Source of the DNA: an uncultured Planctomycetota bacterium
GTDB taxonomy: Bacteria > Planctomycetota > Planctomycetia > Isosphaerales > Isosphaeraceae
Reading direction: 5' to 3'
Length of the DNA stretch: 64,000 nt
Assembly (NCBI GenBank): GCA_963823665.1
Contig: CAWGMQ010000011.1
Coordinates: 864,001 to 928,000 of the forward strand
The notes under the pieces are model-generated. The model did not search any database. It worked only from the letters and a program-made list of their open reading frames with translations, and had not been told where the DNA came from. How positions within the stretch are numbered: position 1 is the first letter of the stretch; each line of letters begins with the position of its first letter. This document shows, in pieces, positions 1-64,000 of the stretch. The position numbers and the translations under genes are program-made.

Positions 1-998
1 AATGCCTTGTTCCACTCACGAATACCTTCCTCGACGTAGGGCCGATATTCGAGCGGCACATTGTCTTCCACATACCAGACGATCTGCTTGCGCGGAGGCG
101 AGAGCTTGGCGGATGGGTTCGCCTTCTCGAGGCGCCAGCGATTGATCATACGAACGAAGTTGGAATCGGCGTCGGTGCTGCCGAAATCCTTGGTCGCGCT
201 CAAGAAGTGGCCGACCCGGTCATCGGCCATTCGCGTCCGGTAGCCGAAATCAGGCGTCTTCATCACGCTGTAGTGAATGACCACGGTGATGCCGCGGCCG
301 TCGGCCACGCCGCCGGAACTTCCACGACCCATTCGCGTGCCGGCGCCTGCGAACGTCGTCTCGAGCTCGAGCTCCATGTTGTCATGAAAACCCTTGACCT
401 TGGTCCACTGACTACGGCTGCGATCGATCATGCCCAGGTTGAGCTGGGCGAAATCGGTCATGAAGATATCGGAGAAGTCGATCAGGACCGAGCCCTTCAT
501 CGGGTTCATCGAGATGATCGGCAGCGCCATCAGGATCGAGTCGGTGTAATTCTGCTTCACCGACTTGTCGATTGGAGTGCCGCCGGGCGCGGTGAAGTGG
601 GAGTTGCGTCTCACGAGCTGCACGCGGTCACCGACGCGGCGGAAGATCAGCACGGTTTCGTCGTCGCCGACGGGCACGCCGGCCGACGCGAGTCCGCGGG
701 CGATCGTGATCGGCACCAGCAGCGTCTGGTTGAACTGGTCGGGCCGGATCTCGGCGTAGAGATGCTCGCCGGTCTTGTGCAGGGTGAACAGGCCGTCGAT
801 CTTCTCGGCCCCCCGCGTCACTTCGTTGAAGTCGCGGAACTGGGTCGGCCTCCCGCGGTTTGGTCCACCGGCCCTCGCTGCGTTGATCACGGACTCGAAA
901 TCGACGCCCTCCGGCCGAGACTCCTGCGCAGGCAGGTCGGCCGCGATGAGCATGGCGACGATCGCCGTAGCCCATCCCGATGCGATGGTGCGAATCAT
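1..998 (-). CDS. Secreted zinc-dependent metalloprotease (DUF5118/DUF5117/DUF4953-type), N-terminal part; runs off the window
   Basis: Manual translation from ATG 998 (GAGGAG SD upstream): MIRTIASGWATAIVAMLIAADLPAQ...KIDGLFTLHKTGEHLYAEI...RMADDRVGHF...FVRMINRWRLEK...PRKQIVWYVEDNVPLEYRPYVEEGIREWNKAF. Absent from the ORF track because it has no stop in the window. Confidence 0.85.
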   Translation of the reverse strand, partial: MIRTIASGWATAIVAMLIAADLPAQESRPEGVDFESVINAARAGGPNRGRPTQFRDFNEVTRGAEKIDGLFTLHKTGEHLYAEIRPDQFNQTLLVPITIARGLASAGVPVGDDETVLIFRRVGDRVQLVRRNSHFTAPGGTPIDKSVKQNYTDSILMALPIISMNPMKGSVLIDFSDIFMTDFAQLNLGMIDRSRSQWTKVKGFHDNMELELETTFAGAGTRMGRGSSGGVADGRGITVVIHYSVMKTPDFGYRTRMADDRVGHFLSATKDFGSTDADSNFVRMINRWRLEKANPSAKLSPPRKQIVWYVEDNVPLEYRPYVEEGIREWNKA

Positions 999-1320
999 AA
1001 AGCGCTCCTCGATCGATCAGTAACGTCCGGCAACAGTCACGCTCATGCGCCGTCAGCCGTCACGCGTTATTGAAGGATCCCTTGAAGTGGAAACCTGTTG
1101 TGGTTCGTGTGGTCCCGGCGGCTCGCCCGGCCATCCTTGAAGTCGCCTGGCTCGATTGCGTAAAGCTTCGCCGTCTTGCCCGGCCGTCATATTCTCTATC
1201 TTGACGAACGAATTCGTCGGAAGCAAGCCGAGGGGTTTGACATTTGACGTAACCTCCCTCGCCGGGCCATCATTACCGGTATGCGGAGCGAGCGTGGTTG
1301 CGACAATCGGAGCGACTCCC

Positions 1321-1983
1321 ATGAAGAATGCTGCCTGCCTGTTGATGGCCCCGTTCATTCTGCATCCGGCTTTTCTCTTGCCGGAAATTCCCAGCGAAGC
1401 GCAGCCCGAGGTTGCAAAGAAACAGGAGTATCGAAAGGGGATCGAAGAGACCACTTCGACGCAAATCATCAATGTTACATCGTGTAAGATGGAGGAGGCA
1501 GCCGGCGGAATGGTCATCCGCGGCAGGATATTTCGTACTGCCGATCCTGTGGTGCTCGAGAAGGAGCGACGAGCGGCAGAGCAGGACTTCAAGGCTGCTC
1601 TTGCCGACTTGCGCACTCAATCCGCGAAATGGGGGTTGACCCGCTCGGAGCGGGACTCAATCGCAAGGCAAATCCGTTACGTAAAGCTCAAGCTCGAGAG
1701 CCAGGAACGAGAGGTCCCTCACGACGTGGATTGGATTTGGCTCACTGTTGTCCCGGATTCGGGTCAGGCACGCTATCGCCAGTGGTCTGCGCCGTGCCCG
1801 ATTACAGGGGAGGTCTTCGACGCGATAAAGGACGGCATTGAGTTCCGCGAATACCACTTGACGATCCCAAAGAGTAACTTTCCTGGCAGAGTCACGGCGA
1901 TCATCAACCCGATTGATGCCGTTAACGATAAAGGTCAAGCCATTCACTACGGCAGCCTCACGATCGACGTTGTTGTCGAGTGA
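1321..1983 (+). CDS. Hypothetical protein, possibly exported
   Basis: Open frame with a hydrophobic N-terminus (MKNAACLLMAPFILHPAFLL) and a coiled-coil-like middle; start codon uncertain. Confidence 0.55.
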   Translation: MKNAACLLMAPFILHPAFLLPEIPSEAQPEVAKKQEYRKGIEETTSTQIINVTSCKMEEAAGGMVIRGRIFRTADPVVLEKERRAAEQDFKAALADLRTQSAKWGLTRSERDSIARQIRYVKLKLESQEREVPHDVDWIWLTVVPDSGQARYRQWSAPCPITGEVFDAIKDGIEFREYHLTIPKSNFPGRVTAIINPIDAVNDKGQAIHYGSLTIDVVVE

Positions 1984-2116
1984 GGTGACTGACGAATCAT
2001 CGACCGGCGCCCATCGCTTCGCTATGATCAATGCACGAAAATCAGGACGGTTGCTAAAGTGACGTGTGTGCCAAGGTTGATGACCAGCACAACCACCATG
2101 AGGGAGATTTTGATCG

Positions 2117-2983
2117 ATGAGCAACGCAAAATCGAGCGCGCTACTTGAGAATGACGTGACGCGACGCGGATTTGTGATGACTTCGCTCGCAGCCGGATTC
2201 GCCGTGGCCACGCAGCCGGTCTCGGCGCAAACCATCACGACGGATACCCAGGGGCTCACGGCCGGCGAGGTGAAGATACCGGTGACCGACGGCGAAATCC
2301 CCGCCTATCGGGCACTGCCGGCATCGGGAGGACCGTTCCCGGTCGTGCTCGTGGTGCAAGAGATCTTCGGCGTTCACGAACACATCAAGGACATCTGCCG
2401 GCGGCTGGCGAAGCTCGGATACTTCGCGGTGGCACCGGAGATGTACGCTCGCCAGGGGGATGTTTCCAAGCTGAAGGCGTTTCCTGACATCCTCAAGATT
2501 GTGAACAAGGTGCCCGACGCACAGGTGATGTCTGACCTGGACGCCGCCGTCGCCTGGGCCAAGGCGGGCGGCAAGGCCGACACCGCCAAGCTCGCAATCA
2601 CCGGATTCTGCTGGGGAGGCCGAATCGTTTGGCTTTATTCCGCACACAACCCGGGCCTCAAAGCGGGCGTGGCCTGGTACGGCCGATTGGTCGAGAAAGG
2701 TGACGAGCTGCGCCCCAAGTATCCCATCGATCTTGTCGATTCGCTCAAGGCGCCCGTGCTTGGGCTCTACGGTGAAGCCGACGGAAGCATCCCGGTTGCT
2801 TCTGTCGAGAAGATGCGCACGGCCCTCAAAGAGGCCGGCAAGCCATCCGAAATCGTGCTCTACCCTGACACACCCCACGCGTTTTTCGCCGATTACAGAG
2901 AAAATTACCGCAAGACTCAGGCTGAGGACGGCTGGAAGCGAATGCTCGCGTGGTTCAAGAAGTACGAAGTCGCCGGATCGTGA
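2117..2983 (+). CDS. Dienelactone hydrolase family protein with Tat signal
   Basis: TRRGFV twin-arginine motif; VQEIFGV, GFCWGG nucleophile, YGEAD and HAFFADYR motifs. Confidence 0.92.
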
Positions 2984-3034
2984 CCTGATCCGGGCGGGAA
3001 CGCATCGCGCCAGGGAGTCAATCCGTCGCCGGCC

Positions 3035-4695
3035 ATGAAGCGTTTGATGCTGTTTGACTGGATGCGTCGCCACAAGATCGCGACGCTCGTGCCGGCGATG
3101 CTCGCGGCCTTCGTGGTCGCGGCCTGGCTGGTTCGCGGCGATGCCGGCTCACCGGCCGTGCTCGCGACCGCGGTCGCGAGCCTCCGCTCAGCGGAGACTT
3201 GCCTCGAGCGCTCGCAACTGGCCGAAGCGGAGCGCGAGTGCGGGCGCGCGATCGAGATCCTCGATTCGCTCGCGATGCGTTCTGGCGATCCCCGGATTCG
3301 CTTCGAGCAAGCCGCTGCGCTCGAGACGATGGCTCTGATTCAATCGGCCACCGACCGCCGCGACCAGGCTGACATGTTTTTCCGGAAGGCAATTCCTATA
3401 TGGGCGCGGTTGCTCGGCGACAACCAGGCTGATTCGACAGTTCGCTGGTACCTGGCGAGATGTCTGGCGCGCCATGGCTCGCTCTTGAGCGATGCGGGCC
3501 GCTGGGAGGAAGCCGACAAGACCCTCTGGCGTGGCGATGCCGCTTGCGAAACTCGCATTCGCAACGTTCCTTCTGACGAACGAATCGATCGCGAGCGGGT
3601 GTTGATCAAGAATCAGCTCGGACTGTTGTTCCTCCGCACGGACCGCGGGGCTCTCGCGCTTGAGCAGTTCGAGAGTGCCGCCTCGTACCAGCAAGAGTTG
3701 ATCGGAGCATCTTCGCCCGCCGCAGACGACCTGGAGCTCTTGATTTCACTGCGCCGTAACCAGGCCCGGACATACTCTGCGACCGACCAGCCGGCCGCCG
3801 CGCAGCGCACGCTTGGCGAGGCTCGCGCACTCGCCGAGCGTCTGACCGCCCTTTATCCCTCGACCGCCCGTTATCAGGACCTTTTGGCAACGCTCATCGA
3901 ACACCAGGCCGAGGTGACTGGTGGGGATACGGGCAGTAGGGCGCAGTGCCGCGAGCTGATCGCCCGCGCCGTTGCCATCCGCGAAGCGCTCGCGGCCCGC
4001 TCGCCCGATGAGCCCCTCTACGTTGAAAAACTCGCGACGAGCTACGGCAAATTGGCGGAAGAGTGCCTGCGTGCCAGTGCGTTCGCCGAGGCCGAGGAGT
4101 ACGCGCGGAAAGAGGTCTCGTGCCAGTCGAAGCTGCTGAACGAACATCCCGGCGTCCTTGCATACCGGTTTGGCCGCGGCCGGGCGCTGCATAATCTCGC
4201 CGATCTGTTGCGCGGGCGTGGGCGAGGCGCGGAAGCCCTGTCGCTTGCGCCAGGCCGCCCCCCTGCTCGCCGCCGTCCATCGCGACAACCTGCTCGACGC
4301 ACTCCATCGACAGGCGGCCAGCAACGCGTACTGGAGCCTCTGCACGCTCGAGCTCGACCAGATGGACCATCGAGCCGCGGCCGAGGCCGTCTCTGCTCTT
4401 CAGGCGATCGAGCCGCGCGGATTCGAAGAAGCACGCGAATCGGCCGGATTTTTGTGCCGATGCGTCGCGCTGTGCCGTGACGATCACGGCTCGCCCCCGG
4501 CTGAACTCGAGAAACTCGCGCGATCGTATGCCGATCGAGCGATCGCTGCGCTACAGACAGCCGTCCGATCCGGATTTCGGGATCGGAGTGAACTTACGAA
4601 TTCGCGCGTTTACGACCCGCTGCGAAATCGCCCGGACTTCGCGCGCGTTCTGCGGGAAGTCGCTGCGATCGACCAAGGCGCTCAAGGAAGGTTGA
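3035..4695 (+). CDS. Membrane-anchored TPR-repeat protein (frameshifts near 4250 and 4670)
   Basis: N-terminal TM helix and TPR-like repeats. It continues in a second frame ending ...AIAALQTAVRSGFRDRSEL...YDPLRNRPDF, the usual end of planctomycete TPR arrays. Stop inferred at TGA 4693-4695. Confidence 0.7.
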
Positions 4696-4730
4696 ACCGT
4701 CTTCCATCTTCCGATCGACCGAGTGAACTG

Positions 4731-6620
4731 ATGGGCCACATCCTTCTGTCACTGATATTGTTCCAGAGCATGGTCGCCCGCCTGGCCGAAGAGGACACGG
4801 CGGTCGATCGCATCGAGCCGCCTTCCTGGTGGACGTCGAAGCAGCCGCAACGAATCAGTCTATTGATCGAAGGCCGCGGTCTGAATGGAGCGGCGGTCGC
4901 GATGGAAGGCGGGTCGTTATCGGTGCGAGAAGTGCAACATGATCCAGGCGGCAGGGCCTTGTTGGCCGAGCTTACGATTCCTGCCGGCTCGGGCGCCGCT
5001 GACCTTCAGGTCTTGGTGAACTCGAAAGGGCGAGCATTCCGGGTCCCGTGGGCCCTCCATACCCAGCCCGCCCGCAAACCTGACCCTTTCGGGCTCGATG
5101 ACGTCATCTACCTGATCATGCCAGATCGGTTTGCCGACGGCGACTTGTCGAACAACGAAGTCGACGGCGGTGACCGGATGCTCGACCGCAAATCGGCCGA
5201 CGCCTACCACGGCGGCGACTTCGAGGGTATCAGGCAACGGCTGCCATACCTGAAGGATCTCGGCGTCACAGCCATCTGGCTCACACCGATCTACGGGCCC
5301 GACTCGCACTGGCTGGTCTTTCCGTCCGGAGGGCCCGCGCAGCCGAATGGCCAGCCAGCGATGCGCCGGATGGCCGAGTATCACGGCTACGCCCCTGTTG
5401 ACTTTTACAGCACGAATCGCCGGTTTGGCACGCTTGAGGAATATCAGAAGCTCGTCGCGGAGATCCACCGGCTGGGCATGAAGATCGTTCAGGACCAGAT
5501 CCTCGGCTACACGGGCCCGCGGCACCACTGGCTGAAGTCACCGCCATTCGATCGCTGGTTCCACGGCTCGCTCGCCCATCCGCCTTCGTGCACCTTTCGA
5601 TATGACGTACTGGTCAATCCCCACGCCGGCGAGGCAGAGCGCCGCGGGGTCACCGACGGGTGGTTCTTCGGCATCCTTCCTGATCTGAATACGCAGGATC
5701 CACGCGTCCGACGATATGCGATGCAGCAGAGCATCTGGTGGGCGGTTCGATGCGAGGCCGACGTGCTCCGGCTCGACACGTATCCGCTGGTCGAGCGCAC
5801 GTTCTGGCGAGACTGGAGCCGCGAGCGCGAAGCGGCCAGGCCAGGGCTCTCCGTCGTCGGCGAGGCGTGGGTGACGGATCCGGCCCAGCTTTCCTTCTTC
5901 CAGGGCGGCCGTACCGGGTGGGATGGCATCGACCCCGGTGTCGGCTGGGTGTTCGATTTTCCGTTGAATCTAGCGATCGTACAGGTCTTCGGCGGCAGGC
6001 TGCCTGTTTCCCGGCTGGCCCAGGTCCTGGCGCGTGACAGCCTTTACGATCGGCCCGATCGCCTGGTTACATTCCTGGACAACCACGACACGTTGCGCCT
6101 CGCGGGCTTACCGGGCGTGACGCCCGCACGTTACCGGGTGGCGATCACGTTTCTCCTCACGTCGCGTGGCGTTCCGCAGATGTCGTGGGGCGACGAGCTC
6201 GGCATCCCCGGCCACATGGACGACCGTCGGGATTTCCCAGGCGGCTTCCCCGGCGACGAGCGAAACGCCTTCGAGCCCTCGGGCCGCACCGCGGTCGAGC
6301 AAAGCACGTTCGAGACGTGGGTAACGCTCCTGCGGTTGCGCCGATCAAGCCCCGCCCTGCGCCGCGGTAAGCTGGTGGACTTGAGCGTCACAGATACAAC
6401 GTATGCTTATCTCCGCGAGCTGGGCGACGAGCGCATGGTCGTCGTCCTGAACCTGGCGGGCGGGCCCGCCACCGTGCGGATTCCGGCCGAGAGAATCAAG
6501 GGGGCCTCGGGGGTGGAAGCGGTGTATGGGTCCGGATCTGCGCGACTGGACGATCGGGGACTGGTCGTCGAGCTTCCTGGAGAATCGGCGACGGTGTTGC
6601 GGGCGCTTTCGGGGCGTTGA
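4731..6620 (+). CDS. GH13 alpha-amylase family, cyclomaltodextrinase/neopullulanase-like
   Basis: N-domain VDRIEPPSWW; DVIYLIMPDRFADGD, YHGGDFEG, YHGY, LRLDT, VGEAW and FLDNHD catalytic regions. Confidence 0.9.
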   Translation: MGHILLSLILFQSMVARLAEEDTAVDRIEPPSWWTSKQPQRISLLIEGRGLNGAAVAMEGGSLSVREVQHDPGGRALLAELTIPAGSGAADLQVLVNSKGRAFRVPWALHTQPARKPDPFGLDDVIYLIMPDRFADGDLSNNEVDGGDRMLDRKSADAYHGGDFEGIRQRLPYLKDLGVTAIWLTPIYGPDSHWLVFPSGGPAQPNGQPAMRRMAEYHGYAPVDFYSTNRRFGTLEEYQKLVAEIHRLGMKIVQDQILGYTGPRHHWLKSPPFDRWFHGSLAHPPSCTFRYDVLVNPHAGEAERRGVTDGWFFGILPDLNTQDPRVRRYAMQQSIWWAVRCEADVLRLDTYPLVERTFWRDWSREREAARPGLSVVGEAWVTDPAQLSFFQGGRTGWDGIDPGVGWVFDFPLNLAIVQVFGGRLPVSRLAQVLARDSLYDRPDRLVTFLDNHDTLRLAGLPGVTPARYRVAITFLLTSRGVPQMSWGDELGIPGHMDDRRDFPGGFPGDERNAFEPSGRTAVEQSTFETWVTLLRLRRSSPALRRGKLVDLSVTDTTYAYLRELGDERMVVVLNLAGGPATVRIPAERIKGASGVEAVYGSGSARLDDRGLVVELPGESATVLRALSGR

Positions 6621-6809
6621 TCGTTGCCTGGAGCGTTTGTTCCCTCCATGCGCGCGGAATTCCCGGCCAGGGGGTGGCGGCGCATTGCCCGTTTCGGTCA
6701 ATATAGTGACAAGGACGTCACGCTCTCTTCTAAACGTCCGTTCATCAAGCCCTGCCTGCGTTGTCGTTGAATTCCCACTTGCCACTCATGTGGCCCGCCG
6801 CCCGGACCG

Positions 6810-9470
6810 ATGGATCAGCCAATGGTCCCCACGATCAGCAATGAGCTGAGTGTTTCGCGGAACAGGTCCACCTGCCGGGAGACCTGTACGCTCCCCTCGT
6901 ACTGGGTTGCGGGCATCGCTGCCTTCATGCTCATTTGGTGTACGCTGGGCTCTCGAGGTTCGGCCGCCGATTACCCGGTGCTGGCCCGTTATTCGGAAAA
7001 CATCCAGCCGCTTCTCGAGCAATACTGCTATGGCTGCCACGGCCTCGGTGCGAAGAAGGGGGGGTGGCGCTCGACGGGTTCGCGGATGCGAAGGCCGCTC
7101 TGAATGCCCCACAGTTGTGGCACGCCGTGCTCAAGAATGTCCGGTCCGGGATCATGCCACCGGCCGATAAACCGCAGCCATCGGCTGACGAGCGCCGGTT
7201 GCTCGAGGATTGGATCAAGCGGGGGCGCTCGGGATCGACCCTAACGACCCTGATCCAGGCCGGGTCACGGTCCGCCGGCTCAACCGGGTCGAGTATCGGA
7301 ACACGATCCGCGACCTGCTCGGCGTGGACTACGACACGACCAACGAGTTCCCACCGGATGACACCGGCAATGGGTTCGACAATAACGGCGACGTGCTGAC
7401 GGTTTCGCCGTTGCTGCTCGAAAAGTACTTGAGCGCGGCCAACACGATCATCAGCCGGGCCGTGCCCGTGGTCTCGAGAGTTGTGGCGGAGCGGGTGATC
7501 CCGGGCTCGAGTTTCCAGAAAGCCGGGGGCTCGAAAGACGACTCCGGGGGGATTTCGCTGTCCTATTACGAGCCTTCGAAAGCCACGTCGACCGTCACGA
7601 TCGAGCATGAGGGTCGATACAGACTGCTACTTGACTTGAAGGCGACCGAGAAATACGTCGACGGTCAAAACGATCAGAACCGGTGCCGCGTTCTGTTCCT
7701 CGCCGATGGTGAGGAGCTCTTCGCCGCGATTTCTTGCGACAGGACAACAAGCCGTTCCGCTTCGAATTTGATCGCGAGTGGAAGGCCGCGCCGCACACGC
7801 TCGCGGTGGAGGTCCAGCCGCTGGCGCCCGGTGAGAATCGGGTTCGATCGCTGGCGGTCCGCATCGAGTCGGTGACCCTCCGCGGGCCGAAGGACGAGCG
7901 GTACTGGGTTCGTCCGGCTGATTACGCCCGTTTCTTCCCGCGAGAGGTTCCCCACGACCCCGTGGCGCGCAGACTCTACGCTCGCGAGATCCTTGCCCGG
8001 TTTGCCGAGCGGGCGTTTCGGCGCCCCGTCGATGATGCCACGAAAGACCGTCTGGCGGCCCTGGCCGAAGCGGTCTCGGCTCGTGATGGGCAAACGTTCG
8101 AGGGGGGTGTGGCGCAGGCGATGGCGGCGGTGCTGACTTCGCCCCGGTTCCTCTTCCGTGAGGAGGATGCCGAGCCGGGAAGCTCGGCCCGGTATCCGTT
8201 CGTCGACGAATACGCCCTGGCATCGCGGCTCTCCTACTTCTTGTGGTCGTCGATGCCCGACGCCGAGCTGATGCGGCTGGCCGCAGAGCACAAGCTGCGC
8301 GCGAACCTTCGGGCGCAGGTCGACCGGATGCTCGCCGACTCGCGCTCGGCGGAATTCATCCGCAACTTTGTGGGCCAGTGGCTCCAGGCCCGCGACATCG
8401 AGTCGGTGATCATCAATACCTTCGCGGTGATCTCTCGCGATCAGGTGCCGGACCCCGAGGCGGAGAAGCGTCGCGCCCGGTTCCGCGAGCTGACCCGCAA
8501 GCCGCCCGAAAAGCTGAGCGAGGCCGAGAAGAAGGAGCTGCAGCAGGCCCGCACTGCATTCTTCGGCTCGTTCCGCCGTTTCCGGGAATTCGAGCTGACC
8601 GGCGATTTGCGCAGGGCCATGCGGCGGGAAACCGAGATGTATTTCGAGCACGTCGTCCGGCAGGATCGGCCGCTCCTTGAGCTGCTCGACAGCGATTACG
8701 CGTTCCTGAACGCGCGGCTCGCGAAGCACTACGGTATCGAAGGCGTTCAGGGCGATGCGATCGGGCTCGTGAAACTGCCCGCCGGCAGTGCTCGCGGCGG
8801 TATCTTGACGCAGGGCACCGTCCTCGCCGTCACGTCGAACCCCGACCGGACCTCGCCCGTGAAACGCGGCCTCTACATCCTCGAGAACATCCTGGGCTCG
8901 CCGCCGGCACCCCCGCCGCCGAATATTCCCGCGCTCGAAGACTCCGGCAAAAAAATCGCCGGGCGAACGCCGACCGTGCGCGAGTCGATGGTTCTGCACC
9001 GCAGCGTGGCTTCGTGCGCAGCGTGTCACGCCCGGATGGACCCTCTCGGGCTGGCGCTCGAGAATTTCAATGCTCTCGGCCGATGGCGCGACAAGGAGCG
9101 GGCCGACCCGATCGACGCCTCCGGCAAGCTGATCTCGGGAGAACCGTTCGCGGAAATCAAGGAGCTGAAAAAGATCCTGGTCAACCGGCACCGCCGTGAA
9201 TTCTACCGTTGCCTCACCGAGAAGCTGCTGACCTACGCCCTCGGCCGCGGCCTCGAATCGTATGACGTTGGGTCCGTGGATTCAATCGTCGACAGGATTG
9301 AGGGCGTGGACGGCCACGCCAGGGCCCTGATCGCGGGGATCATTGAATCCACCCCATTCCAGAAGCGCCGGCGATCGGCCAAACTGGATAAGGATGCCAC
9401 GGAACTGCTGGGCCAGAGTGCGGGACTCTCGACCGAACCGCTCAACAAGGGAGCCGATCATGAACGCTGA
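6810..9470 (+). CDS. Planctomycete cytochrome-c/DUF1587-1592-1588-1585 protein (frameshifts near 7060, 7222 and 7725)
   Basis: CYGCH heme motif, MPP, RRLNRVEYRNTIRDLLG, ALASRLSYFLWSSMPDAEL, TSPVKRG, CAACHARMDPLG and KLLTYALGRGL. The first two breaks lie in G homopolymers. Confidence 0.88.
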
Positions 9471-10854
9471 ACTCAACCCCGCTCAGTCACGGCGTCGCGA
9501 CGGGCAGAGCCGCCGTTATTTCCTCCGCGGCCTGGGCGCGTCGGTGGCACTGCCGGCATTCGCGTCGCTTGGAGGTGTGCCCCGGTTGCTCGCCTCGGAG
9601 GGGGCTGGCGCTCTCGCGACGACCGCCGGCGGAATGCCGTTGCGATCAGCGTTTGTCTATTTTCCCAACGGTGCGATCCCGGCATCCTGGTGGCCAGACG
9701 GCGAGGGCGCGGACTTCCAGTTCAGGAAGACACTTCAGCCGCTCGAGCCGCTCAAGGGCTTCGTCCAAGTGCTCGGCGGCCTTGACCACAAGACGGCGGA
9801 GGGTGGCCCCGACGGGGCCGGCGATCACGCGCGGGGCAACGGCACATTCCTGACCGGCGTCCGGCTCAAGAAGAGTGCTACGGACATCAGGGCAGGCGTC
9901 TCCATCGACCAGGTGATCGCGCAGCGGGTTGGCCATCTGACGCGGTTCCCCTCGCTCGAGCTGGCGTGCGATTCGGGCAGGAAATCCGGCGCCTGCGATT
10001 CGGGGTATTCCTGCGCTTATCAGTTCAATCTCTCCTGGAGGTCGCCCACGACGCCGATGCCTCCGGAAACGAACCCGCGACTGGCCTTCGAGCGTCTCTT
10101 CGGTGCCGGGAAGCCCGGCGAGCGCCGGGCAGCACTCGAGCGCCGGCGGCAGGAGCAGCGGTCCGTCCTCGACTTCGCGCTCGAAGACGCACGCTCGATG
10201 CAGCGGCGGCTCGGCTCCGAAGACGCAAAAAAGCTTGACCAGTATCTCGTCGGAGTCCGCGAGATCGAGGCCAGGATTGAAAAGGCCGAACGAATGGGTG
10301 ACGCTCGCGACCCGCAGATCGAGACGCCGCCGGGTGTCCCCCCCGACTTCGCAGATTACGTCCAGCTCATGTTCGACATGTTGATTCTGGCGTTCCAGAC
10401 CGATTCGACCCGGGTGGCGACCCTGATGCTCTCGCACGACGGCAGCAACCGCTCGTTCGACCAGATCGGGATTTCCGAGGGGCATCACGACCTGAGCCAT
10501 CACCAGAACCGGGCGGCGTGGATCCAGAAAGTCGCCGATATCGATCTGTGGTACGCTCGGCAGTTCGCCCGATTTCTGGAAAAGCTCCATTCCACGAAAG
10601 ACTCGGACGGCAAGTCCCTGCTACAGAATTCGATGATCGTCTACGGCAGCGGCAATGCCGACGCAAACCGACATACCCACGACAACCTACCGGTGATTCT
10701 TGCCGGCGGGGGCGGAGGGACCCTCCAGCCGGGGCGATACGTGAAGCACGGCTCCAAGCCGTTCACGAATCTCTATCTGAGCATGGCCGACCGGATGGGG
10801 CTGAGCGACATCGCGCGGTTCGGCGACTCCGACGGCCGTCTCGGTAATATTTAG
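9460..10854 (+). CDS. DUF1552 family protein (Tat-like signal)
   Basis: SRRYFLRGLG, FVYFPNG, SIDQVIA, CDSGYSCAY, AFQTDSTRVAT and HHDLSHH; usual partner of the upstream gene. Confidence 0.92.
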   Translation: MNAELNPAQSRRRDGQSRRYFLRGLGASVALPAFASLGGVPRLLASEGAGALATTAGGMPLRSAFVYFPNGAIPASWWPDGEGADFQFRKTLQPLEPLKGFVQVLGGLDHKTAEGGPDGAGDHARGNGTFLTGVRLKKSATDIRAGVSIDQVIAQRVGHLTRFPSLELACDSGRKSGACDSGYSCAYQFNLSWRSPTTPMPPETNPRLAFERLFGAGKPGERRAALERRRQEQRSVLDFALEDARSMQRRLGSEDAKKLDQYLVGVREIEARIEKAERMGDARDPQIETPPGVPPDFADYVQLMFDMLILAFQTDSTRVATLMLSHDGSNRSFDQIGISEGHHDLSHHQNRAAWIQKVADIDLWYARQFARFLEKLHSTKDSDGKSLLQNSMIVYGSGNADANRHTHDNLPVILAGGGGGTLQPGRYVKHGSKPFTNLYLSMADRMGLSDIARFGDSDGRLGNI

Positions 10855-11533
10855 CTCTTCACAAGTGACACTTCGTGCCCGATCGATTCATCCCGGAACG
10901 TACACGTCTTGAAAGGCGTCTGGGCTGCCATCCGCTGAAAACTCTCCTTCGAATGTGCGCGTTTCAAGAGCATGTGCTTGAACGTCAACTTGATGAACAG
11001 CGAATTCAACCAGCCCACCTGCATTTTGTCCACTTCGGCCGCGATCTCTAGCGAAGTCGCATCGCGCCGCAGGTCGAAAATGGCCGCTTTGCCGCCTGAT
11101 TTGAGCACGCGATACATCTCCTCGATCGCGCGCACCGGTTCGCTGAAGTTCTTGAAGGCGGCCCGGCACACAATCCGATCGAACGAGGCGTCTTCAAACG
11201 GCATGGCGGATGCGTTGCCCAGTCGGAAAGCGACCGCAACCCCCGCCTTCCGGGCGTTCTCGGTCGCGATCTCGACAAGCGTCTTGCTGATGTCCAGGCC
11301 AGTGACCTCGAATTTGCCGAGCCGGGCGAGCTCGATCGCCAGAAAACCCGGCCCGGGGGCGACCTCCAGGATTCTGGCGTTCTCCGGAAGGCCCACGGCG
11401 AGGGCCCGAGCCTCGTTCCTGAATTGCTCGATGCCCTTGCCGGTGGTGCTGGCGTACCAGCGCGCAGCGCCCCATTCATACCCAGTCCCTTGTAACCCTT
11501 CTTGTGCTCCCGCGCTGCAAAAGTGGCACTCAT
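10851..11533 (-). CDS. Class I SAM-dependent methyltransferase (frameshift near 11470)
   Basis: ILEVAPGPG motif I, GLDIS, GNASAMPF and EMYRVLKSGG. The N-terminus MSATFAAREHKKGYKGLGM lies in the adjacent frame. Confidence 0.85.
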
Positions 11534-11583
11534 GGCTGACCTCCGTTACAATCACCCGGAACTCTATTGCCTCGCCCAAAAAG

Positions 11584-11602
11584 TATCTTAGTAACTAAGA
11601 TA
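11584..11602. promoter_or_regulatory. Putative MarR operator
   Basis: Perfect 9-1-9 palindrome TATCTTAGT-A-ACTAAGATA in the AT-rich gap between the divergent methyltransferase and MarR genes. Confidence 0.8.
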
Positions 11603-11641
11603 ATAATCTTCTAAGCGGATTTACCAATCGTGTCAAGAGAC

Positions 11642-12160
11642 ATGCGCGACAAGGCCGCGCTCGTGGCGGCTTTGATCAATGAAACAATTGAGACCACCAC
11701 CGTGACGATCATGTTTCACCAGGCGATCGCCGATCGCCTGGGAATGAACATCACGGACCACAAGTGTGCCGGCATCTTGATGCGAAGCGGGCCGGTCTCC
11801 GCCGGAGAGCTGGCCAGGCGCACCGGGCTCACGACCGGCGCAATCACCGGCGTGATCGATCGCCTGGAACGCTCCGGTTTTGCGCGGCGGGCGCGGGATC
11901 CAAACGATCGCCGGAAGGTGATGATCGAGCCGAAACTCAAGCAGATCGAGCGGAAGATCATTCCGCTCTTTGATTCGATGGGCCGTTCGGCTGCGCAATT
12001 GTTCGAGCGCTATAGCGTGGAGGAACTCACGTTGATTCTCGACTTCGCCGTCCGCTCGCGCCAGATGGCAGAGGACGAAGTACGCAAGGTGCGCAAAACG
12101 GCGGTGCCGGCGAAGCCAGGCAACGGCCGGCACGCGCCGCGGGCATCGATCAAGTCATGA
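11642..12160 (+). CDS. MarR family transcriptional regulator
   Basis: GMNITDHKC...SAGELARRTGLTTGAITGVIDRLERSGFARRARDPNDRRKV winged HTH. Confidence 0.93.
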   Translation: MRDKAALVAALINETIETTTVTIMFHQAIADRLGMNITDHKCAGILMRSGPVSAGELARRTGLTTGAITGVIDRLERSGFARRARDPNDRRKVMIEPKLKQIERKIIPLFDSMGRSAAQLFERYSVEELTLILDFAVRSRQMAEDEVRKVRKTAVPAKPGNGRHAPRASIKS

Positions 12161-13543
12161 GTTTTTCCGTGGGGCGGCCACGGGTCGCGGCGGGCGGGCG
12201 ATGCGCAATTGGGGCATATTCTTCTGAAGCGAGTTAATCGCCGCGTCGGTTGTCGCGCTCCCCTCGATGGTGAGGCGGTTGAGGCTCTTCATGCCGGCAA
12301 GATGTTTCAGGCCCGCGTCGGTCACCTGCGTCTTGCTGAGATCCAGCGTGGTCAGTAACGGTAGCTTGGTCAGGTATGCTAGCCCCGCGTCGGTCACGCC
12401 GCTCTCGCTTAAGTTCAAGGTCATGAGAGAAGAGAGTCCCGCGAGGTGCGCCAGCCCCGCTTCCTTCACCTGCGTGCCTGAAAGATCAAGTCTCGCCAGG
12501 GATTTCAAACCGGCCAGCTCGGCCAGTCCGGCATCCGTGATCCGTGTCTGGCCGAGGTCGAGCTGAGTCAAGCTCGTTAAGCCTCGTATGTGTTTCAGTC
12601 CGGCATCGGTAATCGGCGTCTTCCGGAGAAACAACGTATTCAGAGAGGAGAAACCGGCGATCGGGCCCAGTCCTGCATCCGTGACCGGCGTTCCCGCGAG
12701 ATAGAGGAACTTGAGGCCGGTCAAGTGCCGGATCGGTGCCAGGTCGTCGACACGCGTCCCTGGTATCCAGAGCTCATGCAATTTGGTCATGCCGCGCAGA
12801 TGTTCGAGGCCGGCCGACGTCACCCGAGCCCCGTTCATGCTCAGGTTCCTCATGTCAACCATGTCCCTGAAGTTGGCCACACCGGCGTCCGTAATCGCAT
12901 TTTGCGGCGAGCTTGACAGTTGCAGGTGCTGAAGCGCGGACAGGCCTTTGATGTGAACCAGGTCGGCGTCGGTTAGAACGGGTTTGCTCGTGAGGAGGAG
13001 TACTCGAAGATTGTTCAAGCCCTTGAAGTTCTCCAGACTGGCCCCAGTGAGCTTGCCTCCCCGGATCGGCGTGTCAAACGTCCGCAGCTCTGTCATCAAT
13101 CGGATTGATTTCATCCCGGCGTCGCTCACGGGGACATCCAACACGAAATGAACCGATCTGACGTCCTCGAGCTGGGCCACGCGCACCATCACCGCATCGG
13201 GGTCTTTGGCACCGACTGTGACCTGCCTTACCCGACCGAAGTAATCCGGCCCGAGGCGCTCAAAGAGCCACTTCGGCACGGGTGGTGCGTGCTTCGTCCT
13301 GGGGGGATAACTCGCTCGGTATTCGCCGTCAGGCCCAACGCGAGAGACCGGATCTTCCCAATCGTACCAGACTCTGCCGCCGCCCTGCACAATGGTTGCT
13401 ACGGCGTCGCGCTGAATGTGGGCACGCCGGACGACCCAGCCGAACCCACAGCCCAAGACGAGGACAATGACCATCAAGGTGCGCAGGCTCAGGCGCACCC
13501 GCGGTCGGCGCCACCAGCGGTTGGTCACGAGCGTCTCCGCCAT
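12155..13543 (-). CDS. Leucine-rich repeat protein with planctomycete N-terminal membrane anchor
   Basis: RPRVRLSLRTLMVIVLVLG anchor; many LxxLxLxxTxxTDAGLxxL repeats; GGAG SD before ATG 13543. Confidence 0.9.
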   Translation of the reverse strand: MAETLVTNRWWRRPRVRLSLRTLMVIVLVLGCGFGWVVRRAHIQRDAVATIVQGGGRVWYDWEDPVSRVGPDGEYRASYPPRTKHAPPVPKWLFERLGPDYFGRVRQVTVGAKDPDAVMVRVAQLEDVRSVHFVLDVPVSDAGMKSIRLMTELRTFDTPIRGGKLTGASLENFKGLNNLRVLLLTSKPVLTDADLVHIKGLSALQHLQLSSSPQNAITDAGVANFRDMVDMRNLSMNGARVTSAGLEHLRGMTKLHELWIPGTRVDDLAPIRHLTGLKFLYLAGTPVTDAGLGPIAGFSSLNTLFLRKTPITDAGLKHIRGLTSLTQLDLGQTRITDAGLAELAGLKSLARLDLSGTQVKEAGLAHLAGLSSLMTLNLSESGVTDAGLAYLTKLPLLTTLDLSKTQVTDAGLKHLAGMKSLNRLTIEGSATTDAAINSLQKNMPQLRIARPPRPVAAPRKNS

Positions 13544-13664
13544 CGCGGGAGTCTCCTGGCGCGCTAATCTCAAATCGCAAAACACAAACACTGGAAACAT
13601 TTAGTATATTCGACGGATCGGCGCTTTGTAGTGCGTGGTGCCGGCCTGAGGTTTCTCAACGGAA

Positions 13665-16600
13665 ATGCAGTCGATGCTGGTGAACACTCTCATCACGGAT
13701 TTGAGCAAAGTCTGCCGCGAGCATCTGCTCGACGAGAAATGGCTGCTCGCGCCATCGCTTCGCGCCGGCCACGAATGGCTTTCGGCCGTCGCACGGGCCG
13801 GCCAGCCCGTCGTCAACGCGCATGTTCAAACGATCATGAATCTCGCACTGAGTCTGGCGGCGCCGTACCTGGCTGACAAAAAGCAGACGCTGATCACGCG
13901 CCATCAAGGAACGCTGATCGTCGAACAAGTGATGCGGCGGCTGCAAAAGCCGGATGGATATCTCTGGAAGCTGCCGCCGAGCGAGCGCTTAGCTGCGGTG
14001 GTTTTCAACGCTTTAAGCGCGATCCGGCGTGCGGGGCTTAACTCCGCCGACTTGAACCCTGATTATTTTGAGGTTGCCGCCAAAGGTCTCGAGCTCACAG
14101 AAATCTCGAGTGCCTACATGGAAGCACTGCGCGACGGAGGGTGGATCGATCGAGCCGACGCGCTGGGTTTTGCGATTGAACGGCTGAGGACCGATGCCAA
14201 GGCGCTGGCTGAAACGGTACTGGTGCTTGTCCCCCAAGACGTCGATCTCACCGGCCTCGAACGTGAATTGCTTGATGCGATTCCAGCGCGCCAGGTGGTG
14301 CGTCTGTCAGTCGATCAGCCGGGCGCGGTATCGCAAGAGGAAGGCGAATCGCGCTCGGACCTTGGCATGCAGCGCTGGCTGCACGCGCCCGCTCTCGCGC
14401 CCGATCCCGTGAAGCATGAATCGGCGTTCATGTTCCGGGCCGTGGGCGAAGTGAACGAGGTTCGGGCTGTGCTCCGCCGTTGTCTGGCACAGCGCATTCC
14501 GCTCGATCAAGTTGAGCTGCTCTGCACCGACAAGGCCACATACCTTCCGCTCGTTTACGAAGTGTTTCCACGGTTGCAACAGGATGAGTCGAAAGTTGAC
14601 GATATTCCCGTAACATTTCAGGAGGGCCTTCCCGCGCGCCGATTCCGCCCCGGTCGCGCTCTTTTCGCTTGGCTCGCCTGGATGCGCGACGATTACCCCC
14701 AGCGCGCACTCGTCCAGATGATCCGCGAAGGCCTGTTAAAGCTACCGATCCGCGAAGGCGACATGCCGAGCTTTGCGCGTCTGGCCGGAACGCTCTCCAG
14801 CATGAAAATCGGATTCGGCCGCGAGCGCTATCTCGGGATCTTGGACGAGCACGCCGAAGCCGCGAGACTGAGATCGGCCGATCCCGAGAGCCTGCGCGAT
14901 GAAGACGGCGAGCTCGATAACAGGCGTCGAAATCTGGAAGCGCGATTGAACGAGCTCAAGATTCTTCGCGAGCTGATCGACAGGTTGCTGAAACTCTCGG
15001 CCCGCGCCGAGCGGTCCGGCGTCGTCATGCTGGAAAGCTCGCGTGAGTTTCTTGAGCAACACGCGCGTGAGGCCAGTCAGCTCGATAAGTACGCATCTCG
15101 TGGTCTTATCAAGCAGATCATGGCGCTCGAGCGAGCCCTTGATCCGGCGGCTGACGCGTCTCGCATTGATTTTCGCGCGTGGCTGACCTCGATCGCGGAT
15201 GATGTCTGGGTCGGGGGCGAGGGCCCTCGCCACGGTCGGTTGCATGTCGCAGACATACTTGCAGGGGGGCACAGCGGCCGTCCGCACACGTTCGTGATCG
15301 GCTTGGATGACGCGCGGTTTCCGGGCTCCGGGATGCAAGACCCAATATTACTGGATGACGAGCGCAAGAAGCTCTCGCCGGCGCTGCGCACGGCCGCGAG
15401 CCAACTGGCACGAAAGCTCGAACATGTCGCGCACCTGTTTGCCAGACTGCGCGGAAAGATCACGCTCTCGTATTCGTGTTACAGCCTCGCCGACGACCGC
15501 GAGACTTTTCCCAGCTCGACCGTGCTTTCTGCGTTCCGAACACTCTCTGGCCAGCGCGACGGCGACCACGCTGCTCTCAATCGCTGGCTTGGCCCTGCGA
15601 TCTCATTTGCACCTGAGGAAGCGGATCAAGCTCTGAACGAGGCCGAATGGTGGCTGTGGCGCGCTACCGGTGCGGAAGACTTGGCCGATCCCGAAGCCGT
15701 GGTCGGTTTGCGATATCCGCATCTCGCGCGAGGATATGCGCTCGCACGCGAGCGAAGCTCGGACCGCTTCACCGTCTTCGACGGCTTTATCGAAGCGCCG
15801 GGGCGTGAGCTCGATATGACAGCACCCGAAGGGCCGGCGGTCTCCGCGAGCAGGCTCGAAACACTCGGCGCCTGCCCGCTGCGGTATTTCTTCCGCTATG
15901 TCCTCGAGCTCGAGCCGCCCGACGAGCTCGTGATCGACCCGAACGCCTGGCTCGACCCGCTGGCGCGAGGCTCACTCTTGCACGAAGTCTTTGAGCGATT
16001 CCTGCGCAACCTGGTCAAGCGCGGATTCGTTCCCCAAGCAAGCCGCGATGAGGCAGAACTTCTCAACGTGCTGGAAGCTTTGATCGAACGCTACCGCGCC
16101 GAGATCCCGCCCCCGAGCGAAGCCGTCTTTCGCCGGGAGGTCGCTCAGCTTCGCCGCACCGCGCGGATCTTCCTGTATGAAGAAGAAGAATATTGTCGCG
16201 AAACGGGCAACCGGCCGCTGTTCATGGAGGTTTCGATCGGCATGAGATCAGCCGGCGTGGCCAGCAAGCTTGACGCGGGCGAGCCGGTCGAAATCAAGCT
16301 TCCCGATGGCCACACCCTCCGCGTACGCGGCCGCATCGACCGCATTGACCAGGTTGCTGGTAAAGACCCCAATGTCTTCGCAATCTGGGACTACAAAACC
16401 GGGGGCACGTGGAAATACACCCAGGAGCCGCGGCCGTTCTGGGCGGGGCGAGTGGTGCAGCACGCGCTCTACACCCTCGTGATGAGCGCCCGGCTCAAGG
16501 CCCTCTCGGGCGATTTTCCGGGCGGACGGGTCGACCGCTTCGGCTACTTCTTCCCCAGCGAGAAGGCCGGCGGCGAACGGATCGACTTCACGCCCGAGCA

Positions 16601-16817
16601 GCTTGAAGACGGCGGCCTTGTGCTCGCGAGGCTGGCGGCGATCGCATCCGGCGGCGCGTTCCTGGCGACCAATCAAGCGGACAATGACTGCGGTTTTTGT
16701 GATTATGCAGGCATTTGTGGTGATGTTGCCGGCGTGGCCCGTTCGAGCGATCGCAAGCTCAAGGCTGTCTCAAACGAAAAGCTGATACCCTACCTCGAGC
16801 TCCGCAGCAATGGCTAA
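13665..16817 (+). CDS. addB: AddB-like PD-(D/E)XK nuclease subunit with 4Fe-4S cysteines
   Basis: SASRLETLGACPLRYF, RGSLLHEVF, GRIDRID, WDYKTG and CGFCDYAGIC; overlaps the addA-like gene. Confidence 0.8.
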   Translation: MQSMLVNTLITDLSKVCREHLLDEKWLLAPSLRAGHEWLSAVARAGQPVVNAHVQTIMNLALSLAAPYLADKKQTLITRHQGTLIVEQVMRRLQKPDGYLWKLPPSERLAAVVFNALSAIRRAGLNSADLNPDYFEVAAKGLELTEISSAYMEALRDGGWIDRADALGFAIERLRTDAKALAETVLVLVPQDVDLTGLERELLDAIPARQVVRLSVDQPGAVSQEEGESRSDLGMQRWLHAPALAPDPVKHESAFMFRAVGEVNEVRAVLRRCLAQRIPLDQVELLCTDKATYLPLVYEVFPRLQQDESKVDDIPVTFQEGLPARRFRPGRALFAWLAWMRDDYPQRALVQMIREGLLKLPIREGDMPSFARLAGTLSSMKIGFGRERYLGILDEHAEAARLRSADPESLRDEDGELDNRRRNLEARLNELKILRELIDRLLKLSARAERSGVVMLESSREFLEQHAREASQLDKYASRGLIKQIMALERALDPAADASRIDFRAWLTSIADDVWVGGEGPRHGRLHVADILAGGHSGRPHTFVIGLDDARFPGSGMQDPILLDDERKKLSPALRTAASQLARKLEHVAHLFARLRGKITLSYSCYSLADDRETFPSSTVLSAFRTLSGQRDGDHAALNRWLGPAISFAPEEADQALNEAEWWLWRATGAEDLADPEAVVGLRYPHLARGYALARERSSDRFTVFDGFIEAPGRELDMTAPEGPAVSASRLETLGACPLRYFFRYVLELEPPDELVIDPNAWLDPLARGSLLHEVFERFLRNLVKRGFVPQASRDEAELLNVLEALIERYRAEIPPPSEAVFRREVAQLRRTARIFLYEEEEYCRETGNRPLFMEVSIGMRSAGVASKLDAGEPVEIKLPDGHTLRVRGRIDRIDQVAGKDPNVFAIWDYKTGGTWKYTQEPRPFWAGRVVQHALYTLVMSARLKALSGDFPGGRVDRFGYFFPSEKAGGERIDFTPEQLEDGGLVLARLAAIASGGAFLATNQADNDCGFCDYAGICGDVAGVARSSDRKLKAVSNEKLIPYLELRSNG

Positions 16818-19800
16818 ACGACCGTCAGCCCGTCAAGCCGAGCTACCCATCGGCGGCCCCGACTCGCCCCCGGACCAGGCTGAGCGCGATCTCATCGTCC
16901 AGGAGCTCGACCGCAATCTGCTGGTCGAGGCCGCCGCTGGCACCGGCAAGACGACTAGCCTGGTCGCCCGGATCGTCAACCTGATCAGGCGGGGTAAATG
17001 CCCGGTCGGCACCCTTGCCGCGGTGACCTTTACTCGCAAGGCCGCGGCCGAGCTGCGGGGGCGAGTGCAGGTTGAGCTCGAGAAAGCACTCCGCGGCGCG
17101 TCCGGAATCGAGAAAGACCGGCTGGATGATGCAGTCAAACATGCCGAGCGAGCATTTGTCGGCACGATCCACTCGTTTTGCGCGCGAATGCTGCGCGAGC
17201 GTCCGGTCGAGGCGGGGGTCGACTCTGACTTCGCGGAGCTTGACGAGGCGCAAGACGCTGAGCTTCGGCGGCTGGCCTGGTCAGAGCACATCGAGCGACT
17301 GATCACCGCCCGAGACCCGATTTTGAACGAACTCGAGGAGCTCGGCGTCGACATCGGTGAGCTGGGCTCGACGTTCGAGCGGTTCGCGGATTATCCGGAC
17401 GTGACGGAATGGCCTGCGCCCGAGGTAGCGATACCGGACCCGGCACCGCTCTTGGCCGCGCTGCGAAGTTACGTCGCGCACATCCGCTCGATCATGCCGT
17501 CGCTCCCGATTGAGGCTGGCAACGACCGGCTCATTCCCCAATACCGCCGTCTGGTTCGCGCGGTGCGTCAGACTGGTTTTGAAACGCCTGCCGATCTGGT
17601 GGCCGTGCTGGCGCCTTTCGTGAGCTCGTCGCGTGACGAGGCGTCAGAGCCGTCGGTCGTGCAAAAAATATGGCCGGGCGGAAAGGCGCAAGCCGAAACA
17701 GAGAAAGCACGATGGATCGCATTTGGCCAGCACCACGCCACACCCTATGTCCAGGCTTTGAGGCGAGCGCGATACCGCGTCGTTCTGCGCGCCGCTGGGC
17801 CGGCCGTTGTCGTGTACGATCGACTGCGGCGGGAGGGAGGTTGGCTCAATTTTCAGGATTTGCTGCTTGCGGCGGCGAGACTCCTGCGCGAAAGCGCCGC
17901 CATCCGGCAGTATTTTCGTAAGCGTTTCACGCATCTGTTGATCGACGAATTTCAGGACACGGATCCGATTCAGGCCGAAGTCATGCTGCTCTTGACGGCC
18001 GATGATCCAGGCGAAACGGACTGGCGCCGCTGCCGCCCTGTCCCGGGCTCGCTCTTTGTCGTCGGCGACCCCAAGCAGTCTATTTACCGATTTCGGCGTG
18101 CGGACATCGTCACTTACAACGAGGTGAAACGGATCATCGCCGCGAGCGGTGGAACAATCGTCTCGCTGACAGCGAATTTTCGCTCGGCTTCGTCGCTCGT
18201 TGAGTGGATCAATGAGAGCTTCAACAGGCGTTTCCCGCCAGCCGCCACACAGTTCGCACCGGTCTACTCTTCGCTCCACGTGGGCCGCCTCGACGAAAGG
18301 AACGGCGATCTTGCGGGGCTGTATATTCTCAAGGCCCCCGGCGGCAACAAGGAAGAGATCTTGGCGAATGAAGGCCAGATCGTGGCGCGGACGGTGCGCC
18401 ACGCACTCGATTCCGGCCGCAAAGTTCCGCGATCCGCGCGCAGCGCCACGAACCTGAAACTGCACAGCCGGGTGATTTCCTCATCGTTACTCGAAATACA
18501 TCAAGCTTGAGCCGCTACGCGGCCGCACTCGAGGCCCTGGGCATTCCTCATCAGGTAACCGGCGGCACGGCCTTGAATGAGCTTGCAGAACTGCCGCTCC
18601 TGTGCGCCTGTCTGAGAGCGCTCGTGCGCCCTGACGATCCCGTCGCACTGGTCGCCGTACTTCGAAGCGAGCTCTTCGGCGTGAGCGACAGCGCGCTCTA
18701 CGCGTTCAAGCGGGCTGGTGGTTCGTTCTCGTTCCGGCAGCCGATCCCGTCGAGTGGGATTTCTCCAGAGCATGCCGAGGCGATCGGCGAAGCGATGCAC
18801 CGACTCGACCGATACCTCGGCTGGCTCGATTTCTTGCCGGCCGTCACGGCCATCGAGCAAATCGCCGCCGATCTCGGACTGCCTGCGCGGGCGTGCGCAG
18901 TGCGCGGCGGGGATGTTCGCGCGGGGTGCCTTGCCAAGGTGATCGAGCTGTGTCGCAGCGTGCAGCATGAGCACGTTTCCCTCGTCGACATGGTGGATTA
19001 CCTCGAGCGGCTAATCACGGCCGATGAGAAGTACGACGGCATCTCGGTGCGGCAGCCCACGGCACCGGTAGTGCGGCTCATGAATCTGCACAAGGTCAAG
19101 GGCCTTGAGGCCCCCGTGGTGTTTCTTGCCGACCCAACGGGAAACTACGAACACCCGATCAGCTTGCACATCGATCGCTCCGGCGATCGCGTTCGCGGCT
19201 ACATGGCGGTCTATGGTCCACGACCGGAAACCGGTTTCTCGCAACCGCGTCTGATCGCCTGCCCCGTCGAATGGGCGCGATTCGAGGAAGCCGAGCGGGA
19301 CTTTCTAGAAGCCGAGAACGAGCGGTTGCTCTACGTAGCCGCCACTCGGTCCGGCACATGCCTGGTCGTCAGCGGCCGGGACAAACGGCCCGGTGACAAC
19401 CCCTGGCGCTCGCTCGTGGAAGACCTCGCGGCTGGGAAACAACACGAAGACCCCGGCCCGCAGCCCGCGCCGTCGCGCGACCAGATCAAGGTGGGCATTG
19501 CCGATGTGGAAGATGCGGTGAAACGGATAGACGAACGCTGGAGCGCGGTGCGGAAAGATACCTACCGGGTCGAAGCGGTCAAGGCCGCGGCCCTGGCTGC
19601 CACAAGCTCGCGTGCTGATTTACAACTCGGTGCGACAACGTCGGGCGCGAAGCCCGTCGACGTTGAGCCCGCCGAGCCCACCAGGCGGGCCGAGCTTGGC
19701 GTCGCCTGGGGCCAGGACATACACAAGCTGCTTGACGTGGCGATGCGCCGGCGCGACCGCGACCTTGAGAGCCTGGCGCGCTCGCTCGCCCAGGAGGGCG

Positions 19801-20195
19801 AGCTGGAGGAACACGATGAGGACTGGGTGCAACAACTCGTGAAGACCGCGCACAAGGTGCGGCAATCGGAAATCTGGAAGCGAGCTCTGGCAAGCGAGCG
19901 CATCTTTGCCGAGATTCCCTTCACGATGCTGGCCGAATCCGACGACGCTGCGGCGACTCGAGGCGTGCAAATCCTCAGGCGCGGAGCGATCGACCTGGCG
20001 TTCTTCGAAGGCGGCGGATGGGTGATCGTCGATTACAAGACCGATCGAGTGACCGAGAGCTCCGTCGGCGACAAGGTTGAATACTATCGTCCCCAGGTGC
20101 AAGGCTACGCCGAAGCATGGGCGAGCGTTGTCAACGAACCCGTGATTGAATCAGGTCTATATTTCACGTCGCTGGACCGCTACAGAAGGTTATGA
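16810..20195 (+). CDS. addA: AddA-like UvrD helicase-nuclease (frameshift near 18445)
   Basis: AAAGTGKT, TFTRKAA, DEFQDTD, VGDPKQSIYRFRRA, HKVKGLE and RLLYVAATR; C-terminal GAIDL...DYKTD nuclease. Confidence 0.85.
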
Positions 20196-20315
20196 CGGCT
20201 CGAGTCGCTCACTCATGACCGAATAGCTGCGAGGCAGCCGTTTGCGTGCTGGTGCACTTCTTCTGCACCAGTTTTCATATGCAAGTCTTGCCTCCGATCT
20301 TCTGATGCCGCTAGA

Positions 20316-20792
20316 GTGAGGCGCGTGAAGACAAACCTGCTCACCGCGCCACCGGCGCCCGACGTCTCCAACTGTTTCCGGCTCTTCTTGCAAGCCGAGC
20401 TGGGCCGGCGTTGCGCCAGGAATTCGCAGTATTCGCTGCGCTCTTTCGCCAAGTTCCTGGCCAAGTTCAGCCGATCCGCTGTGCATCATCTATCTCAGCA
20501 GGTTCGCCAGCTCATGCTCGGGGCGATGCGAAATGTGCCTGCGGGCCGTTTTGAATACAGCTCGACAACCCTCGCGGTCTCCACAAGCCGGCTGCCCGCC
20601 GTGCTCGAACAAATCACTCGGTTCCGTCGCGACTTGGTCGCCCTGCTGGGACACGATAATCCCCCCGACGACGTCTACCAGCTCGAAGTCAATTTCTTTC
20701 CGATCACGCGCCTTCAACATGAACGGGAGATTCCCGATGGGACAACCGGTGATGCGGTGGCAGATCTTGGCGAAGAATCCTGCCAAGGTTGA
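20316..20792 (+). CDS. TIGR02147/DUF4423-like protein, apparently internally shortened
   Basis: LQAELGRRCARNSQYSLRSFAKFL N-terminal motif and DVYQLEVNFFPIT C-terminal motif. Confidence 0.65.
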   Translation: MRRVKTNLLTAPPAPDVSNCFRLFLQAELGRRCARNSQYSLRSFAKFLAKFSRSAVHHLSQQVRQLMLGAMRNVPAGRFEYSSTTLAVSTSRLPAVLEQITRFRRDLVALLGHDNPPDDVYQLEVNFFPITRLQHEREIPDGTTGDAVADLGEESCQG

Positions 20793-21096
20793 GGAGTTCT
20801 ACACAAAGTTATTTTCGTGGGAGATCGATGCCAACAACGCGCTCGGTTACCGGATGGTCGACAGCGGCTCGGAGCGCGGCATCAACGGCGGCATCTGGCC
20901 GGCGCCGCCGCAGGGGCACAGCATGGTTAACCTGTATGTCGAAGTCGACGACGTCGAAGCCTATGTTGCCAAGGCGACGAAATTGGGCGCCACCGTCATC
21001 ATTCCTCGCCAGCAGCTCCCCGACGGCGACGAGATGGCTGTGATCCTCGATGTGGAAGGCATTCCCTTGGGGCTATTCAAGCCAGCGGCGGAGTGA
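20737..21096 (+). CDS. VOC/glyoxalase family protein
   Basis: MGQPVMRWQI...FYTKLFSW...GINGGI...NLYVEVDDVEAYVAKATKLGA...DVEGIPLGL; GGGAGA SD. Confidence 0.9.
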   Translation: MGQPVMRWQILAKNPAKVEEFYTKLFSWEIDANNALGYRMVDSGSERGINGGIWPAPPQGHSMVNLYVEVDDVEAYVAKATKLGATVIIPRQQLPDGDEMAVILDVEGIPLGLFKPAAE

Positions 21097-21124
21097 AAGA
21101 TGCGGGAGTCGCCCGGGTGCTTTC

Positions 21125-21328
21125 TCCAAGTTTTTTCGATCGTCACGCCATAACTTTAGTCACCACAGGAATTTACATCCGAAATCGACGGTGTTCCGAA
21201 TATTCCATCGTCACGCCCTAAATACCAGCCGGACAGCTCTTTACGACGATAAACCTCGGGGTTCCGATTATTCCATCGTCACACTTAACTCCAATGGTGG
21301 TAAGGATGTGACGCAAATCGGTGGTTTT
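21125..21328. repeat. Three degenerate tandem units of 68 bp
   Basis: ATCGTCAC at 21139, 21207 and 21275; units 2 and 3 share GTTCCGA(A/T)TATTCCATCGTCAC (21/22 nt). Confidence 0.75.
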
Positions 21329-21391
21329 GGATGCTAAGAAGTCCCGGCTCCGTTGTCGGCGGGTTGCACGCCGTCTTATTGGAAGCAGCGC

Positions 21392-22900
21392 TCACGGCCG
21401 CAGCTCCCAGGCGTCGAGGAAGCGCAGCCGCGCGGGACTGCCGATCGCGAACAGGCTGACGCCGCGACTCGTGCCCGCGGGAAAGATCTGGTCGGTCAGG
21501 ACTACCTGGCCGTCGTCTGCGAAAACCTCGACGGAAGTTGCATCGACGAGTACGTGCAGACGAATCGGTCCGTCGGTCGATGTCAGCCGGCACGAGTGAC
21601 GCCCCGGGAAATCGCGGCTGAAGTTCGTGGCGCCCGAACTGCTCCGGTCGATGAAAACCGTGCCGGCGCGGACATCGACGCCGACAAGTGTTTCCTCATT
21701 TTCACCGCGGCGCACTTTCAGTCCGAAGGCGTCGGCCTCGCGGGCTGTGAATTCCGCGACGATTTCAAGCGAAGCTCCTTCGATCCCATCGACTTCGAGC
21801 TTTGTCTCGCCCTCGGCAATCGCACGGTTCTCGATCCGGTGGTTCTGGCCGCGAAGAAGCGCGAGGCTCTCGACCGGCTTCTGCACGAGGTGGAAGCCGT
21901 CGTGGGTCTCGCGCAGCGCCACAGATCGCGGGACGGTCATTGCTCCGCGCCAGGGGGAAGTGGGAATGTCATTGGCGTATTGCCAGTTGTTCATCCAGGC
22001 AATCCAGACCGGGCGGCCACCGGTGGGCGCGTCGTTCCAGCATTGCGAAGCGTAGAAATCCTTGCCGAAGTCGATCCAGAGCGGCGTGTCATTCCTCTCG
22101 CCCTCGGGCTGGAATTTCTTGCCGTCGAACCGGCCGACAAAGTACTGGCCTCCGGAGCCGCCGAAGGGGGCGCCCGCGTTAACGTCCACTTTGAGCACCC
22201 AGCGCGTTTCACCCTGGAGGCCGCCCTCGACTGGCGCCTCAAACAGTTCGGGGCATTCCCACACGCCGTGTCTCGATCCTGCGGGTCCGAAGTCGCTCAG
22301 TTTCTCCCAGGTCTTGAGATCGCCCGAGCCCCAGAGCCGTGCCTTGCGGTCGTCGGCGAGCACGGTCGCCATGATCCAGCGGCTCGACGGTTTGTGCCAG
22401 AAAACCTTGGGGTCACGGAACGAATTCGAGTGCAGGTCGAGGACGGGGTTTCCCTTGAACTTGGTCCAGGTGCGCCCGCGATCGGTGCTCGATGCCAGGT
22501 TCTGGGTCTGCTTCTTCTGACCGTCGCCGGTATAGACGGCGATCAAGGGCGGAGCGTCTTTGGTCCCGAGCCCAGACGTGTTTCGCGCATCGAAGACGGC
22601 GCTGCCCGAGAAGATCATGATTCCATTTTCCTCGCGGAGTGCGATCGGCAGGTGCTGCCAGTGCACAAGGTCGCGGCTGGTGGCATGCCCCCAGCTCATG
22701 TGCCCCCAGCGGTCGCCCTCGGGATTGTGCTGGTAGAAGAGGTGATACTCGCCGTCGAGAAAAACGAGCCCGTTGGGGTCGTTGATGAAGTTCTTGGGCG
22801 GTGTGAAGTGGTAAACCGGGCGCGCGCCGGGCGGCTCGTCAGCTCTCGTGACGACGAAGCTCATCGGAATGAGCACGACCGCAAGAATCGCTCGGCGCAT
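21392..22900 (-). CDS. GH32 levanase/beta-fructofuranosidase, secreted
   Basis: FINDPNG, WGHATSRDLVHW, FSGS, FRDPKV and WECP motifs; signal peptide. Confidence 0.93.
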   Translation of the reverse strand: MRRAILAVVLIPMSFVVTRADEPPGARPVYHFTPPKNFINDPNGLVFLDGEYHLFYQHNPEGDRWGHMSWGHATSRDLVHWQHLPIALREENGIMIFSGSAVFDARNTSGLGTKDAPPLIAVYTGDGQKKQTQNLASSTDRGRTWTKFKGNPVLDLHSNSFRDPKVFWHKPSSRWIMATVLADDRKARLWGSGDLKTWEKLSDFGPAGSRHGVWECPELFEAPVEGGLQGETRWVLKVDVNAGAPFGGSGGQYFVGRFDGKKFQPEGERNDTPLWIDFGKDFYASQCWNDAPTGGRPVWIAWMNNWQYANDIPTSPWRGAMTVPRSVALRETHDGFHLVQKPVESLALLRGQNHRIENRAIAEGETKLEVDGIEGASLEIVAEFTAREADAFGLKVRRGENEETLVGVDVRAGTVFIDRSSSGATNFSRDFPGRHSCRLTSTDGPIRLHVLVDATSVEVFADDGQVVLTDQIFPAGTSRGVSLFAIGSPARLRFLDAWELRP

Positions 22901-23026
22901 CGGAGGTGATCGCTTGTCGGTGGGAAGGTTGTCGATCGCGTAACGACGCCCGTTCCGCTCGAGAGTACCGGCGCGAGCCTTCGCCTGACCAGTCGGTGCC
23001 CTCGGATTCTTGCGCGCTCCCTGCGA

Positions 23027-23287
23027 TCAGTCAAAGCGCTCACCGCCGAGATACGCCGCTTCGACCTGCGCCCAAGCCTTCACGGACCCTCGCCGGGGCG
23101 CCTTGAAGTACCGGCCCATGCGGGCCATCGGCTGCTTGCAATCCGGACAAAGGAAGGGACGCTGCGGCACGTTGCTATCCCAGTTCGACGAGCCAGGCTG
23201 CTTGAATGTCTTGCGGCAGGCAAAGCACGCGAAATGGACCTTGTTGGTCGCCGATGGCACGCCTGTTCCACACCGCATCCCCGCCAC
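23027..23287 (-). CDS. Small zinc-ribbon hypothetical protein (cassette-like)
   Basis: HFACFACRKTFK...CPDCKQPMARMGRYFKAPR; GGGAGG SD before GTG. Confidence 0.7.
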   Translation of the reverse strand: MAGMRCGTGVPSATNKVHFACFACRKTFKQPGSSNWDSNVPQRPFLCPDCKQPMARMGRYFKAPRRGSVKAWAQVEAAYLGGERFD

Positions 23288-23302
23288 GGTACACCTCCCG
23301 CC

Positions 23303-23372
23303 GCCGAGTGAGCAGGCTCCTGACGGTCACCTTCAGAGACGGGGCCAGGTCCGCTGGATTGCCTCATTCGGC
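23303..23372 (-). mobile_element. Degenerate attC-like site
   Basis: GCCGAAT-GAGGCAATCCAGCGGACC just after the DUF4058 stop; right arm decayed. Confidence 0.5.
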
Positions 23373-23383
23373 ATCCGCCACTG

Positions 23384-24076
23384 CTACGCCGCGGGTTGTA
23401 CCCGCTGCTCCACACAGGTGCGTTGGTACGTAGCTTCCAACTCGACGGGCAGGCACAGGCCGCCCCGCAGCCACAGCGGCAGCGAGGGCAGGCGTTGCCC
23501 TACGGCCAGCGGCTCACGCCACACGTCCAGCGTCGGCGCGCCGTTCCGGTCCACAGGGCGGTACGCGGAACCGCTGAGCGATGGTCCTGGCCCAGGATCG
23601 CCCGCCCCTACCCGCGCCAGCAGCTCGCGATGCAGGTCGCCGGAGCGGTCGGTCACCACGTCCACTAGCACCAGTCCGACACCCGACTGCAGGTACGCCG
23701 CGCACTTCGACACCAGTGCCTCCCGATGCGCGGGCCGGTCCTTGTTGGCCGGACTGACCAGCTCGACCGCCCCCGCCAGCACGGGACCGCCGGACCGACT
23801 GAAAACGCCGATCTCAATGACTGCTGCTGGAAGCTCCAGCGGGAAATTGGCCAGGGGTGGGGCCGGGCTCCACGTCCCCTGGGGGAGCGCCGCGAGGTGT
23901 TCCTCAAAGGCCGCCACGTCGATCTCGACACCAAATTGCACGTTTGCCTCGGCGAAATATCCTTCCGGCAGCATCGCGTTGAGCTGCGAAGAAATATACG
24001 TGGCCCACGAGTTGTGGAACGCGTGCCGGTGCCGGTGCTCGCTCAGTGGGGGATGAAAGTGGTCCAGCAGCGGCAT
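23384..24076 (-). CDS. DUF4058 family (restriction endonuclease-like fold)
   Basis: MPLLDHFHPPLS...HAFHNSW...AVELVSPANKDR...LVDVVT...LPSLPLWL...LEATYQRTC. Confidence 0.85.
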   Translation of the reverse strand: MPLLDHFHPPLSEHRHRHAFHNSWATYISSQLNAMLPEGYFAEANVQFGVEIDVAAFEEHLAALPQGTWSPAPPLANFPLELPAAVIEIGVFSRSGGPVLAGAVELVSPANKDRPAHREALVSKCAAYLQSGVGLVLVDVVTDRSGDLHRELLARVGAGDPGPGPSLSGSAYRPVDRNGAPTLDVWREPLAVGQRLPSLPLWLRGGLCLPVELEATYQRTCVEQRVQPAA

Positions 24077-24240
24077 GGCATGTCATCCTCTGGAAAACGA
24101 TCAACAAACCAGAATAACAGACGGCCGTGCTCTCGTACATCGCTGAGCTCGGGCCGACCACCGATCACAGGCACTCCCGACGATGGCAATGACCAAGCCG
24201 ACCGTTCTACCCGTTGCGATTCTTCGCATCGCGGTCACCG

Positions 24241-24720
24241 TCAAGCCTCACCGCCGCCGACGTACCTCGAGAAATGTGAGACGACCCGATCGAAGACCTC
24301 GCCACGTTCGGGCTCAATCTCCTCCAACAGACAGATTGGCGCACAACAAGCCCCGAGGAAAAAAACGCGATCGGACCGATCGGATCTCGAAAGGGCGAAG
24401 AGCAGTTGTGCGACGGCTGTGTTCTCCGGTGCCTCGGGCGAGCGCCGCGACCAGAAGCCGCAGGCCATTCGTTCGATCGCTTCAAGGTTGGGGCCGTCGA
24501 GGGCTTGCTGTCGAGCCCATGAAAGAGCTGCGCTTATCTCGGCAGACGCCCTGCCGAGATGGTCGAGAAGATCACCTACGCAGGGGCAAAGCCAGTCGAA
24601 GATGTGTCCCTCATTCGGTGGGTCATCGAGGTACATCAGAAGTGGGATAGGCCAGCGCGCCCCTTCAATCGCGTACACCCTTCGGCACCCGGCGATGGCC
24701 TCCTGTGCTGTCATTCGCAC
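24241..24720 (-). CDS. Hypothetical protein (cassette-like)
   Basis: 159-aa ORF overlapping the end of the SMI1 gene. Confidence 0.6.
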   Translation of the reverse strand: MRMTAQEAIAGCRRVYAIEGARWPIPLLMYLDDPPNEGHIFDWLCPCVGDLLDHLGRASAEISAALSWARQQALDGPNLEAIERMACGFWSRRSPEAPENTAVAQLLFALSRSDRSDRVFFLGACCAPICLLEEIEPERGEVFDRVVSHFSRYVGGGEA

Positions 24721-25160
24721 GGCTCGCGGTCAAAGTACTCCTGTCCGATTGCTGCCACAAATGCGGCGACGTCTGGTGCGATGACCTCGGCGCTCTCGGG
24801 CCCTGCGATTGGATTGATCATGACGACTGGGAATGGCGGTCGTCCCGAACGGCAGTCGAGCGCGATCCGCTCAAGCCCACCGTTTCCGCCAATGAAAGTG
24901 AAGCCAGGGAAGTGTTCGATGAGGAAGGGATCGCTAAATCCCGCGACAATCTCTTCAACCCGATCCAGCAGCAGCAGAAGAGAGGGTAGCCCCAGATTAC
25001 CTTCGCCACCATTTGAGACCTCCAAGAGCTCGACAAGCTCGTTGGGCAAGGGATGGGGACTGGCTTGGCGGAGCCGATCGATCTCCTGTGGCGACGCACC
25101 CGGCTCGCTCTTCCGGTTGCGATGCGGCTTGGCCAGGATCCGCGAGACTCGATTGCGCAT
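24711..25160 (-). CDS. SMI1/KNR4 (SUKH) family immunity protein
   Basis: PGASPQEI...LPNELVELLEVSNGGEG...FIGGNGGLERIALDCR...IAPDVAAFV. Confidence 0.8.
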   Translation of the reverse strand: MRNRVSRILAKPHRNRKSEPGASPQEIDRLRQASPHPLPNELVELLEVSNGGEGNLGLPSLLLLLDRVEEIVAGFSDPFLIEHFPGFTFIGGNGGLERIALDCRSGRPPFPVVMINPIAGPESAEVIAPDVAAFVAAIGQEYFDREPCE

Positions 25161-25168
25161 CGTCAGAT

Positions 25169-25226
25169 GCCTTTCGACCAAGATCAACGGGCCCGCTGCA
25201 GGCGGGTCCGCTGTGTCTCGTCAGGC
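25169..25226 (-). mobile_element. attC-like site (best preserved, 58 bp)
   Basis: GCCTGAC-GAGACA-CAGCGGACCCGC-CTGCA-GCGGGCCCGTTGATC-TTGGTC-GAAAGGC; the upstream gene's TGA lies inside the first box. Confidence 0.65.
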
Positions 25227-25412
25227 CGGTTCCCCGGCAACGTGGCGGGTCACCCGCACCGGTCGGCGCGGAGTGAGGCGCACCACCGACCGTCCCCCGG
25301 CACGCTCCTGCTCGCGCAGGTCACGGGCGATCGCCGCCAAGTCGTAACCGAACTGTCGGCAGTATTCGTCGCGGGCCGTCCGGACCTCCCGCAACACGTC
25401 ATCCTCGCTCAT
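25221..25412 (-). CDS. Small partner protein normally found downstream of this PIN-toxin family (putative antitoxin)
   Basis: MSEDDVLREVRTARDEYCRQFGYDLAAIARDLREQE with its own GGAGG SD. Confidence 0.7.
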   Translation of the reverse strand: MSEDDVLREVRTARDEYCRQFGYDLAAIARDLREQERAGGRSVVRLTPRRPVRVTRHVAGEPA

Positions 25413-25544
25413 TGTCTTCGCCTCCAGGCAACTCTGCCACCACTCGCGGGTGATCTGCTGGTGTGCAGCCCGGACGAGGTCTCGGCTCGGCCAAGCCGTC
25501 AGGTAGCTCGGGATTGTGGTCTCCAGATAGACGCGCGGCTTCAT
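25413..25544 (-). pseudogene. PIN (VapC-like) toxin, N-terminal remnant
   Basis: MKPRVYLETTIPSYLTAWPSRDLVRAAHQQITREWW, then runs in frame into the partner gene; the rest of the PIN domain is missing. Confidence 0.8.
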
Positions 25545-25562
25545 TCCCACATTTTACCGCGA

Positions 25563-25624
25563 CGGCATCGGACTCGGCATCAGCCGCCCGCGGCAGGCGG
25601 GGCCGCTGCCTCGCCCTGCCAGGC
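25563..25624 (-). mobile_element. Degenerate attC-like site
   Basis: GCCTGGC-AGGGCGAGG-CAGCGGCCCCGC-CTGCC-GCGGGCGGCTGATG..., alignable with the 25169-25226 site. Confidence 0.55.
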
Positions 25625-26083
25625 GCCATCCCGTGCGCGCCGCCGCCTGCGCCGAGCGACCAGCCCACAGATGACCCCGCCGACGAGCCCGACGGGCAGA
25701 ATGAGCATGAGGTGAAGGATGTGGAACTGGCGCATCTCCCGAAGCGCGCCTCCATAGTTATTAGGAGGCGATCGATCAACCATCGCCCTCAACACTGAGA
25801 GCAGCAACCGACTCACGACTGAATCGGAATATCGAAACGCCGCCAGCACATCGAGTACGAGGACGAAGGTCGCCCAGCCGACGGCCGCGAATCCGAACCA
25901 GAAGGCCCCTTCCTCACCCTGGCGATTCCGTGCCAGGAAGGTTGCGAGCACCAAGGCGATCACCGTCACGAACCGGCACGTGTCGACCCAACCATCCTCG
26001 GCTGACCGGAGCGCGGCGACTTCGACGGCGACCAGGGCGACGAGGCTCATGATCCCGGCGATCGAGATTCGCAATCGGCCCAC
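25580..26083 (-). CDS. Planctomycete membrane protein (about 4 TM)
   Basis: RLRISIAGIMSLVALVAV N-terminus, FWFGFA motif and hydrophobic helices. Confidence 0.75.
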   Translation of the reverse strand: MGRLRISIAGIMSLVALVAVEVAALRSAEDGWVDTCRFVTVIALVLATFLARNRQGEEGAFWFGFAAVGWATFVLVLDVLAAFRYSDSVVSRLLLSVLRAMVDRSPPNNYGGALREMRQFHILHLMLILPVGLVGGVICGLVARRRRRRARDGAWQGEAAAPPAAGG

Positions 26084-26104
26084 GCGGCACCTCCGGTTCT
26101 GTCC

Positions 26105-26192
26105 GCTTGATACCCCACCCAGATCAGCGGCCCACCGTCAGTCGGTTTCGCTGCATCGTATCGTCAGGGTCCGCTGGAGTGCCAGGTCAGGC
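26105..26192 (-). mobile_element. attC-like site
   Basis: GCCTGAC-CTGGCACTCCAGCGGACCC...GGGCCGCTGATC; the stem has an unpaired A; the toxin stop lies in the first box. Confidence 0.65.
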
Positions 26193-26483
26193 CCGGGATT
26201 GCCAGCGACTCGGATCGCGCTTGCTGTGGTGAACGGCGATGACGGCGATCCGGTGGCTCTCGATTCGGTAGTAGAGGGCATAGGAGAACCGCTTCGTGCG
26301 TGTGTGCCGGACATCCTTGTAGATCAAAGCGTGGTGTTCATGATTCCGTTCGATCCGGTCCAAGACCGACTGGACCTCGGTCAGGAACTGCTCGCCCAAG
26401 CCCAACCGCTGGTTCTCGTATCAGGTATACGCTTCGTCGAAGTCGTCCCGAACGCCCGCCTGAAAGACCAGCGGCAGGTTCAT
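26187..26483 (-). pseudogene. RelE/ParE family toxin with internal TGA at codon 21
   Basis: MNLPLVFQAGVRDDFDEAYT*YENQRLGLGEQFL...RFSYALYY...VIAVHHSKRDPSRW; the stop at 26421-26423 falls where this family has W(YE). Confidence 0.8.
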
Positions 26484-26704
26484 CGGGGCCGTCTCACGTA
26501 GGCTTTGATTTCTTCCCAGGTCGCAACATTGCTGGGGTCCGCGTCGAGGGCCGCCAACCTGCGGTCGAGCAGGTCTTTCAATTCCTCGGTCAATTCGGGC
26601 TCGAACTCTTCGCCGGAAAGCCCGTCCCAGACCTCTTCGATCAGGCGGAGGCGGTCCTCCAGTGGCCAGGATTGGACCTCGGTGAGTACGGTCTTCAGAT
26701 CCAT
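26480..26704 (-). CDS. Addiction module antitoxin (TIGR02574-like)
   Basis: WPLEDRLRLIEEVWDGL...LTEELKDLLDRRLAALDADP...TWEEIKA; ATGA overlap with the toxin. Confidence 0.88.
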   Translation of the reverse strand: MDLKTVLTEVQSWPLEDRLRLIEEVWDGLSGEEFEPELTEELKDLLDRRLAALDADPSNVATWEEIKAYVRRPR

Positions 26705-27149
26705 GCGAGACTCCCTCGGCAGGTCGATTCAAGAGACCTTCGCGGAGACGAATTCATCTCATTCCAGTATACCCCGCCAGCGTGGCGCCTGCTCCTCATG
26801 ATCGGCGTTCGGGCAAGCATGGATCGAATCAGCTCCTGCCCGCGCACTTCCCCGGGCATAGCCGTCAGCGGCGCAGCCCGCCGTAGCCGGTGCTGTCCCA
26901 TCTCGCCGTCGCCAAGCGGTCGCCCGCGGCGAACGACGACTCGCCGCCGCATCGATGGCCCGCCCATGCCGGTGCTACTCGGTCCGCCCGAGGCGGGCTC
27001 CAGGCTGTGACGGAGGCGAACTGTCGGCCCGACGGTCAGCGGCCGATGCCGGCCCAGGGCAAGGTAAAGGTGCCGCGCCACCTGGCACCGATCCTCCGGG
27101 AATCGGCTCCGAGGTACGCGGCCAGAGCGGCGAATCTTCCGCGGAAGGA

Positions 27150-27202
27150 CGGCTTCCGACGACGATTGCCTCGCCCGGCTTGCGACCAAGAAGAATCACC
27201 AT
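27150..27202 (-). pseudogene. Truncated CsrA-like N-terminus
   Basis: Strong SD (GGGGAGG), then MVILLGRKPGEAIVVG; similarity is lost afterwards. Confidence 0.45.
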
Positions 27203-27529
27203 GTCCGCCCTCCCCTTGCGGGGCTCAAAGCCGCATAACGCTCAAGATCAGCGGCCCGCCGAAACGCGCGTCCGCGACCCCACCAGAAGCAGATGAACTT
27301 ATACCCCGAACCGCGATCGCCTACCAAGAGGAAGTGGTACCAGTAATTCTCGCCTGCCCGCGTGCCCTTGTCTGCTGCTTCCACGCAACTCAAGCGACCA
27401 CTGCATCGCCTTCTCTGATTGACATCTGGACAACGATCAGCGACGATTTCGAGGGCGCCGAGCGCCCGCCGCCCGCGCTCGCCGCGGCAATCTGTCTCGT
27501 CTCGTTCGCAATGCTGGGAACGCGCCTCC

Positions 27530-28084
27530 ATGGACTCAACGCACGCAAGCCTGGTCGATCGGCTGCGCCAGCCGTCCTCGGCTGAGGCCTGGGATCGGTT
27601 CGTGCAGCTTTACGGGCCGCTGCTGCTGCACTGGGCGCGGAAGCTCGGCTTGCAGAATGAAGACGCAGCAGACCTTGTGCAGGACGTGCTCATCGTGCTC
27701 GTGCGCAAGATGCCGGAGTTTCAATATCAGCCCGATCGGACGTTCCGGGGGTGGATGAGAACCGTCCTCTTGAACAAGTGGCGCGATCGCCCGCACCGTG
27801 GGCCGGCTGCCCCGCTCGACAGCGACATCCAGCCGGTGGCTCCCGATGAATCCGACGAACTTGAGGAACGCGAGTATCGCCTCTACGTCGTGGGTCGGGC
27901 GCTGCGTTTGATGTCGGGGGATTTCGAGCCAACAACCTGGCGCGCGTGCTGGGAAACGGTCGTCGTCGGCCGGCCAGCGGCAGACGTTGCCGCCGAGCTG
28001 GGTATCACCGTCAATGCCGTTTACCTGGCCAAGTCGCGGGTGATCGGCCGGCTGCGCCGTGATCTCGCCGGGCTGCTCGATTGA
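27530..28084 (+). CDS. ECF sigma-70 factor (kinase-associated planctomycete type)
   Basis: STHASLVDRLRQ...AWDRFVQLYGP...DAADLVQDV...FRGWMRTV...AADVAAELGITVNAVYLAKSRV. Confidence 0.92.
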   Translation: MDSTHASLVDRLRQPSSAEAWDRFVQLYGPLLLHWARKLGLQNEDAADLVQDVLIVLVRKMPEFQYQPDRTFRGWMRTVLLNKWRDRPHRGPAAPLDSDIQPVAPDESDELEEREYRLYVVGRALRLMSGDFEPTTWRACWETVVVGRPAADVAAELGITVNAVYLAKSRVIGRLRRDLAGLLD

Positions 28085-28105
28085 ACCGTGCGACGCCAGA
28101 CCTAG

Positions 28106-29647
28106 TCACTTGGTCTTGGCACTCGCGGTGCTCGAGAATTCCGTGCCTGCGGAGTCGATCGCACCAACCTTGAACTGATACGTGACGGCGTGCGTCAGAC
28201 CAAGCACCGAGAAACTCGTGGTGCCGCTGCCGAGAGACTTGATCGGCGTCCAGACGCCGCCGATCAGCTCATCGATGACATAGCCTGTCGCGCCGGTGAC
28301 CGCCGTCCATCCGAGGTTGATCTGAGTCGTCGACGCCGCGGTGGCGGTGAGTGTCGGCGCCGTGGTGAATGTCTCGATGGTCTGCTGTGCGGCAAAAACC
28401 GTTCCGGCGACGTTCGTCGAGGCGACCTTGAACGTATACGAGGTACCGCTCGCCAGCCCGGAGACATTATCGGTCAGGCTAATTCCGCCAAGACTCGCAA
28501 TCTGCTTCCAGGTGCCCGAAACCAATTCGTCCACGACGTAGCCCGTTGCACCGCTGGCTGCGCTCCATGACAGGTCGATCTGGGTGGGAGAGACTGCTTT
28601 GCCAGTGAACGACGGGGCGGCCGGAAGCGGGATGAACGAGCCAGTGTACGAGCTTGCGTTGACCTGGATCTGACCGAGGTTGGTGTTTCTGGTGAAGAGA
28701 TTTCCACTCTGGACGATCCCAGCGCTGAAGCTCGTGCCGACGGCAGACGGGGCCGGCGAAGGCGATGGCACCGTGGCAGGCACGACACATGTATCGGAGG
28801 CGTAATCGAGCTCTCCCCAGCCAACCGCGGCGTAGCCGGCCTCGAGCGCGGAATACCACGCGTAGTTGAACTCGCTCTGGCTGAAGGCGTTGGTCTGATT
28901 CGCGGTCGTCACCGCCGCGACCTTGAACCCGATTGCGGCCTGGTAGGTCGCCAGTTGGGTTGCTTTTGACTGCCAGGTCGCAAGCGGAACGTAGCTGCTC
29001 GTGTCGACCTGGTAGCTCTCGTAAAGGTAATAGTCAGTCGCGTTCAGGAGCGTAGCGGTTCCCGACGGGTTACTGGAATTCTTGGCGTTGCCAAACGCGT
29101 CGGCCGGCACGAACGCATTGGCCATCACCACCAACCCTTGGCTGTGCGCGTAGGACACGAAGGCGTTCTGCCGCGCGCGGGTCGTGCCGAAGTCGTAACC
29201 GAAATCGTCCAGGAAGATTCCCTTGGCACCCATGGTCTTCCAGTCGTTGATCTCAGTCGTCATCTGGTTCGTTGTGAGATTCTCGGTTGAGACGCCCGTA
29301 TCGACGTAACCGAAGACCAGCGTGTTCTTCATCGCTGGATTCGCGATGATCTGCTGCGTATTGCTGTGGTCGGCATTCGTCGGCAGCTCGAGGGTGTCGC
29401 CGAGAACGACCATCGAGTACGACCCGAGTGTGCTCGCGGCCTTGGACAGGTTGCCTTGAGCGTTGTTGATGAGGGAAGGAAACCCGTAATAAATCAAGAG
29501 ATTCCCCGGCGCGAGGCTGGCGGTCATGAGCTGGCGGTCGTCCAGGCATTCCACGTTCAGCCGCGCCTGGCGCCGTCGCCGGTGCACGGTGCTCCCGCCC
29601 TTGGACATCTGAAGCGACCCGAGCAGCGAGGACAGAAGACGATTCAT
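28106..29647 (-). CDS. Secreted protein: planctomycete export motif, glycoside-hydrolase-like TIM barrel and two FN3 domains
   Basis: RRRRQARLNVECLDDRQLM; VFGYVDTG, GIFLDDFGYD and YLYES; two (S)TQI(D/N)L(S/G)W...ATGYV...Y(T/Q)FKV FN3 repeats. Confidence 0.8.
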   Translation of the reverse strand: MNRLLSSLLGSLQMSKGGSTVHRRRRQARLNVECLDDRQLMTASLAPGNLLIYYGFPSLINNAQGNLSKAASTLGSYSMVVLGDTLELPTNADHSNTQQIIANPAMKNTLVFGYVDTGVSTENLTTNQMTTEINDWKTMGAKGIFLDDFGYDFGTTRARQNAFVSYAHSQGLVVMANAFVPADAFGNAKNSSNPSGTATLLNATDYYLYESYQVDTSSYVPLATWQSKATQLATYQAAIGFKVAAVTTANQTNAFSQSEFNYAWYSALEAGYAAVGWGELDYASDTCVVPATVPSPSPAPSAVGTSFSAGIVQSGNLFTRNTNLGQIQVNASSYTGSFIPLPAAPSFTGKAVSPTQIDLSWSAASGATGYVVDELVSGTWKQIASLGGISLTDNVSGLASGTSYTFKVASTNVAGTVFAAQQTIETFTTAPTLTATAASTTQINLGWTAVTGATGYVIDELIGGVWTPIKSLGSGTTSFSVLGLTHAVTYQFKVGAIDSAGTEFSSTASAKTK

Positions 29648-29860
29648 GGCAATACCCCTGCGCGATTGTTGTTGCCTGATGCCGGCAGGCCAACTTGGCC
29701 AGCCGGAAGAGACTACGGTAGGAATCGCCGGGGTCTGTCAGGAAAATCTGGGCCGTGCAGAAAAAGACCCGCCACGTCTGGAGCTCTCCACGTCAGACCA
29801 TCACTCGCTCGGCAGCAACGCCTTGTGCCAGCACGAGTTTGCGCGATTACACCCGCGCCC

Positions 29861-32800
29861 TCACTTCGCGAACCGCGGGTCGAGCGCAGCCGCCTGGCGT
29901 TCATCCGCCTCGGCCTCTCGTACCTGGCCGAGGCCTTTGCGCCAGGCCTCGCGCGTGGTACGCCAGCGCCAGAATCGGATCGATCTTCAATGCCTCGTCG
30001 CAATCGGCGATGGCGTTCTGGTGATTGCCCTGTTGCACGTAGGCCCAGGCGCGCCGCGCCAGGACCACCGCGTGCCGGCGATCGATCTTTAGCGCCGCGG
30101 AAAGCTCGGCGATGGCGCCCGCGTAGTCGTTCGCCATGAGAAGGGCTTCGCCGCGCCTCCAGCGGGATTCCCAGCTCCCCGGATCTCCTTCGACCACCTT
30201 GGCGTAGTCGGCGGCCGCTTCGCGCCATCGGCCGAGCCGGGCGAAGACGCGCCCGCGGAAGCTCCGCTGATCTCGGTCGGCCGGATCGGTCGCGATCAAG
30301 CGATCGAGGTGCCAGAGGGCAGCCTCTTCGTCGCCATCGGCCTCATATTCGCTTGCGAGGCAGCGGTGCCAGGCGGTCGAATCCGCCGGATCCACCCGGC
30401 CGAAGCCGGGGTACTTCGCACGTAACAATCGCCAGCGGTCGAGCCATGCCTCAGAAGTCAACCCGGCATCCGAACCGGCTCGAAGCTCATTGCCGGAGAG
30501 AACCTCCGCCGCCCGGCAGAGGTCGTCGAGCGGCATCGTGGTCTCGGCGGTCAAATCATCCAGGCTCCAGGAGAGCAGATGTCTCCCACCCCCTGCCAGC
30601 ACGGCACGGCGACCATTGGGAGTGACGAGGCTGCACCAGGCATTCCCACCGAATTCCAGGAAGGGTGAGACGGGTCTAGCCGTGTGCCGGTCCCAGACGC
30701 AGGCGGTTCCGTCCCTGCTGGAGGTGACGATCCAGCGCTCATTTTGAGTAAACGTGGCCGTGTACACCGCGCCCTTGTGCAGGAACGTGCGCAGGACCTT
30801 GGTGGTTCGCCAATCCCACAAAAGAGCGGAGCCGTCACGGCAGGAAGAGAGTACGCTGTTGCCGTCGCGGCTGAAGCATGCGGTGTAAACCCAATCGGGA
30901 TGACGAAGCGGTGCGGATAGCGGCTGGCCGGTCTCGAAGTTCCAGACGCGCACCGTTTTGTCCCAGGATGCAGTGAGCAGCATGGTGCCGTCTTCGGAAA
31001 GCACGGCATCTCCGCAGATGGCTTCATGAACGAGCGCCGGGTAACGCGGCAGCCACGTGGCTGTGTCCCACACCCGGACCATGCCGTTCGTGCCCCAGCT
31101 CAAGAGCGCGGCCCCATTGGGAGTGAATCTGACCGACGGCCAGATATTCTCGGCGGGAATGGCATCACCCTGCTCGAGACGGCGAACCAGCTTGCCGGTG
31201 GCCGGGTCGAGAATCAGGATCTGTCCACCCGTGCAAATTGCAGCTAGCTGCGTGCCGTCCAAACTGTACGCGAGACCGCGCGCTTCCGCGGGCAGCGGTA
31301 TCTCCTCGAACAGTCGCTCGCCGGTCGTTCGGCTCCAGAACTCGAGCCTCCCCACGTTCCCCTCCGGCTCGACTCGCATGGCCGTTCGCTCTTCGCGATT
31401 TCCAGCGAACGAGCAAACGGTCACAACCTGGCCGCCGTCGGGCGACACTGCGGCCTCGGTGATCAGCCCTCCGACATCGAGCAGCGGGCTCGCCGGCCGG
31501 CCCGTCTCGACTTCGTAGACGCGCAAGGTGCGGTACACATTCGCCCACCAGCCCGCTCCGGTCGCCACGACGTAACGGCCGTCGGGAGTCAGCCGGGCGG
31601 AGGTTAGACCGACATCAACGGGCAGGTAGAGATTCCGGGGGTTGCCGCGCGGCGGCGACCAGACGCGCACCAGTCCGTCCGACTGGGCTGTCGCCAGCAC
31701 CCTGCCATCGGGCGAGTAGGCAACCAGCTCAACGCCGTCCTGATGCACGAGCGGGCCCGCCATTGCCTCGGCATCTGTCAGGTACCAGAAACCCGCACGA
31801 CGATCCTCGCCGCCGGTCACGACGGTTCGCCCGTCGGGATTGAACGCGACGGACGTCACGTAATTCTGATGCGAGAGAAACGTGCCGACCTGCTTGGCTT
31901 GCCGCGCGTCCCAGATTTGCGCTCCGCTGAAGCCCGCCACCACGAAGAATGAGCCATTTGCGTTTGCCGACACCAGAAACGCCTGCCCGCCGATTCCCCG
32001 TTCGTTCTGGAAAGGAATACTCTTGACCTCGCTGCCGGTTTCGGCGTCCCACCAGCCGGCGCGACGGTCTTCAACGACGGTAATGAGACCTCGACCACCC
32101 TGGACGAATGCGGGCGGCGCGGGATGCACACCATACTTCGGATCGGGTTGTTGATGCGGCACCGGGGCGAAAAGCGGTTGCGGATTTTCCTCATTTCCCG
32201 GGATCGCAAACACCCGGGCGAGCTGATCGTTGCAAGCTGTCGCCAAGCGGTCTTCCTTCTCATTGAATGTCAGGCCGACCACGCGCCTGGGGTGGGGCAG
32301 CTCCGGAGTGATGAAGAGGCGCCGGGTCAAATCCCATACGCGAGCCCCCTGCCCGCCCAGCGCCAGCAGTCGTCCGCTCGCGCTCAAGGCCATCGCGCTC
32401 GTGGCACGGCCGGTTGTGAATTTGTGTCGAAGATCACCGCTGGGAAACGCCCGAATATGAACCTCGCCTCCCTGCGCCGCCACGATGACGGATTGACCAT
32501 CGGGAGTCCATGCCGCGCACGCGGCCTCCAGGTCGCCGTTGCCCCATTCCAGGGCCTCCTCACGCGCCAGGTCCCACACGAAGAATCGGCTCTGATGCGT
32601 GATGCAAAGCAAATACTGGCCGTCGGGATGAAATGCAATGTGACGGAGGCCTTGGCCCCCATGCTGAAGGGCAGCCGCCGGTTCCGGCACGAGCCGCGCC
32701 CACGATCGCACCCTGACGCGGCTTGCGTGCTGCCGGAAGGGCTCGGAGTCCTGGCGTGCGGCGTTGGCAAACCAGAGCAGCGCGTGCGCCGCGTCACCCT

Positions 32801-34208
32801 GGCTTGCTGTGGTGAGCCCGTAGGCGGTGTACATGTCGGAAAGCGCGGTTTCGGCCTTGCGCCGCTCACCGGCTTCCCGCTGCCGGGCTGCTTCGGACTC
32901 GGCCGCCACGTGGCCGAGCCAGACGGCGGCAACGCTGGCGCCGGCCGCCACCGTCACAATGAGGGCGGCCACTGCCGCCGTGAGGCTCGCGATCAACGGG
33001 TTTCGCCGGCACCAACGCCGGAACCGCTCGATCTCGCCCACAGGCCTGGCGCGGATGGGCTCGTTGCGGAGGAACCTGCCAAGATCTTCAGCGAGCAGGG
33101 CCGCCGTGCTATACCGCGCGGAGGGATCCTTACGCAGGCACTTCAGGCAGATCGTCTCCAGGTCGCGCGGGACTTTCGGCCGCAGCCTGCGGGGCGGAAC
33201 GACTTCCTGCGTTCGCACCATATCGCAGGTGTCGAAGGGTGTGGCACCCTGAAACGGCGGGCGCCCGGTGAGCATTTCGTACAGGATGGCCCCCACGGCG
33301 TAAACGTCGCAGGGCGGGCCAATCTGCTTGCTGATGCCACTGGTCTGTTCAGGCGCCATGTAGCTGGGCGTGCCGAGTATCCACCCGGTCTGAGTCAGGC
33401 TCGCGCCGCCATCGATCGGCTTGGCCAGGCCAAAGTCGGTGATCTTGGGAATGCCCTCGCCGGTCAGGAGAATGTTCGCCGGCTTCAAATCCCGGTGCAC
33501 GATCCCACGCGAGTGGGCGAAATGAACCGCGGCGGCCACGCCCTCGGCGATCTGGGCGGCATAGCGCGTGTCCTGAGGCTTGCCCGCCAAGCTCGCTGCC
33601 AGCGTGCCCCCTTCGATCAACTCCATCACGATGTAGGGGCGGTCGCGGTGGCTGTTGACCTCATAGATCTGTACGATCCGGGGATGCTGCAACTGTGCGA
33701 CCGCCTCGGCTTCGACCAGAAAGCGGCACAGGTCTTCGCTGCTTGCGGTTTCTCCCCCGCGAATCATCTTCAAGGCGACCAGACGGTTGAGCTGAACCTG
33801 GCGGGCCTTGTAAACGATGCCCATGCCGCCACGCCCGAGCTCGCCCAGGATCTCGATGCCCGGCAACCGTTCGGCCGGCAGCTTGGGGAAAGTCGTCGAA
33901 TCGCCCTTCATGGCAGGCGGCACGCGGAACTGCGGTTTCGCCGGCAACGGCGCGGGTGGTGGGGCAGCCGCGATCCGCTTCAGAACGCCATCGACCTCCG
34001 GCTCGCCACCCGGCTGCGCACGGCCGGCGTTCCGAATATCAGCGAGCAGTGGATCCCTTGCCTGGGCCGATCCGACCAGTTCCGAGCACTCGGAGCAAAC
34101 CAGGATATGTTGCCCGAGCTGCTCGGCGTCCGGTTCCGGGAGCTCTCCGAGCGCCAGACGCTCAAGGTCACGTGGGTCAGGACAGTCAGGCGATCGGGTC
34201 ATGGACAA
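29861..34208 (-). CDS. Ser/Thr protein kinase with N-terminal HxxxCxxC finger, TM, WD40 and TPR repeats (frameshift near 29937)
   Basis: [32 protein letters not shown] and GTPSYMAPE. The true C-terminus [24 protein letters not shown] lies in the other frame. Confidence 0.92.
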
Positions 34209-34332
34209 CCCCGGATGCTCATTACGATTGCCACCGCAACAGTATACGGTCGGTCGAGCGATTTACCCGATAGACCCGATCCCCGTCCACTTCCCATGTT
34301 GCAAGAACTCGACAATACCGACGTGATTCCAT

Positions 34333-34368
34333 TTGACAGTGTTACATTTAACGGATATAACACTGTCA
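34333..34368 (+). promoter_or_regulatory. Sigma-70 promoter overlapped by an 11-bp inverted-repeat operator
   Basis: TTGACA-17 nt-TATAAC; TGACAGTGTTA (34334-34344) and TAACACTGTCA (34358-34368); ATG 7 nt after the -10 box. Confidence 0.85.
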
Positions 34369-35019
34369 TGAAGAACGTGGACGACATGCGCTGGACTATT
34401 GAGCAGTTGCGAGAACCGGGTAGCGGCGGTGCTCGGTGCGGGCTATGAGGGGCCGCCGAACAGGCGGGTGCGCGACGTTCCGGACGAGCGGACGATTCGG
34501 TATTACACGACACTCGGCCTGATCGACCGCGCCGTCGAGATGCGCGGGCGGACTGCGCTTTACGGGCCGCGCCACCTCCTGCAGCTCGTGGCGATCAAGA
34601 AGCTGCAAGCCAAGGGGCAGGCTCTCGCCCTGGTCCAGCGCAATCTGGCTGGCCAGACGGACGTCGCGCTGGCGCGTTTGGCCGGGGTCAGCTCGGGTGA
34701 GTTGCCGGCAGCGACGACGCCGACACCCAGTTCGCGGCGGGAGTTCTGGAAGGAGGCACCTGCGCCGTCCAGCGCGCCAGAACGTGACGCAACCGAATCG
34801 CTTGCGGAGGAAAGAATGGAAGCCGCGCCGGCGGCGGATGAGCGCCCTCAGTCGTTGCAGGGAATTCCACTTGCCGAGAATGTCACGCTCTTGCTCGCTT
34901 CGTCGCGACCGCTCAACAGCGACGACCTCGAAGCTCTTCGTTCAGTCAGCCGTCCGTTGATCGATTTGCTGGTCAAACTTGAAATCACACCACCGCGTGG
35001 AGAAAGAGGGTTCCGATGA
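34368..35019 (+). CDS. MerR-type HTH regulator (frameshift near 34415)
   Basis: MKNVDDMRWTIEQLRE / VAAVLG...VPDERTIRYYTTLGLIDR...ALYGPRHLLQLVAIKKLQAKG. Confidence 0.85.
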
Positions 35020-37391
35020 GCTCACCCCTGCCGCTGCTTCGAGACGATGAATCGACTCCGGCCAGTTTCTCAGTTGGAACCGACGGCTACGACACCGGCT
35101 TCGGGGCTCTTCAAACGGAGCGCGGGCACCTGCCGCTTGAGTCGATGGACGTGCTCGCGCGGATCGACGGGCTTTTGTGCCGTTCCACGGTGCGACAGGT
35201 TTTCGTTAATGCATTCGACACCCCGCTCGAGGCAACGTACATCTTCCCCCTGCCCGACCGCGCCGCGGTGACCGGTTTTCGCATGGAGGTCGCCGGCAGA
35301 GTCATTGAAGGGGAACTGCAAGAGCGCGGAAAGGCGCGCGAAGCGTATGAACAAGCGATCGCCGCGGGCCAGCGCGCGGCGATCGCCGAGGAAGACCGGC
35401 CTGGCGTCTTCAACCTGCGAGTCGGCAACTTGTTGCCTGGCGATCGGGCGGCCGTCGAGCTCACGATGTCCGGAGTTCTCCCATATGCGGACGGCGAGGT
35501 CACGTTTCGCTTTCCACTGGTCGTCGCGCCACGATACATCCCCGGCACGCCGCTGCCGGGACCGTCTGTCGGCGACGGGACGGCTCTCGACACGACCGCG
35601 GTTCCTGACGCGTCGCGAATCATCCCGCCCGTGCTCCTGCCGGGCTTCCCCAGCCCGGTGCGCCTCAGCCTGATGGTCTTGATCACCGACGGCCAGGTAG
35701 GGAACGAGGACCAGCTCCTCAGCACGCTCGGCCGCAGCCTGAAGGGCATTCGTGTTTTCACGCTGGGCATCGATCGGGCCGTGAATGAAGGCTTCCTGCG
35801 CCGTCTGGCCGAGCTCGGCGGCGGCGCCTGCGAGCTCGTCGAGTCGGAAGCTCGGCTGGACGAGGTCATGCAATCAATTCACCGCCGCATCGGCACACCG
35901 CTCTTGACGGGGTTACACCTCGAGTCGGAAGGCATTGCGATCGAGCCGGGCGAGATTGTTCCATCTCGCTTGCCCGACCTTTTCAGCGGCTCGCCTCTGC
36001 TCATTCTGGGGCGCTACCGTGGGCAATCAGAATCATCGCTGACGATTCACGCGACGGATGGGCAAGGGCGGGCGTGGGCGGAAAACGTGGCGGCCACCGC
36101 ACGTGAGAATCCCGCGATCGCTTCCGCGTGGGCACGGGGCCAGATTCGTCAGCTCGAGGATCGGTATGCCGCCGGAGACGGCAACCGCATCGGGCTCGAA
36201 CGGACAATCGTCGACTTCTCGCTCAGGTTCCACGTCCTCAGCCGCTTCACGGCTTATGTCGCTGTTGATTGCTCGCAGGCTGTCAATCTCGGCAGTGCAT
36301 TGCAGCAGGTCGTGCAACCGGTCGAGATGCCGGAGGGGTGGCAGGCTCCCGTTGCGATGCGCACTGTTTCGGTGATGCGCTATGAAGCGTGCGAATCCGT
36401 TGCCGACTTTCACTCGCTGGAAGACTCGGTGCTGGCGCGACCGGCCCGGCGAAAGCAGCGTTTTCGCGATCTTGGAGCACACCGCGCAGAAGCTGTTCCG
36501 CCACCGGCCCAAGTTTCGGCGTCAGCTCCCCCAATGGGCAGCGTTCCCGTCCCGGACGCACTTTCGCAGCGGTTCGAAGTCGGCGAGGTAGTCGGCCACG
36601 GCGGCATGGGGCGGATTTACAAGGGGAGTGATCGCACGACGGGAAAGCCGGTCGTCGTGAAAGTCAATCCTCGCGATTGCTTTCGGCCGGAGGTATTCGC
36701 CCGCTGGCGCCAGTTGAATGAGTTGCTGGCGCAACTTGGGCATCCGGTGTTTCTGCCGGCCATCGACATGGGTTACTCGGGAGACTCGTTCTGGCAGATC
36801 GTGCCCGTCGTCACCGGGGAGAGCTTGACAGCAAGGCTGCGCTCAGCCGGCCGCATGCCGTTCCGCGAGGCGGCGGCGCTCGTGGCGGAACTGGCTGAAG
36901 CGCTTCAGCTTGCGCATGCGCAGGGACTTGTGCACGGTGATCTCAAGCCGGATCACATCCTCCTCGGAGACGATGGTCAAATCCGCGTGGTCGATTTCGG
37001 CGAACTGCCGCTCAGAGCGGCGGATTCAAGACCCGACTCGATGGTGGGAACGCCCGCGTACATGGCACCGGAGCGGGTTCGCGGAGAAGTTGGTCCGGGC
37101 GACCCTCAATGCGAGGTCTACGCCCTTGGGGTGATTCTCTACGAGATCATCACCGGTGTGTTGCCTTTTCCAGGCGCGTCGATCGCCGAGGTTTTTGCCG
37201 CGATCCTGAAGAGCGCGCCGAAACCGCCGAGGAAGGTTGTGCGTTCCGTGCCCGCTTCGCTCGAAACAATTTGCCTGAAGGCGATAGCCAAGGACCGGGC
37301 CGTCCGATACGCGACGGCGGGTGAGCTTGCCGCCGCGCTCCGGGGTGTTCTCGCCCCGGCGCGGCGTAAGGGCTTCTGGAAGGCGACGTGA
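35016..37391 (+). CDS. VIT domain, truncated vWA domain and C-terminal Ser/Thr kinase fusion
   Basis: VIT: QVFVN...LEATYIFPLP..AAVTGF...AREAYEQA. vWA tail: LITDGQVGNE, VFTLGID, LAELGGG. Kinase: GHGGMG, HGDLKP, DFG, GTPAYMAPE. Confidence 0.88.
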   Translation: MSSPLPLLRDDESTPASFSVGTDGYDTGFGALQTERGHLPLESMDVLARIDGLLCRSTVRQVFVNAFDTPLEATYIFPLPDRAAVTGFRMEVAGRVIEGELQERGKAREAYEQAIAAGQRAAIAEEDRPGVFNLRVGNLLPGDRAAVELTMSGVLPYADGEVTFRFPLVVAPRYIPGTPLPGPSVGDGTALDTTAVPDASRIIPPVLLPGFPSPVRLSLMVLITDGQVGNEDQLLSTLGRSLKGIRVFTLGIDRAVNEGFLRRLAELGGGACELVESEARLDEVMQSIHRRIGTPLLTGLHLESEGIAIEPGEIVPSRLPDLFSGSPLLILGRYRGQSESSLTIHATDGQGRAWAENVAATARENPAIASAWARGQIRQLEDRYAAGDGNRIGLERTIVDFSLRFHVLSRFTAYVAVDCSQAVNLGSALQQVVQPVEMPEGWQAPVAMRTVSVMRYEACESVADFHSLEDSVLARPARRKQRFRDLGAHRAEAVPPPAQVSASAPPMGSVPVPDALSQRFEVGEVVGHGGMGRIYKGSDRTTGKPVVVKVNPRDCFRPEVFARWRQLNELLAQLGHPVFLPAIDMGYSGDSFWQIVPVVTGESLTARLRSAGRMPFREAAALVAELAEALQLAHAQGLVHGDLKPDHILLGDDGQIRVVDFGELPLRAADSRPDSMVGTPAYMAPERVRGEVGPGDPQCEVYALGVILYEIITGVLPFPGASIAEVFAAILKSAPKPPRKVVRSVPASLETICLKAIAKDRAVRYATAGELAAALRGVLAPARRKGFWKAT

Positions 37392-37548
37392 ATTTGTGAT
37401 TTCGACGTCAAGTCGGCAACTTCGACCGTTTTCAGGGCATCCCGAGGGTTGCAGCCGAAGGCCTGCTCGGGTAGCGTCGAATGGCTGTGGATAGCGAGCG
37501 CTGGCTGTGCAGGCGCGTCGTGATTTCGCGAAGGGGAAAGGCGGCCTC

Positions 37549-38139
37549 ATGCCGGATCAGGACGGTGGCGGAAATCGCGGGCGGCGCGGACCTTCGGGTG
37601 GCCGGCGGCAATGGCAAGGGCGGCGCGGGCCCGCTTCCGGTCACGGCGGCGCCTCGCGAACACGGCAGCGGCCCGGTGCTGGCGGCGCCCACGGAACCTC
37701 CGGCATCGGGCTTTCGCGACTCGCTAGTGGGGACTTTGAACTGGTTCACCCGCGCAAGGTGGAGGAGACGCAAGAGGATTACGCGGAGGGAATCGAGCTC
37801 TGGAACGAGGGCGACGTCGAATCGGCGCGGGACGCGCTGCGATATGTTCTCTCGGCATGCCATGCGAATTTGAGGGCCCACGTCGCGCTCGGGCGCATTG
37901 CGCTTTGCGAGTTTCGAGATCCGGCGCTGGCGCGGGGCCACTTCGGGTATGCGTTCGAGCTAGGCAAACGTGCTTTGCCCGGTGATTTCTCGGGCCGTCT
38001 GGCGCCGGATAGGCCGGCGAACCGTCCGTTTTACGAGGCTCTGGACGGGCTGTTGGAATCTCTGCATGCCCTCGGCGAGCAGGGGGAGTGCCAGCGGCTG
38101 CGCGAGCTTCGCGCGAGGCTTTCAAAAAGCCGGGATTGA
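37549..38139 (+). CDS. Hypothetical TPR-like protein
   Basis: FELVHPRKVEETQEDYAEGIELW...ARDALRYVL...AHVALGRIA...LARGHFGYAFELG. Confidence 0.75.
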   Translation: MPDQDGGGNRGRRGPSGGRRQWQGRRGPASGHGGASRTRQRPGAGGAHGTSGIGLSRLASGDFELVHPRKVEETQEDYAEGIELWNEGDVESARDALRYVLSACHANLRAHVALGRIALCEFRDPALARGHFGYAFELGKRALPGDFSGRLAPDRPANRPFYEALDGLLESLHALGEQGECQRLRELRARLSKSRD

Positions 38140-38457
38140 GATCGAGTTGAGGTTGCCGGCACGGGCAAACTGTGCATTCGATCGAGGCGCGTCGTCGGCT
38201 CGAGGGATTTTTCGACTTTAATGAAATTTTCGGCCTTGCAGGGTTTTCACGATCGGGATAGAACCACCCCAGAACGCTGCGGACGAGCCGGAAGAATCGC
38301 CTGATACTGACGTCGCTTGCAGTTGTGTCGACGGGATGGAAGCCTGATCGTCGAAAAAAACCGCGAGTGAAACGGAAGTGCTCGTGAGGAATTTCAGCCG
38401 TCCGGCCATGGCGGCGGGTCGCCTTCGGGAGGCGCAGCCGACTACGGTGCTCTTGTC

Positions 38458-39354
38458 ATGATCATTCGTTCGGTCGCCGGAGGCGTGGAAGTCCTCGCGC
38501 CGGCGAAGTTAAACCTTTTTCTGGAAGTTCTCGGGCGCAGGCCCGACGGCTATCACGAAATCGAGTCGCTGATGGTCGCGGTAAACCTGCATGACTCCTT
38601 GACCTTCGCAGACGACCCTACGGGGGCGATCAGCCTGCGGTGTAACGAGCCGACCTTGCCGGTCGGCGGCGACAATCTCGTGGTGATGGCAGCCGAACGT
38701 CTGAAGGCGTCGGCACGAAGTCTTCGAGGAGCGAGGATCGTTCTGGACAAGGCGATTCCCGCGGAGTCGGGGCTGGCCGGCGGCTCGAGCGACGCAGCGG
38801 CGACGCTCGTGGCACTTGACCGGCTCTGGGACCTCCGATTGCCGGCTGATCATTTGCGGGAGCTGGCGGCGGAGATCGGCAGTGACGTGACCTTCTTCAT
38901 CCATGGACCGGCCGCGGTTTGCCGCGGGCGAGGCGAGCGGGTGGAGCCGGTTGCTCTCAAGGAACGCTATCACTTCGTCTTGGTTCGTCCGCCTGTCGGG
39001 ATCAGCACGGCCGACGTTTATCGCCGGGTGGTTCCACCCGAGGAGCCTCGACCGATCGGGCCCATTCTCGAGGCCCTTTCGCAGGGTGGATTCGCGGAAC
39101 TGGGTCGAAGCCTGTTCAATCGGCTTCAACCCGTCGCCGAGGCGCTTCGGCCCGAGCTCGTACGGGTCAGGGAAGCTCTGGCGAGTCTGGGCCCGTTACT
39201 GAGCGGGCTTTTGATGAGTGGCAGCGGCTCGGCCTATCTCGGGCTCTGCCCTGATTCGGCCGCGGCGTCCCGCGCTGCGGAGATCCTCAAGACGCTCGGA
39301 CTAGGATGGGTCCGAGTCGTGACCTGCCCCCCCCAAGCAGCAAACGCCCCGTAA
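38458..39354 (+). CDS. ispE: 4-diphosphocytidyl-2-C-methyl-D-erythritol kinase
   Basis: [38 protein letters not shown] and MSGSGS. Confidence 0.95.
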
Positions 39355-39367
39355 AGGAGTACTGGCT

Positions 39368-40020
39368 GTGGAGATCACTGAAGTCCGCATCAAGCTCATG
39401 GAAGACAACTCGGGCAGCAACGAACGGTTGCAAGCCTTCTGTAGCATCACTTTCGACGACATGTTCGTCATCCGAGAACCTGAAGATCATCGAAGGCGCC
39501 AAGGGCTTCTTCGTGGCGATGCCGTCGCGCAAGCTGACTGATCGCTGCCACAACTGTGGAACGAAGAACCACCTTCGGAGCCGCTTCTGCAACCAATGCG
39601 GGTGCCGGCTCGATGAGAACCGTGCACTCCGCGATGCCGACGGGCGAGCCAAGTTGCATGCCGACATCGCCCACCCGATCAACTCGATGTGCCGTGAGAA
39701 AATTCAGGGGGCTGTTCTCTCCTCCTACGCCGAAGAGGCTCGAGCGCTCCAAGATGCCGGGCTACGTCTCGCGGTACGATGAGTACGAGGCCGACGAGTT
39801 CGACCTTCAGTACGAAGGCCAGGCCGCCGCTCCCATGACGGCCGGCAACGAGCCCCCACTGCGGCGCGGACCGCTGCGCGGCCACACCCAGCACGCCCGC
39901 GGCAACCAGTCGGTGCTCCGCGGCCCGCACGTGGCTTCGCGTAAGGAGAGTGCGTCCGAGGGAATGGTCTCCGACCACCACCACCGTGGCGAGTCGTCCT
40001 CGTTCGGCAGTGGTCTCTGA
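39368..40020 (+). CDS. spoVG: SpoVG family protein with zinc-ribbon insert (frameshifts near 39478 and 39737)
   Basis: GTG start after [16 protein letters not shown]...[16 protein letters not shown] / [20 protein letters not shown]...CNQC...DIAHPINS. Confidence 0.88.
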
Positions 40021-40127
40021 ACCGCCCATCCACGGTCAGTCTCCATTGTTGCGTCTCGCTCGGATGATCCCTGCTCGGCAGCCCGTGCCGTTCCCATTCA
40101 CAGCCACTGACTGATCGATTGCTCTTG

Positions 40128-40174
40128 CGACCCGGCCCATCGCGGTTTCTCTCGGTGGACCGGGTCGTTTTGTT
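40128..40174 (+). terminator. Rho-independent terminator after spoVG
   Basis: CGACCCGGCCCATCG / CGGTGGACCGGGTCG stem followed by TTTTGTT. Confidence 0.75.
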
Positions 40175-40380
40175 GTGCGCCGGGAAACAGGTACAGTAGG
40201 AATTCTGGAACCTCATTTTTCACGCCGTAGCCAATGAGCCTCGCAACCGGAAGAAAGTAGTGGTCTGCCTTGAGCGGCCAGAACGAGCCTCGACCATCGA
40301 ATGCACCACAGGACCGCGGGCCGCACGAAGCGGGCAAGGGCAAGCCGTCGTCCGGGCGTTCGGTATTGAGGGCACGAACC

Positions 40381-41232
40381 ATGCAGATCGCTCGCATTTG
40401 TGCCGGCGTTTATCTAGGAATCACCGCGGTGTTCTTTTCGCTTCAGAGCCGGATCATCTTTCCGGGCGCCAGCTCGCAGGGACAGCCTTTCGCCGGAGTG
40501 CACCCCCGGCGCGGCACCGAGCTGATCACGCTCAAGACCAAAAGCGGCGAGCGCGTCGTGGCCTTGTACGGCGCGGGGCTTCTTTCCGACGGCCGTCCCG
40601 ACCCCTCCGCCGCGATGCGCCGCACCATGATCTTCTTCTACGGCAACGCCATGTGCTTGAACTACTCGGATTCGCAGCTCGAACAGTTCCGCCGGCTCGG
40701 CTTGAATGTGCTCATCCCCGAATACGTCGGCTACGGAATGAGCAGCGGCCGGCCCTCCGAGCGCGGCTGCCAGGCGACGGCGCTGGCTGCGTACGACTAT
40801 CTCGTCGACGAGCGCGAGGTCACACCCGGCCAGATCATCGCCGCGGGTTGGTCCTTGGGCGGAGCCGTTGCCATCGATCTTGCCAGCCAGCGGGAGGTCT
40901 CTGGGTTGATGGCGTTCTCGTCATTTACAAGCGGCGTCGATATGGGAAGACGCATGCTGCCGATCCTGCCCGTCTCGATGTTGCTGCGCCACCGGTTCGA
41001 CAACATTCAGAAGATCACCAAGATCACGTGCCCAACCCTGATTGGCCACGGCCGCTGGGACAGATTGATCCCCTTTGCGATGGGCGAAGCCCTGGCGAAG
41101 AAGGCCGGCGGGCCCGTCACGACGCTCTGGATCGATCGCGCCGACCACAACGATTTCTTCGACGTGGGCGGCGAGCAGATCGATCAGGCGATCCTCAAGT
41201 TCGTCGCTGGGCTGGCCGGAAGCGATCGATGA
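40381..41232 (+). CDS. Alpha/beta hydrolase (ABHD17/BEM46-like)
   Basis: FFYGNA, EYVGYGMSSGRPSE, GWSLGG, HGRWD and ADHND; the start could be as early as 40270. Confidence 0.9.
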   Translation: MQIARICAGVYLGITAVFFSLQSRIIFPGASSQGQPFAGVHPRRGTELITLKTKSGERVVALYGAGLLSDGRPDPSAAMRRTMIFFYGNAMCLNYSDSQLEQFRRLGLNVLIPEYVGYGMSSGRPSERGCQATALAAYDYLVDEREVTPGQIIAAGWSLGGAVAIDLASQREVSGLMAFSSFTSGVDMGRRMLPILPVSMLLRHRFDNIQKITKITCPTLIGHGRWDRLIPFAMGEALAKKAGGPVTTLWIDRADHNDFFDVGGEQIDQAILKFVAGLAGSDR

Positions 41233-41367
41233 GCGATCAACTTCGGGGAGTCCCGCCTCGGACGGCTGGTCGTCGTGGTATTCACTAATCATGGAAATTG
41301 GATTCGCATCATTAGCGCCCGACTCGCGACTCGCCTTGAGAGGCAAGACTATGAGCAGCAAAACTAA
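41233..41367 (+). pseudogene. BrnT-like toxin C-terminal remnant
   Basis: In frame after the hydrolase stop: *AINFGESRLGRLVVVVFTNHGNWIRIISARLATRLERQDYEQQN*. Confidence 0.78.
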
Positions 41368-41623
41368 GGGCGAAGCCGGAATCAAAGCGCAGGCAACGCA
41401 GGATGAGGAGATGCTCCCGGAGTACGACTTCAGTGAAGGTGTGCGGGGCAAGTATGCGAAGCGGATGGCCGAGGGGTCAAACCTGGTTGTCATTTCGCCC
41501 GATGTCGCCGAGTTTTTCCCTGACTCGGAATCCGAGAATGTCGCGCTGCGCTCGATCGTGGACATCGCGCGCAAAACGTCGCGAAAGCACTCTGCCGGAG
41601 TCGCGCGGCCAAAGCGGAAGTGA
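41351..41623 (+). CDS. BrnA-like antitoxin
   Basis: EMLPEYDFSEGVRGKYAKR...VVISPDVAEFFPDSESENVALR. Confidence 0.82.
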   Translation: MSSKTKGEAGIKAQATQDEEMLPEYDFSEGVRGKYAKRMAEGSNLVVISPDVAEFFPDSESENVALRSIVDIARKTSRKHSAGVARPKRK

Positions 41624-41668
41624 CGCTCGGTTCCCGATTCGATGAACGCGAGCGGTTCATCCTTTGCC

Positions 41669-41772
41669 GCCGAACGAGGCACTCGACAGCGCCCCAGGAA
41701 GCGCGACTGGCCGAATCGCGCGGTATGCTCATGGGAACCGTTCGTAGCGGCCGTGAGCATCTGGGGTTCCGA
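41669..41772 (+). mobile_element. Degenerate attC-like site
   Basis: GCCGAAC-GAGGCACTCGACAGCG ... GCGGCCGTGAGCATCTGGGGTTCCGA; the left end resembles the 23372 site. Confidence 0.45.
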
Positions 41773-42108
41773 ATTTGGCTGTTCTGCTGATCCTCGGTGT
41801 GATTGCTCTGCTCGGGCTCGCCAATGCGGCCGCGGTCCGGTTGCTTCGCGTTCGAAGGGCCGGCCGCGGTAGGTGGTGCGCGCTGGCCGTCGCTTGGCTT
41901 GCTGGCGCCGGTGTTGCGTGTGTGTTTTTGCTACGCCGGCACGTGGACGCAGAAGGCGTGTTTCGCAAAGAGAATGTCTGACGTGCTTGAGATTCGGCGC
42001 TGGATACGTTACCGATAGAAGGGAGGCATCGGCGCGTGCACCGAAGCCGGGATGGCTAGCGTTTGTGCTTGATGCTCATGGACCACAGTCATGCAAGTCG
42101 ATGGCAAA

Positions 42109-42657
42109 ATGAGAATGTGCGGGACGAGTGACACCGCCTTTCGTGGCGTGCTTTATGGCTTGATGGCCGGCGCCGTGAGCGGACCGGTCGTGGTGATCGC
42201 ATGGATGTTCTCGTTAGATTTCTTGTATCCTGATACGGCATTCATGGCGACCGGCTTGGAGATGCCCGGGTCACTGGTCGTCGGCGCGATCCTGGGCGCA
42301 ATGGAGGGGCCGCTCCTCGGGTTACTATGGGCGATCAGACCACGACGATTGACGCTCTGGTGGCTGATGGTCGCGGTGGCAATGTTCGCGACGATACTTG
42401 GGCTGTTCAAGTTCAACCCGGTACTCGGACTTTTCGCGATTACGGTCCCGTTGATGATGGCCGTGCTGATGAGGATCATGGCGCAGGATTCCGCCGACCG
42501 CGCAGACCGACGAAGGAATGCGAATAGGATTCGATCCCGAGCCCCCGCCCACCGCGCGAAACGGAACAGAATCCGAAGTCGATCCCCAATCCATCGCGTG
42601 GCTCTACGAACGACGGGCGCGTTGGCAGAAGCCTCCGCGAACGGGCCGCGGGCCTGA
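42109..42657 (+). CDS. Hypothetical membrane protein
   Basis: Several TM helices; RPRRLTLWWLMVAVA planctomycete motif; Arg-rich tail with a duplicated RIRSRxPxHR. Confidence 0.55.
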   Translation: MRMCGTSDTAFRGVLYGLMAGAVSGPVVVIAWMFSLDFLYPDTAFMATGLEMPGSLVVGAILGAMEGPLLGLLWAIRPRRLTLWWLMVAVAMFATILGLFKFNPVLGLFAITVPLMMAVLMRIMAQDSADRADRRRNANRIRSRAPAHRAKRNRIRSRSPIHRVALRTTGALAEASANGPRA

Positions 42658-42762
42658 AGCCTGGAACGGGAATCGTGAAAACTGACGGGGGTAAGGCTGC
42701 GCACTGCGAAGGGTCACTCGCATGGGGGCGGGCCGGTGGCTTGGCGAAGGTCGGACGGCGGA

Positions 42763-44046
42763 TCAGATACCAAACATAGATGGCAGCGATTCGAAGTTCG
42801 GAATCCCACCCTCCTCGATCACTTTGATCCATCGCGTGAGAGGTGCTCCGCCCCGGTTCCAGTGCGCCGCACATTCTCGAAAGTAATCCAGCACACACGC
42901 TTTCTCGCCGTGTTCGAGGAGTTCCTTGGCCAGCGCGGTATTCGGGCCACGCGGAGGAAAAAACACGAGAAGCTCGCCGTCCAGCATTGTCGCGGCCGAC
43001 CTTAGCCGGGCCCTGGCTTGCTCGACGTCCCCTTCGGCCAGCGCCACGCGGCCCAAGATCGTGTGGCCCTGATGGATCGCGGTCCCTTTCATCCCAGCGC
43101 AGGAGAGCTTCGGCACCTGAGCCAACATCCGCTCACCGTAGGCGCGCGCTTTGCCAAGTTCGCCGGCGTCAAATGCGGCTTCCGCCAGGGCTGGAAGCAC
43201 GAACGCGGCCCAATTTGAGTCGGGCGACAGCGCCAGAACGCGCTCGTATTCAGCCAAACACATCGCGCCCCAATCCGGCGCATCTTGACGCGGCCGACGT
43301 CTCCTTCGCCTGGCAAAACAACGTCCAAGGCGCCACGACCACTCCGGATTCTCCGGCTCGATCACTTTGCAGAGACCGAAGAGTTCCTCGGATTTAAGTT
43401 CGTCGTGCAAACTGAAAAACTTTGCGGCGTTGCCGATGAGGCGTGAATCGCGAGGATTTGCTTCGACTTTTGCAAGCCACAAGCGTTTCGCCTGATCCAA
43501 GAAATCATGGCCCCAGCACGAAGCCACGAGAGGCGTACCGGCGACTCGAGCTCTTGGCATGACGTCGATCACCGACAGGACAAGCCGCTGCCAGGAGGTC
43601 TGAACCGCTTCGGAACGAGAGTGAGCGGAGAAGTAGACCCAGAGGACTAGCATCAGCGTCGCGAAGTCGGACGGGTCTTCGCGAATCCTGGCCTCGTGAC
43701 GTGGCAAGTCATCGACACTGAGAGATTTCGATAGCCGGAATAGGGCCTGTTCGGCTAACTCGTTGACTTTCGGCAAGGGGTCGTCGAGTGCCTTACGAAG
43801 CAGGCGTAGCGCATCATCGACGGCGGGGGGATGGTCCACCAAGTTGGTGGCCGTGGCCACGCGAGTTTGATCAACGCCGTCTTCCAGGTCGGCCAGCATT
43901 CGGGGGATATCCCACCACCGGCCCTCAAAAGGCTCTTTGGAGGCCTGCTGTGCCGGCTGGCCCTCGAGTAAAGCGAGTTTGCACCACGGGCACTCGCCGA
44001 AACGAATTTGCCGGTGGGTTGTTTCGCAGGCTGAATGAGTGCTCAT
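42763..44046 (-). CDS. Hypothetical HEAT/TPR-like helical protein
   Basis: 427-aa ORF; LAEAAFDAGELGKARAY...AIHQGHTILGRVAL...PNTALAKELLEHGEK. Confidence 0.75.
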   Translation of the reverse strand: MSTHSACETTHRQIRFGECPWCKLALLEGQPAQQASKEPFEGRWWDIPRMLADLEDGVDQTRVATATNLVDHPPAVDDALRLLRKALDDPLPKVNELAEQALFRLSKSLSVDDLPRHEARIREDPSDFATLMLVLWVYFSAHSRSEAVQTSWQRLVLSVIDVMPRARVAGTPLVASCWGHDFLDQAKRLWLAKVEANPRDSRLIGNAAKFFSLHDELKSEELFGLCKVIEPENPEWSWRLGRCFARRRRRRPRQDAPDWGAMCLAEYERVLALSPDSNWAAFVLPALAEAAFDAGELGKARAYGERMLAQVPKLSCAGMKGTAIHQGHTILGRVALAEGDVEQARARLRSAATMLDGELLVFFPPRGPNTALAKELLEHGEKACVLDYFRECAAHWNRGGAPLTRWIKVIEEGGIPNFESLPSMFGI

Positions 44047-44112
44047 GCCGTCGCCCCGTTGAGAGTCGCCGCTCGCTTGGCGAAGGGACGTTCCGTTCCG
44101 CCGTTCTCCACA

Positions 44113-44688
44113 TCAACCGTGCCTGTTCCTCCCGATTTCACAGAGCATATCCGAATGAATGTTCAGCCCGATATTCGTCATGTTGTAAAGATGTTCGCTC
44201 GCAACCAGCCAGACGATCTCGCAGATCTCGCGCTCCGAGAAATGACTCGCCAGCCGTGCGAACGTGTCGGGGGAGACCTTTTTCTCCTTGGTGAGCTCGG
44301 TGGCGTAGTCGAGCGCCGCACGCTCGGCGGCGGTGAAAAGGGGGCTCGTGCGGTATTCCTCGAGCGCGTCGAACTTGGCCTGGTTCATCGACGCCTTGAT
44401 CGTAAACAAACGTCCAATGTCGATGCAGAAGAGGCAGACGTTGATCCTCGCGACCTGCTCGCGCAGGAGCAGCACGGTCTCAGCGGGCAGCACCAGTTTC
44501 TGGTCCAGTTTGGCGATCTTCGAATAGAAGAGGCCAAACGCGATCGGCAGCCGCGCGGCGTGTACCTTGAGCGGCGTGAGCACCTTGCCAAATTGCCGGC
44601 GAGTCATGGAGTACGCCAGCTTCATCATCAGACCGTGCGGTTTCTCGATGGGTGGAAGCAGCGGATCGGCTTGCAGGGAAACTGTCAT
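44113..44688 (-). CDS. Carboxymuconolactone decarboxylase/AhpD-like protein
   Basis: VARINVCLFCIDIG (CxxC), FTAAERAALDYATELT and HFSEREI. Confidence 0.88.
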   Translation of the reverse strand: MTVSLQADPLLPPIEKPHGLMMKLAYSMTRRQFGKVLTPLKVHAARLPIAFGLFYSKIAKLDQKLVLPAETVLLLREQVARINVCLFCIDIGRLFTIKASMNQAKFDALEEYRTSPLFTAAERAALDYATELTKEKKVSPDTFARLASHFSEREICEIVWLVASEHLYNMTNIGLNIHSDMLCEIGRNRHG

Positions 44689-44972
44689 GGTTGTTGACCT
44701 CTTTCGATACGCGTGCCTCGCTCGGTGGCGGGACTGAACGTGCCCTCACTCCTCGCGGACGGGATCTTTTAATCATTCTACCGATGAGTCCGTGTCGTCT
44801 GAACCGGATCCAACCGTGACGGCGCTCGCCACGATAGCTATCGATTGTTGCGTACAGGAGACCGGCGGCCGCCCCGAACGTGGCATGTTCGCGAATTCCC
44901 GGCGCCAACGGGCGAATATCCCCCGACGCGTTCGGCGCAGACCCGCATGCATCCTACGTTCCGATTGCGACG

Positions 44973-45016
44973 CTTCACGATTTCTTCACAATCTCAACAC
45001 GGCGCCAACATCGAGT
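44973..45016 (+). promoter_or_regulatory. Pho-box-like 11-bp direct repeats
   Basis: CTTCAC, CTTCAC, CAACAC and CAACAT at 44973, 44984, 44995 and 45006. Confidence 0.6.
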
Positions 45017-45096
45017 TGGTTATGATGGCTCAAACGCGAGAAGGGGGACGGAAGCAGCGGATAGAACATGCCCCACAGGGAGTGAGTGATCTCATC

Positions 45097-45804
45097 ATGG
45101 CCAAGCAGAAGATCCTGGTGATCGAGGACGAGCGGTCCCTGGTTGAAGTGCTGACCTGCAATCTCGAGCGAGAAGGCTTCGAGGTGATCGTCAGTTTTGA
45201 CGGCCCGGAGGGCCTGCGGCAGGCGCAGTTAAAGCTGCCGGACCTGGTTGTGCTGGACCTGATGCTGCCGCAGAAGAGCGGTCTCGATGTCTGCCGCGAG
45301 CTCAAGCAGGGGCAGCGCACACGCGACATCCCGATCATCATGGTCACGGCCAAGGCCGAAGAGTCAGACCAGCTCGTTGGCTTCGCCACCGGCGCTGACG
45401 ACTACGTCACCAAGCCGTACAGCGTGAAGATCCTGATCGAACGGATCAAGAAAGAGCTGCGCCGCCGCCAACTAAAGGACGAGCCGGTTGCGGGTGCATT
45501 GATCGAAAGCCAAGGTATCGTCATCGACCGCCACAGCCATCGTGCTTTCTATCGCGACGACGAGCTCACGCTCACGCCGACCGAATTCCGCCTGCTCGAG
45601 GTGATGCTTCGTCAGGTCGGCCGCGCGTTCACGCGTTTTGAGCTGATGGACGCGGCCATCGGTGAGGATGCCGTCGTTCTCGAGCGCACGATCGATGTGC
45701 ACATCAAGAGCCTCAGGAAGAAGCTCGGTGATGCGGGCGACCTCATCGAAACCGTCCGCGGCGTCGGATATCGGCTTCACGAGCCTCGGATGGTGAGTAT
45801 CTGA
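45097..45804 (+). CDS. phoB: OmpR/PhoB family response regulator (PhoB-like)
   Basis: ILVIEDE, LDLMLP, IPIIMVTAK, GADDYVTKPY, LTPTEFRLL, RTIDVHIKSLRKKL and TVRGVGY. Confidence 0.8.
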   Translation: MAKQKILVIEDERSLVEVLTCNLEREGFEVIVSFDGPEGLRQAQLKLPDLVVLDLMLPQKSGLDVCRELKQGQRTRDIPIIMVTAKAEESDQLVGFATGADDYVTKPYSVKILIERIKKELRRRQLKDEPVAGALIESQGIVIDRHSHRAFYRDDELTLTPTEFRLLEVMLRQVGRAFTRFELMDAAIGEDAVVLERTIDVHIKSLRKKLGDAGDLIETVRGVGYRLHEPRMVSI

Positions 45805-46024
45805 CGGGCGCTGCGTGACGCGGGCGGGGGCTCGCCAGGGCAGGCCTGGCGGGTTCCAGCTTCGGTCGCGGTTGATCGGCAAGGAGCTCGGCTCGTACCA
45901 CGGCCACTTCTCGGGGCGCGTCGATCCCAAGCCGCACCTGGCCGCCTTCCAACCGTACCACCGTCACGCAGATGTCGTCGCCGATATAGAGCTTTTCCAG
46001 GAGCTTTCGGGTCAGGACGAGCAT
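45743..46024 (-). CDS. csrA: Carbon storage regulator CsrA family
   Basis: MLVLTRKLLEKLYIGDDICVTVVRLEGGQVRLGIDAPREVAVVRAEL; 3' end uncertain (overlaps the regulator gene). Confidence 0.85.
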   Translation of the reverse strand: MLVLTRKLLEKLYIGDDICVTVVRLEGGQVRLGIDAPREVAVVRAELLADQPRPKLEPARPALASPRPRHAAPVRYSPSEAREADIRRRGRFR

Positions 46025-46223
46025 GTGGTGCATCCTCATGGTGATTATCATTTTGGGGAGCATATCAGGAGTCTAGATCACGTCCGCGAATCATGGGCCG
46101 ATTTCCTTACCCAGTGAGGAAAATCATGCGGGTCTCTTCCGGTGACCGCTGGACTCATCGCGGTAAAATGGGACGATAGCCACCCTCGGGCAGAGGGGCT
46201 TTGTTCTCGTTTGCGAGGATGCG

Positions 46224-47270
46224 ATGTCAACGAGTCATCAAGAAGTGATCGTGATCGGGTCGGGTTCGGCGGGTTTGACCGCTGCGCTTTACGCCGCGCG
46301 CGCCAATCTGGCGCCGGTGGTGTTCGAAGGCAAGGAACCCGGCGGCCAGTTGACGCTGACGACGGCGGTCGACAACTTTCCCGGCTTCCCCGAAGGGATC
46401 ATGGGCCCTGAATTGATGGACCTCATGCGCAAGCAGGCCCAGCGGTTCGGCGCTGTAACCAAGTGGGAAACCGTCTTCGAGGTGGACCTTTCGAAGCGCC
46501 CGTTCCGAGTGCGAACCACCGACGACCCCAGCGGGGACGGGTCGAGCGGCACCATCAGCGACTACACAAGCTCGGCCGTCATCGTGGCCACTGGCGCCTC
46601 GGCGCGATGGCTCGGCAATGAAGGCCCGTTCCGCGGCAACGGGGTCAGCACCTGCGCTACCTGCGACGGGCACTTCTATCGCGGAAAGGAAATCGCCGTC
46701 GTCGGCGGGGGTGATTCGGCCGTCGAAGAGGCGACTTTCCTCACAAAATTCGCCACCAAGGTCACGCTCATTCACCGGCGCGACACGCTCCGCGCTTCCA
46801 AGATCATGCAGGACCGGGTGGCCAAGAACGCCAAGGTGGCTTATGCCTGGAACTCGGTCGTCGACGAGTTGATCGGCAACCAGCGGGACGGCCACCAGGT
46901 TCTCAGCGGCGTCAAACTGCGATCGACCAAAGACGATTCCGTGCGCGACCTCAAGCTCGACGGCCTGTTTCTCGCGATCGGTCATGTTCCCAACACCGAG
47001 ATCTTCAAAGGCCAGCTTGCCGCGACGCCCGAAGGCTACCTTCTCACCCGCACCGCACTCGCATGGCAAGGCGTCGAGGCACCGCAAGGACTCCTCGATC
47101 GCCTTCCAAATTACGGTACAGCCACAAATATCGAGGGCGTCTTCGCATGCGGCGACGTGGTCGATACGCACTACCGTCAGGCGATCACCGCCGCCGGCTC
47201 CGGCTGCGCCGCCGCCATGGACTGCGAAAAATGGCTCGAGGCGACCGGCTCCGCCGAGCCGACACATTAG
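46224..47270 (+). CDS. trxB: Thioredoxin reductase
   Basis: GSGSAG, CATCDG, GGGDSAVEE and GDVVDTHYRQAITAAGSG. Confidence 0.96.
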   Translation: MSTSHQEVIVIGSGSAGLTAALYAARANLAPVVFEGKEPGGQLTLTTAVDNFPGFPEGIMGPELMDLMRKQAQRFGAVTKWETVFEVDLSKRPFRVRTTDDPSGDGSSGTISDYTSSAVIVATGASARWLGNEGPFRGNGVSTCATCDGHFYRGKEIAVVGGGDSAVEEATFLTKFATKVTLIHRRDTLRASKIMQDRVAKNAKVAYAWNSVVDELIGNQRDGHQVLSGVKLRSTKDDSVRDLKLDGLFLAIGHVPNTEIFKGQLAATPEGYLLTRTALAWQGVEAPQGLLDRLPNYGTATNIEGVFACGDVVDTHYRQAITAAGSGCAAAMDCEKWLEATGSAEPTH

Positions 47271-47499
47271 CCTCCCGCTTCTCTCATTTTGACCTGGAAA
47301 TTGCCGTGCAGCCATTATATCATTCACGCAATCAACGATAGGTGATCACGAAGTCGTGGAACGACTTGGGCGACACCCCCTGAACTTTTGCGCGATCCAC
47401 GGTACAATTCTGGTGCCGGGGTCATGCGGTGGCGCGCCCTAATTGTGGCGCGTTGCGCACGGGTGCGTGAACGATCGGCTGGGAGAAGAGTAAGAAGGC

Positions 47500-49524
47500 A
47501 TGGAGAATCGACCGCCGCAACAAGAACCCCCGCGCCGGCCCCCGACGAACAACGTACGCAAGACCGACGGCTCGGGTGGGTCGCCGACTCCGCCGTGGCT
47601 GTGGCTGCTTCTCCTGGGCGGATTCGGCCTGATCTTCTATCAGTTCGTCCCGAAGGCGGAGACGTCGGTCGGCTACTATCCGTGGTTCTACGAGCAGGTC
47701 CAGAACGACAATATCAGGTCGATCCTGCCGCAGGGCACTGAGATCCGTGGCGAGCTGCGGAAGGAGCAGGACTACCAAAGCGCGCCCAATCAACAGCCGC
47801 AGAAGGTCAAACGGTTCTTTACCATTGCGCCCTCGGAGGCGTCGACCGAAACGATTCTTCAGACGCTCATTCAGCGCGACAAGAACCGGACGCCGGAGGA
47901 AAAGAAAGCCGGCGAGGGCGTGCGCATCGATCCTCAGCCGACGACATCGGCGACCGGTCTGTTGTGGATGATCGTCCTCTTCCCGGCGATCCTCCTCCTG
48001 GTTTTCCTTTACCTGTTTGTCAGGCGGGCTCGTGATCAGTTCGACGGTGGAATCCTCGGAAGCTTCGTCAAGAGCCCGGCGAAGCGGCATGACAAGTCGA
48101 AGCAGCGTACGACCTTCGACGAAGTGGCGGGCCTCGAGAACGCGAAGTCAGAGCTTCAGGAGATTGTCGAGTTCCTCAAGAGCCCCGAGAAATTCCAGCG
48201 GCTCGGCGGGCGCATACCCAAGGGCGTGCTGCTGAATGGTCCGCCGGGCACGGGCAAGACGCTCCTGGCCCGCGCCGTCGCCGGCGAGGCCGGAGTGCCG
48301 TTTTTCTCGATATCAGGCTCCGAGTTCATCCAGATGTTCGTCGGCGTCGGCGCCAGCCGGGTGCGCGACATGTTCAAAACGGCGAAGGAGAACAGCCCGT
48401 GCATCCTGTTCATCGACGAGATCGATGCCGTGGGGCGGATCCGCGGCGCTGGGCTCGGCGGCGGCCACGACGAACGCGAGCAGACGCTCAACCAGATCCT
48501 CACCGAGATGGACGGATTCTCTCCGAGTGAAAGTGTGATCGTGCTTGCCGCGACCAACCGTCCGGACGTTCTCGACCCTGCGCTATTGCGCCCCGGCCGG
48601 TTTGACCGGCACGTCACGGTCGACTTACCGACCAAGAAGGGGCGGCTGGAAATCCTCAAGGTGCATACCCGCAACACGCCATTGGCCGCCGACGTCGAGC
48701 TCGAATCGATCGCTCGCGGCACCGTCGGAATGAGCGGTGCCGACCTGGCGAACCTGGTGAACGAGGCCGCCCTTCTGGCCACGCGCGAAGACAAGGAAGC
48801 AATCGATTCACTCGACTTCGAAGCGGCCCGCGACAAGATCTTGATGGGAGCCAAGCGCGAAGATGTGATCACCGAGGCAGACAAGCGTGCGACCGCCTAC
48901 CACGAATCGGGCCACGCGCTGGTGGGCTGGCTCACGCCCAAGTCTGACCCGGTGCACAAGGTCACCATCATCCCCCGGGGCCGTGCCCTGGGATTGACCC
49001 AGTATCTCCCCGAAGAAGACCGCACCAGCTACAACGAGAGCCAGATCCAGGCCCGGCTTGACTCCTTGATGGGTGGCCGCGCAGCCGAGAAACTGATTTA
49101 CGAAGATCTGAGCACCGGCGCCGCGATGGATCTGGAAATGGCCACCCGGCTGGTGCGCAAGATGGTCACACAGTGGGGAATGAGCGACCGGGTTGGGCCG
49201 GTGTCGTTTCGGTCTGCCGCCGAGAACCCGTTCCTCGGCCGTGAGTTCACCGAGCCGCGCGACCATTCCGAGCACATGCAGCAGATCATCGACGAAGAAG
49301 TGGGACGGATATTGCGCCAGGCCGATGAGCGTGCGTTCCGTCTGCTGGAAGAACATCGCAACGAGCTCGAGCGCATCACCGAGGCCCTGGTCGAGCGCGA
49401 GGTCTTGACCGCCGCCGAAATCGAAGAGCTCGTCGGCAAGCGCATCACCGGCCTGAACAACGGCCCGCAGACCCCCAGGATTCGCGACACCGAGGTCGTC
49501 GCCTCGATCGACAACCCGTCATGA
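47500..49524 (+). CDS. ftsH: ATP-dependent zinc metalloprotease FtsH
   Basis: Two TM helices, [21 protein letters not shown] and HESGH. Confidence 0.97.
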
Positions 49525-49535
49525 CGTGACACGCT

Positions 49536-50519
49536 ATGACATCGCAACCCTCCCAAAAACCGCACCTCGCGCCGGTTGTCTGTGCTGGCCTGGTCGTAGC
49601 CGACCATCTCTGTCCGCCCATCTCCCACTTACCGCGGGCCGGCGAGCTGGTCACCGTCGATGAGCTGGTGCTCAACATCGGCGGCGGCGCCGCCAATACC
49701 GCCGTGGACCTGGCGCGGCTCGGCGTGCGCGCGGCCGTGCGTGCCCGTGTGGGCGACGACATCTTCGGCCGGTTCGCCACGGAAACACTTGAAGCGAACA
49801 ACGTTGATACCAGCGCGCTTTTGATCGACCGCGAACTGCCGACGAGCCAGACCTTGGTGGTGAACGTACGCGGCGAAGACCGGCGGTTCATCCACTGCGT
49901 TGGTGCCAATAGCGGCTTCGTCGCCGCCGATCTGGACGATGTCCTCAAAGCCCCGCCGCGGGTGCTGCACATCGGTTACTTTCTGATTCTCCCGCACCTG
50001 GAAGCCGCCCAACTGGCCGAGCGTTTTGCGCGGGCGCGCCTTTCAGGAACGATCACGCTGCTCGACGTGGCGACGCCGGGCCCTGGAAACTATCTCCAGC
50101 CGCTCAAGACCGTTCTGCCGCACACTGACATTTTCGTTCCCAACACCGATGAAGCCGAGCTGATCCTGGGAGAGAGCGACCCCGTTCGTCAGGCCCTGGC
50201 GTTTCACGAGATGGGCGCGCGCCGAGTGGTCATCACGCGGGGCGAGTATGGGGTGATTTCGGTTTCCGATGAGCTTCGCGTCAAGCTCGGCACCTATCCG
50301 ATCGCGTTCGTCGACGGTTCCGGCGGCGGCGACGCCTTCAACGCGGGCTACATCGTAGGCCTGATCGAAGGCCGGCCCGAGCTCGAATGCCTGAAGCTGG
50401 CCAGTGCAGTCGGGGCAAGCTGCGTGCGCGCCGTGGGCACGACGGCGGGGGTGTTCACGCGTGATGAGGCGGAAACGTTCGTGAGCAGGCATCAACTCGC
50501 TGTCGAAGCCATCGGCTGA
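49536..50519 (+). CDS. PfkB family carbohydrate kinase
   Basis: GGGAANTA, VGDDIFG, PNTDEA and DGSGGGDAFNAG. Confidence 0.93.
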   Translation: MTSQPSQKPHLAPVVCAGLVVADHLCPPISHLPRAGELVTVDELVLNIGGGAANTAVDLARLGVRAAVRARVGDDIFGRFATETLEANNVDTSALLIDRELPTSQTLVVNVRGEDRRFIHCVGANSGFVAADLDDVLKAPPRVLHIGYFLILPHLEAAQLAERFARARLSGTITLLDVATPGPGNYLQPLKTVLPHTDIFVPNTDEAELILGESDPVRQALAFHEMGARRVVITRGEYGVISVSDELRVKLGTYPIAFVDGSGGGDAFNAGYIVGLIEGRPELECLKLASAVGASCVRAVGTTAGVFTRDEAETFVSRHQLAVEAIG

Positions 50520-50648
50520 GCCAAGGCTCAGATGTAGGACAGCCGCCCTCGGCTATCGGGGCGTCGGCGCCGGCAACAAGAGGTCCTTCAGAAGCCCGCG
50601 TGATGAAACTCGATGGGGATCACGGCGGCGTAAACACGGTCGTGAGAC

Positions 50649-50757
50649 CGTGGTTCGGACGGGGAACCTCCAACCTCGCACGTCAGTGCGACGGCCGTGG
50701 AGGATCGGATCGGGCTCACGCCCGAGGCTGGAGGACTTGCGTCCCGTCCGAACCACG
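50649..50757. repeat. REP/MITE-like long hairpin
   Basis: 15-bp perfect inverted repeat CGTGGTTCGGACGGG / CCCGTCCGAACCACG plus an inner CCTCCAACCTCG / CGAGGCTGGAGG stem. Confidence 0.75.
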
Positions 50758-50815
50758 CACTTTCGTGCGTGGTCACCTGTTTCGCGCATGCCGCGCGTTC
50801 CTGTGCAACACCAAA

Positions 50816-50890
50816 ACGCGCCAGCGAGGAGCGTGGCCCCACATTTGCAGTGTCGACCGCCCGCGTCCCTCGCTGGCGCGTCGGGTTAGT
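50816..50890. repeat. Planctomycete REP-like hairpin
   Basis: 14-bp inverted repeat ACGCGCCAGCGAGG / CCTCGCTGGCGCGT followed by CGGGTTAGT. Confidence 0.75.
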
Positions 50891-50964
50891 ATGTGCCGAT
50901 TTGTTCAACTTATTCTTCACCGGCTGCTTGAGTACGTTCGTCCCTGTCTGCCGTCGGCGTGCGC

Positions 50965-51387
50965 CTAAATATCAAGAATTACCTCCGCGACCCATCCCTG
51001 TGATTCCTTGCGCAAGCTCAATCCGTGCCGCGTCGCCGCCTTGACCTCGTGGTCGAGGATATGGCGCGTACGGTCGATCGGCTCGCCGCCGATGGACGCG
51101 GTCAAACGGCATGCCGGCTCGTCGACTTCGACGGAAAACGCGGAATACAACCGATGGCGGGTCTCGCACCGATAGATCAGCTCGTTCAGCCATTCGAGCA
51201 GTAGGTCTTCGAGTGACTCGCCCGCAAGCGGGACCTGCTCTGTCTCGATGGCGCGGACCTCGTCTCGATTGGAAACGATCACGTCAAACAGTCCGGCCGC
51301 TGCAGTCCGGAACAGGTCGGCCAGATCATCGGCAACGACTCGAAGCCCCAGGTCGGCGGTGTGGTCGAAGGTCTCGAATCGGCCCAT
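50965..51387 (-). CDS. Archease
   Basis: FDHTADLGL, LLLEWLNELIY, EVKAATRHGL and EVILDI. Confidence 0.93.
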   Translation of the reverse strand: MGRFETFDHTADLGLRVVADDLADLFRTAAAGLFDVIVSNRDEVRAIETEQVPLAGESLEDLLLEWLNELIYRCETRHRLYSAFSVEVDEPACRLTASIGGEPIDRTRHILDHEVKAATRHGLSLRKESQGWVAEVILDI

Positions 51388-51482
51388 GAATCAGCCTTGC
51401 GGAGACAGGGGTGGCTTGCGATCGGGCCGGCGCGGCGCGTGGAGCGCGGGCGTCGGCTACGAAGCGCGTCTCGGTGCATCCG

Positions 51483-51683
51483 TTAAGCGGTTTGCTTGCG
51501 GGCAAGGAGCGCCCGGACTTCCGGAACGAGTTCCGCCGGGATGGCCATCAGCGTGATATCGTCGGCCTCACGCGACGCCTCGATGTCGGCAAACTCCTCA
51601 TCCTCGGTTTGGTTTTGGTACTTGGTGATCAACTCCTGCACGCGCTTCTCATTCCAGCCAGGCGGGAATTTCTGGTCTTTCAC
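51483..51683 (-). CDS. Small putative antitoxin
   Basis: GTG-KDQKFPPGWNEKRVQELITKYQNQTEDEE...LMAIPAELVPEVRALLA; GTGA-coupled to a basic toxin-like tail KAKKAFRRRQSRKPK*. Confidence 0.7.
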   Translation of the reverse strand: MKDQKFPPGWNEKRVQELITKYQNQTEDEEFADIEASREADDITLMAIPAELVPEVRALLARKQTA

Positions 51684-51828
51684 TTTGGTTTCCTGCTTTG
51701 TCGACGTCGGAAGGCTTTCTTGGCCTTCAGAACCTTGATTCTGCTCGTCCCGCGCGTATGGTAATGGAGCAGCACTCGCCTGCGACCCGAACGACAAGTA
51801 TAAAGCTTTTTTCAAGGATTCACCCCCC

Positions 51829-52290
51829 ATGGTCGAAATCGGCAAGCCCGCTCCGGACTTTTCTCTACTGGACCAGAACGGCAAGAAGGTGACACTCTCG
51901 AAGCTGAAAGGCTCACCGGTCGTGCTGTATTTTTATCCCAAGGACGACACTCCCGGCTGCACCAAAGAGGCGTGCAGCTTCCGCGATGAATCCGCCGGCT
52001 TCAAGAAGAAAGGCGCCGTCATTTTGGGCGTGAGCCCCGATGACACCGAGTCACACGCCAAGTTCGCCAAGAAATTCGACCTTCCTTTTCCCTTGCTCGC
52101 GGACGTCGGCAACAAGATCTGTACCGATTATGGCATCTGGAAAGAGAAAAACATGTACGGGAAGAAGTACATGGGCGTCGAGCGAACGACCTTCGTCATC
52201 GACGGCAAAGGGATCGTGCGGCACATCTTCCCGAAAGTGAAGGTCGATGGGCACTCGGCCGAGGTGCTCGAGGCGCTCGAAAAAGCCTGA
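51829..52290 (+). CDS. bcp: Thioredoxin-dependent peroxiredoxin Bcp
   Basis: YFYPKDDTPGCTKEACSFRD and ERTTFVID. Confidence 0.95.
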   Translation: MVEIGKPAPDFSLLDQNGKKVTLSKLKGSPVVLYFYPKDDTPGCTKEACSFRDESAGFKKKGAVILGVSPDDTESHAKFAKKFDLPFPLLADVGNKICTDYGIWKEKNMYGKKYMGVERTTFVIDGKGIVRHIFPKVKVDGHSAEVLEALEKA

Positions 52291-52316
52291 TAGATCCATG
52301 ACCGCGGAAGTGAAGA

Positions 52317-55300
52317 CTACTGAAGACTGGGCTCGAATTTCGCAGTCTGCCACAGACGGACCTCCGACAGCTCGGCGTCGATCGGGGTGCAATACGATGC
52401 GATCGCGCTGCCACTCGATGAGAAATGGAGGCTCCAGACAAAGCCGATCGACGTTCCTAAAGTCAGCAGCTCTTCTCCTGTGGCGACATCCCATAGCCTG
52501 ACGGTTCCGTCCGAGCTGGTGGCGAGCGTGTTCCCCCGGGCGCAGCGCGAGTGCCGTGATCCGGTGGTGGGCCCGTGCAATGGCTTTGATCGGCCGGAGA
52601 GTTTCCGCCGATCGAAGCTCGATCGTCTGTAGATCGTAATCCACCAAAGCGAGCGTGCGACCGTCTTTCGCAATTGTCATAAGGTGTGAAAATGGGGATC
52701 CCTTGACCGCAAGCGCCGTCGATGGCTCCGTTCTGGGATCCCACCGAATCAGTTCACCGGCCCACCGAGCGGCGATGACTTCCTCCGAAGGCGTAATGAC
52801 CGAAGCGCACACCTCAGTCCAGGGCAAAGGGATGTCTCGGCTGCTTGAGAGGTCTCGTAGCGCAAATCTTCCTGCTTCGAAGCGATGCATGAGATAGCGA
52901 TTCTTTGGTGAGAAGCTTATCGTACCCAGCGGCACCGACCCTCTCATACGCGAGCTCTCAAGGCGCACGCCGCCTGCGTTCCAGAATGTACACACCCCGT
53001 CTGTCGTCGCAATTGCCAGTACTTCACCGTCGCTTAAGAACCACGCATTCTGGAACTGGCCGTTCAGTTCGATATGGTTTCGTTCCCGGAGTGATCCCGA
53101 AAAGACGTCCCAACATGAAATGAACCACGCCTTCTCCGACCGGTCCACTTCCAGGACCGACACGCTCTGGCCGTCCGCACCGAAACTGAGCAGGCGAGGT
53201 TCTGTGATCGGAAGCCTCAAGCTCGTGCTGGGCGGCTCAGAATCCCAGAGTTTGACCGTGCCATCGTGGCTTGCAGAGGCGATCGTCCGCCCGTCGGGCG
53301 ATAGGGCCAAGCTCCAAATCTTCCCGCTGTGTCCCTGGTGCATGCCCAGTTGAACTCCCGTGGCCGAGTCCCAGATTCGGATCGTAGCGTCGTCGCTTGC
53401 GGAGATGATCCGTCGATCATCCGGCGAGAACAGCACCGAGAACACGCCGTCGCTGTGGCCCAAGAGCGTGCGCAGCAGACGGCCGCTGGAGATGTCCCAC
53501 ACCCGGACCAATCGGTCACCCTCGGCGGCGACCGCCAACTTGGTTCCGTCGTGCGAGAACACCACGGACTGGCCCCCTCCACTTGCAGATAAGGACGCAA
53601 TCAGCGCACCGCTCGCGAGATTCCAGAGCTTGACATCTTTCCCGCCTACGGTGGCCAGGATCGAACGATCGGGCGAAACGGCCGCAGCGTCGAGGTATCC
53701 GGTCTGAGCGGCACGGATTGCTTTGCGCATACCGCCGGTCTTGCGATCCCAGAGCTTGATAAAGCCGTCTTTCCGTCCCCCCGTCATGACCACTTGCCCA
53801 TCGGCTAGGAACTGGCCCCCTGAGGCCTCACCCGCGTGGGCGTCCAGCTCCAGTGTGCACTTGCTCGTTGCGATCTCCCAGAGTTTGAGCTTGCCCTCGT
53901 CGTCGATCGCGGCAAGCGTCTTCGAGTCGGGCGAAAAAACAGCGCCGTTGACCTCGGTTGCCGATGCCTTGATGGAACGGGCAACCTGCCAGGTTTTGGT
54001 TTCCCGGATCAAGACCATGCCGTCCTTGCCGGTACTCACCAGGAAGTCACCGCCAGGCGAAAACTCGACGTGGTAGACATCGCCGCGATGCCCGGTCAGG
54101 GTGCGTTTTTCGGTGTGGCAACGGCGCAGGAGGTGATACCGCGCGAAGTCACGCCCGTCATCCTCCCCGGGGCTGCGCCCGAGTCGCGCCAGGATCTCTT
54201 GCGCACGGGGCGATTGACCTTCGCCCAGTAGCCGCTCGGCAAGCCTGATGTCGCTTACATCCTGCCTATGGCGCTCATTCGCAGATTCCCGCGCCCGGGC
54301 TTCGGCGTCTTTGCGCTCGGTGAGACGGTGCGCGGCGTCGAGACGGGTTTCATAGATCAAGCCACCGGCCAGAAGCAGCACTGCGCAGGCCGCAACGGCA
54401 GCGAGTACAAAGAGCGCCGTCCGATGCCGCCGAGCTTTTCGTCGCAGCAAGACCCATGCGCCGGGCGGCCGCGCGAGCGTCGGCTCACCCGCCAGGAACC
54501 GATCGAGGTCCTCGGCCACGGCTCGAGCGGTCGGGTAGCGTGCTGCGGACGCCTTTTCCAGGCAGCGCAGGACGATCGCGTCCAACTCGGCAGGAACGTC
54601 CTGCCGCGTCCGGCGGGGCGGCACCGGATCATCGGCGATCAGGCGTCTCAGTGTCTCGAGTTGGCTCTCGCCTCGAAACGGAGGGCCGCCGGTCAAGAGT
54701 TCGTAGAGGGTGCAGCCCAGCCCGTAAACGTCGGTCGGCGGGCCGATCGCCTTCAGTTTGCCTTCCGCCTGCTCGGGCGCCATGTACGGCGGCGAGCCAA
54801 ACGGCGCCCCGCTCCGCGTAGCCGGCCCTTCGCCATCGGCGAGCCAGGCAAGGCTGAAATCCGTGATCCGCGGCTGATAGCTCGCCAGCGAATCGTTTTC
54901 CTCCGGATGCTGGCTGTACGGCCCCCCGCGCTGGAGCAGGATGTTGCTGGGCTTCATATCGCGGTGCAGCACGCCCCGCTCGTGCGCATGCTCGATGGCT
55001 CGCGCCAGAGTCGCAGAGAGCGCGGCCGCGTCACGTGCCGGCACCGGTCGCGATTGCCGCGCCAGCCAGTCCGCCAGCGTCGGGCCCGGGCAATACGCAC
55101 TGGCGATATACGCGATCGTGCCGGCGCTTCCGCTTTCATATACCGGCACGATGTTAGGGTGGTCCAGCCCCGCGGCGGCGTGCGCTTTGCGCTGAAACCG
55201 CTTTCGCGCCTCGGGCGTCAAGAGCGCCTCGGGCTGCGGGACCTTGAGCGCAACGTTGCGCCGCAGCACCGGGTCCCATGCAAGGAAGACAACCCCGAAC

Positions 55301-55650
55301 CCCCCCTGCCCCAGTGCCTGGCGGATCTGAAATCGGCCGAAGCGGCGACACACCTCGGGCTCCGCGGAAGGCGGCCCCGGTCGACGATCTTCGTGTCGAT
55401 CGGATTCTGGGATGCTGGCTTTTGCCGCATCCACATCGCCCGATTTCTCCCCTGCCCTTGGCCAGGCCTCTTCCACGAGGTTCAAGAACGACGCGAGCCA
55501 GTTCCACTCGGGAACGAGCGTCGGGTCAACGGCCTGGGCCCAGTCCGGGGGCGGCTCCTTGCCTGCGGCCAGCAGATCGTGGTAAGCCGCAAGAGCCTCC
55601 GCAAGCTGGTCGTCGGCGCGTTCACGTTCAACGCTGCCCATCGCGGTCAC
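52317..55650 (-). CDS. Ser/Thr kinase with TM and WD40 repeats (frameshift near 52540; DFG reads DFS)
   Basis: GQGGFG, VALK, HRDMKPSNILL and GSPPYMAPE; GH...WD repeats. The last repeat (SSDGTVRLWDVATGEELL) lies in the other frame. Confidence 0.88.
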
Positions 55651-56302
55651 CGACTTCCCGCTTAAGTTGGACGATAGCCCGGCTCCAGACCTTGCGCACC
55701 GCCTCGGCTGTGCAGCTCATATTTCGGCCGATCTCCTCCCAGGAGAGCCCGTCTTCTTGCCGCCAGGCGACCGCCTGCCGGTAGTGCTCGGGAAGCCGCT
55801 GCATCGCCCGTTTCAGTGTTTCCGCACGTTCATTCTGGACGGCGTGGGTGCTCGGCGATGGCGCCGGGCTGGCCACGATCGCGGCGGCCGATCCGGACTG
55901 CAACCCGACAGTTTCCAACGTCACTTCGCGCGCGACGGCTCGTTTCTCGGTCCCCAGGTACGAGCGCCGCAGATTCGCCAGCCGGCATTCCAGAATCCTG
56001 CGCAGCCACGCGCGGATCTCGGGCTCGCTCCGGCCCTGGAAGCCACCGGGATGCCGCTGTGCCTCCAGGAACGTGTCCTGGACCAGGTCCGAGGGCCCGA
56101 CCTTGGCCTGTAGCTCGGGCCCAATCACCTGGTTGGCCATCATCAAGAGGTATTGCCGCAGACCCTCCATGAGCTGGCCGTGGTCGCCGTCGTCGCCAAG
56201 TTTTAGGGTGGCACTGGCTTTGCCAGTGGCTGCCTCTTCCACAAGCTGGCCGGCGTCGTCTTCGCGCGTGTTCGTACCGCTGCGCTCATCGCCGCCCGCC
56301 AT
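55628..56302 (-). CDS. ECF sigma-70 factor (planctomycete kinase-linked)
   Basis: LRQYLLMMA...KVGPSDLVQDTFLEA...AWLRRIL...LPEHYRQ...SWEEIG...AVRKVWSRA; overlaps the kinase start. Confidence 0.9.
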   Translation of the reverse strand: MAGGDERSGTNTREDDAGQLVEEAATGKASATLKLGDDGDHGQLMEGLRQYLLMMANQVIGPELQAKVGPSDLVQDTFLEAQRHPGGFQGRSEPEIRAWLRRILECRLANLRRSYLGTEKRAVAREVTLETVGLQSGSAAAIVASPAPSPSTHAVQNERAETLKRAMQRLPEHYRQAVAWRQEDGLSWEEIGRNMSCTAEAVRKVWSRAIVQLKREVGDRDGQR

Positions 56303-56504
56303 GAAGCCGCACGGCTCGCCATGCTCCGGCCCGTTGCCAGACCCGTCCCGGAAGACCTCCACGGTCATTCACTCCGCATGCATGGTTCATCCCATTGAAG
56401 TGGTTCAACGAGTATGCGGATCGCAGCCGCGAAACACAAGCAAGGTCCCCGTGAATGTTTCCTGCGAGAAACATCTGCGTCAGAGGAATAGCGGCTTGGT
56501 CAAA

Positions 56505-56531
56505 GTAGTAGGCACACGCCGTGTGCCGTCC
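56505..56531. repeat. REP-like palindrome
   Basis: GTAG followed by the hairpin GGCACAC-GCC-GTGTGCC. Confidence 0.6.
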
Positions 56532-56938
56532 ACCAGCCGAACAGAAAAAATCCAAAACGCGGCGTCCGGTTTGGCACGGCGCCGTGATTCTAAGGGAGGG
56601 AGAACCACCGAGCGCCGCCCCTCGTGCGCCGCGGCGAGCAACGACACGCGCGGCCACCCGTCCGCGCTCGACGACGTGTACTGCGCCTCTTCGCACTTGG
56701 CCTTTCTGCTCGATCGCATCACCTTGATCAAGGATCCTTACCATGTCGCCCCACACGTTGCTTTGAAGGTGTGAGGCCGCCGGCCATTGATTGCCGTGAG
56801 CAGCGTTCTTAAGCAAAAGACCTCGATGGGTCCGGGCGTTCGGTCTGCGCCGGGCTCGGTGATCGCCTCGCGCGCCTGGCGCGGGAATCGAGACCAGACT
56901 CCGCCCACATTCGTTTCTTCAGCCCAGGAGATGCCCCC

Positions 56939-59900
56939 ATGCGCCGGAAAAATCCCCGCCTCTTACGCGCCTGCTCCCCCGTGCTTCGTCATGTTTTCCG
57001 GCCAGCGCTGAGCCGGCTGGAAGAACGGACCTTGCTCTCGACCGTCACCTGGGCCAGCGACGTGAGCGGCGACTGGGACAACCCGGCGATGTGGACCGGC
57101 GGGGCCGTACCAGGACCGAGCGATGATGCCGTCATCAGTTTTTCGAACGTCACGGTGACGCACGACACCTCGGTATCGGACACCGTGGATAGCGTGAATT
57201 GTGCCGCTGCCCTCGATATCACCAGCGGCTCGCTCACGATCGACACGACGTCCTCATCACAGCCAACATCAACCATATCCGGGCAATTCAATTTGAGTGG
57301 TGCCTCGTTGCAGGTTCTGGCCGGAAACCTCTACCTCACAGGCGGCGGGACGGTCAGCGGCACGGTCAGCGGCGCGGCCGAAACCCACGTGGAGTTTGAC
57401 GGACCGACCTGGGCGTTCGACAGCTCCTCGAGCATCACCAGCACGGGCGCGGTCGGCTTCACCAGCGATGGCGAGGTGGCCACCGTGAGTGGGACCTACA
57501 ACGTCACCGGTCAGACCTACGACCATGGCAGCACGGTGAGCTTCACGGCGCCGTTCACCGACCTGGGCTCGGACCTTTCCGTCACGGGCAACGCGGTGGT
57601 CAACCTCACCGGGCAGTCCTTCAGCCTGGCAACGTTGGAGGTCGACACCAGCACTCTCAACGGGGCCGGCGGCGCCAGCCTGACGGTCACCGGGACCATG
57701 ACCTGGGCCAGCGGCACGGTGACCGGCTTCGGGGCGTTGCAGATCCCCAGCGGGGCGGTATTGAATCTGAGCCGGCCGGACACCAACGCGACTGAGACCC
57801 TGGTGGGGGTGGCACTCCAGAACGCGGGCACGGTCAACGTCCTGGGCCTCACCAACAACAACCAGTACGGGCTGTCCCTGCAAAGCGGCGCCGGCGTCGC
57901 CAACCAGTCGGGGGGGAGCTTCACGTTCCAGGTCAATGCGGACGTCTTCAGCGACGGCAGCGCCACTTACTTCAGCAACGCGGGGAACTTGACCCAGGTG
58001 GCGGGCGCCACCGGTACCTCGTACATCCGGCCGGCGTTCACCCGGACCAGCACCGGCTCGACCAGCGTCCAAGGGGGCGCATTGCAGTTCCTGGGCGGCG
58101 GCACGGTCAGCGGGTCGATGACCGGTGCGGCGGGGACGGACATCGAGTTCGACGGGCCCTCCTTCAGCTTGACCAGCTCCTCCAGCGTCACCAGTGCCGG
58201 GGAGGTGGGCTTTGACCAAGGCGGCGAGGTGGCCACCGTGAGTGGGACCTACAACGTCACCGGTCAGACCTACGACCATGGCAGCACGGTGAGCTTCACG
58301 GCGCCGTTCACCGACCTGGGCTCGGACCTTTCCGTCACGGGCAACGCGGTGGTCAACCTCACCGGGCAGTCCTTCAGCCTGGCAACGTTGGAGGTCGACA
58401 CCAGCACTCTCAACGGGGCCGGCGGCGCCAGCCTGACGGTCACCGGGACCATGACCTGGGCCAGCGGCACGGTGACCGGCTTCGGGGCGTTGCAGATCCC
58501 CAGCGGGGCGGTATTGAATCTGAGCCGGCCGGACACCAACGCGACTGAGACCCTGGTGGGGGTGGCACTCCAGAACGCGGGCACGGTCAACGTCCTGGGC
58601 CTCACCAACAACAACCAGTACGGGCTGTCCCTGCAAAGCGGCGCCGGCGTCGCCAACCAGTCGGGGGGGAGCTTCACGTTCCAGGTCAATGCGGACGTCT
58701 TCAGCGACGGCAGCGCCACTTACTTCAGCAACGCGGGGAACTTGACCCAGGTGGCGGGCGCCACCGGTACCTCGTACATCCGGCCGGCGTTCACCCAGAC
58801 CAGCACCGGCTCGACCAGCGTCCAAGGGGGCGCATTGCAGTTCCTGGGCGGCGGCACGCCCGTCACCATCGCCGGTCAAGTGACGATCGACTCGGGGGCA
58901 ACGCTCGCCGCGTCGACCGACTTTGACCAGACGGGCGGCACGATGACGCTCAACGGCGGCTTATTCTCCGGCGGAGATCTGAACATCCTTGGTGGCGCGG
59001 TGACGGGCTCTGGCACCATTTACGCCAATGTCACCAACGCCGGCCAGGTCGTCCCCGGCGGCACCGGCGCCGCCGGCACCCTCACGATCAATGGAACCTA
59101 CACTCAAACTGCCGCCGGTGCCCTCGACATCGCCATCGGCGGCACGACCGCCGGCAGCCAGTACAGCGAACTCGCCGTTTCCGGCGCGGCGACTCTCGGC
59201 GGCACGGTAAATGTGGGCCTGATCGGCGGTTTCCAGCCGGCTCTCGGCAACACGTTCGAACCGCTGACGTTCGCCTCGTACACCGGAAACTTCGGCTTCT
59301 ACAACGGCATTGTCCTCGGCAATCGCCTGCTCCTTGATCCTGCGCTTGATCCGACCAATCTGACGCTCACCGTCCAACCCGCCGTGACGACGACGACACT
59401 CGCCGCGCCGCCATCGCCCTCCGTCTCCGGCCAGAGCGTGACGTTCACGGTCATCGTCACCGTTGCCCTGCCGCCCACCACGATCGATCCCGTCCCCACC
59501 GGCATGGTTACCTTCTTTAACAACGGCACGGCAATCGGAACTGGGATGCTGAGTGTCGTGAGTGGCGAGGACGAGGCCACGTTTTCGACGAGTACGCTGA
59601 GTACGGCCAGCCACTCGATCACGGCCGCTTACACGAGCGGCGATGCCAACTTCATTCCCAGCGCCGTCTCGGCGAGCGTCACACAGGTCGTGAACAAGGC
59701 CGCCACCAGCACCACGGTTGGGACGTCGCCGAACCCGTCTGTGTACGGTCAAACCGTCACCATCACCGCGACGGTGAGCGTCGCCAGCCCGGGCACCACG
59801 GCCGTCGCCTATCCCACCGGCACCGTCACCTTCTACGACGGCGGGACTTCGATCGGAAGCGGCACTCTCAGCGTCATGAGCGGCCATGACCAGGCGACGC

Positions 59901-62598
59901 TGACAACCAGCACCCTGAGCACGGCCACGCACTCGATCACCGCAGCCTACACCAGCGGCGACGGCAACTTCATCGCCAGCCCCGTCTCACCAGCCATCAG
60001 CCAGGTCGTCAACAAAGACAACACCACGACGACCGTAGCTGCCTCACCCACCTCTGCAAACCTGGGCCAGACCGTCACGTTCACGGCGACGGTCACGGCC
60101 AATTCGCCTGGTTCTGGCACGCCCACCGGAACCGTCGACTTCTACGACATCACGGCCAGTACCGACCTCACGCCCGGCGGCGTCGCGCTCTCGTCGGGAA
60201 CAGCCACATTCGCGACGACGAGCCTCGCCGCCGGGCCGCACGTGATCAAAGCCACCTATTCCGGTGATGGCAACTTCGTCACCAGCTTTGGCATGGCCGG
60301 CACGGTCACGGTCGGCCAGTCCATCATTGTTCTCGACCCCTCCGCCGGCGGGGCGCTCAGCCTCTCGGGCAACGCGTCGATCAACTTGCCCGGCGGCGTG
60401 TACGTCAATTCCAACTCCTCGACCGCGCTGTCAGCCAGCGGCAACGCCACGATCAAAGCGACCGTGATCGACGTGCACGGCGGCGCCCAGAAGAGTGGCA
60501 ATGCCAGCTTCAGTCCGGCCCCGACCACCGGCGCGGCGGTTGCCGCGGACCCATACGCGTCGCTGCCCGAGCCCAGCACCACGGGACTGACCAGTTACGG
60601 CTCCGAGAGCTTGAGCGGGAATTCGTCAGCGACGATCAATCCGGGCATTTACAGCGGGATCAGCGTCTCGGGCAACGCCAAGCTCACGATGTGCAGCGGC
60701 ATCTACATCATCGAAGGCGGCGGCTTCAGCGTCTCCGGCAATGCGAGCGTGACCGGCGCGGGCGTGACCATCTTGAATGCGGGCAGCAAATATCCGAGCA
60801 CGGGCGGAACCTACGGCAGCATCTCCCTGAGCGGCAACGGGTCATATAACCTGACGCCGCCGACCAGCGGCACATACGCCGGGATCGTGATCTTCCAGTC
60901 GCGGGACAACACCAAGGCCCTCACCATCAGCGGCAACGCCGTGGGGATGACCGGCGTGATCTACGCGCCGGCCGCCGCGCTCACCGAAAGCGGCAACGCT
61001 CAGTTGAGCGCGTCGATCGACGTCGACACGCTCGCGATCAGCGGCAACGGGGTATCGAATGCCATCACGTTGAGCTCACCCGCGGGCACAGTCGCTTACA
61101 CCCCCGCCCAGATTCGCAGCGCCTATGGCATCAACAGCGTGGCGTCCGATGGCACCAGGGAGACCATCGCCATCGTCGACGCCTACGACGACCCGAGCAT
61201 CGACCAGGCCGTCGACGCCTTCGACACCCAGTTCAGCCTGACCGACTCCGGACCGTCGCTGTATGCTCAGTACGGGCCGGCCTCATCGTTCTTGACCGTC
61301 CTCAATCAAAGCGGCCAATCGACCTCCCTGCCTTCCACCGACCCCAATGGCCCCGGCACCGATAATTGGGAAGTCGAAGAAGCCCTCGACGTCGAATGGA
61401 CCCATGCCATTGCCCCGGGCGCGCAGATCATCCTCGTCGAGGCCAACAGCCAGTCGCTCTCCGATCTGATGGCGGGCGTGGCGACCGCCGCCGCGCAACC
61501 TGGCGTGTCGGTGGTGTCGATGAGCTGGGGATTCCCCGAGGGTCAGGCCGTCTTCGCTGCCGATGAGGCGGCGTACGACAGAGTGTTCAACGTCCCCGGC
61601 GTGACCTTCGTAGCCAGCACGGGCGACTACGGAGCCGCCGATCCCGAGTATCCCGCCTATTCGCCGGACGTCGTGGCCGTCGGCGGCACAAGCCTCACGC
61701 TGAACGCAGATGGCTCATACAACAGTGAGGCCGGTTGGGGCTATTACTCCAGCGCCGCCGGTGCATTGATCGGCTCCGGCGGCGGCCTCAGCTTGTACGA
61801 GCCCGAGCCAGCGTATCAGACGGGTGTTCAATCGACCGGCATGCGGACCACACCCGACGTCTCCCTGGTCGCCGACCCAGCCACCGGAGCATGGATTGCC
61901 GACCCCTATAATCTCGACCCCAGCAATCCGTTCGAAGTGGTGGGCGGCACGAGCTTGTCGGCACCGGCCTGGGCCGGCCTCTTTGCGCTGGTCAATCAGG
62001 GCCGGGCGGCCGCGGGCGAGTCGACCTTGAACAGCGCGACGCCCAGCGATACGCAGCAGGCCCTCTACATGCTGCCTCAGAACGACTACAACACGATCAC
62101 GAGCGGAACCAACGGCGCTACACCGCGAGCGCCGGCTACAACCTGGTGACCGGCCTGGGAACGCCCGTGGCCAACCTGCTGGTGCCCGACCTGGTCGCCT
62201 ACCAGGGGCCGGGCACGACATACGCCGGCTCACCCGTCGCACCGCTCCAGAATGCCGGCCTCGTTGATTCGGGGACGACCGACAGCGGACCGATGGACGT
62301 ATTCAGCGTGTTCGATTCCTTCACGGTAACGAACGTCGGGCTCAGCCAGGCTCAGACGAAGGGCACACGTCTTCCAGACACGGCGCTTGGGCTCACGACG
62401 AACTCCACGAGCCCGGCCGCCCAAAACTTCGCGACTTTCGACGAGGTCCTCGGGGCGCTTCTGGACACCGATTCGCACGACACGTTTATCGGCGACCTGG
62501 CATTCGAGCAGGTCTCGTCGGGGACTCGTAAGGCACGCTCTAAGACGGAATCGATCTGGGCGCCGGAGGGTAGCCCGATCGCCAGCTCTTCGCGGTGA
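56939..62598 (+). CDS. Giant secreted protein: beta-rich adhesin repeats, three Big_3-like Ig domains and an S53 (sedolisin) peptidase (frameshift near 62118)
   Basis: LEERTLL export motif; three GQ(S/T)VT(F/I)T...PTG.V.F...H.I.A.Y repeats; EEALDVEW, SMSWG, STGDYG, PDVS and GGTSLSAP; GYNLVTGLGTP after the shift. Confidence 0.88.
57470..58858 (+). repeat. Intragenic duplication with 753-bp offset
   Basis: 57470-58105 matches 58223-58858 (636 bp); only one difference seen (TRTS vs TQTS). Confidence 0.92.
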
Positions 62599-62740
62599 TT
62601 GCGAAGACGGCGCTCAAGCGCGGTGGGGTTGCACTCACCGTACGCATGGCTCAACAGCCTCAGGCCGAATCGCCTGCCGCGCCCGAAGGCAGCCCGATCG
62701 CCAGCACTTCGCGTTGATTGCGAAGATGGCGCTCGAGCTT
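62559..62740. repeat. Diverged direct repeat of the sigma-like gene 3' end
   Basis: About 62 bp at 62559 and 62679; minus strand LERRLRNHREELAIGLPSGA vs LERHLRNQREVLAIGLPSGA. Confidence 0.8.
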
Positions 62741-63350
62741 GCGGAGGGCCTTGTATTTCTCGTCGCTCACCCGGGTGACGGGTAGTTTCATCTCGTCGCC
62801 GATCTCGGGGACGGACCAGCCTCGCATCCAGAGCTCGATGATGCGGTCCTGGCGCTCGGAGAGAACGGCCGCTCGGGCGGCCTCGAGAATTTCACCGAGC
62901 TCAAGTCGGTTGCGCTCGCGCTCGTCGAGATCAGACGCCGGAGTCGTGAAGCCATCGAGCGGTTGATACCGCTTCGTGCGCTGAACCCGCTTCCGCACCA
63001 TGTCGATCGCCCGCACCAGCTCGCGGCGTTCCGGGGTGTCTTCGGCGAGCACCTGCGTCATGTCGAGCTGGCCCTGGCGGGCCTTGGTCAGAAGGCGGCA
63101 ACATACTTCCTGCGTGCAGTCGTCCCATAGCCGCGGGTCGAGCCGCGCATTGCGCCAGCACGCCGTGCAATAGCGCTGAATGTCGCGAACCATCTCCGTC
63201 TCGGAGGCCTGCGCGGTCGAGCGCCGCAAGGCCGATCACGAAGGCGACGGCCGCCGGGCCCGCTTTCCTCGTTCGAGCGACCAGTGTTTCAGTCGATGCG
63301 GCCGGCTCTTTGGAACCCGCCACTGATTCCGTCGGGGTCTTGTCGTTCAT
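62660..63350 (-). CDS. Sigma-70 family (ECF-like) protein with hydrophobic N-terminal segment (frameshift near 63220)
   Basis: WDDCTQEV region 2-like segment; LSERQDRIIELWMRGWSVPEIGDEMKLPVTRVSDEKYKALRKL region 4. Confidence 0.78.
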
Positions 63351-63606
63351 GTTCGCTGTCGTACCAAGCCTCGTGCTGGGAATGTCCATACGCGCGATCC
63401 TACTTCTGCAACGGACCGCAGTTTACGGAAATATCGCCGCTTTATTCAACAGGCATTATAGCGACCCAGCGGCAAAAGTTCGAATGCCCGGGCCAAGTTG
63501 CGCGGAATTGTGTCGTAAAGTCTTACGGTACAATGACATCACATCGGAATAGGTCGGCGATCTAAACGGTTTGCTGGCCGCTGGGACAGCGGCCGAATCG
63601 GACAAG

Positions 63607-64000
63607 CTAGCTTCCGCGGCGACGGAACGATCGATTCGAGAGCAGCCGCGCGCGGGCAGGACGGCGCGGTCGGACGATGTCCCAGCCGCGCGCTCTGGCT
63701 AGCCGTAAAAGCCGTCCGCGGGGGTGCACCACGACCGCTCTGCCTACTCGTTCCAGCAAGCTGCGATCGCTCCAGTTGTCGGCGTAGGCGACGGCGTCTT
63801 GCATGTCGATCCCGTGGCTCGCGGCCCATTCCTCCGCCCAGTAACGCTTGCCGTCGCCATAGCAAGGTGGGCCCGACCCCATGCCGACCAGCCTGCCTCG
63901 TTCGTAAAGCACCGGGGTCGTGAGTGTGTCGCTGCATCCGAGATAGATGGCGAGGGGCTGAATCACGAGGCCGGGCGATGACGTGACCAGGACGATCGGC
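63607..64000 (-). CDS. HAD-IB (SerB-like) phosphatase, C-terminal part
   Basis: VLVTSSP motif II, CYGDGK, AYADNWSDRSLLERVG and VVHP; start lies beyond the window. Confidence 0.85.
   Translation of the reverse strand, partial: PIVLVTSSPGLVIQPLAIYLGCSDTLTTPVLYERGRLVGMGSGPPCYGDGKRYWAEEWAASHGIDMQDAVAYADNWSDRSLLERVGRAVVVHPRGRLLRLARARGWDIVRPRRPARARLLSNRSFRRRGS

Follow-up and report, generated by a model that had tools for sequence, protein, structure and literature searches.

Gene content and flanks of the locus

Between a GH32 glycosidase gene and an ECF sigma factor gene, the 64-kb window (the whole stretch of DNA analysed, 64,000 nucleotides of contig C11 in the genome designated G000) bears nine to ten small open reading frames or gene remnants, all on the minus strand and interspersed with hairpins or parts of hairpins that resemble attC sites. 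The preliminary description had counted about nine. In the list below, R1 is a covariance model trained on 38 attC sites from integrase-linked arrays of six other genomes; a second covariance model, R2, and left-arm and right-arm profiles were also applied to the window. Comparison was made with the congener G029 and with the relatives G070 and G037.

21392..22900, minus: GH32 glycosidase (PF00251, PF08244); flank, not a cassette
23027..23287, minus: 86-aa zinc-ribbon-like protein with two CxxC motifs (19 related loci)
23349..23372, minus: attC left half (R'' AAT, spacer, L''), right arm not recognisable (left-arm profile 24.3 bits)
23384..24076, minus: DUF4058-like gene (PF13267, E 6e-5, 22.9 bits, below the cut-off of 25)
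24241..24720, minus: conserved protein of 157-159 aa, function not known (protein family search)
24711..25160, minus: SMI1/KNR4 (SUKH-1) protein (PF09346, 29.2 bits, above cut-off)
25169..25226, minus: attC, best preserved (R1 37.6 bits, E 3.5e-8; genome-wide E 8.9e-6)
25221..25550, minus: PIN gene fragment fused to a small downstream partner (matches to a copy on contig C4 of G000)
25563/7..25624, minus: attC, degenerate, both R boxes mutated (R1 22.2 bits, E 1e-3)
25580..26083, minus: 167-aa hydrophobic protein (open reading frame list; only a sub-threshold Pfam match)
26105/13..26192, minus: attC, chimeric (R1 27.9 bits, E 2.3e-5; R2 18.6 bits)
26187..26483, minus: ParE-type toxin pseudogene (homology to an intact PF05016 ParE cassette; no direct Pfam match)
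26480..26704, minus: antitoxin, addiction-module component (PF09720, E 1.7e-10; TIGR02574 above cut-off)
26975..27202, minus: short open reading frame, remnant of the first cassette (open reading frame list; no Pfam or NCBIfam match)
27233..27276, minus: attC right half (L' box, 8-nt spacer, R' box), left arm lost (R1 15.1 bits, E 0.13)
27419..28084, plus: ECF sigma factor (TIGR02937 above cut-off; kept in G029); flank

For only one gene pair, that of the antitoxin and the ParE-type toxin, was an integrase-linked cassette counterpart demonstrated directly elsewhere. The integrase-linked array of G070 contains an intact antitoxin-ParE cassette, whose ParE is 50% identical to the window pseudogene over 98 aa; it has TAA where the window has TGA, and it ends with a canonical AAC box in the same register as that of the window. 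The pseudogene itself carries a nonsense TGA at codon 21. The PIN gene fares no better: its first 40 or so codons are retained, about 120 codons are deleted, and the partner follows, with matches of 67% and 44% to the full 159-aa PIN gene (PF01850 on that copy) and its partner on contig C4. As originally proposed, two stop codons lie inside the first box of the next hairpin, those of ParE and of the PIN partner (open reading frames ending at 26187 and 25221), while the frame of the hydrophobic protein passes a mutated R'' box reading TGG and terminates inside the hairpin at 25580.

An SMI1 immunity pair had been claimed, and the PF09346 match bears out its SMI1 member; the 157-159 aa neighbour matches nothing in Pfam or NCBIfam, and of 110 candidate relatives the 33 with E ≤ 0.001 (itself counted) include none with a Pfam domain. 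For the proposed DUF4058 gene, the PF13267 match stays under the cut-off. Loci related to the zinc-ribbon-like gene are mostly titled Planctomycetota, and it is not in the congener locus; by eye, one of ten homologues inspected has attC-like ends on both sides and the other nine have none. Nor is there attC near the paralogues of PIN, the ParE fragment and the 157-aa protein elsewhere in G000. The N-terminus encoded at 26975..27202 presumably resembles CsrA; a CsrA identity was rejected for lack of Pfam support.

No attC lies within 1.5 kb of GH32 at 14 orthologue loci in other genera. The ECF sigma gene diverges from the array and occupies the end where intI is expected. In G029 the same flanks enclose other cassettes (DUF1254/1214, and a small open reading frame with an aspartyl-protease-like gene), so that conservation of gene order, which would have spoken against a cassette array, is not seen. 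The two loci have in common the antitoxin leader and 5' end (26658-26818, a 93% DNA match) and the DUF4058-like gene (91% DNA); G029 joins the antitoxin 5' end directly to DUF4058, and its loss of the 23372 site begins inside the R'' box of that site. Cassette-precise presence and absence between these flanks had been proposed as a check: the content does differ, but most of the differences are not cassette-precise, so cassette turnover driven by an integrase is only suggested here.

Eroded attC sites

The three hairpins named in the preliminary description take ranks 1 to 3 among the 32 R1 matches with E up to 10 in the 64-kb window; outside the array no match exceeds 11.9 bits (E 1). R1 itself describes a conserved structure, with two-sided changes in 8 of its 21 pairs, a level attained by 0 of 500 shuffles. 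R1 matches, the alignment and pair counts all show the geometry of attC, R''-L''...L'-R' with unpaired spacers of 5-6 nt and two extrahelical positions on the stem, and the hairpins belong to a family that adjoins intact intI in relatives and has 7-nt R boxes and a short variable loop. What the window sites lack, and the integrase-linked sites of the family have, is a complementary RYYYAAC / GTTRRRY core, which suggests that they are decayed attC sites and not functional ones.

The site at 25169-25226 has R'' GAC and R' GAA, and a 3-nt deletion in its left spacer. That at 26105-26192 has a single right arm shared by two left arms, each with its own left-arm profile match (26192 and 26169); the left arm of the ParE cassette (26192) is fused to a second attC (26169-26113), with R'' GAC and a destroyed R'. 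The proposed left half at 23372, though reported by neither R1 nor R2, is the top left-arm match in the window, each of ten shuffles peaking at 8.8 or less. A right-half remnant had also been placed near 22938, but this is at chance level: it is not in the top 12 right-arm scores, R1 gives only a plus-strand match there (9.1 bits, E 6.8), and GTCGTT[AG] is found 11 times in the window. The top right-arm match, at 29.5 bits and inside the training range of 22.1-32.9, lies instead at 27233-27254, was missed in the preliminary description, and retains an intact GTT (27239-27233). The earlier view that all AAC/GTT triplets are mutated thus holds for the four sites that retain a left arm and fails for this right half. 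The R''/R' triplets are GAC/GAA, GGC/CCG and GAC/GGG, with AAT/- and -/GTT in the half sites; in every site with a left arm the triplets are non-complementary or the other arm is lost.

Across G000 the R1 scan (150 of 19,392 first-look candidates scored) found 33 matches in 16.5 Mb, of which 27 fall in four clusters, each on one strand and located at gene ends, the opposite of the many dispersed copies on either strand, independent of gene ends, expected of REP-like elements. We took a CALIN (a cluster of attC sites without an integrase) to require at least two attC sites on the same strand within 4 kb. The array has three with E ≤ 0.001 within 1.03 kb on one strand, plus two half sites, and shows the anatomy of cassettes in its co-oriented short open reading frames ending at or in R''. 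It is not a complete integron, its proximal end being the ECF sigma gene with no intI.

Origin and mobility of the array

In G000 the best TIGR02249 match scores 112.6 bits (cut-off 265), and a family IntI used as query yields only fragments of 30-53%; contig C11 has no match to either. Beside the arrays no intI remnants were detected, tblastx with 30 intI loci giving only scattered short matches. IntI above the cut-off is present in 35 of 121 family genomes and in neither genus member. The G000 assembly as a whole thus yielded no IntI; since both genus assemblies are incomplete (92% for G000, 84% for G029), an intI gene could be unassembled.

We conclude that the array is a decayed CALIN, what erosion has left of an integron gene-cassette array, and that the preliminary description was essentially right: absence of attC-model signal, REP-like spread and conserved gene order had been named beforehand as telling against it, and all three outcomes were in its favour. 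It is very probable, taken as a whole, that the cassettes were inserted one at a time by an integron integrase (itself likely) and that the array, for which no IntI was found in the assembly, appears to be eroding by ordinary point mutation and deletion, with its cassettes probably immobile. An IntI would have folded the bottom strand of each site and recombined it at G|TT. Later, intI, attI and Pc, which make up the proximal platform, may have been deleted; alternatively, the array may have split off or have been seeded elsewhere, as a secondary site. Either event would date from about the time when G029 diverged, or earlier. Decay goes beyond the triplets to a nonsense codon, the PIN deletion and a fused attC, with three cassette genes broken or fused; the remaining intact genes (SMI1, the 157-aa protein, DUF4058-like, zinc-ribbon and antitoxin) would now be vertically inherited.

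Other readings have to be set against this one. That the hairpins are REP-like repeats or terminators in an ordinary variable island is suggested by their folding as simple GC-rich stems and by several neighbouring genes with homologues lacking attC. This is extremely improbable, given that the same hairpin family stands in tandem beside intI in relatives, that no U-tract terminator was called at any of the sites, and that the R1 score of the best site is 37.6 bits on one strand and 16.4 on the other; the homologous integrase-linked cassette of G070 already refutes it. The promoter and terminator scan as a whole stayed at chance level. No more credit can be given to the idea that the true array is intact and the decay mostly an assembly error of a metagenome-derived genome, even with frameshifts in GH32 and DUF4058 of G029 and a split helicase-like gene in the window. 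A contig from an independent run equals 25461-25694 without a difference, including the whole 25563-25624 site and the start of the PIN fusion; short contigs of this kind agree with parts of the array at every letter, so that decay is not assembly error. No identical contig was seen over the 25169 or 26105 site or over the nonsense codon of ParE, and no independent contig spans the array, but multi-base deletions and fusions are atypical of read errors and the same variants occur in 34 genomes. No excision joints were seen in the independent contigs, whose sparse coverage means that this has no bearing on excision.

A dormant but usable reservoir, in which GAC/GTC is a tolerated crossover variant and an integrase acting in trans could excise the cassettes, merits somewhat more thought, although we consider it very unlikely. 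In IntI1 assays with wild-type attI1 as partner, recombination of compensated attCaadA7 sites relative to the wild-type site was 1.0 for the GTC form, about the wild-type level, and 0.44 for the GAA form (Frumerie et al. 2010, PMC2811028, Table 4); GAC/GTC variants are frequent in the family, and G037 has sites with both arms changed; use of CALINs in trans has been proposed (Cury et al. 2016, PMC4889954); and the right half at 27233 keeps its GTT. Against this, the same assays report a drop from 2.2e-3 to 6e-6, about 370-fold, for a non-complementary triplet, the state of the window sites, and no detectable cleavage of GTC sites in attC x attC assays (PMC2811028). The arms of the window sites also carry deletions and stem mismatches, and the two changes are uncoupled within sites (AAC/GTT 13, GAC/GTT 12, AAC/GTC 10, GAC/GTC 5, from 84 genus sites), so that compensated GAC/GTC finds no support as a circulating functional class. 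The cassettes had been described as locked by their mutated triplets. Since the triplets are non-complementary, immobility is likely; a site is not necessarily locked by a triplet change on its own, and the conclusion draws on integrase loss, triplet mismatch and deletions together, the extrapolation being from IntI1 results for different attC sites. As no integrase gene was found, the cassette genes are probably no longer shuffled.

Triplet erosion and comparison with known systems

In the family as a whole, raw position counts put the erosion of attC about threefold higher at AAC>GAC and GTT>GTC than at other positions. Retention of the stop codon and local mutation context account for part of this bias. 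A preferred off-switch of planctomycete cassettes can be imagined, in which a single transition at the T3-A1' pair of the crossover triplet (AAC>GAC or GTT>GTC) keeps the stop (TAA>TGA) while disabling excision, and is fixed some three times more often than other attC changes because it is selected or made by the integrase reaction itself; this seems to us unlikely, though if true it would give cassettes a general way of turning into permanent genes. A genome-wide hot spot at TAA was rejected: over 82,512 aligned columns of G000 and G029, A/G divergence is 0.177 for TAA, 0.151 for AAC, 0.096 for TAG and 0.087 for CAG, which amounts to no threefold effect. At the 5-mer level divergence is high in tiny numbers (CTAAC 5/14, TT[A]G 12/40), so local context may contribute. 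The start of a cassette was also compared with the R'' box of that same cassette in 35 adjacent pairs spaced by no more than 1.2 kb, after removal of pairs with other letters or obviously misparsed boxes; the raw counts, made by eye, were C/G 8, C/A 8, T/G 7 and T/A 12, with no clear coupling. Right-arm pattern counts (111 GTCAG against 8 GCTAG matches) were discarded as evidence, because many of the GTCAG rows seem to match by chance and the GCTAG comparator gives rise to CTAG, an avoided word (0.53 of expectation). A literature search outside subscription journals listed no study of a bias in how the attC triplet decays in nature, and PMC2727003, in its relevant passages, offers nothing further. 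Such position-specific erosion across the family bears on how cassettes lose mobility.

Orphan arrays without integrase are known and common, and this is one more example. Taken by itself the locus is of minor importance, clusters of attC without an integrase being common, with at least four in G000. It does illustrate clearly how an integron ends, and both a congener and an intact homologous cassette can be compared with it. It also suggests that genes of cassette origin are undercounted in large planctomycete genomes.

Of 279 CALINs described by Cury et al. (2016, PMC4889954), 83% have fewer than six sites and 95% no intI pseudogene nearby. The present array is like them in having at least two same-strand attC sites without a nearby intI or intI pseudogene, but is more eroded than the typical called CALIN, with no site retaining both R boxes intact, one chimera, two half sites and broken genes. 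A phylum-level model of Planctomycetes chromosomal attC exists (Ghaly et al. 2021, PMC8352920), the relevant passages of which are silent on decayed sites and on variants of the triplet; the window sites match attC adjoining intI in genomes of their own family. In Xanthomonas, ancestral integron activity left CALINs at conserved loci by fixed chromosomal genes in about half of genomes, some arrays having a lost or inactivated intI (bioRxiv 10.1101/2025.06.18.660453). The position beside fixed chromosomal genes is shared; in the present case neither genus member yielded any intI, and there are several separate CALINs per genome. Finally, the commonest natural change seen here is at the T3-A1' pair assayed in the IntI1 cleavage-site mutants (PMC2811028), where the changes were engineered, compensated and made in class 1 and Vibrio sites, whereas those described here are natural, mostly uncompensated, and known from sequence alone.

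The attC family and its sites in the window

The short ORFs and remnants between a GH32 gene and an ECF sigma gene constitute a real, decayed CALIN (an attC cluster lacking an integrase) of a planctomycete attC family. Integrase (IntI) genes above the TIGR02249 cut-off occur in 35 of 121 family genomes, and most of the 20 stretches fetched upstream of such genes carry tandem sites of one attC family, laid out as GCCTAAC, 9 nt, CAGCGGAC, loop, CCGCTGA, 8 nt, GTTAGGC. Covariance models R1 and R2 were built from short and long sites, respectively, pre-selected for AAC and GTT (all 38 short and 29 of 59 long sites aligned), with sequences from G000, the genome whose stretch C11:864001-928000 is the window, left out. 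R1 has attC geometry, with 95.5% paired cells and two-sided changes in 8 of 21 pairs.

Features of the window
21392-22900, minus: GH32 gene, flank
23372: left half site
25169-25226, minus: site, R1 and R2
25567-25624, minus: site, R1; not found by R2 in its window search
26113-26169, minus: site, R1 and R2
27233-27254: right half site
27419-28084, plus, divergent from the array: ECF sigma gene, flank

The three hairpins that the preliminary description took for attC sites are R1's top matches in the window, with the minus strand clearly favoured (37.6 bits vs 16.4 on the plus strand). Separate arm profiles bear out the left half claimed at 23372 and add a right half at 27254, each window-best of its kind and far above shuffles; a right-half remnant proposed near 22938 is not among the 12 best right-arm matches in the window. 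The site at 26105-26192 has one right arm carrying two left arms, which argues for loss of a cassette by deletion rather than via an integrase. Parts of the array, one degenerate site in full among them, are matched without a difference by short contigs of two other runs. A stretch of 16 nt containing GTCAGG lies 3' of the 23372 half site (23303-23325) and recurs after an attC remnant in the congener G029 (L086:1419-1437), preceding a different gene in each; it may be a surviving R' (right-arm) end.

A REP-like repeat reading is contradicted by the distribution of R1 matches, which cluster both in G000 (33 matches; 150 of 19,392 first-look candidates scored) and in G029 (40), in favour of the attC reading. 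Erosion of the window array is among the strongest of the attC arrays compared. Four further loci in G000 are integrase-free arrays of the same family, and those on C3 and C7 each contain a duplicated cassette.

R1 matches and further arrays in G000
C3:1.666-1.676 Mb: 12 matches; array L021, C3:1666154-1676557, 15 sites
C7:0.274-0.282 Mb: 8 matches; array L024, C7:272668-282098, 11 sites
C11:0.650-0.653 Mb: 4 matches; array L100, C11:650542-653079, 4 sites
Array L102, C10:536956-540208, 3 sites
Window: 3 matches
Scattered: 6 matches

Cassette genes, neighbourhood and origin

The flanks enclose nine or ten ORFs, short or reduced to remnants, all of them on the minus strand. An antitoxin-ParE pair has homologues (59% and 50% identical) in an integrase-linked array of the family genome G070, where the toxin stop is a TAA inside a canonical R'' (left-arm) box; the same position in the window reads TGA. 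Codon 21 of the window ParE toxin is a nonsense codon, and the PIN gene retains about 40 of 159 codons, fused to its partner. Homologues of the zinc-ribbon gene are mostly from Planctomycetota; attC-like ends were judged by eye to be present in one of ten inspected, and R1 gave three matches on 19 such loci, none adjoining the gene.

The same flanks occur in G029 with differing cassette content: the two share the leader and 5' end of the antitoxin as well as DUF4058, and where the array has its other genes G029 carries a gene of the DUF1254/1214 type and an aspartyl-protease-like pair. The shared block begins 114 nt upstream of the antitoxin ATG and the G070 cassette leader is 116 nt, a possible sign of a cassette boundary, though it could be coincidence; the remaining breakpoints fall inside genes or inside an R'' box. 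Frameshifts in the G029 DUF4058 and GH32 genes (L117:8545-9870) are possibly assembly errors. Since 14 GH32 orthologue loci from other genera have no attC within 1.5 kb, the array position appears, from these sequences, to be genus-specific.

Nearby, the ECF sigma gene adjoins genes for a spherulin-4/Fn3 protein and a long kinase-like protein with repeats (27419-34208), conservation with G029 reaching at least 31000. A helicase-nuclease gene (16810-20195), which from its motifs we take to be UvrD/AddA-like, is split into two overlapping ORFs near 18507, really or by assembly error. A roughly 230-bp intergenic repeat (21135-21370), which contains a 50-nt direct repeat (21165-21214, 21233-21282), has at least 12 further G000 copies (72-90% identity) and three listed in G029, and is unmatched at the orthologous G029 position; it may be MITE-like or a repeated regulatory element.

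Integrase and mobility

As in the preliminary description, no integrase was found for the array: in the G000 assembly (16.46 Mb, 92% complete) the best TIGR02249 match scores 112.6 bits against a cut-off of 265, with none on C11, and a family IntI query finds only fragments in the incomplete G000 and G029 assemblies. The intI gene may have been deleted here, or the array may have split off or grown at a secondary site, routes all given in Cury 2016 (PMC4889954). All sites in the window that keep a left arm either carry a non-complementary triplet or lack their right arm. For IntI1, in assays of PMC2811028, one non-complementary triplet cut recombination from 2.2e-3 to 6e-6. Immobility of the cassettes is thus likely, by extrapolation from IntI1.

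Biased erosion of the core triplets

Of 128 integrase-linked sites, 8 have TGA for TAA in the left arm; of 34 sites from the window's genus, 16 do. Among 84 model-detected G000 and G029 sites (a few rows misparsed, cassettes non-independent), G occupies R'' position 5 in 28, and at R' position 3, which pairs with it, C stands in 25; transition counts at the other A/T core positions run from 6 to 11. Exact patterns, summed over family-wide result tables, gave CTGAC left arms 76 times in 34 genomes (11 control matches), CCAAC 22 (6), the L'' A>G change 24 (8) and CTAGC 5 (29).

Ordinary causes account for part of this bias. The TAA ends an open frame of at least 60 codons in 69 of 120 integrase-linked sites, so that TAA>TGA is silent and TAA>CAA is not, an argument that leaves the R' side uncovered. 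Two comparators create CTAG, a depleted word, and TpA adenines may turn over fast, on small numbers. On the other side, trinucleotide rates differ twofold at most. A reading of the bias as an off-switch, selected or made by an integrase, is improbable. R'' and R' changes are uncoupled, and the genes of the window array are decaying too, so there is no sign there of useful genes being fixed. Mutation plus stop-codon retention is the most likely explanation.

The array L075 (G037:C1:2071300-2091200), in another family genome, adjoins an intI with one in-frame TAA and has two sites with GAC and GTC in both arms, pairing restored. With IntI1, according to PMC2811028, compensated position-3 changes are tolerated in one partner only, and attC x attC cleavage of GTC sites was not detectable; the L075 sites are the best candidates for a functional GTC class.
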